Shown here piece after piece: positions 1 through 64,000 of a DNA stretch of 64,000 nt. The notes beneath the pieces were generated by a model. It had not been told where the DNA came from and ran no database searches. It worked only from the letters and a program-made list of their open reading frames with translations. The translations under genes and the position numbers were made by a program. The stretch comes from Chrysomallon squamiferum (lineage: Eukaryota > Animalia > Mollusca), in NCBI GenBank assembly GCA_012295275.1, contig CM022678.1, positions 6,138,001-6,202,000 of the forward strand. The letters run 5' to 3'. Each line of letters starts with the position of its first letter. Within the stretch, counting starts at the first letter, position 1.

Positions 1-715
1 CATGTCGTCATCATCATTTCCAACTAACAGTGGTTGTTGTTCTGGTAAACTTAACGTCTCAGCAAGCTTTTCCATATGAAGCCCCACACAATCATGCAGA
101 TTGTACAGAAATACAAACTCTTCTTCTGCAGCAGTTTGGTGGTATTTCTGGCAGATTTCGCAGTCTTGTTCTGCGACTGGACATCGGCCTTCAAGTAAAT
201 TGATGACGCACTCATTGAATAGACTTAGCTCTAACTCTCTGACGAAGACGGAACGCTGATTTGGAAAACATGATGACCACTGTTTCACTCTGATTGGGTT
301 CTTCTTAGCATCAACAACATCACATTCGTTGTCAAAATTCCACAGCTTTGGTAACAACACACAGTTTTCATTGTCCTTGCTTTCAATACTTTGTAAAGAC
401 ATTGTGAAATCCTCTTCATTGAATTTTGTGAGATCAATCCCACCACTGAAGCAGCAATCCAAAATTATCGTCACCTTTTCAGCTTTCAAGGACAGCAATT
501 GTTTCTTAATTTGTTTTAGAGTAATTATGCTTAAACCACCTCCTAAATGCAATGATGACTTATCGGAATGTCCAGAGAAATACAGAAGGAAAAATGGATG
601 TTCTTTTTCACGTATTTGCTGAGGAAGTTCACTGAATGCTTTTACTACTCTTTCACACATAAAGTAATCAATGACTGCTGGTTTTGATGTCGTTATCATT
701 GTAATATTTTCTTCT
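1..715 (-). CDS. Copy 1 terminal exon: catalytic core of the caspase-like domain (partial)
   Basis: Acceptor ttttag at 716-717. Open frame to the window edge. HPFFLLYFSGHS...IILDCCFSGG...QQPLLVGNDDDDM; close paralogue of ORF 17473..18201. Confidence 0.85.
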
Positions 716-1652
716 CTAAAAACAAAAGGAATAAGTAAACAAAATGTTCATTTTTTTCTTTCTTTTTTTAAACATGTATTATATAATAAAAAATAAAAAT
801 TCGGATTTCACAAAAAATAACTATTTCTGTTACTACAATCATAGCAAAAATTAAATATATAAATAATACATATTTATTTTCATATTAATTTTTTATTAAA
901 AACACAAATGACTAAAGACTAAAAAAATTGGTTACTAAAGACAAAACAAAATAAATGAAACAATACTTTCACACATACACACACACATATTTAAAATCGA
1001 TGAGTTAAATTTCAAGTTTATCCCTTTTTGTAATAAATTCATTTAAAAAAGAAAAAGTGATTAAAGCAAACACATGCACACACACAGCCACACACATTTT
1101 ACCTGATTCCAACAATATTAGGACTTTGCAGTTTCTCTTTCATTACATTTGTATCATTAATAAATATTTGATCAAAGTGTTTTATATAATAATAATAATA
1201 ATTATTATGTCAAATCAAAATAAATAAAATAGTACTTTCACATACACCCACACCCACTCAAAATAGGTGAGTTAAATTTTAATGTGATCCTTTTTTTGTG
1301 GTAAATGCTTTAAAAAAAAAAAAAAAAAGCGATTAAAGCAGCCACACCCATACACACACCCACACACATTTTACCTTATTCCAACGATATCAGGATCTTG
1401 TAGTGTTTCTTTCATTGTTATGGCATCATTAATAAATATTTTAGCTACGTCTTCTCTATGATCATAGCCTGCGATGATAAGGGCAAAACAGTTTTCATGA
1501 CCTGAGTTCAAATAAAAGAACAAATGTTTAAGTGTACACACTGATCAACTTAACAAAACTTAACAAAACACATATTATTTACTTCAATGTGGTGGTTGGT
1601 TTTTGAAAAAGAAATTTATTTGGAAGTTGTAATTTTATTTTTTATTAAAATG

Positions 1653-1732
<80 letters not shown>

Positions 1733-2025
1733 ATTTGTAAATAAAACTAAAGAAATGATTAACAGAATCAAACGTATAAAAATAAATTTAAAACAATAAA
1801 ATATTTCCGTATGAACATTTTTTATTATTATTATTATTATTACTATCATCATCATCATCATCATCACAGAGTTTAGGGTAATAATGCTACAAGAAATGAA
1901 ATTAACTGATTACACAATAAGAAATACATAAATTATTAAATGTTATGAAATATATTGAATAATAAAAATTAGAGCTTAATCTCGGATTTCTAGGATATGA
2001 ATAAAACAAACTAAAACACTCTCAA

Positions 2026-2074
<49 letters not shown>

Positions 2075-3782
2075 CACACCTCAACTTACCTACAGGAGAA
2101 AAGCACGGCCCATGATCTGTACAACGAAGTTGATTTTCCCATGACTGACGAAAACAGTCTACACAGAAACTGGGACATGCTTCATCGCAATGTCTTGACA
2201 AATGTCTTATTTTTGCTATTTAAGAAATAGATTTTTAAAGCAGATTACAGTTAAATTAAATTACCATTTAGACTAGCAGTGATTTAAATATATCTTGATA
2301 AATATTATTAACAAAACTGACTGACACTTATAAAAATAGAAAACAAAACAGTAATTAAGAATCACAGTTGTTCCAGTTTTTACGTGGTTTCTTTACATAC
2401 ACCAGAACATTCAAAATCTTGCAAAGAAATATTCTGGTAAATATCAAAAATATTCTTTTTCTTACCTGCAGGTTGTTTCTTACAGGAAATACAAACTGAA
2501 AATAATAAAATCATTTCAAAGAGATAAACAAAAAAGGTAACTGTAAAACAAAATCATTTGTATGAACTACACAGCAAAAGTGAAAAATTAGGCAACTGTT
2601 CTGAAAGGCTACTGATACAGATCGACGTTCAAAGTTCACTAGCAAATATGTTGGAGACTTAATTAAATTACTTAAATTATTCAAATATTCATAATATGTA
2701 TGTCAGAAGCTTAATAATTATTTGGAAACCAATCCTATCTCCAAACACATAGACACAAGAATAATTACATGCACACATATACTGAAGCATACAAGAATTA
2801 AAAAGACATACGCCTTTTCATAATTTAGGAAACTATTTCAAATTAAACCTACGCTCTTTAGGTTCAGTTTTCTTAATTTGTTCATCCAAATGGTCTTTTG
2901 TTTCCTTACTGCCACAGCTCACAATGATTTTTCTTATGGAACACTCTCTCTGACATCTCTCTATGTTTCTCAGAAGTCTCAAAAGCGCCTCAACAGTGGC
3001 AGGGACGTTGCTGTACAATACTTCTACAAATCAGATATAATAATTAAAACCAGTAATCAGCAAATCAGAAACTTGACTGTAAACTAAGAAGCAGCTTTGT
3101 AAAATGTTTAAATCAATTTTCTTACGGCTGTTTTGTTGCTGGAGATATTTCATTGGTAATAAGATATAGGAGTAATTATACACACTCTTGAGAAGGAAAT
3201 ACATTTTTATATTACTCTTTTTTGGTTATCCAAAACTGTTCTCTTGTATCAAATAAACAAACATTTGGAAATACGCATTTATTATTATTGATTTTTTATT
3301 ATATTATTTAATTGCAGTTCTGTTCTGGGCATTTCCAAATGTTTGTTTATTTCATAGAAGAGAACAGTTTTGGATAACCTAAAAAGATTAACATAAAAGT
3401 TCACTTCGTTCTTCAGAAACTGCAATTAAAAAATAAAATAAAATAATAGCTATTGGGAATGAATTATTTTTCATCAGTGACTGTTATTAATGAATCTTTG
3501 ATTCTGTATACGTCTATAACTGAATGGTAGTTAGTACTGATGACTGGTAAATTCACTTACCATTGTCGCAGAATGGTATAACTACTACAGATGAATCTTT
3601 ACAAACATGGAACATTTTTTCAATGATTTCTTTCACATTCCGTGCAGTTTTATAGTGCACCATTTGCCCAATTCCTTCTAATCCAGAATCTGTCTTCATG
3701 ACCTGGCCAGATCTAATTTCTTCCTCTTTGAAAGAAAGGGGAAAAAGAAGTTCCCAAAAATATACATACATACATACATACA

Positions 3783-3818
<36 letters not shown>

Positions 3819-5645
3819 TATATATATGTAACAAAACAAATATAATAATAAAAAAATAATAAATTTGCAATAAAGAGTTATATTATGATGCTGAATGTAA
3901 TTTCGATTAATGTGTTATGTTGTAGTGTTGATAATTATTTGGAATGTTGTTTATCATGTTGGTTAACTTGTAACAATAATGTTGAAATATTGTAATATTG
4001 AAAAAATAATCTAGAATAGTGACTTTAAATGTAATTGTGAAAATAACTTGGATTAATGGCTTATTCTGTAATGTTGAAAAATAATTTGGAACAGTGACTT
4101 ATAATGAAAAATAATTTACACTAGCAGCATATATCACAATATAGATAAATAATTAATAATAGAGGTTAATTTGTAATTTTAAAATTAAGTTTGTTTATAC
4201 TGTAACATTGAAAATAATTTGGAATAGGAGTTTTTATGTTGAAAGTAATCTGGAATAGTAGTTGAAACTGCAATTTTGAAAAAAAAAATTAGCTTAGCAG
4301 GTTATACTGTAATACTGAAAAAGTAGAATAACGGCTCAACTTATAGTTTGGAAAATAACTTCAAAATAGTGGCTTATTCTTTTTTTTTCAAAATGATTTG
4401 AAATAGAGGCATACACTGTAATGTTGATAGAATATTTAGTTATTTTGTGTTTGTTTCACAATAACTCAGTTTTAATTTATTTTTGATTGGTTTTCATATT
4501 ACTGCATACTCAGTTATATGATTTTATAATATCACTTTTTATAATAGATGACATCTGTTGCCACAACATTTTAAGATCTTTATAATTTGATTTAGTTTTG
4601 TTTTTCTTATCTCTATTTTAAAACCAATTACCTGTATATTTAACATATACTACAAACATAATATATGTACATGTATGTAATCATAGTACAATTGCTGGCA
4701 GTAGGCTATAAGAGGCAATGGGGAAAACTGATTCTGCAGTCCTTGATTGCTCAATCTGCTACAGTATACCTTAGGTAATTAAAACTATACCAGAAACATT
4801 GCATATCGAATAAATATAGAGAATTATATTACATCAGTAGTTGATAAATCTTATGGACCGTAATCAGCATAATTAACTTTATTTTCATTTATTATGAGAA
4901 AAATAAAATAAGAGAAACTTACTGAATTCTGACCAGTTTTCCAGTTTTACACCAATCCTCTGCAGAAGTGGGTGGATTGGTCCTTCAAAAGAAAGGAAAT
5001 AGAATCATAAAAATTCTTATTGTATTACATTTACTGTTAACTTCTTTCTTGCCAGTGGGATAACACTAATTTTAACAAATTATAGAAAGAAAATATTCGA
5101 AACCTCCAACAAAAAGAAAAAAAAAAAGAAAAAGACCTATCAGGACATGTATAAGTTTCTTGCATTGCTCTATATCCTGACATGGAGAAAAGATGACATG
5201 CCAGTCCTGTCTTTATCAGTTAATAATCTCTACATGTTCCTTACCATACCAAGTATACCTACGAATAAGACATCCTCTAATAAACCAGTTAAAAAGAAAC
5301 AACCCAAGACTTAATCTGTGACTGATCTCACATCAGCCAAGTATGTTTTTCACTGAGATACAGCCCTTTTTAGTGGCCAGTGTAAGTGATGGACTCTTCA
5401 GTATTAAATTGACATTTAGTGAGCAAAGAGGATTGATGTAAGTATGTACTAACCTACATTCAACATTTTGTCAGACCATATACAAACAATATCATCTGCT
5501 TTTATGTTATGAATGTCGTCTTCAGTTATAATGAGTTCAACTTTATCATCTGCTTTTATGTTATGAATGTCGTCTTCAGTTATAATGAGTTCAACGGCTA
5601 TTATTATTTCTTCGGGTAATTTTGCAGGCTCAGTTCCTTTTGCAT
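1..5645 (-). CDS. Paralogue copy 1: Macro-like + RING-variant + metacaspase-like (Peptidase C14) protein; 3' end runs off the window edge
   Basis: Phase-compatible GT-AG exons: 5454-5645, 4923-4982, 3561-3725, 2853-3023, 2466-2495, 2090-2215, 1375-1501, 1-715. All are open. Motifs: CFALIIAGY..INDA, FLLYFSGH (His 568-570), IILDCCFSG (Cys 451-453), CISC...CDEACPSFCVDC...W...CTDH. Exon-for-exon homologous to 36454-42706. Confidence 0.8.
3890..4430. repeat. Degenerate ~35-bp AT-rich intronic minisatellite (TGTAATATTGAAAAATAATTTGGAATAGTG-like); homologous arrays near 20960-21520 and 40540-41270
   Basis: Recurrent tgtaat..gaaaaataat..ggaatag motif in the same intron of all three paralogues. Confidence 0.6.
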
Positions 5646-6192
5646 CTGAAATCACAAAAGATATTATAAACTAATTAAGCTGGGACATTTTGTTATTTGT
5701 TGATGATATTGTCTATTCAAAAGGATTTAAATTTGCCTGATGTAATAGAACTGAATCATCAACTGGAGTGAAAGAAATCATAGAAATATTATAAACTAAT
5801 ATTTGGGACAATTGTGTCTACATGTATGTGTGAGAAGTGTCAATAAAAATAATATTTAACAATAAGATAACAGATGCATACTGTAATTATGTTTGTGATG
5901 TTCTAATGCTTAAGAAGATACTGTCACATATTTTATATCAGTATTATTTATAGGATTGTTGTGTGTATTTCTGGGTATAACAATAACAGTTTGTGACAGC
6001 AGAATTTTGTTTTAATACGAATGAAGAAATCATTAATACATATCAAACATCTGATAATGTTTAAGCATATCATATGATATAGAAGAATGCTATACAAAAA
6101 TCATTTATGCCAAAAATATTTAGTGTTTAAATAAATAAAGGCTTATGCATTTATGATTAAAATGTATATACATTTTTTCTACTAAAAGCTAC

Positions 6193-6377
6193 CTGCTGAT
6201 GATTTATTTTGATTTGAATCTTCAGTATGCTCTTCATCAGGACCAGCAGAAGATTTTTCATCGGAAAGAATGGTAACCAAATTCTCTGACATTCTGTTAA
6301 TAATTTCCTTGTTGTCTTGAAATGGAACAGACGATCCAGTTCTGTAATCAACAAGACTGTTCAACAGGATTCATCAA
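6193..6377 (-). pseudogene. Degenerate spacer-exon remnant of copy 1 (homologue of exon 43218-43466)
   Basis: Homologous peptide YRTGSSVPF..SAGP.EEHT.DSNQN. A deletion puts a TGA stop a few codons after the ancestral acceptor. Same remnant at about 23246-23433 in copy 2. Confidence 0.55.
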
Positions 6378-6415
6378 CTGGGGTGAAAGAAATCATAGAA
6401 ATATTGTAAACTAAC

Positions 6416-7210
6416 GCACCAACTTACGAATTTTCCGTGTTACGAGCAGACGCAAAGTTAATTTGTTTTTTCTTTGCATTACGAGGCAAAACGTTAGCTG
6501 CGCAACGAAGAACATAAAATCCGGCCTTCATCCCGCATCTCACTCGTTTACTTCATGATTACCTCGCCTTGGAAGCATCTCTGTTGTGTTGTGTTCGCAT
6601 TTAGTGCAGTATTTTGCAAAAAAATATTTCTGACCATGGATCCTAAGAAAGTGAGTTCAAAGGACAATGCTGAGAAGAAGGTGTCCACTGAATTAAAGCA
6701 TGAAATGATAGAAAAACACGAGCGAGCTGTGGGTGTCGTCGACATGGCTAGGCAGCATGAGAGTAATACTTCTACGACATGTACCATACGGAAGCAGAAG
6801 GAGTCGATAAAGGCTATAATTCCAGTCAAAGGCATTAAACAAAATTCTAAGCTGGAGACCTCTGTCTATGAAAAAAATGGAGAAGCAGCTCGCAGGGGAG
6901 GTACCATCTGCGAGAAGGCAGAAACAGTTTGAGCTCACTTCCTGCAATAGGCCGCAGGAACTTCAATGGACGAGGTGCTGGAAGAATTGTTTAAAGCCAG
7001 TCGGGACTGGTTCGACAATTCTAGGAGGACTGACATTCACTCCGTCATCAGGCACGGTGAGGGAGCGAGCTCGGATCTGAAGGCAGCTCTGGATTATCTG
7101 AAAACGTTTGCCGAAATGATAAGAGCCGAAGGATACATCCACCAGCAAGTCTTCAACTGGGCTCTTCTGGAAAGAGATGCCAAGGACGATAGGTTAATCC
7201 TCACACTTTG
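6416..7210 (+). mobile_element. Tigger/pogo-type (Tc1-mariner superfamily) DNA transposon fragment, frameshifted and truncated before the DDE domain
   Basis: ORFs 6555-6932 and 6966-7217 give MDPKKV..ELKHEMIEKHER..DMARQ..STTCTI (CENP-B-type HTH) and FKASRDWF..IHSVIRHGEGASSD, typical of Tigger transposases. Confidence 0.85.
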
Positions 7211-7249
7211 CTTCTAATAAGTTGACACGTCTTTAACCCACTGAAATAG

Positions 7250-9480
7250 TATCGGATCACGTCCCTGCTCCAAAACCGCTAACCCTAGAGGGAAACGTTT
7301 TAGAAAATTGGCGCCGTTGGCTGCAGCAATATAAACTGTACATGTGCGCGACGGAACAAGACAAGAAAAATGAAAAGTTAAAATGCGCGACATTTCTGTC
7401 CCTTGCTGGTGAGTCTGCAATTGAACTATCGAAGACTTTTGTGTTTGAGGAAAATGAAAACTGGAAAATAGCGCCGCTAATTAAAAAGTTTGATGACTAT
7501 TGAAAAACACGAAACGTAGGAAAGGCATATATTCAATGGTCGTGTCCAAAAACCGGATGAAATTTTTGATCAAATTTTAATAGATCTGTGACACCTATCC
7601 AAAGATTGTCATTATGGAGAATTTAGAGATGGGGTAATAGGAAATAGAATCATTGAGGTGTTCGCGATATTACAACAAAAGCACGTTTGCTGAGAAAAGG
7701 GGGTGCCTAACTCTAGAGAAATGTATCGAAATTTGTTGTACATCTGAGATAACCGCTTCTACCGTGAAAGTCAGGACAGATCAGTCTGTAGTAATAAACG
7801 AAACTCTTGTACCTTAAAAACTTGAGACAGGTTCAGATGAGAACATATTGGGTTACAAAGATATTCAATCCTTGTGGCAAAAGCCAAAACCAAACAGCAG
7901 TAAGGTTCTGTTGAAAGCATATGATATAGGAAATGTACGAGTAAAAGGTCAGGCTGTACTGGAATTTTGCTACAAGGATAGTCGATACAGAGAATTGTTT
8001 ATCGTCAGTGATGAAGATGTACGACGTATTTTGGGCTGCAAGTCATGCGAACAAATGTGTTTGGTGAAACGAGTACTGTCACTTGAATGTCAGGTTGAAA
8101 CTATCAAGGTAGATGTATTCAAAAAGTATTCTGATACATTTGAAGGTCTTGGTTTTCTCCCACGAAAAGTTAGCATAAAACTGCATAACGATGCAATACC
8201 AGTTGTTGAGCCATGTTGGAAAGTACCATTTGCCTTATATGGTAAGCTCAAAGCAGAAATTCATAACATGGAAGACATGAGGGTGATTGAAAAAACTGAA
8301 GAGCCAACAGAATGGGTAAATTCATTTGTCGTAGTAGGCAAGGTTAATGGAAATCTTCGAGTCTGTATGGATCCGCGGAACTATAATGAAGCAATTCTTC
8401 CGGAACATTTTAAACTCCCTACTCGTGAGGAGATCATGTCATCGATTTGCAGGAGCTAAAGTTTTTTCGAAACTTGATGCGTCAAATGGGTTGTGGGAAA
8501 TACAGTTGGATGAACAGAGTTCACGGTTATGCACATTCAGTTCGCCAATGGAAAGATTTCGTTTTCTCAGATTTCGTTATCACATTCATTCATTATTGGA
8601 ACACATGGATGGAATCGATACATCTATGGATGATATCATTGTGTGGGGTAAAGATGAAGAAGAGCATAACAGAAAATTGTGCAAGTGCTTAGACGAACTC
8701 GAGTTGTGATTCCAGGTAAGATGCGTTCTTGGGAAAATTTATGTAGGACACATGGGTATGGAAAAGTGCAAGCAGCGAGCTCGAGAAGTAGTTCTCTGGC
8801 CTTCCATGAACCAGGATATTGTCAGTAATATACTTTGGTAAAGCAGGGTGAAACACGTCAAGCTAATCAGAAGCATCAAATGGCTGAACTTCTACTCTCA
8901 CATTCATTGCCAATGCGACCATGGCGAAAAGTTTCAACAGATTTGTTTGAACTCGGGAGAAAAGACTACATTGTTATTGTTGATTCATATTCAAATTATC
9001 CAGAGGTGATAGGACTGTCAAGTCAGTCGAGCAGCTTGGTGTTATTTGCTAGACATGGCATTCCGGAAGAATTTCTCAGTGATAATAGATCATGCTACAG
9101 TAGTATAGAATTCGCACAGTTTTCAAAAGATTGGAGTTCCAACATGTTACAAGTAGTCCGAAATTTCCTCAGTCCGATGGACTGGCTGAAACAACTGTTC
9201 AGACCGTTAAGTCGCTAATGAGAAAATGCCTGGATTGTGGTCAAGATCCGAATTTAGGGCTACTAGCCTACCGAACAACTCAGTTCGGGAATGGACTTTC
9301 TCCAGCTCAGCTCTTAATGGGAAAACAACTCCGTAGCAGAGTTCCCATAACTGTTTTAGAACTGATTGTATCTAAATCAAAATCTGTTGTCAAATGGAGA
9401 AAGGAACAACGTTACTCCCAGAAATATTTTCATGACAAAAAAGCAGTAAGAGAATTAAAACCTCTTTCGTCTGGAACAAG
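7250..9480 (+). mobile_element. Degenerate Ty3/Gypsy LTR retrotransposon internal region (gag remnant, protease, RT, integrase; RNase H deleted)
   Basis: LETGS protease remnant near 7820. RT motifs EPTEWVNSFVVV, LRVCMDPR, FSKLDASNG, SMDDIIVWG. Integrase GHMGMEKCK, PWRKVSTDLF, HVTSSPKFPQSDGLAE. Multiple frameshifts and stops; no LTR pair recognised. Confidence 0.9.
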
Positions 9481-9573
9481 AAAAATTTCTTCATATTATC
9501 ATTTTATTTTAGTAAGTGAATTTGTAGTTATCCTGTACATCTGTAGTCAAAGAAAGCCATTTTTAGGTAACCA

Positions 9574-9609
<36 letters not shown>

Positions 9610-9678
9610 TTCACATCTTTAACAGAATGGAGATTTAATGATAAGTACATTAAAAATTAAGTCACGTTAACCTCTCAC

Positions 9679-9730
9679 CAGTGTGGTGCTCAAGGACATG
9701 AGGAGGAAGGACGAGCGGAATAGACATCAT
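9679..9730 (-). CDS. Putative first coding exon of copy 1 (MMSIPLVLPPHVLEHHT, phase-1 donor)
   Basis: ATG ATG ... ACT G|gtgaga donor. Phase 1 matches the acceptor at 5645. Conserved in copy 2 (24460-24511). Lies just downstream of a TCTCGCGAGA motif. Confidence 0.4.
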
Positions 9731-9872
9731 GGCCTGTGTATAAAAGTTTGCAAGTTCACCCCGATTCCGTTATTAAACGTTGTAAGTCTTTAACAATGAC
9801 TTTTTAATATAATACAAACTCTTGCCTAAGTTTTCTCTTTGGCAGTCATTTTTAGAAGACCATGCGAATCGA

Positions 9873-10330
9873 GGAAATCTCGCGAGACAGGAAGAAACGG
9901 TTCGGTGCGTGATAGTTATGTCTGTCCTAGACCTTTCTAATAACGTGTATTCGTATATTTACAAATAAGATAGTCTTCACTAAACATTAAAGAGGTCTAC
10001 CACCATTGTCGATTATCTCTTTTTGATGACACAGTAAAGGTAATTACAGAAAATCATAAAAACAAGACTCACCCTGTATAATCTTTAAGAAGTTGGGAGA
10101 AAGATAGGGATACGCACAGATACAAGTGCTTTGCTGCACGTAAAGCCGAATGGCGAGTGGAGAAAATCTCGCGAGACAGGATGATACTTTCGGTTCGTGA
10201 TATTTATATCTGTGCTAGACCTACCGAACAACTCGGTTGGGGAATGGACAATTACCTGTATCCGTACACTTACAAACAAAATAGCCTTCACTAAACGTTC
10301 AAGAGGTCTGCCACTGTTGTCGATTATCAC
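9873..10330 (-). promoter_or_regulatory. Two tandem diverged promoter-like modules, each with a TCTCGCGAGA palindrome (9878-9887, 10167-10176)
   Basis: Locally CpG-enriched. TCTCGCGAGA is a known metazoan promoter motif. Each module is followed on the minus strand by a gtgag splice donor (10071-10072, 9677-9678). Confidence 0.5.
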
Positions 10331-10636
10331 AAAAATAAAGAATAATCTTCACTGTGTTAACAAATTTAACAAGTATTCACGTACTTGCAAAGATGAGAAC
10401 TTCCGGGTTAACTAAACCTTTACGAGGACAGACATTATAATGATTATTCATTTACTTATAAAGAAGAAAATACTGGATTTATCAGATTTTTAAGACGTCT
10501 TCCCACATAAAAATGAAACAAAACGTTGAAGAGTTTTCTCCATTTCTCTTTATCATTTAAAACTGCTGAAATTATAGTCAACTTTCATCCCTAGAGTCTT
10601 TTTAATTGTAATTAACTCTTTTTAAAATTATTATTA

Positions 10637-10671
<35 letters not shown>

Positions 10672-11198
10672 TACAGAAAATAAACCCATGTTATTTTTTC
10701 TTTTCTTCTACACTTTATTATTAATTTGATAAATCAGTTAATAACAAAAATCGTCGACCATATGTTATATTACTGAGTACAAAAATATTAAGAATTAAAA
10801 ATATTCAAAAATAAATACATGAAGCAAAACATATTTATCACAAATAATATCTCCATAATTGAGCGATTACAGGTTCAGAGAGTAGCTTTTATTTGGTTAC
10901 TATCAACATTGGCGCCATATTGGAAGGAATGGGCAAAACATAAGATTTACGACGACAGACATTATAATGATTATTCATTTACTTATAAAGAAGAAATTAC
11001 TGGCTTTATCAGATTTTTAAGACGCCTACCCACATAAAAATGAAACAAAACCGTCAAGAGATTTCTCCGAATCTAATTATAATTTTAAACTATTTTGTTT
11101 TCTTTTAATTAATTTTTGAAAGATTGTTTATAATATATTTTGAAACTAGTTTCCATTACATTGTTAACGCAAGCACACATTATAGCTAATTAAATAAG

Positions 11199-11239
<41 letters not shown>

Positions 11240-11329
11240 ATATATATATATATACTAAAAGAAAATAAATCCAAAATATATTTTTTATTTTTTTTAGTAA
11301 CAAAAACAGCAATCACAATTGTATATTAC

Positions 11330-14300
11330 TGAATATAAGTGAAAAGATTAAAACTTAAAAATCTTCAAACATATATATATCAAATAAATTATCTATATAA
11401 TGAGATTATAATCACAATTGTAATAATTAACTAATTAAGATGAAGAAGTACTATTTCTAGAAAATAATACGTTGCAAATATTATTAGTACTTTAAACCAA
11501 AATACTTAACTCTGTTTCAAAAAAAAAAAAGTCTTCAAATGATAATATATTCTCGCAGTTCAATTACTGTTAAAACAATCGATATAATTAAAGTTTATGT
11601 TTAACTTAATAATATTAATTTTCTCAATTATTTATTAACAAATTTGAATACATCATTTTTATATGAATCAATTGGAAAAAGGAATATTTAAATTTAACAT
11701 GATTTTTGTGGGTGTAAATTTGATCAGAAAACTTTCTGCTGTAAAATATATTAGTTTTTAACATGGGGAGACACATCACATCAGTTTTTTAATTTATCTT
11801 CACAGTTTACTGGGCAGATTTTCTAGACTGAAAACAATAATTTAGTCTGCAAGTGAAGGACAATAATGTTCAAATCAATGTAAACCCAATAAAAATAATT
11901 TCATCTTTGTTTTAATCTTTCTACTGTTTTATAATTATTTTATTTTTTATTTTGTTGCTTGAAATAGTATGGAAATGTAACACTAAAACAGAAATTATTA
12001 CACACTATCATAACTTCTCATTGTTTGAAATAGAAATTAATACCATTCAATTAAATTTAAAATATCACACTTTTTCCAAATATGACATTTACTTTTGTCA
12101 TTTTCTTTTATTTATTTATTTAATTAGTTATTTGTCATACTAGCAATGTAAGAGCAAAACATTAAAAATAAAAAAATCTTTAAAAATAAACATATCAAGT
12201 AAAAAAAATATTTATCACAAATAAAATCTCCATCATTATGCAATTATCACCACAGTTAAAAGAATCAACTTTCTGAGTAAAGTGAAAAAGAATTAAAACA
12301 TTTTCTAATTCTAAATCGATATCTTGAAGCACTATTTCTGTACATTATTATGTTGCTATACTTTAATAAAAAAAAGAGTTTTGGACACTTTCTTATTAAT
12401 TTGATTAATGACTTCATAACAATAACCAAGCACAAAAATGTTAAAAATCTTCAAAAATAAATGTATCAAGTAAAATATATTTATCACAAATGAAATCTCC
12501 ATATTATGAGATTTTAATCACAGTTAAAAGAATTAATTATCACAGCAAACTGAAAAATAATAAAAGTCATGCCTGATTAATTGTTCTAAATCTAGACGAA
12601 GAAGTACTATTTTTATAAAATATTATGTTGCAGAAAAATAATAGTACTTTAAACCTGAACTCTGTGTTTCTATATATATATCGCTTAAATGATAATACAT
12701 TCTCGCAGTTCTATTACTGTAAAAACATTCGATATTATTACAGTTTATGTTTAACTTAATAATATGAAACAATACTGTTGTAACAAATGTTCAAATTTTA
12801 CATAACATATACAAATACTAAATTTATATTACTTTACTTTCTTCATGATTACACATTAAATTTAAAATAATTTTACAATAATACATTTACATTAGAAAAC
12901 TTTCTAAAAGAATTGGGTTTTAAATACAGTTCTATAGATATTACATCTGTGCATCACTTAATAATACTAAATTTATTTTAGAAAACCTTCTCCAAGTTTT
13001 ATATGTGATTAACATGCTTCAATATACATTAAAATGCTACATGATTTTCGTATTAATACATTTGAAATTATCAAGTGATTTTCAGTAACTGAATTATTTA
13101 TTAACAAATTTCAATACATGATCTTTACATGAATCAATTGGAAAAAGGAATGTTTAAATTTAACATGATTTTTATGGGTGTAAATTTGATCAGAATACTT
13201 TCTGCTGTAAAATATATTAGTTTTTAACATGGGGAGAAACACCACATCAGTTTTTTAATTTATCTTCACAGTTTACTGGGCAGATTTTCTAGACTGAAAA
13301 CAATAATTTAGTCTGCAAGTGAAGGACAATAATGTTCAAATCAATGTAAACCCAATAAAAATAATTTCATCTTTGTTTTAATCTTTCTACTGTTTTATAA
13401 TTATTTTATTTTTTATTTTGTTGCTTGAAATAGTATGGAAATGTAACACTAAAACAGAAATTATTACACACTATCATAACTTCTCATTGTTTGAAATAGA
13501 AATTAATGCCATTCAATTAAATTTAAAATATCACACTTTTTCCAAATATGACATTTACTTTTGTCATTTTCTTTTATTTATTTATTTAATTAGTTATTTG
13601 TCATACTAGCAATGTAAGAGCAAAACATTAAAAATAAAAAATCTTTAAAAATAAACATATCAAGTAAAAAATATTTATCACAAATAAAATCTCCATCATT
13701 ATGCAATTATCACCACAGTTAAAAGAATCAACTTTCTGAGTAAAGTGAAAAAGAATTAAAACATTTTCTAATTCTAAATCGATATCTTGAAGCACTATTT
13801 CTGTACATTATTATGTTGCTATACTTTAATAAAAAAAAGAGTTTTGGACACTTTCTTATTAATTTGATTAATGACTTCATAACAATAACCAAGCACAAAA
13901 ATGTTAAAAATCTTCAAAAATAAATGTATCAAGTAAAATATATTTATCACAAATGAAATCTCCATATTATGAGATTTTAATCACAGTTAAAAGAATTAAT
14001 TATCACAGCAAACTGAAAAATAATAAAAGTCATGCCTGATTAATTGTTCTAAATCTAGACGAAGAAGTACTATTCTTATAAAATATTATGTTGCAGAAAA
14101 ATAATAGTACTTTAAACCTGAACTCTGTGTTTCTATATATATATCGCTTAAATGATAATACATTCTAGCAGGAACATTACTGTAAAAACATTCGATATAA
14201 TTACAGTTTATGTTTAACTTAATAATATGAAACAATACTGTTGTAACAAATGTTCAAATTTTACATAACTTATACAAATACTAAATTTATATTACTTTAC

Positions 14301-16378
14301 TTTCTTCATGATTACACATTAAATTTAAAATAATTTTACAATAATACATTTACATTAGAAAACTTTCTAAAAGAATTGGGTTTTAAATACAGTTCTATAG
14401 ATATTACATCTGTGCATCACTTAATAATACTAAATTTATTTTAGAAAACCTTCTCCAAGTTTTATATGTGATTAACATGCTTCAATATACATTAAAATGC
14501 TACATGATTTTCGTATTAATACATTTGAAATTATCAAGTGATTTTCAGTAACTGAATTATTTATTAACAAATTTCAATACATGATCTTTACATGAATCAA
14601 TTGGTAAAAGGAATATTTAAATTTAACATGATTTTTATGGGTGTAAATTTGATCAGAATACTTTCTGCTGTAAAATATATTAGTTTTTAACATGGGGAGA
14701 CACACCACATCAGGTTTTTAATTTATCTTCACAGTTTACTGGGCAGATTTTCTAGACTGAAAACAATAATTTAGTCTGCTAGTGAAGGACAGTAATGTTC
14801 AAATCAATGTAAGCCCAATATGATTTTGTTTGTTTTAATCTTTTTACATTATTTTTATTATTTTTTTATTTTGTTGCTTGAAATAGAATGCAATTGTAAC
14901 ATTAAATTAGAAATTATTACACACTATCATAACTTCTCATTGTTTGAAATAGAAATTAATATCATTCAATTAAATTTAAAATATCACACTTTTTCCAAAT
15001 ATGACATTTACTTTTTTCATTTTCTTTTATTTCTTTAGTTAGTTAGTTTTTTGTTAGGAATGTAAGAGCAAACATTAAAAATCAAATTTGTTTATAAATA
15101 AACATATCAAGTAAAAAATATTTATCACAAATAAAATCTCCATAATTATGCAATTATCACCACAATTAAAAGAATCAACTATCTGAGTAAGGTGAAAAAG
15201 AATTAAAACATTTTCTAATTCTAAATCCATATCTTGAAGCACTATTTCTATACAATATTATGTTGCTATTCTTTAATAGAAGCATTTTTTGGACGGTTTC
15301 TTATTAATTTGATTAATGACTTCATAACAATAACCAAGCACAAAAATGTTAAAAATCTTCAAAAATAAATGTATCAAGTAAAATATATTTATCACAAATG
15401 AAATCTCTACATTATGAGATTATAATCACAATTAAAAGAATTAATGATCACAGGAAATTGAAAAATAATAAAAGTTTTGCCTGATTTATGGTTCTAAATC
15501 TAGATAAACAGTACTATATCTAGAAAATATTATGTTGCAGAAAAATAATAGTACTTTAAACCTGAACTCTGTGTTTCTATATATATATCGCTTAAATGAT
15601 AATACATTCTAGCAGGAACATTACTGTAAAAACATTCGATATAATTACAGTTTATGTTTAACTTAATAATATGAAACAATACTGTTGTAACAAATGTTCA
15701 AATTTTACATAACTTATACAAATACTAAATTTATATTACTTTACTTTCTTCATGATTACACATTAAATTTAAAATAATTTTACAATAATACATTTACATT
15801 AGAAAACTTTCTAAAAGAATTGGGTTTTAAATACAGTTATATAGATATTACATCTGTGCATCACTTAATAATACTAAATTTATTTTAGAAAACCTTCTCC
15901 AAGTTTTATATGTGAGTAACATGCTTCAATATACATTAAAATGCTACATGATTTTCGTATTAATACATTTGAAATTATCAAGTGATTTTCAGTAACTGAA
16001 TTATTTATTAACAAATTTCAATACATGATCTTTACATGAATCAATTGGTAAAAGGAATATTTAAATTTAACATGATTTTTATGGGTGTAAATTTGATCAG
16101 AATACTTTCTGCTGTAAAATATATTAGTTTTTAACATGGGGAGACACACCACATCAGGTTTTTAATTTATCTTCAGTTTACTGGGCAGATTTTCTAGACT
16201 GAAAACAATAATTTAGTCTGCTAGTGAAGGACAGTAATGTTCAAATCAGAAATTATTATACACTATCATAACTTCTCATTGTTTGAAATAAATATTGATA
16301 TCATTCAATTAAATTTAAAATATCACACTTTTTCCAAATATGACATTTACTATTTTCATTTTCTTTTTTCTTTGTTTC

Positions 16379-16456
<78 letters not shown>

Positions 16457-16860
16457 CTGATTTATTTATTTATTTATTTATTGTTATACTAGGAATGTAA
16501 GAGAAAAAAGTTAAATTAAAAATCTTTAAAAACAAACATATAAAGTAAAAAAATATTTTAGCACAAATAAAATATCCATAATTATGCATTTATAACCATT
16601 ATTTAAAAATAATTAAATTTTGTTCTAATTTTAATACCAAATCCATAACTTGAAGCAGTATTTCTATAAAATATTATGTTTCACAGTATTAATAATACTT
16701 TAACTGAAAGTATTTGTTTTGAAAAAATCTGTTCTGTTTAAATGATACTATATGCTTGCAGTTCCATTATATAAAAACAATGGATATAGTTACAGTTTAT
16801 ATTTAACTTAATGATATGAAACAACACTGTTGTAACAAATGTATAAGAAATTGAGCAGCC
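11330..16860. repeat. Tandem array of about four near-identical ~1.46-kb AT-rich units
   Basis: Anchor CATGGGGAGA at about 11762, 13228, 14691 and 16135. Near-identical spurious ORFs at 11952 and 13418 (offset 1466). Confidence 0.9.
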
Positions 16861-17472
16861 AAAAATATATCAAATTTTTTTTCTTTTTAATTAAACCAGT
16901 TGGAAGAATGAACGTGTAAAGGCAATTCAGTGTATTTTTATATGCAACATAATAGTATCAAACAAAATGGTCTTACAATAAATATTTAGGATAATTTTGT
17001 TTTTTAAATATACCAACATTAAACATTAAACAAATTAAAAACTAATATTTGTTTAACAATATATTAATACATCATTCAATTAAATTAACAAATACCACAC
17101 TGTTTCCAAAATAAAGAAACGAAAATGAAATTAATAAATTTATTTTTATTTTATTTTCTTACTTTTTTATTTTTTCATATTATACTAGGAATTTAAGAGC
17201 AAATCCAATAAAAGCAAGTACACTTTAAAGGTATCTGGACATCATTTTTCTGTAGTCATGATATCATGACATTCAAGTAAGACTGATTTTCTCTAAGTAT
17301 TCCTCTAACAGAATAAAAAAAAAAAATAGTGCTAGGAGTCTGCAAAGTATGCCATGACATCATGACTCCAGTTGTGGATGGATGGATTACATGGCCTAAT
17401 TCAAATCTTTCTCGACGTTGTCATATTTTGTCTTCTTTTTGTATGAATAAAGGTCAATTACCATTCAGATTA

Positions 17473-18217
17473 TTATGTTTGAGACAAATAAAAAGCCATA
17501 ACCATGTCTTCATCATCATTTCCAACTAAAAGCGGTTGTTGTTGTGGAAGATTAAATGTCTCAGCAAGCTTTTCCATATGAGGCTCCACACACTCATGCA
17601 GATTGTTCAGAAATACAAATTGTTGTTCTGCAGCAGTTAGATGGTATTTCTGGCAGATTTCGCAGTCTTTAGCTGCGACTGGACATCGGCCTTCAAGTAA
17701 CTCTATGATGCAGCTAGTGAATAGACTTAAGTTTAACTCTCTGATGAAGCAGGAACGCTGATTTGGAAAAGATGATGACCACTGTTTCACTCTGATTGGG
17801 TTCTTCTTAGCATCAACAACATCACGTTCCTTGTAAAAATTCCACAGCTTTGGTAACAACACACAGTTTTCATTGTCCTTGCTTTCAATACTTTGTAAAG
17901 ACTTTGTGAAATCCTCTTCATTGAATTTTGTGAGATCAATCCCACCACTGAAGCTGCAATCCAAAATTATCATCACCGTTTCAGCGTCCAAGGACTGCAA
18001 TTGTTTCTCAATTTGTTTTGGAGTCATTCTGCTTAAAAGACCTCCTAAACACAATGATGACTGATCGTAATGTCCAGAGAAATACAGAAGGAAAAATGGA
18101 TGTTCTTTTTCACGTATTTGCTGAGCAAGTTCACTGAATGCTTTTACTACTCTTTCACACATAAAGTAATCAATGACTGCTGGTTGTGATGTTTTTATCA
18201 TTGTAATATTTTCTTCT
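17473..18217 (-). CDS. Copy 2 terminal exon, caspase-like core with Cys->Ser
   Basis: ORF 17473..18201; acceptor at 18218-18219. Confidence 0.85.
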
Positions 18218-19186
18218 CTAAAAACAAAAGGAATAAGTAAACAAAATGTTCATTTTTTTCTTTCTTTTTTTAAACATGTATTATATAATAAAAAATAAAA
18301 ATTCGGATTTCACAAAAAATAACTATTTCTATTACTACAATCATAGCAAAAATTAAATATATAAATAATACATATTTATTTTCATATTAATTTTTTTATT
18401 AAAAACACAAATGACTAAAGACTAAAAAAATGGTTACTAAAGACAAAACAAAATAAATAAAACAATACTTTCACACATACACACACCCACAGACATATTT
18501 AAAGGCTTCAAAATAGATGAGTTAACTTTGAAATTTATCCCTTTTTGTAATAAATTCATTTAAAAGAAAAGAAAAAGTGATTAAAGCAAACACACACACA
18601 CACACGTACACATACATTTTACCTGATTGCAACGATATTAAGATCTTGCAGTTTCTCTTTCATTACATTTGTATCAATAATAAATATTTGATCAGAGTGT
18701 TTTATATTATAATAATAATAATAATAATGTCAAATCAAAATAAATAAAATAATACTTTCACACACACACGCACTCAAAATAGGTGAGTTAAATTTTAATG
18801 TGATCCTTTTTTGTGGTAAATTCTTTTAAAAACAAAAAGGAGAAACGATTAAAGCAGCCACACCCATACACACACCCACACACATTTTACCTTATTCCAA
18901 CGATATCAGGATCTTGTAGTGTCTCTTTCATTGTTATGGCATCATTAATATATATTTCAGCTACTTCTTTTCTACTATTATAGCCTGCGATGATAAGGGC
19001 AAAACAGTTTTCATGACCTGAGTTCAAATAAAAGAACAAATGTTTAAGTGTACACACGGATCAACTTAACAAAACATATTGGACATAACACACAGAAGTA
19101 AACACATATTATTTAGTTCAATGTGGTGTTTGGTTTTTGAAAAAGAAATTTATTTTGAAGTTTTATTATTATTTTTTTATTAAAAT

Positions 19187-19260
<74 letters not shown>

Positions 19261-19340
19261 GTAAATAAAACTAAAGAAATGATTAACAGAATCAAACGTA
19301 TAAAAATAAATTTAAAACAATAAAATATTTCCATATGAAC

Positions 19341-19382
<42 letters not shown>

Positions 19383-20816
19383 CATCATCACAGAGTTTAG
19401 GGTAATAATGCTACAAGAAATGAAATTAACTAATTGTATAATAAGAAATACATAAATTATTAGATGTTATGAAATATATTGAATAATAAAAATTACAGCT
19501 TCTTACAGGAAATACAAACTGAAAATAATAAAATCATTTCTAAGAGATAAAGAAAAAAGTAATTCTAAAAGAAAATCATTTGTATGAACTACACAGTAAA
19601 AGTGTAAATTTAGGCAGCTGTTTTGAAAGGCTCTTTATACAGATAGACATTCAAAGTTCACTAGCAAATATCTTGCAGACTTAATTAAATTACTTAAATT
19701 ATTCAAATATTCATAAAATGTATGTCAGAAGCTTAATAATTATTTAAAAACCAATCCTATGTCCAAACACATAGACACAAGAATACTTACATGCACACAT
19801 ATACTGAAGCATACAAGAATTAAAATGACATACGCCTTTTCATAATTTAGAAAACTATTTCAAATTAAACCTACGCTCTTTAGATTCAGTTCTCTTAATT
19901 TTAATGCGTGATATTTGTTCATCCAAATGGTCTTTTGTTAGCTTACTGCCACAGCTCACAATGATTTTTCTTATGGAACACTCTCTCTGACATCTCTCTA
20001 TGTTTCTCACGAGTCTCAAAAGAGCCTGAACAGTGGCTTTTGTGTTGCTGTACAATGCTTCTACAAATCAGACATTATAATTAAAACCAGTAATCAGCAA
20101 ATCAGAAACTAGACTTTAAACTAACAAGCAGCTTTGTAAAATGTCAAAATCAATTTTCTTATGGCTGTTTTGTTGCTGGAGATATTTCATTGGTAATAAG
20201 ATATAGGAGTAATTATACACACTCTTGAGAAGGAAATACATTTTTATATTAATCTTTTTTGGTTATCCAAAACTGTTCTCTTGTATCAAATAAACAAACA
20301 TTTGGAAACACACATTTATTATTATTGATTTTTATTCTATTTTTTAATTCTAGTTCTATTCTGGGCTTTTCCAAATGTTTGTTTATTTGATACAAGAGAA
20401 CAGTTTTGGATAACCTAAAAAGATTAACATAAAAGTTCACTTCCTTCTGCAGAAACTGCAATTAAAAAATAAAATAAAATAAAAAGAATGAATTATTTTT
20501 CATCAGTGACTGTTATTAAAGAATCTTTAATTCTGGATACCTCTGTAACTGAATGGCACAGTTAGTACTGATGACTGGTAAGTTCACTTACCAGAGTAGC
20601 AGAATGGTATAACTACTACAGATGAATCTTTACAAACATGGAACATTTTTTCAATGATTTCTTTCACATTCCATGCAGTTTTATAGTGCACCATTTGCCC
20701 AATTCCTTCTAATCCAGAAAATGTCTTGATGATCTGGCCAGATCTAATTTCTTCCTCTTTCAAAGAAAGGGGAAAACGAAACCGAAAAACATTCATATAT
20801 ATATATATATATATAT

Positions 20817-20871
<55 letters not shown>

Positions 20872-22698
20872 CATACACATACATACATACATATATATAT
20901 AAAAAACAAAGAAATAAAAGTAATAATAAAAATAAATAATAATAAAAAAACATTTGCAATAAAGATGCTGAATGTAATATCTATTAATGTGTTATGTTGT
21001 AATGTTGAAAATTATTTGGAAAGTTGTTTATACTATCATGTTGGTTAACTTGTAATAGTAACTTATATTGTAATATTGAAAAAATAATTTAGAATAGTCT
21101 CTTTAAATGTAATTTTGAAAATAACTTGGAATTCTGTAATACTGAAAAATAATTTGGAACAGTGACTTATAATGAAAAATAATTTACACTAGCAGCATAT
21201 ACCACAATATAGATAAATAATTTAAAATAGAGGCTTAATTTGTAATTTTGAAATTAACTTGTTTATACTGAAACATTGAAAATAGTATGGAATAGGAGTT
21301 TACATTACAATGTTGAAAATAATTTTCGAATAGAGGCTTATTTTTTAATTCTGAAAATAATTAGCAAAAGTGGATTAAACTATTGTTCAAAGTTATCTGG
21401 AATAGTAGTGGAAATTGCAATTTTTAAAATTTATAATTTAGAAAATAACTTCAAAATAGTGGCTTATTCTGTATTTTTCAAAATGACTTGAAACAGAGGC
21501 ATACACTGTAATGTTGATAGAATGTTTAGTTACTTTGACAGTGATGTCCATTTCTCTTTGTGTTTGTTTCACAATAACTCAGTTTTAATTTATTTTTGAT
21601 TGATTTTCATATTACTGCCTGCTCAGTTATAAGATTTTATGACACTTTTTACTAATAGATGACATTTTAATATCTTTATAATTTGATTTCGTTTGGATTT
21701 TCTGGTCTTTTTTTAAAAACTAATTTCCTGTATCAAATACTTAACATACTACAAACATAATATATGTACATGTATGTAATCAGAGTACAATTGCTGGTAG
21801 TAGGCTATAAGAGGCAATGGGGAAAACTGATTCTACAGTCCTTGATTGCTCAATCTGCTACAGTATACCTTAGGTAATTCAAACTATATCAGAAACATTG
21901 CATCTGGAATAAATAAAGAGAATTATATTACATCAGTAGTTGATAAATCGTATGGACCATAATCAGCATAATTAACTTTATTTTCATTTATTATGAGAAA
22001 AATAAAATAAGAGAAACTTACTGAATTCTGACCAGTTTTCCAGTTTTACACGACTGCCCCGCAGAAGTGGGTGGATTGGTCCTTCAAAAGAAAGGAAATA
22101 GAATTAAAAAAAAAGTTCTCATTATATCACATTTACTGTTAATTTCTTTCTTGCAAATGGGATAACACTAATTTTAACAAATTAGAGAAAGAAAATATAC
22201 GAAATCTGCAGCAAAAAGAAAAAGAAGAAAGAAAGACCTATCAGGACATGTATAAGTTTTTTGCATTGCTCTATATCCTGACATGGAGAAAAGATGACAT
22301 GCCAGTCCTGTCTTTATCAGTTAATAATCTCTACATGTTCCTTACCATACCAAGTATACCTACGAATAAGACATCCTCTAATAAACCAGTTAAAAAGAAA
22401 CAACCCAAGACTTAATCTGTGACTGATCTCACATCAGCCAAGTATGTTTTTCACTGAGATACAGCCCTTTTTAGTGGCCAGTGTAAGTGATGGACTCTTC
22501 AGTATTAAATTGACATTTAGTGAGCAAAGAGGATTGATGTAAGTATGTACTAACCTACATTCAACATTTTGTTAGACCATATACAAACAATATCATCTGC
22601 TTTTATGTTATGAATGTCGTCTTCAGTTATTATGAGTTCAACTTTTACGGCTATTATTATTTCTTCGTGTAATCTTGCAGGCTCAGTTCCTTTTGCAT
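17473..22698 (-). CDS. Paralogue copy 2: Macro-like + catalytically dead metacaspase-like domain, RING exons deleted (~492 aa with the putative first exon)
   Basis: Exons 22555-22698, 22022-22081, 20592-20756, 19875-20060, 18891-19017, 17473-18217 are all open and phase-compatible. FLLYFSGHY and IILDCSFSG (AGC at 17953-17955). ~500-bp deletion at junction 19500/19501. Confidence 0.8.
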
Positions 22699-23481
22699 CT
22701 GAAATCACAAAAGATATTATAAACTAATTAAGTTGGGACATTTTGTTATTTGTTGATGATATTGTCTATTCAAAAGGATTTAAATTTACCTGATGTAATA
22801 GAACTGAATCATCAACTGGAGTGAAAGAAATCATAGAAATATTATAAACTAATATTTGGGACAATTGTGTCTACATTTATGTGTGAGAACTGTCAATAAC
22901 AATAGTACTTAACAATAAGATAACAGATGCATACTGTAATTATATTTGTGATGTTCTAATGCTTAAGAAGATACTGTCACATATTTTATATCAGTATTAT
23001 TTATAGGATTGTTGTGTGTATTTCTGGGTATAACAATAACAGTTTGTGACAGCAGAATTTAGTTTTAATACGAATGATGAAATCATTAATACATATCAAA
23101 CATCTGATAATGTTTAAGCATATCATATGATATAGAAGAATGCTATACAAAAATCATTTATGCCAAAAATATTTAGTGTTTAAATAAATAAAGGCTTATG
23201 CATTTATGATTAAAATGTATATACATTTTTTCTACTAAAAGCTACCTGCTGATGATTTATTTTGATTTGAATCTTCAGTATGCTCTTCATCGGGACCAGC
23301 AGAAGATTTTTCATCTGACGGAATGGTAACCAAATTCTCTGACAACATTCTGTTAATAATTTCCTTGTTGTCTTGAAATGGAACAGACGATCCAGTTCTG
23401 TAATCAACAAGACTGTTCAACAGGATTCATCAACTGGGGTGAAAGAAATCATAGAAATATTGTAAACTAACACAGACTTAC

Positions 23482-24240
23482 CAGTGCACCAACTTACGAA
23501 TTTTCCGTGTTCGAGCAGACGTCAAGTTAATTTTTTTTTTCTTTGCCTTACGAGGCAAAACGGTAGCTGCGCAACGAAGAACATAAAATCCGGCCAGCAT
23601 CCGGCATCTCACTCGTTTACTTCATGATTACCTCGCCTTGGAAGCATCTCTGTTGTGTTGTGGTCGCATTTAGTGCAGTATTTTGCAAAAAAATATTTCT
23701 GACCATGGATCCTAAGAAAGTGAGTTCAAAGGACAATGCTGAGAAAAAGGTGTCCATTGATTTAAAGGATGAAATCATAGAAAAACATGAGCGTGCTGTG
23801 GGTGTCGTCGACATGGCTAGGCAGTATGAGAGTAATACTTCTACGACATGTACCATACGGAAGCAGAAGGAGTCGATAAAGGCTATAATTCCAGTCAAAG
23901 GCATTAAACAAAATTCAAAGCTGGAGACCTCTGTCTATGAAAAAAATGGAGAAGCAGCTCGCAGGGGAGGTACCATCTGCGAGAAGGCAAGATCAGTTTG
24001 AGTTCATTTGCTGCAATAGGCCGCAGGAACTTCAATGGACGAGGTGCTGGAAGAATTGTTTAAAGCCAGTCGGGACTGGTTCGACAATTCTAGGAGGACT
24101 GACATTCACTCCGTCATCAGGAACGGTGAGAGAGCGAGCTCGCATCTGAAGGCAGCTCAGGATTATCTGAAAACGTTTGCCGAAATCATAAGAGCCGAAA
24201 GATATGCCAAGAAAGATAGGGTAAACTTCACACTGTGCGG
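23482..24240 (+). mobile_element. Tigger-type transposon fragment, duplicated together with the gene (copy of 6416-7210)
   Basis: ORFs 23624-24001 and 24035-24244 are near-identical to those in copy 1. Starts with a TIR-like CAGTGCACCAACTTACGAA. Confidence 0.85.
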
Positions 24241-24322
24241 CTGATTACTTCACACGTGTTATCACGTTCATAGATTATATAAAGTATTGGAATTAAATTA
24301 TAGGATGGTAAGAAAGTGATAA

Positions 24323-24358
<36 letters not shown>

Positions 24359-24459
24359 TAAAAATAAGATATTTTAAATTTCTTCATGTTGAAATTTTGG
24401 AACGTTCTCAACTCTGTAATGATAAGTACATTAAAAGTCAAGTCACGTTAACCTCTCAC

Positions 24460-24511
24460 CAGTGTGGTGCTCAAGGACATGAGGAGGAAGGACGAGCGGA
24501 ATGTACATCAT
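24460..24511 (-). CDS. Putative first coding exon of copy 2 (MMYIPLVLPPHVLEHHT)
   Basis: Paralogue of 9679-9730 with the same phase-1 gtgaga donor. Confidence 0.4.
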
Positions 24512-24649
24512 GGTCTGTATGTAAAAGTTTGCAACTTCACTCTGATTCCGTTATTAAACGTTGTAAGTCTTTAACCATGACTTTTTAATATAATACAAAC
24601 TCTTGCTTAAGTTTTCTCTTTGGCAGTCATTTTTTGAAGACCATGCGAA

Positions 24650-25110
24650 TCGAGGAATCTCGCGAGACAGGAAGAAACGGTTCGGTGCGTGATAGTTACG
24701 TCTGTCCTAGACCTTTCTAATAACATGTATTCGTATATTTACAAATAAGATAGTCTTCACTAAACATTAAAGAGGTCTACCACTGTTGTCGATTATCTCT
24801 TTTTGATGACACAGTAAAGGTAATTACAGAAAATCATAAAAACAAGACTCACCCTGTATAATCTTTAAGAAGTTGGGAGAAAGGTAGGGATACGCACAGA
24901 TACAAGTGCTTTGCTGCACGTAAAGCCCAATGGCGAGTGGAGAAAATCTCGCGAGATAGGATGATACTTACGGTTCGTGATATTTATATCTATGCTAGAC
25001 CTACCGAACAACTCGGTTGGGGAATGGACAATTACATGTATTCGTACACTTACAAACAAAATACACTTCACTAAACGTTCAAGAGGTCTGCCACTGTTGT
25101 CGATTATCAC
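24650..25110 (-). promoter_or_regulatory. Duplicated promoter-like modules with TCTCGCGAGA (24658-24667, 24947-24956)
   Basis: Near-identical to 9873-10330. Confidence 0.5.
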
Positions 25111-25483
25111 TTTTTAATGAAAAATAAAGAATAATCTTCTCTGTGAACAAATTTAATAAGTATTCACCGTACTTGCAAAGATGAAAACTTCCGGGTTAAC
25201 TAAACCTTTACGAGGACAGACATTATAATGATTATTCATTTACTTATAAAGAAGAAAATACTGGATTTATCTGATTTTTAAGACGTCTTCCCACATAAAA
25301 ATAAAACAAAACGTTGAAGAGTTTTCTCCATTTCTCTTTATCATTTAAAACTGCTGAAATTATAGTCAACTTTCATCCCTAGAGTCTTTTTAATTTTACT
25401 TAAGTTTTTTTAAATTATTATTGTTATTATTATTATATAATATATTCTGATTAAATAAGGTAATGATTACACACACACACAAC

Positions 25484-28400
25484 AGAAATTATTATACACT
25501 ATCATGACTTCTCATTGTTTGAAATAAAAATTAATAGCATTCAATTACATTTAAAATATCACTCTTTTTTCCAATTATGACATTTACTATTTTCATTTTC
25601 TTTTCTTTCTTTATTTAGTTAGATTTTTGTCATACTAGGAATGTAAATTAAAAATAAAAAATCTTTATAAATAAACATATCAAGTAAAAAATATTTATCA
25701 CAAATAAAATCTCCATAATTATGCAATTATCACCACAATTAAAAGAATCAACTATCTGAGTAAAGTGAAAAAGAATTAAAACATTTTCTAATTCTAAATC
25801 CATATCTTGAAGCACTATTTCCATACAATATTTTGTTGCTATACTTTAATAAAAAAAAAGTTTTGGACACTTTCTTATTAATTAGATTAATGACTTCATA
25901 ACAATAACAAAGCACAAAAATGTTAAAAATCTTCAAAAATAAATGTATCCAGGAAAATATATTCTCACAAATAAAATCTCTATATTATGAGATTATAATC
26001 ACAATTAAAAGAATTAATGAACACAGCAAAGTGAAAAATAATAAAAGTCATGCCTGATTTATTGTTCTAAATCTAGATGAAGAAGTACTATTTTTATAAA
26101 ATATCATGTTGCAGAAAAATAATAGTACTTTAAACCTGAACTTTATGTTTCTATATATATATATGATAATATATTCTAGAGGTTCCATTACTATAAAAAA
26201 AATCGATATAATTACAGTTTATGTTTGACTTAATGATATGACAATACTGTTTTAACAAATGTCTTGTTTAAGAATTCATAAAGGTTTAGCATATTTCAAC
26301 ACACATTGAAATTTTACTTAACTTACACAAATACTAAATTTATATTACTTTACTTTCTTCATTACTACACATTAAATTTAAAATAATTTTACAAAAATAC
26401 ATTTACATTAGAAAACCTTCTGAAAGAATGGGCTTTTAAATAAACTTCTATAGATATTAAAACTGTGCATCACTTTGTAATAATAAATTTATATTAGAAA
26501 ACTTTCCCCACGATTAAATACGTCATTGACATTGTTTTATATACATTAGCAGTTTACATGAGTCTCCTAATAATATATTTGAATGTGCGAAGATTTTCAG
26601 CAAAAACAATTATTTATTAAAAAGCCTTCAATACATGATCTTTCCATGAATCAATTGGAAAAAGGAATATTTAAATTTAACATAATTGGTATGGGTGTAA
26701 ATTTGATCAGAATACTTTCTGCTATAAAATATATTAGTTTTTAACATGGGGAGACACATCACATCAGTTTTTTAATTTATCTTCACACTTTACAGGGCAG
26801 ATTTTCTAGACTGAAAACAATAATTTAGTCTGCAAGTGAAGGACAATAATGTTCAAATCAATGTAAACCCAATATGATTTTGTTTTTTTAATCTTTTTAC
26901 ATTTTTCTTCTTATTATTTTTGTATTTTGTTGCTTGAAATAGAATGCAACTGTAGCATTAAATTAGAAATTATTATACACTATGATAACTTCTCATTGTT
27001 TGAAATAAAAATTAATAGCATTCAATTACATTTAAAATATCACACTTTTTTCCAATTATGACATTTACTATTTTCATTTTCTTTTCTTTCTTTATTTAGT
27101 TAGTTTTTTGTCATGGAATGTAAGAGCAAAACATTAAAAATAAAAATCTTTAAAAATAAACATATCAAGTAAAAATATTGATCAGAAATAAAATTTCCAT
27201 AATTATGCAATTATAACCACAATTAAAAGAATTAACTATCTGAGTAAAGTGAAAAATAATTTAAAATTCTTCTAATTCTAAATCCATATCTTGAAGCACT
27301 ATTTGTATACAATATTATGCTGGTACACTTTAATAAAAACATTTTTGGGACACTTTCTTATTAATTAGATTAATGACTTCATAACAATAACAAAGCACAA
27401 CAATGATAAAAATCATCAAAAATAAATGTATCAAGTAAAATATATTCTCACAAATAAAATCTCTATATTATGAGATTTTATTCACAATTAAAAGAATTAA
27501 TGACCACAGCAAAGTGAAAAATAATAAAAGTCATGCCTGATTTATGGTTCTAAATCTAGATGAAGAAGTACTATTTTTATAAAATATCATGTTGCAGAAA
27601 AATAATAGTACTCTAAACCTGAACTCTATTTTTATATATATATAGTTTAAATGATAATATATTCTCGCAGTTCCTTTGCTGTAAAAACATTTGATATTAT
27701 TACAGTTTATGTTTAACTTAATGATATGAAACAATACTGTTGTAACAAATGTCTTATATTAGAAATTGTGCAGCAACAAATATCATATGAAAACATTTTT
27801 GTTTTAAACAAACCACTTGGAAGAAGGAATGTGTAAAGGAAGTGTTAAATAAAATGGTCTTATAACAAGTATTGTGATTCAAAAATAATAATAAAAATAA
27901 AATAAAAGCATAAAAAATGTTATTTAACAAAGTATTTATAGGTTTTGTTTTGCATAAGATAGACACAGGAATGAATTTTAAAGACACCTGTTTGTATTTT
28001 TGTTTTATATAATTCATGGTCAGATGTAATGATTATAAAATATTATGAAACTTAATACTTGATTAACAATATCTCAATATATTTTTTATGTTTCACATAA
28101 TCAGTAAGAAATACAACTATTGTAACATATGAAAAATATGCAATTAATTTTTGTAAAATAGTATCTTAATATATTTTTCTGTTTTACATAACGGTGTTAA
28201 CAAATATGTAATAAAGCAAGTGTCTGTAAATATAAACACTTGTTTCACAAGACATAAACACATGTTTAGTGTTTTACATTATTTGATGCTACATGTAATC
28301 ATATTTTACTTAACAGACATCAATATGTTAAGAGTGTTTGAAAGAATTTTCTTTAAGGATTCATAAACCTTTAGCATATTTCAGTATACATTCAAATTTT

Positions 28401-29184
28401 ACATAACTTATATAAATACTAAATTTATATTACTTTACTTTCTTCATGATTACACATTAAATTTTACAATAATACATTTACATTAGAAAACTTTCTAAAA
28501 GAATTGGGTTTTAAATACAGTTCTATAGATATTACATCTGTGCATCACTTAATAATACTAAATTTATTTTAGAAAACCTCCATGTTTTATATGTGATTAA
28601 CATGCTTCAATATACATTAAAATGTTACATGATTTTCATGTTATTACATTTGAATTTATCAAGAGATTTTCAGAAAAACAATTATTTATTAACAAATTTC
28701 AACATGATCTTTATATGAATCAATTGGAAAAAGGAATATTTAAATTTAACATGATTTTTATGGTTGTAAATTTGATCAGAATACTTTCTGCTGTAAAATA
28801 TATTAGTTTTTAACATGGGGAGACACATCACATCAGTTTTTTAATTTATCTTCACAGTTTACTGGGCAGATTTTCTAGACTGAAAACAATAATTTAGTCT
28901 GCAAGTGAAGGACAATAATGTTCAAATCAATGTAAACTCAATAAAACTGAGTTTTGTTTGTTTTAATCTTTTTACTTTTTTATATTATTTTATTTTTTTA
29001 TTTTGTTGCTTGAAATAGAATGCAACTGTAACAGTAAAGTAGGAATTATTATACATGATCATAACTTCTCATTGTTTCAAATAGAAATTAATATCATTCA
29101 ATTAAATTTAAAATATCACTTTTTCCAAACATGACATTTACTATTTTCATTTTCTTTTATTTCTTTGTTTCTTTATTATTATTA

Positions 29185-29231
<47 letters not shown>

Positions 29232-29600
29232 TTTTTTGTTATACTAGGAAGGTAAGAGAAAAAAATTAAAATTAAAAATCATTAGAAATAAACATATCAA
29301 GTAAAAAATATTTTAGCACAAATAAAATATCCATAATTATGCATTTATAACCACTATTTAAAAATAATTAAAAAAAATTTCTAATTTTAATACCAAATCC
29401 ATAACTTGAAGCAGTATTTCTATAAAATATTATGTTTCACAGTATTAATAATACTTTAAACTGAAAGTATTTGTTTTGAAAAAATGTGTTCTGTTTAAAT
29501 GATAATACATGCTTGCAGTTCCATTATGTAAAAACAATGGATATAGTTACAGTTTATATTTAACTTAATGATATGAAACAACACTGTTGTAACAAATGCC
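25484..29600. repeat. Further, more diverged copies of the ~1.46-kb AT-rich unit
   Basis: CATGGGGAGACACATCACATCAG anchor near 26746 and 28814; blocks align with 11700-16860. Confidence 0.8.
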
Positions 29601-30039
29601 AAAAATTTTATATCAAAACATTTTTTTGTTTAAATTAAACCAGTTGGAAGAATGTATCTGTAAAGGCACTTCAGTGTATTTTTATATTCTACATAATAGT
29701 GTTAAATAAAATAGTATTACAACAAATATTTTGTATAATTTGTTTGTTTTTTTTTTTTTTTTTTTTTTTTTTAAATATTCCAACATTAAAAATTAAAGAA
29801 ATTAAAAAATAATATTTGTTTAACAATATATGAATACATTATTGAATTAAATTAACAAATGATTCCAAAAGTAAGAAAAGAAAATGAAAATAGTAAATTT
29901 ATTTTTCTTTTCTTTTCTTACTTTTTTAATTTTTCACATTATACTAGGTATTTAAGAGCAAATCCAATTAAAGCATATCTTTCGTGATACAAAAGAAAAA
30001 AAACTAAATAAAATTTGCCTTCCAGTTGCAAGAATAACA

Positions 30040-30220
30040 AGCAAGTACACTTCAAAGGTATCTGGACATCATTTTTCTGTAGTCACAACATCATGACATT
30101 CAATTAAGACTGATTTTCTCTAAGTATTCCTCTAACAAAATAAAAAAAATAGTGCTAGGAGTCTGCAAAGTATGTCATGACATCATGACTCCAGTTATGG
30201 AGGGACGGATTAAATGGCCT
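30040..30220 (-). pseudogene. Orphan copy of the paralogue 3'-flank/3'UTR block without a coding exon
   Basis: Matches 17215-17400 and 36120-36300, which lie just 3' of the stop codons of copies 2 and 3. Confidence 0.65.
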
Positions 30221-30221
30221 T

Positions 30222-30600
30222 CCCCTCAACCCAAACTGTTTTAGAAGGTCTTATCGATGACTGCGTAATGGACTCAGCTATTTTTGAACGTAAGATGAAA
30301 TTAGCCGATTATTTTAGAAACTGAAGTGGAGAAAAATTACCGATAACTCAAAAACTGATCCCGAGATCGTTAAAACTTACAGAAAAGTACAAGAAAATGT
30401 TGGAAAATTTCAAATAAACAAAATTCTGCGGTTATAGAACGACGTACTCTCGGTAATCTACGCAATAATCAAACCGGCAGACAAAGGATTAACAACTGTT
30501 ATTTTATCAAGGTAAAATTACATCCGCGAAGACAACTTAATAATATGAAATATTATTTTAAAAAAATTGGACAAAACCATTTGCCAAACCAATAGAAATA
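30222..30600 (+). mobile_element. Penelope-like retroelement fragment (region N-terminal to the RT)
   Basis: Translates to FERKMKLADYF and IIKPADKGLTTVILS followed by YIRE; these match Penelope-like element N-terminal motifs. Frame-disrupted. Confidence 0.65.
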
Positions 30601-30698
30601 AATTCATAATCAATACATTGAATCTATTCATGTATGAATGCATTAGGTGTTTTTGTAAGTATGTATGTTTGTATGTATATATATATGTATACCTACAT

Positions 30699-30733
<35 letters not shown>

Positions 30734-33700
30734 TTATGTTTTAACCATAATCATCATCATCATCATCATTTTTTTCATCTTGAATGCAGTTTAAAATCGA
30801 TGGAATATTGAGAGAGATAAATTCAGATTTCGAGGATTTCCTGCCATTGATTGAGTCCATTGTTTTAAGTGAGAGCGTTTCTGTGAAGACTCTACATTTT
30901 AACTACCCTGTTTAAGAGTGGTGTTCTGGAAATAAACAAAGTCGCGAGAATGCAAGAATGAAAAAAAAAATAATAATAATAATAATAAAAATAATAATAA
31001 AACAGTTATATAACGTCTGCAGTTAAAGCTGATATTTCACTGTATTGTCTATTGAATTAAATATAAAAAAAGTAATTCAGAATATTTTTTAAAATTTTTA
31101 ATATTTGTTTAAAAAAATTCGTATGCTATTAGAGAGGGAGGGATGAAGGGACAGACAAGATCGAGCGGGAGAGAGCTACACTAAAGTATGTAAGTATGTA
31201 TGTATGTAAGTATGTATGTATGTATGTACGTATGTAAGTATGTTTGTATGGATGTATGCTTGTATGTACAATTAAATGTCGGATTATGCCATTTTGGCCT
31301 GCATGAAATTAACCTTAACGCCGATGTTCTACAGTAAAATGCAAACGTCATTACGTTCAACGTGACGTCATTCATCAGCGTGACGTGTCGTGGTAAAAAA
31401 AAAGGGGGGCCTGAAATACATTTTCCCTTTAAAATATATTTAAACGAAAGTAAATAAAATAAATAAAAATTAACAATTAAAGACAAAAGAAGCTAAAACA
31501 AACAAGCACAGAACAATACAATAATATATACATATATATATATATATATAATAAAAAGATGATAAAAACAAAAAATGGGTATGGACAATAAAATATATAC
31601 ACTGACCTCTACCTATGCAAAGACCTAGCATGTTTATTTTGTATCAGTTCATTGTTATTAACGACGAGAAGTCAACCAAACCAATAAAATAGTAACTTGG
31701 AATAATAACAATAATAAAAACAATTTAAATTATTATTTGTACCACAGTTAGCACACTTTGAAATGTTATACATTACACAGACAGTTGTGAATCTACACAA
31801 GAAGAGACAAGTGGTTTAGCAAGACGTTCAAGAGGACTGCCACTCTTGTCTTGCTGACTATTTCTACTTTGGAAAATACGATAGTAAAACAGAATATAGA
31901 ACCTATTAATCTTATTTACATGTATTAGAATGCTGATGAAGAAACTACTGGCTTAAACCTTCAAGAGGTCTGCCTCTCTTATCGATACGTCTCTTTTTTT
32001 TCTTTTTTTTTGTTGTTTTTTTGAAGATACAACAGATAATAAAAATCAAATACTGCATGTAATGATGTATTCATTTACTTATAAAGAAGAAAACTACTGG
32101 TTTAACTAAACCATCTTTGAGGACTGCCATTTTAATAATTATTGATTTATTCATATACTCAGAGAGAACTTTCAAGAAACGACCACAACAAAAATACTGA
32201 TTTAACAACATCATGTGGGCGATTTTTTTATATTTCCATGAGAAAATACCTGTCACTAACCTCATAACGTCGATCCCAAACAGGGAAAGAAAAATTACAT
32301 TCTGATAAAATTTTATTATGAATTTATGTGTGAAAGCTTTAAATTTCAAAAAAGTACATAAAACTAAGTTAATCATCACCATACAGAGCGTTATTTTTTA
32401 AATTGCTTTTGTTTATTTAGTTATTTCTTTCTATTATTATTTTTTTTTTTATTTACTTAATAAAATAATACTCTTTGAAAGCTTTACAAGTGGAAGAAAG
32501 ATTACTAAACTTACATTAAAAATCTCCATTAATTGAACTTTGACATTATTATTATTATTATTATTTTTTTATTTTTTATAATTGTTGTTATGTAGTCTGC
32601 ATGCATCATTAAAAGTTTATTTTATTTTTATACTTTATGATTGTCAAAGATCTTTTGCCAGTTTCACATATACTGATGCTGCTTTAAAAAATGCAGTGCT
32701 TTTATTGAGTTTAGACAATTTTATGAAGGAAATGTATTGTTCTTTTTATACATAGTATGCACATGCCATCAGAAGAAACACTTTTAAAAAACATTTTAAT
32801 TTCAACACCTTGTTTTATTTATAAATTTATTTCACCAACACAAAATTAAATTTTATATTTTGTTACTTGTTAAATTTGATTTGTAATTTTGATATGTACA
32901 ATTTATATATATATATATATATTGTTTATTTGTTTTCATTGTACAGTGAATTGTATGAAAGTGACATCTCACTGTGCAGTTGGAATTGGTTTTTTATCAG
33001 ATGATTTACTGTCTTCAAATATCACAGGTGGAAATTTATGTTACCCATATAATTTATTTTACTAGTAGAATGGACCTAAAATGGAATCACCTGTTCATGT
33101 GGCCTTCTGCATAAAGTGATTCACTCAAGGCATTTCTGTAAATTTGATTTTGCCTTTGGAAGAGGTATGAATTGTGTAACCAACTATTTGTTCCAGATAC
33201 CAGCCACTGTTACACAGACCATAACATCTCTCTACCATGATTGTGGTTACTCTTCTGCACACACTGAATAACACAAAAGATTCTTTGTTGTCTAAGGTAA
33301 TGGCCAAAAAATGATGATGTGTGCATGCTCGTTAATCATGATGAAAACTATGTATTCAGTTACTTGAGGAGAAAGTAGCTGTTTTCACTAAACATTCAAC
33401 AGGATTGCCACTGTTGTGAGTTATCTCTTTTTGATGATACAGTAAAGAATAATATATCACTGTCTTAACTAATCAAATACTACATGCAATGATGTATTTA
33501 TGTAATTATAAAGAAGAATACTGGTTTAATTAAACCTTTATGCGACTGGCATTAGAATGATAATTCATATGAAACTTATAAAGAAAATACAGGCGTCACT
33601 AAACTTTCAAGAGGACTGCAACTTATAAAAATGAAACAAAACCTTCAAAACCTTTTTGTCATTTAAAGCTGCTTAATTATAGTTTATAATTGTAGTGACA

Positions 33701-35784
33701 AAAAATCACTATCTTCTTTTCTTTTAATAATTTTATTTTTTAGTTATTGTTGTTGTTATTATTATATATAATAATACATTCTGAATCTAGTTTTCTATTA
33801 CATTTTTATTACAAACACATATAATTAATTAAGTTTTTATATATATATATATATATTAAAAAGATAAATAAATTCAACATCTTTTTTTTTACACTTTATT
33901 ATTAATTTGATTCATGAGTTAATAACAAAAACCAACCATCATATGGTATTTTACTGAATACAGAAACATTAAAAATAAAAAATCTTCAAAAATAATATAT
34001 CAAGTAAAAAATAAAATTCTTTTGTTTAAATGATAACATATTCTTGCAATTCCATTACTGTAAAAACAATTAGTATAGTTACAGTTTAACTAAATGATAT
34101 AAAACAACAGTTGTAATAAATATCTTGTATAAAAAACTGTGCAGCAAAAACAATATCAAAACATTTTTATTTTAAACAAACCAGTTGGAAGAATGAATGT
34201 CTAAAGGCACTTCATTGTATTTTTATATTCTACGAAAGTGTTAAATAAAATGATCTTATAACAAATATTTTAGATAAAAAAAAAATAATAATAATAATAA
34301 AAACAAAATTTGGTTTAACATTTGTTTTACATAGCTACAAGAATGAATTTCTAAATACAATTCTATTTGTATTTATGTTTTATACAATTCATTATCAGAT
34401 GCAAAGATTATTAAAAAAAAACATGAAACTTCTACACTTGATTAATAATATATCCTAATATATTTTTTATGTTTTACATAATCCAGTATGAAATACAACT
34501 ATTGTTACAAATAAGAAAATTGTGCAGATTAATATTTGTAAAAAAATATCTTAATATATTCTTATGTTTTACATAATAATGTCAAACATTAATAATGTTA
34601 AAGTAACATTTGTTTCACAAGGCATAACACATTTTTGGTGTTTTACATTATTCAGAGCCATATGTAATCATTATAATATTTTGCTTAAGAAAACCTTAAT
34701 ATTTGGTTAAGGAACATGAATACATATATACAGGTAAATGGTGAAATATACAAATGTGCCATGTCCCTGAATATCCCACTGTTTTGGGGGAAATAGATTA
34801 AGTGTCACATTTGTTTCACATATAATTCACTGCCACATGCACTCATTGTAATATTTTGCTTTAAAAAAAAATCCATAATTAAAATTTGGTTAAAGAACAT
34901 CAGTACATGTATAGAGGTAACTAGTGAAATACACAAATCATGCATGTCACCACACATGCATAGCTAAGAGTTTATTATATATATAATATATATATTTAAA
35001 TACACAAACAAACACAGACATTTTATATATATATATATATATATGTATCACCAAAAATAAAATTTGCATTAGAATATTTTCTGGTACAAAATTAACATTT
35101 CCCATGATTTTACAGTAATAAATTATCTGCATTAGAAAACTTTCAGTTAAAATGAATTTTTATTAATATATTTCATTAATGTTTAACAAGATTTTGTTAT
35201 AAATAAAGTTAAAACTAGAAAATGTTGTCTAAGAATTCATAATGGTTTAACATATTTCAATATATGTAACTTTCTTAAATTAAATTTAAATAAATTTAAA
35301 TTAGAAAACTTTCTAAAATAATGGGCTTTAAAATATACTTCTATAGATATTAAAACTGCACCACTTTTTAATAATAAATTTATATTTGAAAACTTTCTCC
35401 AAGTTTAATATGTAATTAACATGCTTCAATATACATTAAAATTTAACATGATTTTTGAATTAATACATTTAAATGTATCAAAATATTGTCAGCAAAAACA
35501 ATTATTTATTATCGAACTTCAATACATGGTTTTTATGTAAATCAATTACAAGAATGAATATTTAAAGTTTAACATGATTTTTATGGTAGTAAATTTGATT
35601 ATAAAACGTTCTGCTATAAAATATATTAGTATTAACATCATATTATGCTTATATATTTTTTTCTTTCTTTTTTGTTTTTATTCTTATTGTTTGAAATGGA
35701 ATGCAACATATTATTAAATTAGAAATTATTATACACTATCATAACTTTTCATTGTTAGAAATTAATATCATTCAATTAAATTTA

Positions 35785-35865
<81 letters not shown>

Positions 35866-36453
35866 ACTGGCAAACCAGTCCCTATTTATGCCAAAAATTT
35901 TGGTCTCAATATGTATATCACGTTTGTTAAAACTGTATATTATGGATACTGGATTGGTTTGCATCCCCAAAGGGTGTACATAGATATATATGTTTTCTTA
36001 CATTTTATTATTATTAATTTCATTAATGATATAATAACAAAAAAAAACCCATTTATTTCTGAATACAAAAACTTTAAAAATGCTCTCCAGTCTTAAGAAT
36101 AACAAAGTACAATAACAAACAAGTGCACTTTAAAGGTATCTGGACAACATCATTTTTCTGTAGTCATGATATCATGACATTCAAGTAAGACTGATTTTCT
36201 CTAAGTATTCCTCTAACAGAATAAAAAAAAAATAGTGCTAGGAGTCTGCAAAGTATGCCATGACATCATGACTCCAGTTTGGATGGATGGATTACATGGC
36301 CTAATTCAAATCTTTCTCGACGTTGTCATATTTTGTTATGAATAATGATAAGTTGCCAGAGCAATAAAATGAAAGCTTAGAAACTTACAAAATTAGTTTT
36401 CAGCCATTTATTCATATCACCACAAGTACACTTGCAACTTTTTGCATCTCAGA

Positions 36454-37197
36454 TTATTTTGTTTGAGACAAATAGAAAGCAACAGCCATATCTTCATCGT
36501 CATTCCCTTCTAACTGTGGCTGTTGTTCTTTGTTGTACTTATGAACAAGCTTCTCCACATGAGGCACCACACACTCGTGCAGATTGTTTAGAAATACAAA
36601 CTCTTCTTCTGTAGCTGTTAGGTGGAAGGTCTGGCAGTATTCACACTGGTCGTTTTTCACTGGACACTGGCCTTTAAGCAAATTTGTGATGCAGAGAGTG
36701 AATAGACTGTTTTTAACTCCCTGTGGAAGAAGGAACGCTGCTCTGTAACAGACGATGTCCACTGTTTCACAGTGGTTCTGTCCTTCTTAGCACCAAGACC
36801 ATCGCACTCGTCCTCCAGATTCCACAGCTTTGGTAACAACACATAGTTTTCATTGTCCTTGCTTTCAATACTTTGTAAAGACTTTGTGAAATCCTCATCG
36901 CTGAATGTTGTCAGATCAACCCCACCACTGTAGCAGCAATCCAGAATTATCATCACCTTTTCAGCATTCAAGGACTGTAATTCTTTCTTAAGTTGTTTTG
37001 GAGTCATTCTGTTGAAACGATCTCCGAAATGCAATGATATATGATTATTATGCCCAGTGAAATACAGAAGGAAAAATGGATGTTCTTTTTTATGTATTTG
37101 CTGATGAAATTCTCTGAATGCTTCAATTACTTTTTTATCCATAGAGTGATCACTAAGCGCTGGTTTTGATGTAGTTATCAATTTAATATTTTCTTTT
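36454..37197 (-). CDS. Copy 3 terminal exon, caspase-like core (YFTGH / ILDCCYSG), split by a frameshift
   Basis: ORFs 36657..37280 and 36454..36762 together align with ORF 17473..18201. Confidence 0.85.
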
Positions 37198-40100
37198 CTA
37201 AAAACAAATAAAGTAAGTAAACAAAAAGATAATTTTAATTTAAACATAAATAAAATAACTAATTCTGTTCCTACCATCACACCAAAAACTGAATATTTAA
37301 ATAATACATTTTCATTTTTATATTAATTTTCATTAAAAACACAAATAACTGTGTAAAAGATATGATACAAAACAAAATAAATTCAAAGCAATAAATTATC
37401 ACTTGACACTTACTGCATATTCAGCAACATTTTTCATAATCATTTTAAACAGTGATAGATGATTTGTAACAATTCCTGCTCAATACATATTTACTATCAA
37501 CAAACAGGAGACAGAAAACATTTAAAAGCATGGCACTAAATAAAGGAATTAAACAAAAGCCCAGTGGCAATAAATGCACAGAAATAAAGAATATCTTACT
37601 GATTTGTTTAGGACTTTTTGCATAAGTTTAAAAAGTATTAATTACAGCAAAAGTGTGAAACACTACTACTACTACTACTAATAATAATAAAGACATAGAA
37701 AGATAATAATTAAAAAATTTTAATAATAAAGACAAAACAAAACAAATAAAACAATACTTTCACAAACACATGGACACACATAAAGGTTTCAAAATAAGGG
37801 AGTTAAATTTGAATCTGATCCCTTTTTGTGATAAATGCATTTACAAAAAAAAAAAAAAAAAAAATGTATAAATACTTAAGCACCCACACCCACACATTTT
37901 ACCTTATTCCAATTATATTAGGATCTTGCAGTGTCTCTTTCATTAAATTTGCATCATTAATGAATATTTCAGCTGATGCTTTGTCAGAATCATGGCCTGC
38001 GATGATAAGGGCAAAACAGTTTTCATGACCTGAGTTCAAATAAAACAACAAATGTTTAAGTGTACACACTGGTCAACTTAACAAAACAAAAAGTCATTAA
38101 ACATACCACGCACCAGCAAACACATATTATTTACTTCAATGTGATGATTGTTTTTTATTTTTATTTGTTTTTTTATTTGGAAGTGGTAATTTAAATTTTT
38201 GATGAAACTGTTCTCTGTTTTGTGTGTGTGTGTGTTTTGTGAATAAAACAAAAAAAAAAAATTAACAGAATCAAGCATGCAAAATAAGTTTAATCCAATA
38301 AAATCTTTCTTTATGAACATATTATTATTATTATTATTATTACCATAATCACAACCTTTGGTGTAATCATGCTACAAGAAATGAAATTAACTGATTACAC
38401 AATAAGAAATATATAAATAATTAAATTTATGGAAACATATGAAAAGAAAAATTACACACACACACACACACACACACACTATGAATGTAACACACACACA
38501 CACACACAGAAATGTACCCATAACATAAACCAATACAACTCAACTTACCTACAGGAGAGAAGCACCGCCCATGAACTGAACAATTAAGTGGATTTTTCCA
38601 TGACTGGCACAAACAGTCAACGCAGAAACTGGGACATGCTTCATCACAATGTCTTGACAAATGTCTTATTTTTGCTATTTAAGAAATAGATTTTTAAAGC
38701 AGATTACAGTTAAATTAAATTACCATTTAGACTAGCAGAGATTTAAATATATCTAGTCAAGTATTATTAGCAAAAATTGGTTGACAGTTATAAACAAAAC
38801 AATAATTAAGAATCACACAAATCTATTAATTTAAGACGATTTGTTTCTGTTTTTTAAGTGTTTTCTTTACATGTACCAGAAGATTCAAAATCTTGCAAAG
38901 AAATATTCTTGTAAATACCAGAAATATTCTTTTTCTTACCTGCAAATCGTTTCTTACAGGAAATACACACTGAAAATAATGAAATCATTTGTAATAGATG
39001 AAATACTTCTTTAATTGCAAAGCAACTGAACAGCAAAAGTATCTTCAGAGGTGAAAAATTAGGCAGATGCTTTTGGAAAGGCTATTTAATTTAAAGGATT
39101 AGCAAAAACAGACACATACACTTTTATAAACATGAATATATATACAGTGGTGGGATTCAAAAATTTTTAAAACAGGTTCTTTTGGTAATAGTAAGTCAGC
39201 TTTGATCTGTAGGCTACTAGATGCTACATGCTACCAGGTGAAATTATTATTAATAATTTATTTTTGCCAAATAAAAAACACAGTGGTTGAAATATTATTT
39301 GACAACACTGATGAGATTGTACACGGTTAATAATCACTTAATATAAAGCAAGGAGTGACTTATGTAAGCAAATCAACACCAAGCTAGCTCTATTAACAAC
39401 TGGTTTCATTGAACTCATGAAATTCCAAGAATGGGTTTTACAAAACATTGCAAACTAGCTTAATCCTATCACTGTACATACATACAAACAGACATTCAAA
39501 GTCCACTAGCAAATATGGTCTTGTACAATTAATTTATTCATGTTATTCAAATATTAATAATCTTTGTTAGAAGAAACCAGTCCTATCCACACACATACAC
39601 ACACACACACACACACATACAGATACACACATGCTGAAGCAGACATAGTAGAATTAAAAGGAAAAAAATTAAAAAAATTCTAGTTTAGAAAACTATTTGA
39701 AATTAAACCTACGTTGTTTCTGTGTTTCAGTGTGAGAATGACAGGATATAAGTTCATCCAAATGGTCTTTTGTTTCCTTACTGCCACAGCTCACAATGAT
39801 TTTTCTTATGGAACACTCTCTCTGACATCTCTCTATGTTTCTCACAAGTCTCAAAAGTGCCTGAACAGTGGCTTTTGCGTTGCTGGACAGTACTTCTACA
39901 AATCAGACATAATAATTAAAACCAGTAATCAGCAAATCAGAGACTTTAAAATAACAAGCAGCTTTGTAAAAAAAAAAAAATGTAACAATTTTCTTGTGGT
40001 TGTTTTGTTGTGAGAGACATTTCATTGCTAATAATAAAGTATAGCAGTAATTTTATACTCAAAAGAAGACTGCCATTTTTCTTTCTGTTATGTGTACTTC

Positions 40101-43100
40101 TGATATGTTTTGTCTGAAGATAAATTTATTCACACTTGCTTGTTACCTAATTAAGTAAATTACTGGCAAAGTTAAAATTTTGCTTACTGTAGTGAAATGT
40201 AAAACTATTAGGGATGAATTATTTTTCATAAGTGATAATTATTAAAGAATCTTTAATTGTATATACCACTATGACTGAATGGTGCAATTAGTACTGAATT
40301 CACTTACCGTAGTGGCAGAACGGTACAACTACTACAGATGAATCTTTACAACCATGGACAATTTTTTCAATACTTTTTGTCAGATTCCATGCAGTTTTAT
40401 TGTTGCAAACACTGTGCAACATTTCCCCAATTCCTTGTAATCCAGAATCTGTGCTCATGACCCGGCCAGATTGAACTATTTTCTCTTTTAAAGAAAGGAA
40501 AAAAAAAAAAAAAAATAAAAAATAAATAAATAAAATAATAATATTGAAAAATAATTTGGGAAATGAGTTACACTGTATTGTTGAAAGGTAATTTGCAATA
40601 ACAGGTTATGTTATAGTACTGAATATAAATTGGATTAATGTGTTATACTGTAATGTTGAAAATAATTTAGAAAGTTGTTCATATTAAGTTGGTTAACTTT
40701 GTAATAGTAACTTACACTGTAATACTGAAAAATAATCTGGAATAATGAATTAAAATATAACACTGAAAAATAATTTGGAACAGTGACTTAAGCTGTAATA
40801 TTGAAAAATAGCAGCATGTAGCACAATATAGATAAATAACTTAAAACAGAGGCTTAATTTGTAATTTTGAAATTAACTTGGAATAGTGGCTTATACTGTA
40901 ACTTTGATAGAATATTTAGTTACTTTGGAAAGTTGTTTATACCATGTTGGTTAACTTGTAATAGTAACATATTCTGGAATACTGAAAATAATTTAGAATA
41001 GTGACATTAAATGTAATTTTGAAAATAACTTGGACTAATGACTTATTTTGTAATACTGAAACAAATCTGGAATAATGGGTTATAACATAACACTGAAAAA
41101 TATTTTGGAACAGTTACTTGTACTGTAATATTGAAAAATAATTTACATTAGCAGCATGTACCACAATATAGATAAATAATTTAAAATAGAGCCTTAATTT
41201 GTAATTTTGAAATTAACGTGAAAAAGTGGCTTATACTATAACTTTGATAGAATATTTAGTTACTTTGACAGTGATGTCCATTTCCCTTTGCATTTGTTTC
41301 ATAATATCTGTTTTAATTTATTTTTGATTGATTTTCATATTACTGCATAATCAATCAGGTGACTTTATAATAACACTTTGTATAATAGTTGCCACAAAAT
41401 TTTAATGTAGTTTTCTTTTCTTTCATTATTTTTTTTTTTTTACTAATTACCAGTATCAAACATTTAACAGACTACAGATATAATATATTATAAATGTATG
41501 TCATCATAGTGCACTTGCTGGCAGTAGACTATAAGATGCAATGAGGAAAACTGTTTCTACAGTCCTTGCTTACTGAATCTGCTATAGTCTAGTTTAGGTA
41601 ATTCAAACTATATCAGAAACAATTACAAGAAAAATAAAAATAAAAATAAAAGAAACTTACTGAATTCTGACCAGTTTTTCAGTTCTTTGCCAGTGCTTTG
41701 GAGAAGTGGGTGGACTGGCCCTTCAACAGAATAGAAATACAATCATAAAAATTCTTATTGTATTACATTTACTGTTAATTTCTTTCTTGCAAGTGGGATA
41801 ACACAGATTTTAACAAATTAGAGTAAGAAAATGTACGAAATCCACAAGAAGAAGAAAAAGAAGAAAGAAAGACCTAACAGGACATGTATAAATTTCTTGC
41901 ATTGCTCTATATCCTGACATGGAGAAAAGATGACATGCTGCTGCCAGTCCTGTCTTTATAAATTAATAACCTCTACATGTACCTTACCATGCCAAGTATG
42001 AATATACCATAATAAACCAGCTAAAAGGGAAACAGCCCAAGACTTAAACGATGATTCATCACACATCAGCACAGAATGTTTTTCACTGAGATACAGCTCT
42101 CTTCAGTGGCCAGAGCAAGTGATGGAATTTTCAATATTTAACATTTAGTTTGCAAACAATATAAGATGTAACAGGGCTTGAAATGGCCAGTTGCCAAATT
42201 GCCAGAATGTTAAAAATATTATGGGTTAGTCACTGAAAAATATGATTTGAACAACCTTTTTTTTTTTTTAATAAAATTATAACACAAGGGCCATTATTAA
42301 TAATTATATCGAAAATATTTATTTCACATAAAAGGTTTTGCTTGCATTTTATTAAACTTCAAAAATTTAATGATCAAGTACATATTTCCTTTCACTTAAA
42401 TGCTGAAATATGAATGTTTTTTTGCTTGGGCTATCAAAAACAAATTTGGGCCACTGAATTTGTTTCAAAATGAATATTTAGTGGCCCACGTTTGTTTTTT
42501 GGGTCACCGTACATTTCAGATGAGTTTTGAGCCCTGTATAAGTATGTACTAACCCATATCCAACATTTCCTGAGACCACATACAAACAATATAATCGGCT
42601 TTTATAACATGAATGGAGTCTTGAGTTATAGCCAGTTCCACTTTTTCTGATAATATTTCTTCGGATGATCTTGAAGGCTTATTTGTAATCACCTCAGTTG
42701 CATTATCTGAAATCATAGAAATATTATAAACTAACTTGAGGTATTGTCATTTGCTGATGATACTGCCTCAGCAAAAGAAATCATAGAAATATTATACCAT
42801 TAACATTTGGGGCAACTGTGTCTACATGTGTGTGTCAGAACAATAAAAATAGTACTTAACCATAAGATAACAGATGACCTGTAATTATGTTTGCTAATTT
42901 TTAAGAAGATACTGTTACAGATTTTCTATCAGTATTAATATAATTATGGCCATCACTTTGGCCATGTTTTGATAGGACTGTTCTTTGTATTTCTGAGTAT
43001 AAAAATAACCAGTTTGTGATATCAAAAGGATCTTTTAATATGAATGATGAATTTGAAGTCATTAATGTGTGCAAAACCTGTTACGAATTAAACATAAATC

Positions 43101-46052
43101 ATGATGTAGAGGAATACTAATTGAAAAAAAATGTATGTCAAAAACATTTAGTGTTTAATGGCTTATACATGTATCCTTCAAATTTATGAAAAACATTTTT
43201 TTTTTCCTGAAACCTACCTGGTGCTGAAAGATTATTTTTATTTGAATCTGCAGTATGCTCTTCAGCAGGACCAGCAGAAAATAGTTCATCTGAAGAAATG
43301 CTATTGAAATTCTCAGGATTTATTCTATTAATAAAACTGGCGTTCTTTCGAAATGGTACAGATGATCTGGTTCTGTAATTAGCTTGAAACATGTTGTTAT
43401 TTGCTGATGATGTCAACTTTTCAGCAGAATTTAAAACGTCCTGATGTAATGGAACTGAATCATCAACTGGGGTAAAAGAAATCATAGAATATTATATTAT
43501 ATTTAAACTAATATTTGGGGCAACTGTGCATACAGTGGATGTGTCATAACTATCTCAATAAAAATAGTAGTTATATATATAAAAAAAAAAAATTCCTGAA
43601 ACCTACCTGGTGCTGAAAGATTATTTTGATTTGAATCTGCAGTCTGCTCTTCAGCAGGACCAGGAGAAAATAGCTCATCTGAACGAATGTCATTCAAATT
43701 CTCAGGAAATGGAATAGACGATCCAGTTCTGTAATTAACTGGAGACATATTGTTATTTGTTGAACAGACCCTCTGTTCAAATGGTTTTAAATCTGTCTGC
43801 TGTAATGGAACTGAATCATCAACTGCGGTAAAAGAAATCATAGAGTATTATAGACTAATATTTGGGGAAACTGTGCATACAGTGGATGTGTCATAACTAT
43901 CTCAATAAAAGTAGTACTTAACAGTGAGATAACAGATGCATACTGTAATTATTTTTCTGAAGTTCTAATGCTAAAGATGATACTGTTACTGATTTTCTAT
44001 CGGTATTATTATAATTTTGGCCATCACTTTTGCCATGTTGTTTGTATTTGAGGTTATAACAATAACAATTCACAACAGCAAAAGTTTCTTTTAATATGAA
44101 TGATGAATTTGAAGTCATTAAAGGGTGCCAAACATCTGATAAAATTTAAACAAATCATATGATTATGATGTAGAGGAATGCTATACAAAAAATATTTATG
44201 TCAAAAGTATTTAGTGTTTAAAGGCTTATACATGTATCCTTTAAAATGAACGAATTTTTTTTTTTTTCTGAAACCTACCTGGTGCTGAAAGATTATTTTG
44301 ATTTGAATCTGCAGTCTGCTCTTCAGCAGGACCAGGAGAAAATAGCTCATCTGAACGAATGTCATTCAAATTATTAGGAAATTGATTAGACGATCCAGTT
44401 CTGTAATTAACTGGAGACATATTGTTATTTGTTGATGAGACCCTCTGTTCAAATGGTTTTAAATCTGTCTGCTGTAATGGAACTGAATCATCAACTGGGA
44501 TCAAGGTCATTTGCCTCTCATATGAAACATTTCCTGGCTTCAGAGTTGTATTCTCAGGTTTTGCCTCGTTTGTGACTGAAATGGAATCACCTCGCTGGCT
44601 TGCATTAGTGTCCCATGTTAACTGTGTCAGTGAATTTTCATTTTTGTCTGGTTGGTATGGTACAACAGATATGTTACTGAACTTTTTAAAACACTCTGAA
44701 CAGTAAGGTGCTGTTTGAACTGTACTGAAGTTACCACAGTCTCTTTTACAAAGTGAATTTAACAACATCTTATGTTTTTTACTAGCATTTACAAGTGTGT
44801 TGGTGTTGAAATTATTGGATTCAGAGGTTACGCGACTAGGGGACCAATTGTTGTCATAACTCTCTCCAGTGGTAGAACTAGTCAATTCAGAAGATCCTGT
44901 TTCAAATAAATATTTTTGAAAACAAACACTACACATGTTCAGCTGATCTGGGTCACCATAAAAATTACAGCCATGTGTTTTACATACCTTCTGCCTACCA
45001 GCTACTGTTAAATCTGAAAAATGATTTGGCAAAGATTGGTATTTTGCCAGCTTTTCTTTGTCGTAGCATTTACTGCATTTATTACCAAACTTAGGACTGC
45101 CAAAATAGGCACAGCCTTGGACAATGCACTGATTAGAAGAAGCAGACTCATGTATTTCAGTTTTGTTTATACATTCAAAAAGCGTGAAGCAACCAGCACA
45201 TCTTCCACCCAGAGATTCTATGCCCTTCTTCGTGCATTCCTTTTCTGAACATTTTCTGTAATTTATCTCAGAAACACTTCTTTTAATTATCTGGTTGGGT
45301 TCTGTCAGACCACTGACATTTGAAGATACTCCAAGAGTATTATTCCAAGCATTATTTTCTAGCTCAATTTCAGTGTGATTTTCTAGTTCACCGGTTTCAT
45401 CTCTGTTTTTACATGAACACCAACAACCATTAAAAATATATTCTGGAACAGATGATGAAAATCCTTGACATTTTTTGCAAAACTGGAATAGATTAGCACA
45501 CTGGTTACACAGATCTGCATTTTGTTTGGAGCCATAATTTCGACACATTTTGTTTTTACATTTACCGATTTTATAGTTTTCCGTTTCTGATTTATTACAC
45601 CTTTCACAAACACACTTGTAAGCATTTATCAAACAACATGGTATGTCTTTAGTAAATCCAAAGCAAATACTGCAAAATCCATATTTTTCATTACACTGTG
45701 AACAGAAAGGGTAATTTTTGTCATTAGTAACGTTCTGACACTCAGGATTCTTGCAGATGTTCCGAGATGGAGCATTGTTTGTGGTTTCATGTTGACTGTC
45801 ACAGCAACAGAGAGGACATGAATGTAAACTGCCTGGAAGAGGTCTTGCTACTTTTTTACATTTTGTGCAAAATCGAAAACGTTCTGAACATTCATTACAT
45901 AGACCACCTGTTTTATCATTTCCAAAATGAGAACAATTTCTGTTCAAACATTGCATACTCTGTTTCTTAAAGCAGCTGTTGCACAAGTTTTGATTTTTTG
46001 GGTTGCCATAATTCGGACATCCAGAAGAACTACAGCGACTAGGATTTTGCAT
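36454..46052 (-). CDS. Paralogue copy 3 (full length): 8x A20-type zinc finger + spacer repeats + Macro-like + RING-variant + metacaspase-like domain, ~1279 aa; 1-nt frameshift at 36710-36714
   Basis: Exons 44279-46052, 43607-43822, 43218-43466, 42554-42706, 41661-41720, 40308-40484, 39713-39895, 38940-38969, 38549-38674, 37903-38029, 36454-37197. All are GT-AG and phase-compatible. Total 3839 nt, one short of 1280 codons. Confidence 0.8.
44279..46052 (-). CDS. Large exon encoding eight A20-type zinc fingers (C-x3/4-C-x11-C-x2-C)
   Basis: 603-aa ORF, e.g. CSSSGCPNYGNPKNQNLCNSC, CIVQGCAYFGSPKFGNKCSKC, CKTHGCNFYGDPDQLNMCSVC. Donor G|gtaggt at 44277-44278; upstream acceptor at 46147-46148. Confidence 0.9.
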
Positions 46053-46458
46053 ATCAGAAGAAAAATTAATTCAACCATTACAGTTAAATAGTCTTTTTGA
46101 GAATTCCTTGGGATAGGTTCACCATTGGGGCTTTTCAGATTAATATCTGGAATAAAAAAAAACCTAAATGATATACATGCAATAATAAGTAATAAAAAAT
46201 GGGCAAGTCTAATAAACAAATAATCCTGTGAACTCTAAACAATTAACAATAAGCTTAAAGAACTAAAACAGCTAAAAAATGTATCTCATAATGTGTATGT
46301 GTGTATTAGTTCATATTACATATATTTGGAAACTTCTAAAGAAGCATGCACATTGTTTGATCCAAGCAAAACTAATTACAAATAACATAATGAATATGTA
46401 GTTATAACTGATACCTCAGTAGTTTGTGTAAATCAAAGCATAATCTATTAATGAACAA

Positions 46459-46489
<31 letters not shown>

Positions 46490-47374
46490 TTCTTTAAAAT
46501 AATAATAATATTCTTTAAACAATAAAATATGGTACTTAGAATTTTCTTACATTTTCTTGAACCAAATATAAATATTATCATTATCAGTAACTAACATAAT
46601 TATATTACTTTTGGAACATACTAACCACTTTTTTCTTTCTTTAATGCAATCATTTTTATCAAGATAATATATTTACTACAATTTTAAATTTTACTTTTTT
46701 CTTTTCTTTTTCCTCATAAATTTTATATTTTTTTATTTTGAAATACTGTTTGATCATTAATGTGGTAAAAAGAAGGCCTCACAAGAACAGCAGTGCATCA
46801 GAAAACTGGGCAGTATATCACTGACTTTTCCTTTTCATAAACAATTATTGTTCAGCATACTTCCAATCAGCTGGTTAAATATTAAATTTATTCCTTGCTT
46901 TTAAATGAAAGGAGACCTGTTTTGTTTTTCTAATTTGTCTTTACATCTTTGGCACAAAGAATTAAAGAACAACAGATTAACATTAAATGAAAACAAACAA
47001 AAAAAAAAAAATTAAAATAATATTTTTTCCAAGGTTTCTATTGTTTTTGGATTATAAAAAAAAGAAAAAAAAAAAAAAAAAAAAATTCAGGAACAATGTA
47101 AATATTACAGCAAAAAGAAGCTGTGTTAGGAAAAGGATTACTCATCAGTCTTCTAATGTTACAATAAACTTTAAATTTACAATTTAGCGTAGTCTTACGC
47201 GAAGCCTTGGAATTTCCTAAGAAAATATACTTTAAAGCTTAATATCCGGGATCCATAAACTGATAAAAACAAAATGCATTAGAATTAAAATACTATTGCT
47301 GTTTTGGCATAGTGGCCAAATCAGATCATAATTAAGACTCGTATGGTTGTATTACTCTTTTACTGTTTTCTTAC

Positions 47375-47520
47375 TTGCGTATCACTAAATTATTGTTTAA
47401 AAACAATCAAAGAATTAAAACGAGGAGGGAAACAACAACAACTGACGTCTGCGTTTTTTTCACTAAAGGGAGTTAATTCTATTTTACAGATTGGCAGGTA
47501 ATTAAATCGTACTACGCTCA
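47375..47520 (-). other. Possible non-coding first exon of copy 3
   Basis: Donor caa|gtaaga at 47373-47374 in a locally CpG-richer stretch upstream of the 46146 acceptor. The 5' boundary is a guess. Confidence 0.3.
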
Positions 47521-48588
47521 AGACGTACCTAACCGCAAGATGCCAACTTTTACTCAATAACCTGTTTTTATTCAGAACGTATCAAGAATAATGAACCTAT
47601 CACAAGTTTAGTTAAATGTACATGCTATGCATGCTTTTAATAAATAAAAAATAAAAACGATAAAATAAGATAAAATAAAATGGTCATAAAGAATTATGTT
47701 TTAAATTAACGATTAAATTATTTTAAGAACACGCAACATATAATTACTTCCCGTTACTCATACAATGGATATATTAATTAGTGCGCAAACAACTTGTTTA
47801 CATTCTGTGTTACTACTAACAATTAGATGATACCAAATTTAAAATAATAATAATAATAACAGTAAAACCGATAGTTATATTTTCGCGAAAACTAATTATT
47901 TTGACATTTCAAAATATTATTAGTTCAGCTACTTAATAACACAGTTGTTGTTTTTGTTTGTTCTTGTTATCAAAGACAGACGAGAAGCCGTCAAAAGGAA
48001 AGTCGTTAATGTTAAAAAATTTATGAATTTAATACAACTTATTATTATTATTTATTTATTTATTTATTTGTTTATTTTGATATATAAAGTTCTGTTGAAT
48101 ATTTAGTGAACTGTAACTTAAGTCAACTTCACACTGAATTAACAACGCTAAAAATCCGATTTTTAAAACATTTTCTGTTGGGACTAAGTTCGATTTCATT
48201 ACTGATATCAAGTACAAGTTTCGATAGATTGAAAAGACAGCTTCGTTTCAATATGTTTGCAAACATTTGAATAGTTTATCCTTTGTTATGTGGTTTCATA
48301 ACTAGGTTTTTATTAGGCTTTTCTTTTTTACATTTTTTACTTTTATTATCATTATTACTGTTATTACTGTTTTTATTATCATTATTATTTTATCACTGAT
48401 TTTATTTTCCTTATTGTTGTTATTATCATTATTATTTTGTTATTACTGTTTTTATTATTATTATTTTATCACTTTTTCATTTTCCTTATTATTGTTATTA
48501 CAGTTATTAATGTCATTATTATTGTTTTCACTGTTTTTATTATCATTATTATTGTTATTACGGTTATTAATGTTATTATTATTATTAT

Positions 48589-48626
<38 letters not shown>

Positions 48627-48785
48627 TAACTGTACAGAAACTAAACCGATTTTAGGAAATCTGTTTTACATGCATTGATGCTACTAAGGTGGGAGGAAAT
48701 AAACAATCAAAACAAAACACGAACAAGAACGACAATTCTTGTTCACATTAGAGTTACCTCCCGTTCTGACCTTGGATTGTCGAAA

Positions 48786-51234
48786 ATGGCTTTAAGAATA
48801 AGAGTATCAAACACGTTGCGGTTAATTGGGTAAGGAAAATATGTTACCTAACAGGTATGCAGACGACATTCAGTGCATAAAGTGAAACATTTGATAAAGA
48901 TATTGAATATTTTTGTAAACTGAAACCAAATATAACTGTTGACATCTGATACCGTTTTTCTAAGAGTAAGTGCACGACCCAGTCTCGGAGTCTCCTAAAT
49001 CAGAATTTCGTAAGACATAAATAATATAAAATTCATAATGAAGCATATGCATCATAATGAAATAGAATAAAATAAATAATAATGAGGGTATTTTTTTTTT
49101 TTTTTAAATTTTCTGTTTGTGAATATTTAATTTAAAATTAAATGATTACTCATTGCAGCATAAGGTGAATTTAAAATTATAAATAAGTATTACTGAATAT
49201 AATCATTCATTCTATATCAATTATATTTTTAGTATTATTATTTTTTTTAGTATATACTGGTTTTAAACATCTGCATTCATATTTTTACATTTGATATCTA
49301 TCTTATAATGAAAGCTAGTAACTAAGTAAGTCGATAGTTTGTAATAAGTTGGATTTATTATTTATTTATTTATATATTTTGTGTTTATATTTTTGCAGTG
49401 TTCGCTGCATGGGAGGTGGTGAATGGGGATCCGGTTCTGGAAAGGTCAGTCAATAATATTTAATTAAAATGGTTACAGCAGGGATAACCATAGTGGTCAA
49501 AACTTTTTAGATGGTCAAAAGCTGATAGGGAGTTGACAGGAGTAATATATAAATACTGTCTATTAATAAACATCAAACATTTTTGCACACTTGTGAAAAC
49601 ATTTTTGTTTATTTTTTCATTTCTGTGTTTCTGTAAGGTTAGTTCTGATTTTGGCCTCGTAAATAACAAAACACGAAGAACAAACTGAATACAGAGTAAT
49701 GAGTTACAGTTAAAATTTGTCAATTTGCTACTGAATATTGATATTTTTCTATAAAAAAACAACAACCAAGCATGATGCTCTACCTTTAGAGATGTCAGAC
49801 AATCCATGAAAAGGTAATACTACATTATTTTATCATTAAAGGTTTATTACAAACCGAAAGAGAAAAATAAAATTTTGGGTCAAACTTATTTCCAGGCAGT
49901 TTTCTGAAAAGTCACCTCATCTGTCATTTCATGTTTCTTTTTATTTAATTATCAAGTCCAAATTCATTAGTGAAGTTAATTTTATTTGTTTTTTCTTTCT
50001 TCTTTTTTTTTTTTTCTTTTTTATTTCAGTTTCTGTCTTTTCCAACATTTAGATGAAGATTTTTTCGTTTATTTTTTTACTGTTCTCGATTTCGTTTATT
50101 AAGACAAGAATATGGTGGTTGATTTATTTAAGTCCTTACAGGGATTAAATAGTTATTCCATTTCTAGCTTCATGATTACAATCAATAAAACAATAACTGT
50201 ACATTTTTATAACTTTCACGAATAAGAAAGAAATGTTTTATTTATTAACAACTTGGTCTGTTTTAGTTATATTTGTTTCACACAGAACACATAGTTAAGA
50301 ACTCGATGAAAACAATTTATTTTTATTTTTAATCAACATTTGTTGATCTTTTAGTTTTACGTGCACCATTCATTAAAATACACAGTGTTTTGGTAAAACA
50401 AATAATAGGACGCTGACTTGGATTTTAAATCACAGAAGAAAAAATGTGTTTTGAGTGATTATATTGTAAACCCTGTATACCTTAAACTTGCAAATAAATG
50501 GATCTTGTTAGCCGTGCCATGTTAATAACAAATACAGATTTTGAAGGAATAAAAAAAAAAAAAAAAAAAAAGTCCAGCTTAAAGTTAAAATATAGACCGG
50601 TTTGTGTTACATGTTGAGAATTCCTTAACAAGTTCGGTGCTGGGCATTTTTGGGATTATTTTCACAAATTGAAACAAGTTTCTGCTTGTACTTGTACATG
50701 ATTTTCTGAATGCCGGGGAAGCCTACAGTAGACCAATAATTGCCTACGTCGGCACTGGAAGTCACATCACTAATGCGTGGCAATTTTAAAAGTATGACGG
50801 AGGTCACCGTCATTCAGCACCAACAGTGTTAAGAGATTGTTTAAAATCTTAGAAGAGAAGCAGAATAGGGTCTAAGGATAACTTTGAATTCTGTTCATAT
50901 TTCATAATATAGAAATAATCTGCAGGACCGTTTACATGATATTTCAAAAAAAATCATGCATTAATGATAAAATAAAGTGCATTTCCAGCAGTGCAAAATA
51001 AATGCCAGAATTTCAAGTCATCTCTGTTTGTCTAGTTCAAAAAAAAAAGGTTTTGGGTTTTGGAATTTCAGATAAGGGATTCTCAACCTCAGTAATGTAA
51101 AAATTATTTATCATTATTATATATTTTTGTATATTTGTTCATATCATATTTACATTTATGGTATGGTTGTTATGTATCCCTTTGACTACACTTAAATTAC
51201 AGGCTGTGCAAGTTAAGGCATATGTCTATGTCTT

Positions 51235-51276
<42 letters not shown>

Positions 51277-51550
51277 GTACCTATAATTGTGCATGTTGTT
51301 TTCACCATTAGTGTTTTTTTTTTTTTTTTTTTTCCAGGGTGGAGGAAGTGGTGGAAGTATTAGGTAAGACTTTTATTTTTATTTTTTTTAAATTGATTAT
51401 TATTATTTTTTTTTTTTTTTTTTTTTTTGCAAATTACTGATATAATAAGCAACTTCTGCTATTCTCTGAACTTGGACAACATTGCAATTCTGTATTTTTT
51501 ATTATTTTAATTAATATATTGTATAATTTTTTTAATTGTTTTTGTAATTT

Positions 51551-51589
<39 letters not shown>

Positions 51590-54500
51590 CAGAGATGCTG
51601 GTGGATCTTTTGGCAAAATGGAGGCTGCCCAGGAAGAGCAATATTTCAGAAAATTGGTAATTTTTTTTTTTTTTTACATATTTACATATTTTTTTTTTTT
51701 ATTATTATTTTTTTTAACCAAACATTCTTATGGGAACTAATGGAAAAAAATGAGAAAATCATTTTTGTAAATGTTTGTAAATAAATGGGTATTAAAATAA
51801 ACTTAGTATGAATTTGAACATGATGAATTCAGTGTGAAACTGATCACGAGAAATGGAGTATGAAATTGAGTGACAATTCAGTGTGAAAATTGTATGTCAT
51901 GAATTTTTTTGTGAAATTAATTATGATAAATGTACTGTGAAATTGAACTAAATAATTTTTAATGTGAAATTAATTATGATAAATGTACCATGAACTTGGG
52001 CGACATATTGATACGAATTTGAACAAAATGAATTTTATATGAAATGTAGTGTGAAATTGAGTGAAAATTTACCATGAATAAAACAGAAACATTTTTGGAA
52101 CCAGAGTGACATTAGAATTTATAAGAAATTGAGTATGAATCTGAATATTTGATACAAGATTGAATATTACAAGGCTTTAGCAAAAAATCAGGGTGAATTA
52201 TATGAAATTCAGTGACATAGGAATTTTATATGATACAAGTGAGCTAGCTGGACATTTTTTATTATTAAACTGGCCAGCTAAATTTTATTTCTAGTTTTAA
52301 TTATTATTTTGTTTTGTAATTATATTGATAGATCATACTTACTATTGTTTATTTTTTGTTTAAAAATCAAATAAATGTAGCTTTTTTTTTTTTTATCTGT
52401 TTTAAATGCTGATGTTTTCTTCAAAGAAAAAAATTAATAGAAAAGGTTTCGATAACATTTTTTAAAAAATCAACATAAAATGCTATCTGTAATTTCAAAA
52501 AGAGAACAAATTAGGAAATTTTATTTCTCAATTCTTTTTCCAAAAAAAAAAAGATTTGACTACAGCAAGCTGGAAAAAAAAAAAAAAAAAATACAGTCCA
52601 CTTTAAGTTTAAGACGTGCTCAAGTAGTTTTATTAGTTGTTTTTTTTCTGTTGCGTACAATTTTTTCATCACACGGTAAGACCCACTTCTTTTCTGTCAT
52701 GATTGATTTGCATTTAAAACAGCAAGCTGAACAGCTGAAAGAAATGAGAAAAATGATGGCCGATGAAATCGAATACCATTCAAAACAAATTGAAACGCAT
52801 AAGGTATATGTACGCTCGCAGTACAGAACTTTCGGTCCTGTACTGTACTGTGATATATGTATACGTATCATACACATGCATGTGTGGTCATGTATAGCCA
52901 CAGGTGTTTGCTTCTTGCATGCTATTCCATTTTCTGTTCAAATATATGGGTTTGTGAGACCTTGATAAAGTTGAGAGTTAATAGTAGCAAGTTTTGATTT
53001 GTTTTACTTTATCAGAAATATATATGTATAAATATATATGTATATGTATGTATGTATATGTATGTATGTATAACATATATATATATATTAATATATGAAT
53101 AACTTTATCAAATTAATGTAAAATAACTTTATCAAGAATGTAAACCTGTATGTTTGAAAATCCATGTGTAGAAGTAGATGGATTCCTATTATTTTTTTTA
53201 TTTTTTTTTTTTTGCATCTATTATTTTACTAATTTATCCTTCTATGTGTGTGTCTGTCTGTCAATGTGTGTGTATAGCAAGCTGAACAGTTAGAAAAACT
53301 TCATCAGCACTTAGAGGAAGAGGTGTCTCACCACGAAGAAAGCATTAAACAACATAAGGTATTTGGAAAACAGTATCTCGAGTCATTTTCGAAAAAAAAA
53401 AAAAAATCGTCCCTTAATTAATGTGTACTTTGATGAACTAGCCGAAATACATTTCGTACATTTGTTGTACGTGATTGTTTAATTTGATTTAAATTAATTT
53501 AATTAAATATTTACTCCTTTTTTTAAATTTTTTAAATGGATTACATGATGGTAATAATAAGTACTTTGTTTAAACTTCAGTTTCATTTTAAGTGTTTTAT
53601 TTAGAGGTCTTTGTTTGATTAAATTATTATACATATTTCTTGAAAAAAAAAAAAAAAAAAAAAAAAAAGACATCTGTTGGAGAATGCATGAATGGTTCTG
53701 TATTTTTTTTTTCTTTTCTATTCTTTGTAATACCATAATCATTGCTTCAGTTTGAATTTGACACAGATTTATCATAATAAACCTCCGATTTAATTTTTTA
53801 TGTTTAAAGTCATTAAATATACTTATTAAAATAAAATATATATATATATATACATACATACACACACATGTATATTAAAAGATCATAATTAAAATGTGTG
53901 TGTTGTGTATCCTGAACAAAAAAAAAATCTGAGTAACTTTATATTTTATTATTAATATTGATGTCTGGGAATACGTAGACATAACATGTGCATATGAATT
54001 GGTTTTTAACTGTTTCATTCTTATTAACTTTCAGTAAACAAACCATGCAAACAGAAAACAATAATTAAAAAGTAATAAATGAAATAATAAAAGTAACATA
54101 TAAAAAAAAAAAAAAAGATTTTTTGGTTTATTTTATTATTTTAAAAGAAATGTATAAAATATTTGTCTCAGAAACTGTTTTATCAGTCATGTTGAAAGTT
54201 ATTAATAAACTTTTGAACTTTGACCTCTTGAGCCACATTTTTATGTAATCCCTTGCTTTGTTACAGAAATGCCCCAAATTATTTCTAGGCAAAATGAAGG
54301 AAATTTTTAATCTATAATTGATACCTTTATTTATTTTCTTTGGTGAACAAGCTCATTTTTAAAGTTTGATTAAACTTTTTTTTAGAAATATAAATTTTAT
54401 TTCTTGGTGGATGGAAATTTTATTATGGTATTTGTTTATTTAGTGGCACTAAAACATTTTTGATTTCTTTAAATTGGCTTCTGCTTTCATTTTAATTTTT

Positions 54501-55290
54501 TTAATTTTTTTTTATGTATGTATTTGTATTTGTATTCTTTATTGTGTTTTTGCTTATTAGTACAGATTAATTACTTTTTTTATTTATTTAATATTAAATC
54601 ATCTTTACTTACTTACGTACGTATTGTTGTGAAATACTGTAATTAAATTATTTTTGTAAAAACACATACTAATATGCATTTGCTACTCCCTCATTGAATA
54701 TTAATTATAAATTAAATTTTGTGGAATAATGTAACTGAATGCTTAGAAATATGTTAAATTATATTGTAGAAACATCTATTGATCATACACATACATATAT
54801 ATATTAATGTTCTTTTTATAGCACTAGAATTCAGTTTTATAAATATATTTGTAGAAAGTTATTTTCAACAAAAGTGCTGCCTTAAATCAGTTCAGTTTCA
54901 TGAATATATAAACTAATGCTCTTCATGTAAACATTGAAGAACTGTTTTTCCCATTTTTATTTTTTACCATCAAGTTTCAAAAATTATTTTCTGTTAATAT
55001 ACCACTAATAATGGTATAAAAAAAAAATGTGTGTGAATTCTTTCTTTTTCAAAAATATATTCTCAGTTTTATTAAAATGGAAATCTAAAAAAAAAAAAAA
55101 AAAAATGACCATTTTTTATAAAAACATGTAAATAACCATCATTTGACAATTCTCAGGATTTTTGAAGAAAAAAAAGTTTTCACATTTTTCTTCTTCTTCT
55201 TTTCAGGAAGCTATTGAGAGGCACAAGAAAAAAATTGGCCAGCTAAAACATGAGGAAGAGAAAACAAAGAAAAATTATGATTCAGATTAA
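48786..55290 (+). CDS. ATP5IF1: Mitochondrial ATP synthase inhibitory factor 1 (IF1), 114 aa per isoform
   Basis: Exons 48786-48829, 49399-49444, 51338-51363, 51593-51656, 52723-52803 or 53278-53358, 55207-55290. Translation MALRIRVSNTLRLIG (presequence-like) ... [36 protein letters not shown] ... EAIERHKKKI is the IF1 signature. Confidence 0.93.
52723..52803 (+). CDS. ATP5IF1: IF1 alternative exon 5a (QAEQLKEMRKMMADEIEYHSKQIETHK)
   Basis: 81 nt, ag|...|gt, phase 0-0. Confidence 0.85.
53278..53358 (+). CDS. ATP5IF1: IF1 alternative exon 5b (QAEQLEKLHQHLEEEVSHHEESIKQHK)
   Basis: 81 nt, ag|...|gt, phase 0-0, homologous to 5a. Confidence 0.88.
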
Positions 55291-55590
55291 ATGGACATTT
55301 TAAAAAATAGAATTTTTTTTAGTCCTACAAGAAAGAAGAAATTATATATAAATTGTGACAGTGTGTGTGACTTTTTTTTTCTGATTTTTTTCTGATTTTT
55401 CTGTGTACATACATTTTTTTCTAAAGTAATCAGAATGAACGAATCCGTACACTTTTTGGATTTTGATTTTATGTGGACACTATTTTTTCTTTTTTCTTTT
55501 TTTCTTTTAATTGTTATTTCATTCCTGAAAACTGGATTTTTGATGGAAAATGTTTTTTTTTTTTTTTTTTAGTGTTTAATTTTTGGCATA

Positions 55591-55596
55591 AATAAA
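55591..55596 (+). terminator. Candidate polyadenylation signal of the IF1 gene
   Basis: AATAAA about 300 nt after the stop codon, followed by a T/GT-rich tract. Confidence 0.5.
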
Positions 55597-58500
55597 AAAA
55601 ATCGTGAGAGTAAATACAGAATCTATTGATGGAAGATTTTGTTTTAGTTTTCATTTTCTATTAGTTTAGTTTAGTTAGTTAGTTAGCACGTAAGTTGGGT
55701 GTAAACAGAAATACATTTCAGTTTGATTGTTTGGCATTTTACCTTAGGACATACATGACCAGGAGATCAACCATCAAGTGGTTTTTGCTGTGTGACTGGG
55801 GTAGATCAATGTAAAGATGGATCTTGTTGCTAAATAAGGAGGGAGAGGGAGTGAGAGTGAGAGAGAGTGAGTGTGAGAGCGAGTATCTGAATAACAGTTA
55901 CTTAATCTTGTGATGGTTAGTATGACAAATTTGACCTGTGCAGGATAAAACTGAAATCTTAAACACATTAAGCATTTATTTCTTTTATCCATGCAAACCT
56001 AGATAATACAAATACTAAATGAAATTAATTGTTCTCTTTCTCAGTTCGCCACTCTCGAGGGTTGTAAGTTCATTACTTTTAAAAATGTCAGTTCTAAGTC
56101 GGGCAGTAAATATGTATCTTTGAACAGTGTATATGTAAATAAATAGCTTATTGCAGTAAAAAGAGTTGCTTCTGAAAAAAAACTGCATTTAAATTTAACT
56201 AGTCTTATTTTGCCACTATTTATATTGATTGCTGTAAAATAACAATCCCATAACAAATTAAATTTGGTAATTTAATAAGCAACAAATCTGTACATTATTA
56301 TGATTATTAACTTACGGTATGCTGCAAATATTCATAAATGACTAAAATACTGGCCTGATTAGAGAATAACAACAACAATGAAAATGCGACTTGTGATCTA
56401 AAATATACATAAAATGTTTAATAAATTACATAGTAATGACTTACGATCAAAAAAAAAAAAATATATATATATATAAAAATAAATAAAAGTATATTTTGAT
56501 ATTTGCTTTTTCGAAAACAAGTGAGGTTTTCTCAATTGTATATTTGCCTCCCCCTACTATTTAAAACAAACCAACAGCAAATATGATTTGCTATAATTAT
56601 TTTTGCTATATTAAAAAGAACACACATTGTAACTGTGCTCTGAGTAAAAATGTCTTATAATGTACCGACTTGCATCTTGAAGATGGTTCAATTAACTAGG
56701 TCACTGACAGATTACTTGGCAAATGGGCTGCAACAGAAAACTAGCAAATTTGCATAAAAGATTCTCTGTGATCTCTGAAGGTTTTGGGTCGTTTCTTATT
56801 AAAATACCATGTCTGGAACTTTAGAAGTGATAAAGTAAAGAAGAGGTGCCAGCAACTTACCTGAAATAAAAACTCAAAATGCTGGTTTTTTGCATTCTTC
56901 AAATTCTTTAATTAATTTAAATCAATACATTATATTATTGTAAAGATTTTGGCACGTGAAAAAAAAAAAAAAGAAGAAAAGAAAAACAAAAATACTGTTC
57001 TAGATTTGATATGAAAGAAAGATGTGTTTACAAAATATACATTTTCAGTATTCATAAAATATATAGATCATACATATTTTATTGCCTAATATGTTTCAAC
57101 AACTGTTTTTGAGCACAATGGAGTTGATATACAAATCAATTTTTTGTTTCCCCGACAGATGTTAAAACTATTGCTTTAATGACATAATTATGAATCCATA
57201 TTTACACAGATGTCAAAACTGCTACAGTAATAAAATAATAATTAGTCCAGCTTTACATAAATGTCAAAACTATTGCCGTAATAATCTAATTATGAATCCT
57301 TGTTTACGTAAATGTAAAACAAGTACAGTAAATGGATGAAATTACAATTTTACATAAATCTGATATCAAAATAATACCAAAATGATTCATGATTACATGT
57401 AATCATAAAAAAAAAAAATAGGCAATTTTGGATGAAATTAAATTTTACATAAATCTGATAAAAAAAAAAAAAAAATGAAAATAAATTAAACAAGAAAAAA
57501 AAAGAATAATATATAAATAAATTTTTTTTACTAAATAAGTAAAAATAAACAAAAAAAAAAAAAAAGAAAAATATATAAATAAAAAACAAATAAGCAAAAC
57601 TAAACAACAAAAATCACCCCAATGACAAAACAAATACTTTTAAGTGTAGTTTTATATACATGTGAACCTATGGTTTTGACAAATATAATAAATAAAATTA
57701 TGTTACAGTGAACAGAAAAAAAATGAAGAAAAAAACAACAACCTCAGGTGGTTAACAAAAACATCAAAAGTAGACAACACTCAAAGAACAAAACCATGAA
57801 TTACATAAGTAACATCAACCTTGCCTTATTCAAATGTTAACAACTATATATCACACAGAATCTATGAACCAGATTAAAAAAAGTTAATATTTAGCACTGT
57901 GATGTATAAATGCATGATTTACATAAATGTCAAAATTAGAACAAACTCGGGGGGGGGGGAGGGGAACTAGGATTCAAATAACAAAAAGGCTGATACATGA
58001 AAATATGAACCATTGTTAACATTAAAATAATAAATAAAAAAAAAAATACAGACATTAATTGAATGAAATCATGATTCACACAATCCCACCACAACAGATA
58101 GAAACTTTTTATAATTTAAATAATTTGAAACTAATTTAACTTGGGTTTTGTCTTTTTGAAATCAACGTCTTAAATTGCATTCTACTAAATAAATCAGTAG
58201 ATATTTAAATTTAAAAAAAAAAAAAAAAATAAAATACAGAAAATGAAGAAAAAAAAAAAAATCAATTATGATAAAAATAATTAAATATATGATCATGCTG
58301 CCATGTTTAAGTTCCATACACTAAACACAGATATGCTGTCTGTACAAATGACTTATTTTGAGTTTATTCTTATTTTTATCGTTTACTTTTGTTACAGTTT
58401 TGCTGTGGACACAGAAAACCAAACAAGATTAAAAATTTATCAAAAACTGAAGAAAGCTAATTTTTGATACTTATAAAGCTGGAATAACTTCAATTTTTTG

Positions 58501-60736
58501 GCAATCCAGAATTGAGAAAAAAAACCCAAAAAAAAAACCATCATCTGAACTCTTATAATAGTTATCACAGAAACTGATGTACTGCCATAATTTTATTTAT
58601 TTATTTCTTTTTTTTTTAACATTAATTTGTGTATCTGTTAAATGTACTAATGATTATGAATATATTTAACACTATGCTTATTTGTTTGTTTATGTAAGAT
58701 ATTAGTTAACATGAATTAAGGTAGCATTATGAAAATGTTACTTATCCTGAATATGGTTTATTCATTCATCCATAAAAGATAAACATAATTTTTTTTTTTT
58801 TTTTTCATTTGTTGAACCTGTTTAATTATTCTGAATGGAGTTATCATCATCACTTATTCATTTCTTTAAATACTTTTGTAAGCAGACAATACTTTTTTTA
58901 TTTTTTATTTTTATTTTTATTTTTTTATCAGGACATTAAAATAGTTTTTGAATAAGGTTAACACTCACTGTATTATCTTCAATAATTAAATTATATAGCA
59001 TCAATGGGAATTGTCATAACTGAATAAATTTGTATTAAGTCATGGAAACATTTGAATAACAGTATCTCTTCGTTTCCACAGCTTTTGTTGTAGTGTATGC
59101 GAACAGCAATTCTAGAAAAAAATAAAAAAACATTCCAGTTTCCTTCTTTTCATTTTATCTCAAAATCTGCTGAAGGTGGCAGCATTTAATTGTATATATC
59201 AAATGAAAGAAAAATTAAAAATAATTCTGTCTGCAACATTGTTTTGCTCAAGTAAAAAAAAAAAAAAAAAAATGATTGTTACTGGAGCAGAATGTGTTCT
59301 TTGCTTGTAGATAGTTTTAAAAAAAAATCACATGTGGTGTACCAGTTATTGGCAAAAAGTTGATGACATTTGTCCAACAGCAAAACAGACCAGAGATCGC
59401 GAGCATCCTGCCCAGGACATCAAGTTTGATGCTTCAAGGATGCAAATTCAGGTCCTTTTCATCAACAGTTTGATCTAGTCCAGGATAGACAGGAAATCTT
59501 TAAGTGCGTCTCCATTGTTTTCATAATAACAAGACTCTTGATACAAAAACCTTGCCATTTCAAAACACAGGCTTTGCCTGACTCAGAAAAAGAAGAGTTT
59601 TCAAGGGAGCTAACTCTTCTTGTTTTTTTTTTTGTTTTTTTAGTCTGGCTTAAAACAAAGGGCTAGACTGGGTTAAAGAAAGAGTATGTTGTATTTATCT
59701 GTATTGTGTACATTTCCTCAAAATTTTCATAATGTAAATTTAATTCATGTTAATTAATATCTTAAGTAAATCAGGATTTATCATTTTTTTAATTATATTT
59801 AAGATATTCATTAAATTCAATTCAGTTGATATTACGGCTTATTGAAACAAATGAATATTAATTATTATGAGTGTATTTAACCACTGATCTATTTGTTGAT
59901 TGTCTTAATAATGTCAGTTTGTTGAATATTTTAACACTGCAAAGTAATAACTTTATGTACCAGTTCATCGCAATATGCTGAATAAACTTAACATGATGCA
60001 TTCATTTTCTGAATTAACTTGAATAAATCTGATATAACTCCTTTTTTATTTATTTTTAATCAATTATGTTTTAAAAATAAAATAATAACGCATTTGTTTT
60101 AAAGTTTAATAAATATTTTAAAAATTAACTGTTTAATCATTTATTTATGTTGAATAAAAGCTTTCCTTTTTTTTTAAATTCATTTCTTGAATAATTTATA
60201 TTGAATAAAAACTTTTCATTAATTTTTTTTGTTGAATAATATTAAATACATTTTACGCCTGTTTTTTTCTTTTTCTTGCATAATTAATTTTTCTTTTGGT
60301 TTTGAGCTACTAGCTTTTATAAAACTGGAATTGTCTTGACCCTAACATATATTAACCCTACAGTTAACTAAATCAATTCTTAAACATGGATTATTTATGG
60401 AACACTAAATAAAGAAAACAAAAATACTATGTGGCTGTCTGTAATTAATTTCATGGGCAATTAAATCATTTTGTTTCATTTTATGGCCATTTGTTACATT
60501 GAAGAATATAATGATGCAAATAATTAGACAATAATTGTGTAATATATATATATATTTATCTATTTACATATGTATACGTGTGTATAAATATAAGAATTCT
60601 ATAAACAAAATGTTATACTACTCTCTGTTCATTTTTTTTTTTTTTTTTTCATACCTCTCACACTTGAAAAGATTTGCCGTTGTGAGTGTAAAATATAAAT
60701 ATAATTTTTTTTTTGGTCATAATTGTAAATAATTTT

Positions 60737-60788
<52 letters not shown>

Positions 60789-60882
60789 CACACACTCACA
60801 GACAGGCAGAGAAACAGTGATTCACACAGTTCTTCCTGTCAAGTCACTAAGAGAATACACACATCACTGCTTGCATGATCTG

Positions 60883-61497
60883 TCACACTTTTGAACTTTT
60901 AATATTTTCATCAAGTCGATGATGTTCTCCATTTTTGATTAACAATGTGGTCACTGCGTCTTTGGGTGACGACACCGAGTCTTTGGGTGACGGCACCGCG
61001 TCTTTGGGTGACGACACCGCGTCTTTGGGTGACGGCACCGAGTCTTTGGGTGACGGCACCGCGTCTTTGGGTGACGACACCGAGTGTTTGGGTGACACCG
61101 TGATATATCGGTGTTTCTTTTCGCCAGGCTGCTTCACAACGACCTCGCCAGTTAAATCTGTCTTTGCTGCTGTTGTTGAGGCCTGGTTTGCTGCTGCTGT
61201 TGTTGACCCCTGGTTTGCTGCTGCTGCTGTTGACCCCTGGTTTGCTGCTGCTGCTGCTGCTGTCGAGGACTGGTTCGCCGAGTCCACGAGCTGTTTGGAG
61301 GAGCCACTGTGCCTCCTCTGCGGTTTCTCGGCGACGTGGTGGTGTGTTTTCGCCGGAACGCTGTGCCTCCTCTTCCTCTCCTCCAGAGACGAGCAGAGGT
61401 CGCAAGAAGCGCGCGACGCTACTGGAGAATTGCCGTGCCCCCTCCTCCTCCTCGTCTCCAGAGACGACGAGGAACTGGCAGCAGCACGAGGAGCTTG

Positions 61498-61531
<34 letters not shown>

Positions 61532-62770
61532 ACATCGCCGTGCCTCTTCGCCTCCAGCGCTTTGTCGCTTCTAGAAGAACGATCGGCCGCGCCCGCCTTC
61601 GTAGCAGCCGGGCCGCTGATTTCGCCGTTCCTCTGGCCGTCCATCGTCGGGGTGACGTTGACGTGCGAGGCCAGCGTCGTCCTGCTGCTCAGAGAAATCT
61701 CCTCCGTCTTCTTGCCGCCGTCGTCGTCGTTGTCGTTGTGCGACTTGTCGGACGGCGAGCGGTACAGGACGAACGCCAGGAAGAAGAGGACGAAGGAGAG
61801 GAACTTGAGGACGAGCCCCAGCGCCAGCAGGTTGTAGCTCATGTTGCGGTTGTTGTAGAAGAAGCACGAGCCGTTGTCGTTGCAGCGCTTCTGCCAGAGT
61901 TCGCACGTCAGGTCGATCATCTTGCCGAAGAGAATCGGTCCGGGAATGGAACCTAGAAAAAAAAAAAATCAGAAACAGTCGTTCTTAATAATTTTTTTTT
62001 TTTTTTTGTTTTTGTTTTAATTATTATTATTTTTTTATTATTATTATTTTTTCTCCTTCTTCTTCTTCTTCTTCGTCTTCTTCTTCTTTTTAAATAATTT
62101 TCAACGTTCGCGCCGTCTACATTCATTTTTGTACTGGTCAAGAACTTGGTGAATTCACGAGCATGCATTCATTGTGAATATACAGTGTTTATAGTCCACC
62201 TATTCCCACACTACCATAATGGGGCTGGCTATTAGTAGTCCCAGTTTTTTTTGAATAATCAGCGATTTAAAACTTATAACTGGTAAAAATAATTGTTGTA
62301 GAAGTCATGTAGTTGTAGTTACAGTAGCAGCAGTAGTGGTGGTGGCAGTAGGAATAGCATTATATTAGAGGAGTGTAATCGTAGTAGTAGTAGTAGTAGT
62401 TCAAACAGTACAAAACTACAGTGGTAGCAGCATTATTAGCTATAGTCTTATGGTGAGGTAGTGGTGGTGGTGGTGGTAGTAGTAGTAGTAGTGGAAGTAC
62501 TACAGTAGTAGTAGTATATGCAGTCGCAATAATCTCACTAAATATGACTTGTTTTAACACCTTTAATATTAACATTAGAGGTACTTGTGATATTTATGTG
62601 AATGGAAGCATAAACCAACAGACATACTAATAATTATAATGATGTCAAAACAAACACACACACACACAGACAAACAGACTAAACTCAGTATCATACTCAT
62701 CTTACCCAGACAACGTGCTATAATCCACTGAATTCCCAATCCAACTGCTCTCTGTGTATCTGGAAGACAT
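60883..62770 (-). CDS. Organic anion transporting polypeptide (SLCO/OATP, SLCO4A1-like), last two coding exons; the gene continues beyond the window
   Basis: Exon 62706-62770 (65 nt, RCLPDTQRAVGLGIQWIIARCLG). Exon 60883-61952 (SIPGPILFGKMIDLTCELWQKRCNDNGSCFFYNN + TM12 + long tail). These are the OATP TM11-loop-TM12 signature. Confidence 0.92.
60952..61098 (-). repeat. Coding 21-bp tandem repeat x7 encoding SPK(D/H)(A/S)V(S/P/T) heptads
   Basis: Repeated tctttgggtgacg(a/g)caccg(a/c)g unit on the plus strand. Confidence 0.9.
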
Positions 62771-63228
62771 CTGTTTGTTTGAAAGAAAAAACAAAAATAT
62801 ATATATATATATAATATTATAATTGTAAACATGTGTTATTTTATATGCAATAGGTATCAGTGGCATGAGAGTGTAAATAACAAACAACACAGATTATTCA
62901 GTTTTTTTAAATGACTGACTTATCTATCTGTTTTCTGATAAAAACACATCTTGCATTTTTTTTTTTTTTTAAAGCGTGGATCTCAAAAATGATTAAGACA
63001 CGATAACATCCCCATACAAAAAGGGGAATACAAAGGAGTGATTTATAAAAAAAAAAAAAATTATTTTGTTTTATTTTATTTTATTTTATTTTTTTTATAA
63101 AAACATATAACTCCCCACAAAAAAAAAAAAAATCACAATCTGCAAGCAAATCATGATGAGTAAGAGATACTTCTAAACAAATGCTAGGCAGAACTCAGCG
63201 AAAAAAAACAACAACAAAAAACCCCCCC

Positions 63229-64000
63229 AAAAGTCACTATAGATGTAAAAGTGACTGATGTAAAAGTCACTATAGATGTAAAAGTGACTGATGTAAAAGT
63301 CACTATAGATGTAAAAGTCACTATAGATGTAAAAGTCACTATAGATGTAAAAGTGTCTGATGTAAAAGTCACTATAGATGTAAAAGTGTCTGATGTAAAA
63401 GTCACTATAGATGTAAAAGTGTCTGATGTAAAAGTCACTTTAGATGTAAAAGTGTCTGATGTAAAAGTCACTATAGATGTAAAAGTGACTAATGTAAAAG
63501 TCACTTTAGATGTAAAAGTGTCTGATGTAAAAGTCACTATAGATGTAAAAGTGTCTGATGTAAAAGTCACTTTAGATGTAAAAGTGACTGATGTAAAAGT
63601 CACTATAGATGTAAAAGTGACTAATGTAAAAGTCACTATAGATGTAAAAGTCACTATAGATGTAAAAGTGTCTGATGTAAAAGTCACTTTAGATGTAAAA
63701 GTGTCTGATGTAAAAGTCACTATAGATGTAAAAGTGTCTGATGTAAAAGTCACTTTAGATGTAAAAGTGACTGATGTAAAAGTCACTATAGATGTAAAAG
63801 TGACTAATGTAAAAGTCACTATAGATGTAAAAGTGTCTAATGTAAAAGTCACTATAGATGTAAAAGTGTCTGATGTAAAAGTCACTTTAGATGTAAAAGT
63901 GTCTGATGTAAAAGTCACTATAGATGTAAAAGTGTCTGATGTAAAAGTCACTATAGATGTAAAAGTGTCTGATGTAAAAGTCACTATAGATGTAAAAGTG
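63229..64000. repeat. Intronic minisatellite built from alternating 18-bp (GATGTAAAAGTCACTATA) and 15-bp (GATGTAAAAGTGTCT) units
   Basis: Directly visible; continues past the window end. Confidence 0.95.

Follow-up and report, generated by a model that had tools for sequence, protein, structure and literature searches.

A spliced mollusc gene joining A20-type zinc fingers, Macro-like and RING-like domains and a metacaspase-like C14 protease domain

The stretch of DNA analysed here, called the window, comprises 64,000 nucleotides of the mollusc Chrysomallon squamiferum (GCA_012295275.1, contig CM022678.1, positions 6,138,001 to 6,202,000). It holds a real gene on the minus strand, whose product carries an array of A20-type zinc fingers, a Macro-like domain, a RING-like finger and a C14-type protease domain, and two tandem paralogues of this gene. 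The first-pass annotation had proposed eleven phase-compatible exons and these four modules in this order; both proposals hold, and all ten introns have AG/GT ends and compatible phases.

47376..47439, minus strand: upstream non-coding exon, matched by the part of an X6 RNA contig that runs on beyond 46146; GT donor at 47375; 5' limit provisional
44279..46146, minus strand: exon 1, aa 1-591, ATG at 46052 behind an in-frame stop; eight A20-type fingers, three additional Cys clusters and the beginning of a low-complexity linker; X6 contig covers 44460-46146
43607..43822, minus strand: exon 2, a linker repeat of 72 aa that shares 97% identity with the end of exon 1; possibly skipped
43218..43466, minus strand: exon 3, a diverged linker repeat of 83 aa, left out of one RNA contig
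42554..42706, minus strand: exon 4, aa 747-797, start of the Macro-like domain; RNA joints at both ends
41661..41720, minus strand: exon 5, aa 798-817, Macro-like
40308..40484, minus strand: exon 6, aa 818-876, Macro-like
39713..39895, minus strand: exon 7, aa 877-937, end of the Macro-like domain
38940..38969, minus strand: exon 8, 30 nt, first RING-like CxxC (C939, C942); joints only in a divergent RNA contig
38549..38674, minus strand: exon 9, remaining RING-like finger (C957, C961, C965, C968, C979, H982)
37903..38029, minus strand: exon 10, in which the C14 domain opens with a strand and a helix; Asp1015, a predicted S1 residue
36454..37197, minus strand: exon 11, His1081, Asp1118 and Cys1120 of the C14 domain, and a p10-like part; as assembled, one base short near 36710-36714
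17476..23460, minus strand: tandem paralogue B, with exons 4-7, 10 and 11, a truncated exon 8 and no exon 9
1..6400, minus strand: tandem paralogue A, truncated by the start of the window; exons 4-11 are open and the dyad is preserved

The proposed product of about 1279 aa is reached by the spliced model, but only if one base is added back in exon 11. As assembled, this exon is one base short of both in-window paralogues in an A5 run at about 36710-36714, and the frame ends at a stop at 36657 after 1211 aa. The extra base is found in the RNA run X8 (depth 5.2 of 5.2) and in the DNA run X9 (214.6 of 368.1); over the same site the X6 and X1 contigs have no extra-base row, but both exceed the window by one letter, at a gap position that is not displayed. 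The loss is likely, although not proven, to be an assembly error.

Four of the ten modelled junctions are matched exactly by RNA contigs and two further ones in divergent form, while the remaining four, including those of exon 2, are not among the junctions displayed; both RNA runs consist of contigs and come from one study. The joints connect the end of exon 1 or 2 to exons 4-5, and also link exons 6-7 and 9-10-11, and together with abalone proteins of the same domain order they back the single-gene reading; no contig spans the zinc-finger and protease exons or covers the whole gene. One joint leads directly from where exon 1 (or exon 2) ends to exon 4 and skips the linker exons, and therefore a shorter splice form of about 1124 aa (from exon 1) or 1196 aa (from exon 2) probably exists. 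An exon 4 donor at 42584 was rejected, as an RNA joint places it at 42554, and so was an upstream coding exon, encoding for example an OTU domain, as an in-frame stop precedes the ATG and the RNA joins a short upstream exon.

Paralogue B, in which the nucleophile Cys is replaced by Ser, is probably a pseudogene, and in paralogue A the linker exons upstream are degenerate; a zinc-finger exon was found for neither of them in the window. Against the paralogues, dN/dS is 0.66-0.97 in the protease and Macro parts, a range that would also be explained by relaxed constraint or by paralogues that are pseudogenes. In exon 1, all 19 displayed SNVs are amino-acid-changing, where 14.9 would be expected (P about 0.009), in a test using 40 of 186 displayed rows; restricted to the eight SNVs that vary between runs, P is only 0.10.

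A check for equal domain order in other animals, recommended by the first-pass annotation, found the whole architecture in four Haliotis species, with 32-36% identity over aa ~770-1274. RefSeq thus already contains the architecture, under the name 'uncharacterized protein'. Molluscs, annelids, brachiopods, hemichordates and lancelets all have proteins with the RING-capped protease module, in which TIR, DED, CARD, Death, ankyrin, ROC(-COR) or kinase domains stand ahead of it; this wider family, like the frameshift and the two paralogues, had been missed. In a tree built by a quick method from 59 of 66 rows (7 short rows left out), the window protein groups with Haliotis and Gigantopelta (SH-aLRT 99); the backbone is open, and therefore neither animal monophyly nor gene transfer is claimed. 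A full HMMER search with the window C14 found 62 sequences, so that a word-indexed search with the C14 exon among longer proteins (0 of 438 candidates) is a weak negative, and a profile search returned only four abalone proteins among 7992 scored. No description of an A20-Macro-RING-C14 gene or of a RING-capped protease family was found in the literature searched.

The C14-type domain is present, as had been proposed, although the window exon alone stays below the Pfam C14 cut-off (17.2 against 21.4), which several relatives exceed. All of the 18 animal homologues named in the analysis retain H1081, C1120 and D1015, and 17 also retain D1118. A clan CD fold is supported by the predicted model of the abalone relative P0002, which matches caspase-haemoglobinase structures with Z 17-22; the His/Cys dyad of the window protein is H1081 and C1120. 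Arabidopsis metacaspase 4 (MC4) is matched with Z 21.7 (rmsd 2.7, 212 aligned), but by structure the metacaspases are level with legumain (Z 21.7) and PIG-K (Z 20.0), and Foldseek ranks legumains first. Searched against PDB sequences, the family profile gave 16 matches at E<=1, with ten metacaspase sequences (E 9e-12 to 2e-3) ahead of PIG-K (E 0.049) and caspase-1 (E 0.057); MALT1 is not among the 16, which is still compatible with kinship. Pfam C13 (legumain/GPI transamidase) matches more weakly than C14 (E 0.018, under its cut-off); members of the C13 family have a secretory signal, and the N-terminus of the window protein is a zinc finger. Judged by sequence, the protease domain resembles the metacaspases of plants and fungi more closely than the caspases of animals.

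Like metacaspases, it has a p20 and a p10-like domain, the dyad and a predicted acidic S1 pocket, the positions of which are Asp (D1015, D1118); we take these to be S1 residues from the alignment to MC4 and known residue roles. In MC4, an acidic segment after the His has a role in calcium binding. This segment is absent here, with its DDD aligned to non-acidic residues, and the calcium loop is apparently missing from the RING-C14 family. True caspases (C14A) have a QACxG nucleophile motif and a basic S1 pocket; the motif ILDCCYSG and the Asp at the predicted S1 positions do not fit this class, and a type 1 paracaspase (MALT1) was rejected on finding no Death or Ig domains in the window exons, P0001 or P0002. 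The only NCBIfam model to match the protease in all eight sequences tested is NF047832 (E 9e-16 to 4e-4), at 23-58 bits against a cut-off of 140, and the nearest Atlas clusters are bacterial C14 (score 0.93). A homodimer prediction for the RING-C14 part of P0002 gave no answer either way (score 0.00, mark 0.32).

The RING-like Cys/His cluster is there as annotated, with eight zinc ligands in a C2-C2-C2-CH pattern and RING spacing (ligand 4 Cys, ligand 8 His), shared by 23 full-length proteins and the window protein, which is without the Pro of the family's CPxH motif. For a model of the homologue L001 (pLDDT 77.6), about 19 of 22 structure rows are RING proteins, going by title or known identity, but with Z<=3.0, and Foldseek gives E>=0.22 with ZZ fingers among the matches; a RING fold in relatives is weakly supported. 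It is unlikely that the C14 domain is catalytically weak or dead and the protein a scaffold or E3 ligase, with A20 fingers and RING reading and writing ubiquitin and the C14 domain binding substrates or true caspases, like c-FLIP. Canonical C14 enzymes have Gly after the catalytic His, a position that is Asn in the window protein and Gly in 6 of 18 homologues. The Asn would suit such a scaffold, as would paralogue B with its lost nucleophile, the conserved RING-type ligands and weak fold matches mostly to RING domains; against it stand a dyad invariant in all 18 homologues across five phyla, which is unusual for pseudo-enzymes, the low RING scores (Z<=3.0, Foldseek E>=0.2) and the missing Pro.

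The peptides by which the Macro-like segment had been recognised are present in the model, and the Macro alpha/beta fold is supported in P0002 by its predicted structure: ten of ten Atlas structure rows come from Macro-bearing clusters (TM 0.68-0.74), and PARP14 macro 3 is matched with Z 11.5 (rmsd 3.4, 160 aligned), although aminopeptidase N-domains match this model equally well (Z 11.5). Pfam Macro does not match even at E<=10, and a profile of seven abalone proteins found no Macro structure by sequence. The window segment aligns pairwise to abalone proteins with E 1e-9 to 6e-7 at only 20-30% identity, and none of the abalone relatives found has lost the domain. Macro domains bind ADP-ribose through the motifs GDI, NAAN, GGG and G-x-F-G, positions that read QDSI, CMWS, MGPV and FCHY in the window protein; these binding and hydrolase motifs are replaced in the abalone proteins as well. 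ADP-ribose sensing, which had been suggested, is left unsupported beyond the fold, and is doubtful because the binding loops look degenerate. It is accordingly quite improbable that the protein is a two-signal sensor in which ADP-ribose bound by the Macro-like domain, together with ubiquitin, switches the protease on: the fold in P0002 and its retention in abalone would speak for it, but the absent Pfam match, the four replaced motifs, the low identity and the equal aminopeptidase score speak against it.

The eight A20-type fingers are confirmed. They follow C-x3/4-C-x10/11-C-x2-C, starting at aa 7, 35, 100, 165, 268, 309, 357 and 435, and Pfam zf-A20 (PF01754) matches six stretches with E 2.5e-18 and 66.1 bits against a cut-off of 21.6, in agreement with the A20-type definition (C-x2/4-C-x11-C-x2-C above the Pfam cut-off). 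The F/Y-F/Y-G pattern is the signature of ubiquitin-type A20 fingers; as C-x-F/Y-F/Y-G it occurs in only two of the eight, fingers 6 and 7, whose best PDB matches are ZFAND5, at the top, TNFAIP3 and Rabex-5 fingers (E 8e-4 to 0.05). An OTU domain was found neither in the window exons nor in the abalone proteins, and the first finger lies at aa 7 behind an in-frame stop; a TNFAIP3/A20 orthologue, which would have an N-terminal OTU domain, was rejected.

With even confidence, we propose that one spliced gene encodes a protease that is recruited by ubiquitin, acts in the immune or cell-death signalling of invertebrates and would cleave after Arg/Lys. The proposal draws on the shared architecture in Haliotis, the conserved dyad and aspartates, the metacaspase matches in sequence and structure, the pattern of fingers 6 and 7, the domains fused to the module in relatives and the exon 1 SNVs. 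Counting against it are the Asn after the catalytic His, the structural tie with legumain and PIG-K, the ubiquitin-type pattern in no more than two fingers, dN/dS values that allow other readings, the limits of the SNV test and the origin of both RNA runs in a single study. Fingers 6 and 7, by binding ubiquitin chains, would bring the protein to signalling complexes, taking the place of the TIR, death-fold or kinase front ends of other family members, and the long flexible linker would let the protease reach its substrates. The RING-like finger may be a fixed cap or regulator of the protease, and the Macro-like domain, instead of being an enzyme acting on ADP-ribose, may be a degenerate module for interactions; activation could be calcium-independent, through local concentration, by analogy with MALT1. 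The protein is best read as fast-evolving, and the immune or cell-death role suggested earlier gains support because relatives fuse the module to CARD, DED, Death, TIR and similar domains and because of this fast protein change.

A housekeeping role in proteostasis, with ZFAND5-like fingers bringing a metacaspase-like protease to ubiquitinated aggregates or proteasomes, is very unlikely: ZFAND5 is the best finger match and yeast Yca1 has been linked to aggregate clearance, but tandem duplication, fast protein change and TIR, death-fold and kinase fusions fit conflict-driven genes better. That the locus is a frameshifted pseudogene, or two genes wrongly joined, we consider highly improbable, as the short exon 11, the four junctions not displayed and the want of a contig across the gene are outweighed by the extra base in X8 and X9, the RNA joints and abalone proteins with all four modules in one chain.

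Beyond this gene, we suggest tentatively, and with slightly less than even confidence, that at least five marine invertebrate phyla share an overlooked third lineage of C14 death or immune proteases, neither caspase nor MALT1, which would be RING-capped, calcium-independent, metacaspase-like and mounted on shuffled sensors; the window gene would be its ubiquitin-chain-switched version, with finger surfaces under arms-race selection. Metacaspases are stated to be absent from animals in the available portions of a review (PMC5756287) and of 10.64898/2026.09.23.753419. If the proposal is true, a dyad-intact metacaspase-like family wired to innate-immune domains in protostomes and deuterostomes would revise the animal death-protease inventory, provide a testable pathway in farmed abalone and bear on the question of how animals came by caspase-like immune effectors of bacterial type, by inheritance or by acquisition. 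An A20 finger array coupled directly to a protease would also be a simple model of ubiquitin-triggered proteolysis.

Several known systems share parts of this design. TNFAIP3/A20, ZFAND5 and Rabex-5 have A20-type fingers, in TNFAIP3 likewise as an array, whereas the window protein is without OTU, AN1 or VPS9 domains and has its array at the N-terminus, joined to a clan CD protease. The macrodomains of PARP9 and PARP14 share the fold match, but the window protein lacks PARP and WWE domains and its binding loops are degenerate. MALT1, in the available text of PMC5978004 a clan CD protease of animals whose cleavage after Arg serves immune signalling and which carries a Death domain and Ig domains around the protease, is matched by the P0002 model with Z 17.8 (rmsd 2.9, 199 aligned), below MC4, legumain and PIG-K, and the window protein has neither of these domains. 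Bacterial EACC1-associated caspases and orthocaspases (NF047832; GSU0716, 3bij), conflict-system proteases with variable partner domains according to the accessible part of PMC7159879, are the NCBIfam and Atlas matches, whereas the window gene has no EACC1 partner and is intron-rich and animal. In the available sections of PMC11463336, lophotrochozoan caspases with kinase, ROC or TIR prodomains fused to a caspase-fold protease form a set of canonical caspases chosen by BLAST and PROSITE p20/p10, and in those of PMC11258130 bdelloid rotifers show a C14 expansion of metacaspase-like genes in an animal, acquired horizontally and rotifer-specific; these sections mention neither the RING cap nor the A20-Macro-RING-C14 architecture. 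Metacaspases (C14B; MC4 6w8s/6w8r, MC9 8a53, Yca1 4f6o, T. brucei MCA2 4af8), which bind calcium at an acidic site on p20 and are calcium-activated as far as the available text of PMC5756287 describes them, are the best PDB profile matches and share the D-x-C nucleophile motif, the aligned Asp in the first helix region and the p10-like tail. The RING-C14 family profile differs from MC4 in lacking the acidic segment after the His, and the window protein differs from metacaspases in the Asn following the His, in its multidomain N-terminus and RING-like cap, and in its occurrence in animals.

The locus is a real, spliced gene that belongs to an apparently undescribed invertebrate family of metacaspase-like proteases. 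Its four-module layout (A20 fingers, Macro-like, RING-like and C14 protease) is uncharacterised and is common to this gene and abalones. Gene structure, motifs and domain context are observed directly. The main features are:

46052 to 36454, minus strand: studied gene, 11 coding exons with AG/GT ends and compatible phases
1-6400, minus strand: paralogue A, cut by the window start
17476-23460, minus strand: paralogue B, probably a pseudogene

The C14-type domain proposed by the first-pass annotation was borne out by its catalytic dyad (H1081, C1120) and by the profile of the protease family alignment, which reaches ten metacaspase sequences in the PDB (E 9e-12 to 2e-3), then PIG-K (E 0.049) and caspase-1 (E 0.057). 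All 18 named animal homologues keep D1015, H1081 and C1120, and 17 of them keep D1118. Structurally, the protease of P0002, an abalone relative, matches metacaspase 4 and legumain equally (Z 21.7), followed by a plant asparaginyl ligase (21.4), metacaspase 9 (20.3), PIG-K (20.0), a caspase (18.9) and MALT1 (17.8). Legumains take the top Foldseek rank for the protease model, and the best NCBIfam model, bacterial EACC1-associated caspase, lies far below its cut-off. On these profile, structure and family-model matches, the domain is a clan CD protease, metacaspase-like as judged by sequence.

In the reading we favour, to which we give about an even chance, the fingers would bring the protein onto ubiquitinated signalling complexes, and the RING-capped protease would cleave after Arg/Lys, with no need for calcium, as part of a pathway of immunity or cell death; we infer the ubiquitin binding, specificity, activation and pathway. 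Weighed between the dyad and the RING-like cluster, a scaffold or E3 instead of a protease is unlikely. The eight ligands of that cluster (the last being C-x2-H) are conserved in 23 full-length proteins, always a few residues ahead of the first protease strand, which upholds the RING-like claim at the level of motif; the model of one homologue gave weak matches, mostly to RING domains (Z at most 3.0, Foldseek E at least 0.22). In Saccoglossus (P0030/P0092), one model has a tandem pair of RING-like fingers ahead of the protease.

Domain folds are predicted from models of relatives, and the Macro-like claim survives in this form. For P0002 residues 388-570, every one of the 10 Atlas structure rows traces to a cluster with Macro domains (TM 0.68-0.74), and the AF2 model of this part matches PARP14 macro 3 (Z 11.5), but Pfam gives no Macro match for the window exons or abalone proteins. 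Identity between the window segment and its abalone counterparts is 20-30%, and the ADP-ribose motifs are replaced by other residues. With a predicted Macro fold on one side and replaced motifs on the other, a true ADP-ribose co-sensor, as first proposed, is a slightly less likely alternative still.

The eight A20-type fingers were confirmed by pattern, with a Pfam match over 6 stretches (E 2.5e-18). Fingers of ZFAND5, TNFAIP3 and Rabex-5 are the best PDB matches (9 of 12, E 8e-4 to 0.05). The pattern C-x-F/Y-F/Y-G, which is linked to ubiquitin binding, occurs in fingers 6 and 7, and in one or two fingers of each abalone protein. Three additional CxxC...CxC clusters, not A20-type, follow fingers 2-4 (residues 62-84, 127-152, 192-214).

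A HMMER search with the last-exon profile (E<=0.001) gave 62 representatives. Among the 29 examined further, the 15 named ones come without exception from animals (Haliotis 3, Gigantopelta 3, Owenia 2, Lingula 1, Ptychodera 2, Glandiceps 1, Saccoglossus 1, Branchiostoma 2). Bacterial-type partner domains occur in several of the weaker matches. The full finger-Macro-RING-C14 order was found in Haliotis only, in 5 of 4720 candidates plus cluster members: H. asinina (2), H. cracherodii, H. rubra (which stops within the protease) and H. rufescens, 32-36% identical to the window protein in the C-terminal part. A quick tree groups the window, Haliotis and Gigantopelta proteins (SH-aLRT 99) in a fork left open; on this placement the window is probably of gastropod origin, and orthology is based on architecture. 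A role in proteostasis, to be set between the ZFAND5 match and the other fronts on the same RING-C14 module, is improbable; those fronts are CARD-DED-kinase, DED-kinase, Death-kinase, TIR-kinase, ankyrin-kinase and ankyrin-ROC-COR-CARD. One such gene lies at locus L001:

1300-4425, plus strand: TIR-kinase-RING-C14 gene, 1041 aa, intronless, flanks non-coding

Its kinase motifs appear degenerate, and the flank ends in a fragment that resembles a LINE.

The proposed 11-exon product of about 1279 aa agrees with the exon ends and phases, but the assembled frame runs for 1211 aa to a stop, and one added base gives exactly 1279 aa. Exon 11 as assembled has one base fewer in an A5 run than both in-window paralogues; the window as a whole has 28.5% GC, with long homopolymers. 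The base loss is a probable assembly error, since the extra base is present in runs X8 (RNA) and X9 (DNA, 214.6 of 368.1 depth) and the contigs of X1 and X6 (RNA) across the site are one letter longer (437 letters over 436 places and 311 over 310, the gap position lying outside the rows listed). An in-frame stop precedes the ATG at 46052 within its own exon, and an RNA contig splices exon 1, at 46146, onto a short exon further upstream whose end lies at 47376.

Read mapping covered 36200-46400 and used four runs, drawn from two studies and consisting entirely of contigs, which therefore give no expression level. RNA confirms the exon linkage in part: 4 of 10 modelled junctions have exact joints (exons 4-5, 6-7, 9-10, 10-11), but 7-8 and 8-9 were found only in a divergent contig, and no contig of the four runs spans the whole gene. 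Five of the seven displayed exon 9 differences in the divergent contig are common to paralogue A, and it may represent another allele or copy. Junctions 1-2, 2-3, 3-4 and 5-6 are absent from the RNA joints listed. A further joint, with a short side of 30 letters, connects the end of exon 1 with exon 4; it may begin at exon 2 instead, because the two exon ends are 97% alike, exon 2 being a recent copy of the exon 1 end. The linker (43218-44500, minus strand) is made up of a triplicated exon-like unit with an SAPG end. Between these gaps in linkage and the exact joints, a pseudogene or two separate genes is very improbable.

Two tandem paralogues lie downstream. In A, exons 4-11 are present and the dyad is intact; B is without exon 9 and carries Ser in place of the nucleophile, and neither has a zinc-finger exon within the 64-kb window. 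dN/dS against them is 0.94-0.97 for Macro, 0.66-0.79 for protease and 0.41 for RING (A only). In exon 1, all 19 SNVs among the rows listed change an amino acid (14.9 expected, P 0.009; P 0.015 at one SNV per codon; P 0.10 for the 8 SNVs differing among runs), a test that drew on 40 of 186 rows and in which some SNVs may be window errors. In finger 4 (residues 165-185; 45460-45560, minus strand), five codons are changed in other individuals, three of them directly after the second Cys. This suggests, but does not establish, diversifying selection. Other features of the window are:

6400-9700 and 23470-24250: remnant resembling a DNA transposon (weak HTH match), immediately upstream of both paralogues
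about 7200-9600: broken retrotransposon with RT fragment
11400-17200 and 25400-29900: array of AT-rich tandem repeats, unit about 1.46 kb
48786-55290, plus strand: gene for the mitochondrial ATPase inhibitor (IATP), in head-to-head orientation to the studied gene
60886-61968, minus strand: terminal exon of an OATP/SLCO transporter whose C-terminal tail is long, repetitive and GC-rich

Two 81-nt IATP exons (52723-52803, 53278-53358) are likely mutually exclusive, because both cover profile positions 68-93.

Neither the architecture nor the RING-C14 family was found described in the full-text literature covered, most subscription journals lying outside it; the claimed novelty holds there, but the same layout already stands in the Haliotis records, all annotated 'uncharacterized'. 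Members may be listed in the sources consulted (PMC8195603, PMC7836458, PMC5978004, PMC11463336, PMC5756287, PMC7159879, PMC3196919, PMC11258130). These state that metacaspases are absent in animals and note p20-only metacaspase-like proteases in early metazoans (PMC5756287), that paracaspases may be a metacaspase subclass with several origins (PMC5978004), and that canonical caspases carry kinase, ROC, TIR and PARP prodomains (PMC11463336). For metacaspase-like genes in animals there is thus a precedent: bdelloid rotifers are reported to have a metacaspase gained by horizontal transfer and an expansion of C14 genes (PMC11258130). Among known systems, the window protease is separated from true caspases by motif and from MALT1 by architecture, and, unlike metacaspase 4, it lacks the acidic segment after the His.

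Follow-up and report, generated by a model that had tools for sequence, protein, structure and literature searches.

Could an animal gene encode a protease of metacaspase or bacterial type? The question is raised by a 64,000-nucleotide stretch of Chrysomallon squamiferum DNA, here called the window. Positions 36454 to 38029 had been interpreted, in a sequence-only reading, as a metacaspase or bacterial-type caspase domain within an intron-containing animal gene. Animal cell death and immune proteolysis are usually described with caspases plus one paracaspase. Metacaspases, according to reviews, have been lost in animals (PMC10565124).

An expressed gene that ends in a protease domain

The flagged stretch comprises the final two exons of an animal gene, here called copy C, that is expressed and spliced and has ~1,114 codons. 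Its motif-bearing exons are 38029-37903 and 37197-36457, on the minus strand. The eight exons of copy C form one splice path with an open frame throughout, and tblastn shows them to be colinear with Haliotis asinina P0003. Four GT-AG joints (37197/37903, 39895/40308, 41719/42553 and 42706/44279) were present in 2/2 RNA runs and 0/2 DNA runs. With the Peptidase_C14 fold described below, these joints bear out the proposal of an intron-containing animal gene. The ends first proposed were also accurate; 36454 belongs to the stop codon and 38029 is the first base of exon 7. The DNA of copy C is AT-rich, as are its flanks.

All exons lie on the minus strand. Exon 1 (44279-46146) has a likely start codon at 46052-46050 and encodes A20 fingers, then a low-complexity tail. 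An RNA contig covers 44460-46146, and its loose end at 46146 adjoins an AG acceptor. Exon 2 (42554-42706; ..IKADYIVCMWSQEMLDM) encodes the beginning of the macro-fold domain and is placed by RNA joints 41719/42553 and 42706/44279 and by tblastn with P0003. Exon 3 (41661-41720) is fixed by the joint 41719/42553 (cut +1), seen in both RNA runs, with its donor picked by open frame. Exon 4 (40308-40484) carries the macro-fold core (..DSGLQGIGEMLH..SSVVVVPFCHY). It is supported by an RNA contig over 40308-40484, joined to 39895, by the gene model and by the macro fold of the Haliotis equivalent. Exon 5 (39713-39895), the C-terminal part of the macro-fold middle domain, rests on the joint 39895/40308, a contig end at 39713 and the gene model. 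Exon 6 (38549-38674) encodes a small Cys/His zinc-finger-like module (KIRHLSRHCDEACPSFCVDCLCQSWKNPLNCSVHGRCFSPV) immediately upstream of the protease domain. This exon was detected by tblastn with P0003, P0004 and P0005, and the sole frame-open splice path includes it. Exon 7 (37903-38029) provides beta1 and alpha1 of the protease domain (HENCFALIIAG...IFINDANLMKETLQDPNIIGI). It has AG/GT..AG/gt borders, RNA contigs spanning 37197/37903 and a frame-consistent gene model. The terminal exon 8 (36454-37197, stop codon at 36454-36456) runs from beta2 to the C-terminus of the protease domain. The evidence for it is open reading frames and motifs, the joint 37197/37903 in both RNA runs and tblastn with P0003. 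The protease domain is thus only the tail of a far larger gene, a point absent from the earlier interpretation.

Within the window, a one-base deletion at 36711/36712 breaks the frame of copy C. It appears as a gap after 'REL' relative to two further copies, A and B, and had gone unreported. An extra base (A behind 36711) restores the frame in all covering contigs of 4/4 runs (RNA X7 and X9; DNA X1 and X2). The frameshift probably reflects an error of assembly, or else an allele that is rare. The pseudogene reading of copy C was rejected; the frameshift is missing from 4/4 runs, the transcript is spliced and all eight exons are open.

The encoded order in copy C is A20 zinc fingers, a macro-fold domain, the small Cys/His finger and a C-terminal Peptidase_C14 domain. 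On exon 1, Pfam zf-A20 matches six stretches (E 2.7e-18; 66 bits against a cut-off of 21.6) and is the only Pfam match. A regex scan identified nine C-x2-4-C-x9-13-C-x2-C patterns from 46034 to 44691, where Pfam zf-A20 scores six. The middle domain was modelled from Haliotis P0153, not from the window protein; the model (pLDDT 76.1) matches macro domains. Its best Foldseek match is PARP9 macro 2 (E 6.7e-6), and VIA gives Z 11.9 to macroH2A (166 residues) and 11.8 to PARP9 macro 2. Overall, macro-fold matches to this Haliotis model reach VIA Z 10-12 over ~160/190 residues and Foldseek E ~1e-5. The ESM Atlas returned weak leads (Macro 0.85). The middle domain has no Pfam Macro match and its loop motifs look degenerate. 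Similarly, the exon 6 module has no Pfam match of its own; its Cys pattern is common to hemichordate members of the family. The combination of A20, macro and C14 was found only in the window gene and in Haliotis (6/6 matches).

Fold and catalytic residues of the protease domain

Every motif on which the sequence-only reading relied is present, on the minus strand. In copy C, HENCFALIIAGHDSDKASAEIFINDANLMKETLQDPNIIGI lies at 38027-37905 and includes the alpha1 Asp codon at 37955-37953 in exon 7. FLLYFTGH (37073-37050) ends in the catalytic His codon, 37052-37050. IILDCCYSG (36950-36924) supplies an Asp (36941-36939) and the catalytic Cys (36935-36933). Exon 8 also encodes the p10-like segment VKQWTSSVTEQRS...SLFTLCITNLL (QWTSS..QRS..SLFT) and CPVKNDQCEYC, a CPVx4CxxC segment; the terminal QQPQL is at 36525-36511.

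The fold was assessed with a model of the domain from a Haliotis homologue, to which the window domain is 36% identical. The model (pLDDT 82.8, pTM 0.84) has the clan CD caspase-hemoglobinase fold, as had been anticipated, with a Foldseek probability of 1.00 and Z scores of 17-20.5 to clan CD proteases. By VIA, legumain (Z 20.5; 197 aligned, rmsd 2.3) and AtMC4 (Z 20.5; 222 aligned, 18% identity) are followed by AtMC9 (Z 19.6; aligned range with AtMC4 222-223). Caspase-3, caspase-9 and MALT1 score Z 17.6-17.8 and the protease-like domain of c-FLIP Z 14.4. Hence the structural search separates metacaspases from legumain, caspases and MALT1 by no more than ~3 Z units. The predicted His-Cys pair sits at strand ends: in the model, His145 follows strand 137-143 and Cys184 follows 176-182, so that His is two residues past beta3 and Cys two past beta4. 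In an HMM alignment, His aligns with the AtMC4 His and Cys with the C139A position of AtMC4 entry 6w8r. The model also has a ~45-residue disordered linker between p20 and p10, with a conserved Lys/Arg ~9 residues before beta5. A two-copy complex prediction of the domain scored 0.00, which says nothing either way on dimerisation.

Pairwise identity among molluscan, hemichordate and other members is only 18-36%. Across aligned relatives, His is conserved in 17/17, Cys in 16/17 and the D-x-C Asp of L4 in 16/17; P0006 has Asn in place of this Asp. The alpha1 'ND' Asp is present in 8/8 rows with that region. The family motif is I-L-D-x-C-[YF]-S-G rather than QACxG, and an acidic residue occurs at Cys+6 in 10/17 rows. 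The NDA and D-x-C aspartates, previously proposed to confer Arg/Lys specificity, are therefore conserved, and the HMM alignment pairs them with AtMC4 Asp residues in 'VNDV' and 'SDSC'. The acidic post-His loop of AtMC4 (~20 residues) aligns to gaps, and its 'ITDDDF' to non-acidic residues; these AtMC4 residues we take to be Ca2+ ligands. In TbMCA2, the S1-pocket residues are Asp95 (alpha1) and Asp211 (L4) (PMC4357240), positions that we infer to be equivalent to those of AtMC4. Arg/Lys specificity of the window domain is a prediction from sequence. As previously noted, the Gly after the catalytic His gives way to S in copy A, Y in copy B and N in copy C. This Gly, which is described as a conserved structural feature of every clan CD family (PMC4357240), is replaced in 16/17 aligned members; GHG occurs only in Ptychodera P0015.

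Profile searches place the domain by sequence. At E<=0.01, 16/17 aligned members match Pfam Peptidase_C14; the score of the first member, 28.7 bits, exceeds the cut-off of 21.4. The last exon of the window gene alone scores 17.2-19.6 bits, under the gathering cut-off of 21.4, because an intron splits the domain. Among 177,635 PDB sequences (E<=10), profile A3 retrieved metacaspases in 10/10 cases, and profile A2 retrieved 12 chains, ten metacaspase and two GPI transamidase. AtMC4 is the best PDB sequence match (E 2.2e-10 and 1.4e-8). No caspase or MALT1 chain was retrieved at E<=10, an absence from the list and not a test of unrelatedness. P0138, labelled 'metacaspase-1' at source, had no PDB match. 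NCBIfam NF047832 (caspase_w_EACC1) matches 15/17 members at E<=0.01, with the first member at 40 bits against a cut-off of 140, and the PADLOC caspase model matches 12/17.

The metacaspase or bacterial-type assignment consequently stands in part. By sequence, the PDB profiles and caspase_w_EACC1 (15/17) place the domain closer to these proteins than to caspases or MALT1. However, it is not a canonical metacaspase, with no post-His Gly, no acidic loop and no type I, II or III architecture. The accompanying statement that animals have no metacaspases should be qualified, since paracaspases have themselves been described as a metacaspase subclass (PMC5978004).

Partial copies and relatives

Two further tandem copies of the domain lie upstream, at 1-1501 (A) and 17473-19017 (B) of the window, both on the minus strand. 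The last exon of copy A (1-715) runs off the window start, with His and DCCFSG intact. Its exon 7 equivalent, transferred from C, is at approximately 1375-1501 (tblastn 1529-1374; INDA 1433-1422), and its zinc-finger exon equivalent is at 2088-2216. The tblastn matches to this exon are in A and C only; copy B has no counterpart by tblastn, and the A-B blastn alignment skips A 1977-2477. The last exon of copy B (17473-18217) is an intact open reading frame, and its exon 7 equivalent, also transferred from C, is at approximately 18891-19017 (tblastn 19045-18890; INDA 18949-18938). In copy B, TGC has become AGC (17955-17953; IILDCSFSG), and therefore Ser occupies the catalytic Cys position, a change not reported before. 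In copies A and B the A20 exon is missing, and a transposon occupies its expected place. Over the last exon, dN/dS is 0.63-0.77 when C is compared with A or B, and 1.62 between A and B. These high values point to weak constraint or diversifying selection. A and B are partial tandem duplicates that are likely to be decaying, and there is about an even chance that they are pseudogene relics.

Among 1.84 billion representatives, phmmer found 17 matches at E<=1e-3, of which the 11 that are named are all from animals. The idea that the motifs arose by chance was rejected, given a best E of 1.7e-38 and Peptidase_C14 in 16/17. Relatives occur in gastropods, one annelid and hemichordates, with the domain fused to CARD, DED, TIR, kinase or ankyrin modules (Pfam). 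The same cassette of zinc finger and protease follows those modules, and homologues lie on chromosome-scale contigs of several animals. Ancient retention and horizontal transfer, the two origins put forward earlier, both stay candidates, although the distribution over molluscs, an annelid and hemichordates, and the zinc finger that they have in common upstream of the protease, favour a long history in animals. Every relative bears the annotation 'uncharacterized protein'. No description of the family turned up in the literature searched, which is not proof of its being unpublished.

Non-animal matches in a search of 5.8 billion proteins are bacterial "caspase family" proteins, with E down to ~1e-15. 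With a family HMM, the core family scores at least 150 bits and bacterial rows at most 64. Trees comprised only animal-family rows and bacterial or metagenome rows, without reference metacaspases, caspases or paracaspases; within this sampling, a 66-row IQ-TREE placed all animal and unnamed rows, bar a rotifer pair, on one side of a branch (SH-aLRT 91). The rotifer members, which are fused to VLIG, fell among bacterial rows. Deep branches are poorly supported, with open forks at 69/171 in the larger tree and 24/63 in the 66-row tree. Isoforms and cluster members P0020-P0033, P0155, P0002 and rows with <100 HMM positions were left out before tree building, and the 66-row tree also omits 108/148 'bac_' rows. 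The 'bac_' label covers every row without an animal name, unnamed metagenome proteins included. An exon-5 fragment, misplaced in alignment A4, was omitted from A5.

Competing readings and known systems

The best explanation, to which we assign a probability of roughly 0.6, is as follows. Copy C is an expressed, spliced animal gene of ~1,114 codons with a C-terminal caspase-hemoglobinase (Peptidase_C14) domain. The domain has a His-Cys pair, and its closest sequence matches are metacaspases and caspase-family proteins of bacteria. We predict that it acts as an effector protease directed at Arg/Lys, probably activated when the other domains of the gene recruit it. The gene is likely to belong to an undescribed family of invertebrate immune-signalling proteases. 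In the proposed mechanism the domain would be catalytically active. Its two Asp residues would form an acidic S1 pocket and so favour basic P1 residues, as in metacaspases and MALT1. The ~45-residue disordered linker, with its conserved Lys/Arg, may be an autoprocessing site. The A20 fingers could bind ubiquitin chains and the macro domain ADP-ribose, and such binding would gather several protease molecules at a signalling scaffold. The family would be old in bilaterians.

An unlikely alternative to this active protease is a pseudo-protease, in which the fold is kept as a scaffold or substrate-binding module that cleaves nothing, like c-FLIP or the catalytically dispensable scaffolding of MALT1. 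The clan-wide Gly after His (PMC4357240) is gone in 16/17, copy B has Ser at Cys, P0006 has Asn at the L4 Asp, dN/dS is high and c-FLIP is among the structural matches (Z 14.4). Yet despite 18-36% identity, His is invariant, Cys is kept in 16/17 and the pocket Asp residues in 16/17 and 8/8; known pseudo-orthocaspases, as described in PMC6426788, substitute His and Cys themselves. It is decidedly improbable that the three-copy cluster consists of decaying pseudogenes whose caspase-like reading frames are relics. The copy C frameshift in the window, the transposon replacing the A20 exon in A and B, the loss of the zinc-finger exon and Cys from B, and an A-B dN/dS of 1.62, which fits neutrality, would all agree with such decay. 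For copy C, it conflicts with the missing frameshift in 4/4 runs, four GT-AG introns spliced in two RNA runs and eight open exons.

Fast evolution might instead have given a highly divergent true caspase, or a type 1 paracaspase, the look of a metacaspase. Relatives do have CARD and DED prodomains, as initiator caspases have, true caspases of lophotrochozoans can carry kinase, TIR or ankyrin prodomains (PMC11463336), and the structural Z of caspases and MALT1 is just ~3 under the top. We regard this origin as improbable. The motif is D-x-C-[YF]-S-G and not QACxG, the alpha1 and L4 pocket positions are acidic and not basic, there is no death or Ig domain, and the significant sequence matches are metacaspases and bacterial models. 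Least probable, with a slim chance at best, is that the gene came recently from bacteria or that bacterial sequence contaminates the assembly. The nearest non-animal matches are bacterial caspase-family proteins, and the VLIG-fused rotifer members lie amid bacterial tree rows. Against this, there are eight exons with GT-AG introns spliced in RNA, AT-rich DNA like that of the flanks, animal-type fused domains, best bacterial rows of at most 64 bits against at least 150 within the family, and homologues on chromosome-scale contigs of several animals. A recent event was rejected on the introns, the flank-like DNA, the domains and the family scores. An ancient transfer into early bilaterians, unlike a recent one, may have taken place.

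We also advance a wider proposal tentatively, at somewhat less than even odds. The family may be a third group of caspase-like immune proteases that was ancestrally present in bilaterians, the other two being caspases and paracaspases of the MALT1 type. It would be metacaspase/orthocaspase-like and Arg/Lys-specific, with its own zinc finger, placed behind CARD, DED, TIR, kinase, ankyrin or A20 and macro sensors. Molluscs, annelids and hemichordates would have retained it, whereas vertebrates and ecdysozoans would have lost it. In the window gene, recognition of ubiquitin and ADP-ribose marks would then lead straight to proteolysis. An expressed family that combines metacaspase or bacterial-type features with death-fold, TIR, kinase and ubiquitin-binding modules would give invertebrate innate immunity a new class of effectors. 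Such a family would also make it possible to study directly how animal signalling recruited prokaryote-type caspase homologues. The family is testable: it provides a single soluble domain (~290 residues) with obvious catalytic mutants, and the fluorogenic substrates required are simple.

The type II metacaspases AtMC4 and AtMC9 (MEROPS C14B) are the top or tied structural match. With these the domain shares aligned His and Cys, Asp residues on alpha1 and at Cys-2, and a single chain with a long disordered linker between p20 and p10. It differs in lacking Gly after His, in having C-[YF]-S-G where metacaspases have C-H-S-G, in a Cys-rich helical C-terminal extension ending Q-x-P, in the upstream zinc finger and in its animal host. 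The architecture of the window gene (A20, macro, Cys/His finger, p20-linker-p10, C-terminal extension) agrees with none of the metacaspase types, namely I (Pro-rich/LSD1 zinc-finger prodomain), II (long linker, no prodomain) and III (p10 before p20); the long linker alone is type II-like.

Like the paracaspase MALT1 (structural Z 17.6), the domain is an animal C14 protease that is not a caspase. MALT1 acts in ubiquitin-rich immune signalosomes, and its acidic S1 pocket is formed on alpha1, L4 and L5 (PMC4357240). The family differs in having no death domain or Ig domains, neither of which Pfam finds in Haliotis orthologues, and in the motif around Cys. Its relatives resemble the initiator caspases, caspase-8 and caspase-9, and lophotrochozoan caspases in placing CARD, DED, TIR, kinase and ankyrin modules ahead of the protease. 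Caspases with unusual prodomains have been catalogued in annelids, flatworms and brachiopods; they fall within caspase clades, and that report mentions metacaspases and paracaspases 0 times (PMC11463336). In contrast to caspases (C14A), the family lacks QACxG and the basic Arg/Gln/Arg S1 pocket. With A20/TNFAIP3 and PARP9/PARP14, copy C has in common zf-A20, scored six times, and a predicted macro fold; it has no OTU or PARP catalytic domain, and its macro loops look degenerate. Finally, bacterial caspase-family proteins and orthocaspases (NF047832; cyanobacterial forms fused to STAND or WD40) likewise join the protease to sensor or adaptor modules. From these the animal family differs in its low scores, its separate position in the tree, its introns and its partner domains of animal type.

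The flagged gene and its transcripts

The sequence-only reading had placed a metacaspase- or bacterial-type caspase domain in an intron-containing animal gene at 36454-38029. Scans for stop-to-stop open reading frames (ORFs) and for motifs in six frames recovered all of the motifs it quoted; they occur at three sites, always on the minus strand. The two ends of its interval correspond to a stop codon and the first base of an exon. The flagged gene, copy C, encodes ..HENCFALIIAGHDSDKASAEIFINDANLMKETLQDPNIIGI at 38027-37905 (minus strand). Between 37197 and 36457 on the same strand are FLLYFTGH, IILDCCYSG, QWTSS..QRS, SLFTLCITNLL, CPVKNDQCEYC and QQPQL. Copy A lies at 1-1501 and copy B at 17473-19017, both on the minus strand. 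They share 91% identity, against about 76% with C. Two features were absent from the earlier reading. Compared with A and B, copy C has a one-base deletion that breaks the frame, and in copy B, which reads DCSFSG, Ser replaces the catalytic Cys. The DNA of the window is AT-rich, with 20-31% GC in most 2-kb bins.

One search identified nine sequencing runs containing the last exon, including two RNA libraries. We compared reads over 36300-46300 from RNA runs X7 and X9 (one study) and DNA runs X1 and X2 (two studies). Both RNA runs show minus-strand GT..AG joints at 37197/37903, 39895/40308, 41719/42553 and 42706/44279; the DNA runs show none of them. All four runs, two DNA and two RNA, have an additional base behind 36711, within a T-run. 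This base restores the frame, giving ..RELNNSLFT.. on the minus strand (compare RELNLSLFT in copy B). Since the frameshift is missing from all four runs, it is an assembly error or a rare allele and not a property of the gene. Copy C is otherwise intact, and the frameshift that the assembly has at 36711-36712 is thus false.

Together, the RNA joints and the need for an open frame led to a single eight-exon solution, entirely on the minus strand. Exon 1 (46146-44279) has its ATG at 46052. Exon 2 (42706-42554) was defined by RNA joints and the open frame, and exons 3 (41720-41661) and 4 (40484-40308) each by an RNA joint and the open frame. Exon 5 (39895-39713) has an RNA joint, and an RNA joint connects exon 7 (38029-37903) to exon 8 (37197-36457). 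Both borders of exon 6 (38674-38549), and the facing borders of exons 5 and 7, were drawn from frame and homology, without a joint. The coding length is about 1,114 codons. Six of the seven coding introns are phase 1, the last is phase 2, and the zinc-finger exon is symmetric (1-1). Such a layout would allow exon shuffling of a zinc-finger-plus-protease cassette. The homologous proteins P0007, P0008, P0009 and P0018, which are ORF-only predictions, all start just upstream of an '[RS]-x-E/D-N/K-I' strand, like the raw ORF of the window. This suggests that an intron before that strand is common to distant family members. Separately, intron 1 contains two extra diverged copies of the exon 1 low-complexity tail (43138-43847, minus strand). 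These are ORFs 43138-43491 and 43503-43847, with 58-88% protein identity to the end of exon 1.

Upstream domains, sister copies and surroundings

Exon 1 encodes A20-type zinc fingers. Pfam zf-A20 matched six stretches (E 2.7e-18) and a regular expression found nine finger-like patterns. Exons 2-5 correspond colinearly to a part of the Haliotis proteins that has no Pfam match. We modelled this middle domain using P0153, the Haliotis cracherodii homologue, as query; the alignment comprised two Haliotis rows and three window exon fragments. The model (pLDDT 76.1) was grouped with macro domains by both Foldseek and VIA-align. Foldseek matched PARP9 macro 2 at 6.7e-6. With VIA-align, macroH2A scored Z 11.9 over 166 residues, and PARP9, PARP14 and MacroD1 scored Z 11-11.8. 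Macro domains bind ADP-ribose using GGG-type and G-x-[YF]-G loop motifs. Both motifs look degenerate in the macro-fold domain described here, which would thus be a putative ligand binder. Exon 6 encodes a Cys/His-rich module that has no Pfam match of its own and a Cys pattern common to hemichordate relatives.

Exons 2-8 and the exon 1 tail have equivalents in both A and B. No A20 region of either copy was detected within the window. Copy B also lacks the zinc-finger exon, in addition to having Ser in place of Cys. In copy A, a degraded LTR retroelement, with RVT_1 and rve (integrase-core) fragments in shifted frames, lies where the A20 exon would be expected. The remains of the LTR-type element and a shared ORF region, both at the expected A20-exon site, occupy 6498-9622 (plus strand) and 23567-24001. 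The ORF common to copies A and B at this site is 144 aa long and unassigned. For the last exon, Nei-Gojobori dN/dS is 0.63-0.77 between C and either of the other two copies. Between A and B it is 1.62, from 7.7 synonymous and 49.3 non-synonymous differences. Such ratios are consistent with relaxed constraint on A and B, or perhaps with diversifying selection. Within their last introns, A (at 942-1194, minus strand) and B (at 18435-18689, minus strand) each have the second half of exon 7 partially duplicated in tandem. The duplicate reads ..IFINDTNVMKEKLQSPNIVGIR and is followed by a GT donor; copy C has a single copy only.

The space between gene copies is filled, at 11438-17216 and 25481-29975, by arrays whose unit measures about 1.46 kb (copies 93-96% identical). 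The last exon of an OATP/SLCO-type transporter is found at 60883-61968 (minus strand), with Pfam OATP matching at its start (1.6e-13). Behind it comes a long low-complexity tail rich in Ala, Ser and Pro, which lies in a GC-rich island (42% GC). From 63184 to the window end at 64000 there is a short-period tandem repeat, open in frames of both strands (TFTSIV.. and VKVTID..).

Fold and relatives of the protease domain

The protease domain is encoded by exons 7 and 8. Alone, the last exon scores 17.2-19.6 bits against a Pfam cut-off of 21.4, because the intron removes β1 and α1. With the last exon of copy B as query, phmmer was run exhaustively against 1.84 billion representatives and returned only 17 matches at E<=1e-3. 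The 11 named matches are all from animals: Haliotis asinina, H. rufescens, H. rubra, Gigantopelta aegis, Owenia fusiformis, Saccoglossus kowalevskii and Ptychodera flava. In A3, a 17-row alignment of the domain, the catalytic His is invariant. The catalytic Cys is present in 16 rows, the exception being copy B, and the Asp two residues before it also in 16 of 17. The α1 Asp occurs in all eight rows that truly contain that region. Peptidase_C14 matched 16 of the 17 rows.

Structure prediction, proposed as a check of the sequence-only reading, gave a confident clan CD (caspase-hemoglobinase) fold. The AlphaFold2 model of the Haliotis asinina domain, made with A3, has pLDDT 82.8 and pTM 0.84. The His lies two residues past strand 137-143 and the Cys two residues past strand 176-182. 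Between the p20-like and p10-like halves, about 45 residues (191-235) are disordered. We compared the model with 48,161 chains using VIA-align. Legumain (197 residues aligned, rmsd 2.3) and AtMC4 (222 aligned, 18% identity) both scored Z 20.5, followed by AtMC9 (19.6), GPI8 (18.8), caspase-3, caspase-9 and MALT1 (17.6-17.8), and Yca1 (16.5). Hence, the fold is settled, and structure does not settle the subfamily.

Sequence profiles were also compared. Against all PDB sequences at E<=10, all 10 matches of the A3 profile were metacaspases. The profile of A2, another alignment of the family, matched 10 metacaspase chains and 2 GPI-transamidase chains. AtMC4 was the top match (2.2e-10 and 1.4e-8). 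In searches of 5.8 billion proteins, the great majority of matches outside the family were bacterial 'caspase family' proteins; some bivalve and rotifer proteins also matched. The NCBIfam model caspase_w_EACC1 matched 15 of 17 members, far under its cut-off, and the PADLOC caspase model matched 12 of 17. With the A3 HMM, the core family (molluscs, Owenia, hemichordates and one further group) scored at least 150 bits, P0018 scored 97, and bacterial, bivalve and rotifer rows scored 64 or less.

FastTree (174 rows) placed the window copies within a 12-row mollusc clade (support 98). In an IQ-TREE 'quick' tree (66 rows), one branch (SH-aLRT 91) has all animal and unnamed rows except the rotifer pair on one side, and 39 rows labelled bacterial or metagenomic on the other. 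Deep forks are weak in both trees, and the rows hold no reference metacaspases, caspases or paracaspases. The phylogeny suggested with the earlier reading is thus covered here in part. The rotifer pair, a protein of the bdelloid Rotaria sordida and a relative (P0156, P0160), has a VLIG-type GTPase fused to a C14 domain. In the tree this domain groups with bacterial rows rather than with the family of molluscs and hemichordates, and it may be a separate acquisition.

Proposed role and comparison with known proteases

We infer the activity, specificity, activation and evolutionary origin of the protease domain from these comparisons. P1 preference in clan CD is set by pocket positions on α1, L4 and L5 (PMC4357240). 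The family has Asp at α1 and L4, as do TbMCA2 and MALT1, making cleavage after Arg or Lys the natural prediction; the domain would have this specificity. Most A3 rows have Lys or Arg about 9 residues before a V-x-Q-W strand, which could be an autoprocessing site. In Gigantopelta, relatives carry CARD-DED-kinase, DED and TIR as partner domains; the partner is a kinase in Ptychodera, Saccoglossus and Dreissena, and ankyrin-kinase in Owenia. These partners argue that the zinc-finger-plus-protease cassette would be an effector recruited into innate-immune or cell-death assemblies. Copy C would be recruited through its A20 fingers, as ubiquitin binders, and through its macro domain.

A 2023 paper states that animals lost metacaspases (PMC10565124). 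Staal et al. 2018 (PMC5978004) mention that paracaspases have been regarded as a metacaspase subclass and report type 2 paracaspases in early-branching animals. In bivalve surveys, 'metacaspase-like' proteins are only p10-less caspases that re-BLAST to caspases (PMC7836458, PMC10967218). A lophotrochozoan survey lists true caspases whose prodomains include kinase, TIR and ankyrin modules, among others; metacaspases are not mentioned there (PMC11463336). A general discussion of caspase-like effectors is given by Kaur et al. 2021 (PMC8195603). No description of the present family was found in the literature searched. As far as searched, therefore, this is a small, apparently undescribed invertebrate family with immune-type architectures.

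Copy C is a genuine animal gene that is expressed, and its C14 protease domain is not of the caspase kind but metacaspase- or bacterial-like in sequence. This bears out the earlier observation; its interpretation was largely right in kind, but the domain is not a canonical metacaspase. The family's His, D-x-C and α1 Asp align with the His, S-D-S-C and V-N-D-V of AtMC4, and in the AtMC4 C139A mutant the Ala falls exactly at the family's second Cys. Conversely, the acidic loop after the AtMC4 His aligns to gaps. The Gly adjoining the catalytic His, described as structurally conserved across all clan CD families (PMC4357240), is replaced in 16 of 17 members; only Ptychodera has GHG. Unlike metacaspases, the family has Tyr or Phe, not His, after the Cys, and a C-terminal Cys-rich helical extension. 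The architecture of none of metacaspase types I, II and III fits. Given these differences, we assign the domain to family C14 as a non-caspase rather than to the metacaspases.

What the first reader, a model, noticed from the sequence alone, without database searches (positions are those of the whole stretch)
52723..53358. IF1 has duplicated, probably mutually exclusive exons that swap the pH-sensing histidine region
Seen: two homologous 81-nt phase 0-0 exons; 5a has 2 His and 5b has 5 His. Known: in bovine IF1 this segment (KKHHENEISHH; H48, H49, H55, H56) controls pH-dependent oligomerisation and activity. By alignment 5b keeps the H48, H55 and H56 equivalents, while 5a has Met, Met, Tyr, His. 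Inference: splicing yields pH-sensitive and less pH-sensitive inhibitors of ATP hydrolysis, possibly tissue- or hypoxia-regulated. Including both exons would instead lengthen the coiled coil.
Basis: partly seen in the sequence, partly recalled or inferred. Interest (0 to 1): 0.7.

Follow-up and report, generated by a model that had tools for sequence, protein, structure and literature searches.

The report
Swappable exon in mollusc ATP-synthase brake
The gene for the protein that stops mitochondria wasting ATP, here likely from a marine snail, holds two versions of one small exon that database gene models of 15 other molluscs and a ribbon worm also swap, likely giving a histidine-rich and a histidine-poor brake whose different response to acidity is predicted but untested.

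Summary
An IF1 gene (Pfam IATP) has two 81-nt, phase-0 copies of exon 5 (10/27 residues identical; 2 versus 5 His), and each gives a 114-residue protein. Database isoform sets from 16 species (gastropods, a mussel, oysters, a nemertean) swap exactly this segment with identical flanks. None of 239 IF1 proteins examined carries two copies. Mutually exclusive splicing is therefore likely (about 0.9) and probably old in molluscs. The pH reading is only partly supported. Neither exon has His49, the residue the literature calls critical in bovine IF1. His56, His63, His70 and Glu26 are shared. The recurring contrast is position 55 (Tyr/Phe/Ile versus His/Asn), while His48 differs only in some snails. 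A hairpin over the 5a donor and two downstream UGCAUG motifs suggest RBFOX-type tissue control (inferred). Five literature searches found no description. This scan noted the same swap earlier in a marine worm (e1-9906119). Verdict: real, conserved, apparently undescribed variant of IF1 regulation, function untested.

The parts
48786..48829 (+). IF1 exon 1, coding part (start codon, mitochondrial presequence)
   Evidence: GT donor; open frame through all exons; N-terminus resembles Gigantopelta and limpet IF1
49399..49444 (+). IF1 exon 2 (46 nt)
   Evidence: AG/GT boundaries, frame
51338..51363 (+). IF1 exon 3 (26 nt, glycine-rich)
   Evidence: AG/GT boundaries, frame
51593..51656 (+). IF1 exon 4: shared inhibitory core, bovine residues 17-37 (F22, E26, A28, E30, Y33, F34 kept)
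   Evidence: Pfam IATP E 3.8e-6, above cut-off; matches bovine IF1 17-35 in PDB
52723..52803 (+). Exon 5a, His-poor copy, bovine residues 38-64 (M45, R46, M48, M49, Y55, H56, H63)
52804..52864 (+). Predicted hairpin that pairs the 5a donor (candidate silencer of 5a)
   Evidence: -24.6 kcal/mol for the 70-nt window at the donor, z -3.65, 1 of 200 shuffles as stable; the longer window 52795-52930 gave z -1.88, 9 of 200
52877..52886 (+). UGCAUG overlapping GUGUG (RBFOX-type plus SUP-12-type motif), 74 nt after 5a
   Evidence: motif meaning from PMC2777236 passages; function inferred
52916..52921 (+). Second UGCAUG, 113 nt after 5a
   Evidence: two in 150 nt has Poisson p about 5e-4 at the window's rate, chosen after seeing them
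53227..53233 (+). Candidate branch point of 5b, about 46 nt before the acceptor
   Evidence: consensus match, 98-nt AG-free zone; inferred
53244..53275 (+). UG-rich tract in place of a normal pyrimidine tract before 5b
   Evidence: sequence; pyrimidine fraction 0.59
53278..53358 (+). Exon 5b, His-rich copy, bovine residues 38-64 (L45, H46, H48, L49, H55, H56, H63)
   Evidence: 81% identical to the Gigantopelta X2 segment; joined to exon 4 in one RNA contig
55207..55290 (+). IF1 exon 6, coding part to the stop (shared coiled-coil end, H70)
   Evidence: frame; last exon held by RNA runs X1-X4 at 0.62-0.79 of sampled words
55591..55596 (+). Candidate polyadenylation signal
   Evidence: first AATAAA after the stop

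Best explanation
This IF1 gene carries two tandem copies of the exon for residues 38-64 that are likely spliced one at a time, giving two equally long inhibitors with the same core and tail, whose different middle helix is predicted to shift how readily they pack into inactive oligomers as pH changes, though not by the bovine His49 switch. Shown: the two exons, their frame, the shared core, the same swap in 16 species' gene models, and one exon 4-to-5b RNA junction. Inferred, step 1: exclusion is regulatory, because the 474-nt intron is too long for steric exclusion and both exons keep the frame, so decay of double-included transcripts cannot enforce it. Inferred, step 2: 5a is held back by a hairpin over its donor and switched on where an RBFOX-type factor binds the two downstream UGCAUG motifs (muscle or nerve), which would also disfavour 5b. 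Inferred, step 3: the core histidines (56, 63, 70) and E26 are constant, while the outward-facing positions 55 and, in this lineage, 48 and 46 change from His to Tyr/Met/Arg. The 5b form would then gain more charge on acidification (about 1.2 versus 0.5 units from pH 8 to 6.5, textbook pKa) and differ in dimer-dimer packing. Changes at 43-45 could also tune binding to F1. Odds: exclusive splicing about 0.9; tissue-biased choice about 0.65; a measurable difference in pH or oligomer behaviour about 0.5.
For: Gene model and frames. Isoform sets with identical 40 aa upstream and identical C-terminus in 16 of 16 sets assembled (names). No second copy in 0 of 239 IF1 proteins examined and no direct skip seen. 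RNA run X4: one 147-nt contig, depth 6.6, whose 14 loose letters equal the end of exon 4. Each window exon groups with its own type in Gigantopelta (70% and 81%) rather than with its neighbour (37%). Position 55 is bulky hydrophobic in one form and His/Asn in the other in 15 of 16 sets; one form has more His in 15 of 16 sets. Labelling by position 55 ranks 1 of 32 possible labellings of six mollusc lineages even with columns 46, 48, 55 and 56 removed. Hairpin and motifs; positional rule for RBFOX motifs. Residues 39-45 affect F1 binding in bovine IF1; residues 32-44 form the oligomer contact.
Against: The RNA junction has only 15 letters on the exon-4 side, below the tool's 31-letter rule for a bridge. 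It was seen in 1 of 4 runs, and the contig runs on into the next intron, so it looks partly spliced; no 5b-to-exon 6 junction was seen and 5a was never laid. The relatives' isoforms are annotation models whose exon boundaries I could not view. The double-inclusion count rests on the listed top hits only (120 of 1093 and 120 of 1043). Pomacea's two forms have equal His (3 and 3) and equal calculated pH response, and Littorina's two seen forms both keep H55-H56. Predicted donor pairing is not unique to 5a: mean unpaired probability 0.31, against 0.29 for 5b and 0.17 for exon 1. A third UGCAUG lies 327 nt after 5b. The heptad register is my assignment, not read from a structure. No functional data exist.
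Confidence: 0.6

Rival explanations
1. One reading: 5b restores a bovine-type histidine pH switch and 5a is a constitutively active inhibitor like the H49K mutant.
For: 5 versus 2 His in the window and in Gigantopelta and four Haliotis species. A review says the five histidines 48, 49, 55, 56 and 70 together matter for pH response. H48 or H46 sits next to 49 and might take over the E26 contact (inference).
Against: H49 is absent from both exons and from 34 of 35 paired segments. Replacement of H49 abolishes oligomer formation in bovine IF1, and the E26-H49 bridge is what stabilises the bovine tetramer. Yeast lacks H49 and is still pH-dependent, with E26 implicated; E26 is shared by both isoforms here.
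Confidence: 0.15
2. The swap is real and selected but concerns something other than pH: affinity or kinetics of F1 binding, dimer partner choice, bridging of ATP synthase dimers, turnover, or metal binding by the His stripe.
For: The exon covers K39, E40, Q41, L42, A43, A44 and L45, which affect bovine F1 binding. Position 39 is Ala in the His-rich form of 7 of 7 mollusc pairs tabulated and Lys, Arg or Asp in the other form of 6 of 7. Position 46 is Arg in the His-poor form of 7 of 8 lineages. Pomacea's forms do not differ in His count.
Against: In the window both exons have A39, E40, Q41 and L42. The most regular contrast is at position 55, outside the F1-bound stretch (bound region 21-46), and involves a titratable residue.
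Confidence: 0.2
3. In this species one exon (most likely 5a) is a silent relic, or both are included to lengthen the coiled coil.
For: 5a was not tested in RNA. It has a weak acceptor (pyrimidine fraction 0.5) and a paired donor. Double inclusion keeps the frame (141 aa). Limpets, heterobranch snails, cephalopods and a chiton showed one form per gene among the hits.
Against: Both exons are intact and each is 70-81% identical to its own type in Gigantopelta, where both are annotated as isoforms. The exon 4-to-5b contig shows that 5a can be skipped. 0 of 239 proteins have two copies.
Confidence: 0.05

Closest known systems
Mammalian IF1 (bovine and human ATP5IF1/ATPIF1; Pfam PF04568; PDB 1gmj, 2v7q, 8h9e)
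   Same: Gapless match over the inhibitory helix and coiled coil. F22, E26, A28, E30, Y33, F34, Q41, L42, H56 and H70 are kept in both isoforms.
   Different: No H49. Residues 38-64 exist in two interchangeable versions. Human splice isoforms 2 and 3 are C-terminally truncated and thought non-inhibitory, whereas these are full-length replacements.
Annotated IF1 isoform pairs of Gigantopelta aegis, Haliotis, Pomacea, Babylonia, Littorina, Mytilus, oysters and Lineus longissimus
   Same: Same 27-residue swap with identical flanks. Gigantopelta is the closest named relative: 83 and 86 identical positions for the 114-aa 5a and 5b forms.
   Different: These are automatic database isoforms with no comment on mechanism. 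Lineus has three versions. Oysters' His-poor form also loses H56.
Decapod crustacean IF1 long and short isoforms (Penaeus, Homarus, Macrobrachium, Petrolisthes)
   Same: Sequences diverge at the same point, right after residue 37.
   Different: The short form ends about 22-24 residues later and has no His in the segment: an alternative ending, not an internal exon swap.
Yeast If1/Stf1 paralogue pair
   Same: Two inhibitors with different potency in one organism; pH-dependent without H49.
   Different: Two genes rather than two exons of one gene.
RBFOX-regulated mutually exclusive exons (C. elegans egl-15 5A/5B, unc-32 7a/7b)
   Same: UGCAUG next to GUGUG near an exon pair; downstream motifs enhance and upstream motifs repress.
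   Different: egl-15 has a 14-nt intervening intron that forbids double inclusion; here it is 474 nt. Binding is only inferred from motifs.

Membership tests
IF1 / IATP (PF04568) | Pfam IATP match above the curated cut-off | tested here: met
   Exon 4 alone scores 27.7 bits against a cut-off of 25; both Gigantopelta isoforms score above 90 bits
IF1 / IATP (PF04568) | F1-binding residues F22, A28, E30, Y33, F34, Q41, L42, L45 | tested here: met
   All present in 5b form; 5a has M45. R25 is Met and A21 is Ser in both
IF1 / IATP (PF04568) | Inhibits ATP hydrolysis by F1Fo in mitochondria | not testable with these tools
   Needs an enzyme assay
Bovine-type His49 pH switch | His at position 49 pairing with E26 in the inactive tetramer | tested here: not met
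   M49 in 5a and L49 in 5b; E26 present; role
Bovine-type His49 pH switch | Dimer-to-tetramer shift between pH 6.5 and 8 | not testable with these tools
   Needs ultracentrifugation or size-exclusion data
Homologous mutually exclusive exons | Tandem homologous exons of equal length and phase with their own splice sites | tested here: met
Homologous mutually exclusive exons | Each exon found alone between the flanking exons in transcripts | tested here: inconclusive
   In this organism only a 4-to-5b junction with a 15-letter overhang, in 1 of 4 runs; in 16 other species both forms are annotated
Homologous mutually exclusive exons | No double inclusion | tested here: inconclusive
   0 of 239 proteins have two copies and no 5a letters preceded 5b in the contigs laid, but both samples are limited
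Homologous mutually exclusive exons | Exclusion by a too-short intron or by frameshift and decay | tested here: not met
   474-nt intron, candidate branch point over 400 nt from the 5a donor, both exons a multiple of three
RBFOX-regulated exon | UGCAUG in the flanking intron | tested here: met
   52877, 52916 and 53685
RBFOX-regulated exon | Motif conserved in related genomes and needed for tissue-specific choice | not testable with these tools
   No animal genomes are held; needs introns of relatives and a minigene

The most novel reading that the evidence does not exclude
A single exon duplication before gastropods and bivalves split, perhaps shared with ribbon worms, gave these animals a splice switch between two IF1 forms with different pH thresholds set by residue 55 and its neighbours instead of His49. 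Muscle or nerve would use one form and other tissues the other, so hypoxia-tolerant molluscs would set by splicing how acidic mitochondria must become before ATP hydrolysis is braked.
Probability: 0.25. Interest if true: 0.75.

Novelty: new variant of a known kind. Interest (0 to 1): 0.5.

Why it matters
IF1 decides whether stressed mitochondria burn ATP. Its known controls are pH, ions, expression level and a disputed phosphorylation. A full-length exon swap over the oligomer and histidine region would add splicing as a control layer, in animals that regularly face low oxygen (recalled). It also supplies a natural paired experiment: most fetched invertebrate IF1 segments lack His49 (158 of 174), and how they sense pH is open. 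Two isoforms that differ in 17 residues make that testable. The limits: the isoforms already sit unremarked in databases, exon-duplication splicing is a known mechanism, and no functional difference has been shown.

Tried and rejected
No whole genome is held, so relatives' introns and exon order were not seen. RNA coverage was examined for exon 5b only; exon 5a and the junctions to exon 6 remain untested. A docking-site/selector pairing was sought among 1071 inverted pairs: the 25 longest shown are simple-sequence matches, so it was rejected as unsupported. The tree of 35 segments on 27 columns is unresolved: the two types need 4 changes, 6% of bootstrap trees give one split, and starred branches force only 1. 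One origin is not ruled out and not shown. With key columns removed, same-type similarity beats within-species similarity in only 9 of 15 mollusc comparisons, and the Lineus assignment is marginal (2531 versus 2525). A third exon copy was sought and not found. My first exon 1 and 2 ends were one base off and were corrected. No structure or complex job was run: a homodimer or heterodimer would resemble solved IF1 and not separate the rivals. Primary papers by Schnizer 1996, Cabezon 2001 and Boreikaite 2019 were not held; paper searches gave nothing relevant. No supplements were read.

Full report
Observation. The window holds a plus-strand IF1 gene with coding exons at 48786-48829, 49399-49444, 51338-51363, 51593-51656, 52723-52803 (5a), 53278-53358 (5b) and 55207-55290, all with AG/GT ends. 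Either 5a or 5b gives an open 114-residue protein; both together give 141 and neither gives 87. The two exons are 81 nt, phase 0-0, 44/81 nt and 10/27 aa identical, with 3 of the 10 identical residues encoded by different codons. Their similarity was reached by 0 of 100,000 shuffles, and no further copy exists in the window. Exon 4 passes the Pfam IATP cut-off, and 5a and 5b each map to profile positions 68-93.

Register. Exon 4 matches bovine IF1 residues 17-35, and the Gigantopelta 5b-type protein aligns without gaps to mammalian IF1 through the coiled coil. The swapped exon therefore covers residues 38-64. 5a has M45 R46 M48 M49 Y55 H56 H63; 5b has L45 H46 H48 L49 H55 H56 H63; E26 and H70 lie in shared exons.

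Relatives. Three protein searches (the last two listed 120 of 1093 and 120 of 1043 hits) and three cluster look-ups gave isoform sets in 16 named species: Gigantopelta aegis, four Haliotis, Pomacea, Babylonia, Littorina, Mytilus galloprovincialis, six oysters and the nemertean Lineus longissimus, which has three versions. I assembled these 16 sets by name after spotting the pattern. In 16 of 16 the 40 residues upstream and the whole C-terminus are identical, while the 27-residue segment is 9-15 of 27 identical. They are database models; I could not see their DNA. Intron read-through proteins such as P0003 and P0202 break off at the two ends of the segment, as expected if the intron positions are shared. 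Of 245 proteins held, 239 could be anchored; none has a second copy and none shows a direct skip. Limpets, heterobranch snails, a chiton, cephalopods, three heterodont clams and four annelids showed one version of the segment per gene among the hits, which does not prove absence. The closest named relative is Gigantopelta, a neomphaline gastropod, so the window likely comes from a related snail.

Age. Window 5a is 70% identical to Gigantopelta X1 and 5b is 81% identical to X2, against 37% to each other, so the pair predates that split. For six mollusc lineages, labelling by residue 55 ranks first of 32 labellings with all columns and also without columns 46, 48, 55 and 56; for four deeper lineages it ranks first of 8. 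Same-type similarity exceeds within-species similarity in 14 of 15 comparisons with all columns but only 9 of 15 without those four. The tree is unresolved. One duplication before the gastropod-bivalve split is favoured, not shown; a link to the Lineus copies is weak.

RNA. Four RNA runs of one study hold the last exon. I laid X1, X2, X4 and X23 on exon 5b and its flanks only. In X4 one 147-nt contig (depth 6.6) starts with 14 loose letters equal to the end of exon 4, covers 5b and runs on into the next intron. That is a 4-to-5b junction skipping 5a, in what looks like a partly spliced RNA; its overhang is below the tool's 31-letter standard. X1 gave an unspliced contig, X2 nothing, and X23 an unspliced contig with one synonymous difference at 53328. 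No 5b-to-6 or 5a-to-5b junction was seen. Use of 5a in this organism rests on conservation alone.

How exclusion may work (inferred). The 474-nt intron with a candidate branch point about 46 nt before 5b rules out steric exclusion, and both exons keep the frame (mechanisms listed in PMC4165533, passages). Both have weak acceptors, pyrimidine fraction 0.50 and 0.59 against 0.91-1.0 for exons 3, 4 and 6. A hairpin at 52804-52864 pairs the 5a donor: z -3.65, 1 of 200 shuffles, whereas the four other donors tested had z between -0.77 and 0.83. A longer window gave z -1.88, and ensemble pairing of the donor is no greater than at 5b. Two UGCAUG motifs lie 74 and 113 nt after 5a, the first overlapping GUGUG; a third lies 327 nt after 5b. 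Fox-1 family proteins enhance exons from downstream sites and repress from upstream sites, and act with SUP-12 on UGCAUG plus GUGUG in worm muscle (PMC2777236, passages). I therefore predict 5a in muscle or nerve and 5b elsewhere.

What the swap may do (inferred). PMC3433140 (passages) names H48, H49, H55, H56 and H70 as the pH-sensing group, calls H49 critical, says its replacement gives full activity at pH 8, places the oligomer contact at 32-44, and notes that yeast lacks H49 and that E26 also senses pH. PMC3041923 (passages) reports the E26-H49 bridge in the tetramer and strong effects of K39, E40, A43, A44 and L45 on F1 binding. PMC9398489, PMC10906535, PMC6156145 and PMC12238618 (passages) and PMC12637840 (first part of the text) agree on the dimer-tetramer model. 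The primary mutant papers were not seen. Among 174 distinct anchored segments (short or unanchored ones dropped), H49 occurs in 16, H56 in 162, H63 in 159, H70 in 161 and E26 in 157, while position 55 is His in 63, Phe in 50 and Tyr in 28. Within isoform sets, position 55 is His versus Tyr/Phe/Ile in 13 of 16, Asn versus aromatic in 2, and His in both in 1. H48 is kept in both forms in 9 of 16. In my heptad assignment 49, 56, 63 and 70 face the coiled-coil core and 48 and 55 face outward. The swap thus leaves the core histidines and changes an outer stripe plus residues 43-46. A graded change in oligomer packing and pH threshold is more likely than an on-off bovine switch. A non-pH role remains a serious rival.

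Novelty. IF1 is well known and homologous exclusive exons are a known kind. Searches (IF1, alternative splicing, mutually exclusive; IF1, shrimp, isoforms, hypoxia; ATPase inhibitor, molluscs, mutually exclusive exons; ATPIF1, alternatively spliced, invertebrate, mai-2; 0 papers; IF1, bivalve, splice; 0 papers) listed no paper on this swap; I saw listings only, and most subscription journals are not held. Human splice forms are truncations, and decapod short forms end early after the same junction. An earlier unchecked note of this scan reports the same swap in a marine worm; I had reached my reading before seeing it and do not count it as support.

Verdict. Observation confirmed; interpretation partly supported; new variant of a known kind; interest 0.5.

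Noticed in passing
window 52562-52572 (+): An exact 11-nt copy of the 5a acceptor junction lies 157 nt upstream of 5a, followed by an A-run (2 matches in the window, 0.01 expected). The next 81 nt are not exon-like. It may be a relic of a further duplication or a cryptic acceptor.
   Followed up: partly
window 43138-46070 (-): A neighbouring, divergently oriented gene has a 609-codon frame with five A20 zinc-finger matches. The end of that large exon, donor included, is present in three tandem copies (near 43218, 43607, 44279), which could be alternative or extra exons.
   Followed up: partly
window 53359-53407 (+): The X4 contig continues from 5b into the intron towards an A-run; read-through would end 20 codons after the exon. 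An oyster Logan protein (P0202) also reads from the same exon type into the intron. Probably unspliced RNA, but a short alternative ending is not excluded.
   Followed up: partly
proteins P0016, P0022, P0025, P0042-P0045, P0049: Decapod crustaceans have 85-87-residue IF1 isoforms that leave the long form right after residue 37 and lack the His region: alternative splicing at the same junction with a different outcome.
   Followed up: partly
proteins P0111, P0115, P0190 and P0077, P0083: Lineus has three versions of the segment. Littorina X2 and X3 are both H55-H56 types and its X1 was not retrieved, so it may also have three.
   Followed up: partly
proteins P0057/P0079 and P0066/P0089: Two land snails show two IF1 proteins that differ along their length, so two genes rather than two exons.
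   Followed up: no
window 53328 and 53264: Run X23 differs by a synonymous T>G in 5b; run X1 has one extra TG in the tract before 5b.
   Followed up: no
window 51800-52220 (+): Degenerate repeats of about 26 nt in the intron before 5a; not examined.
   Followed up: no
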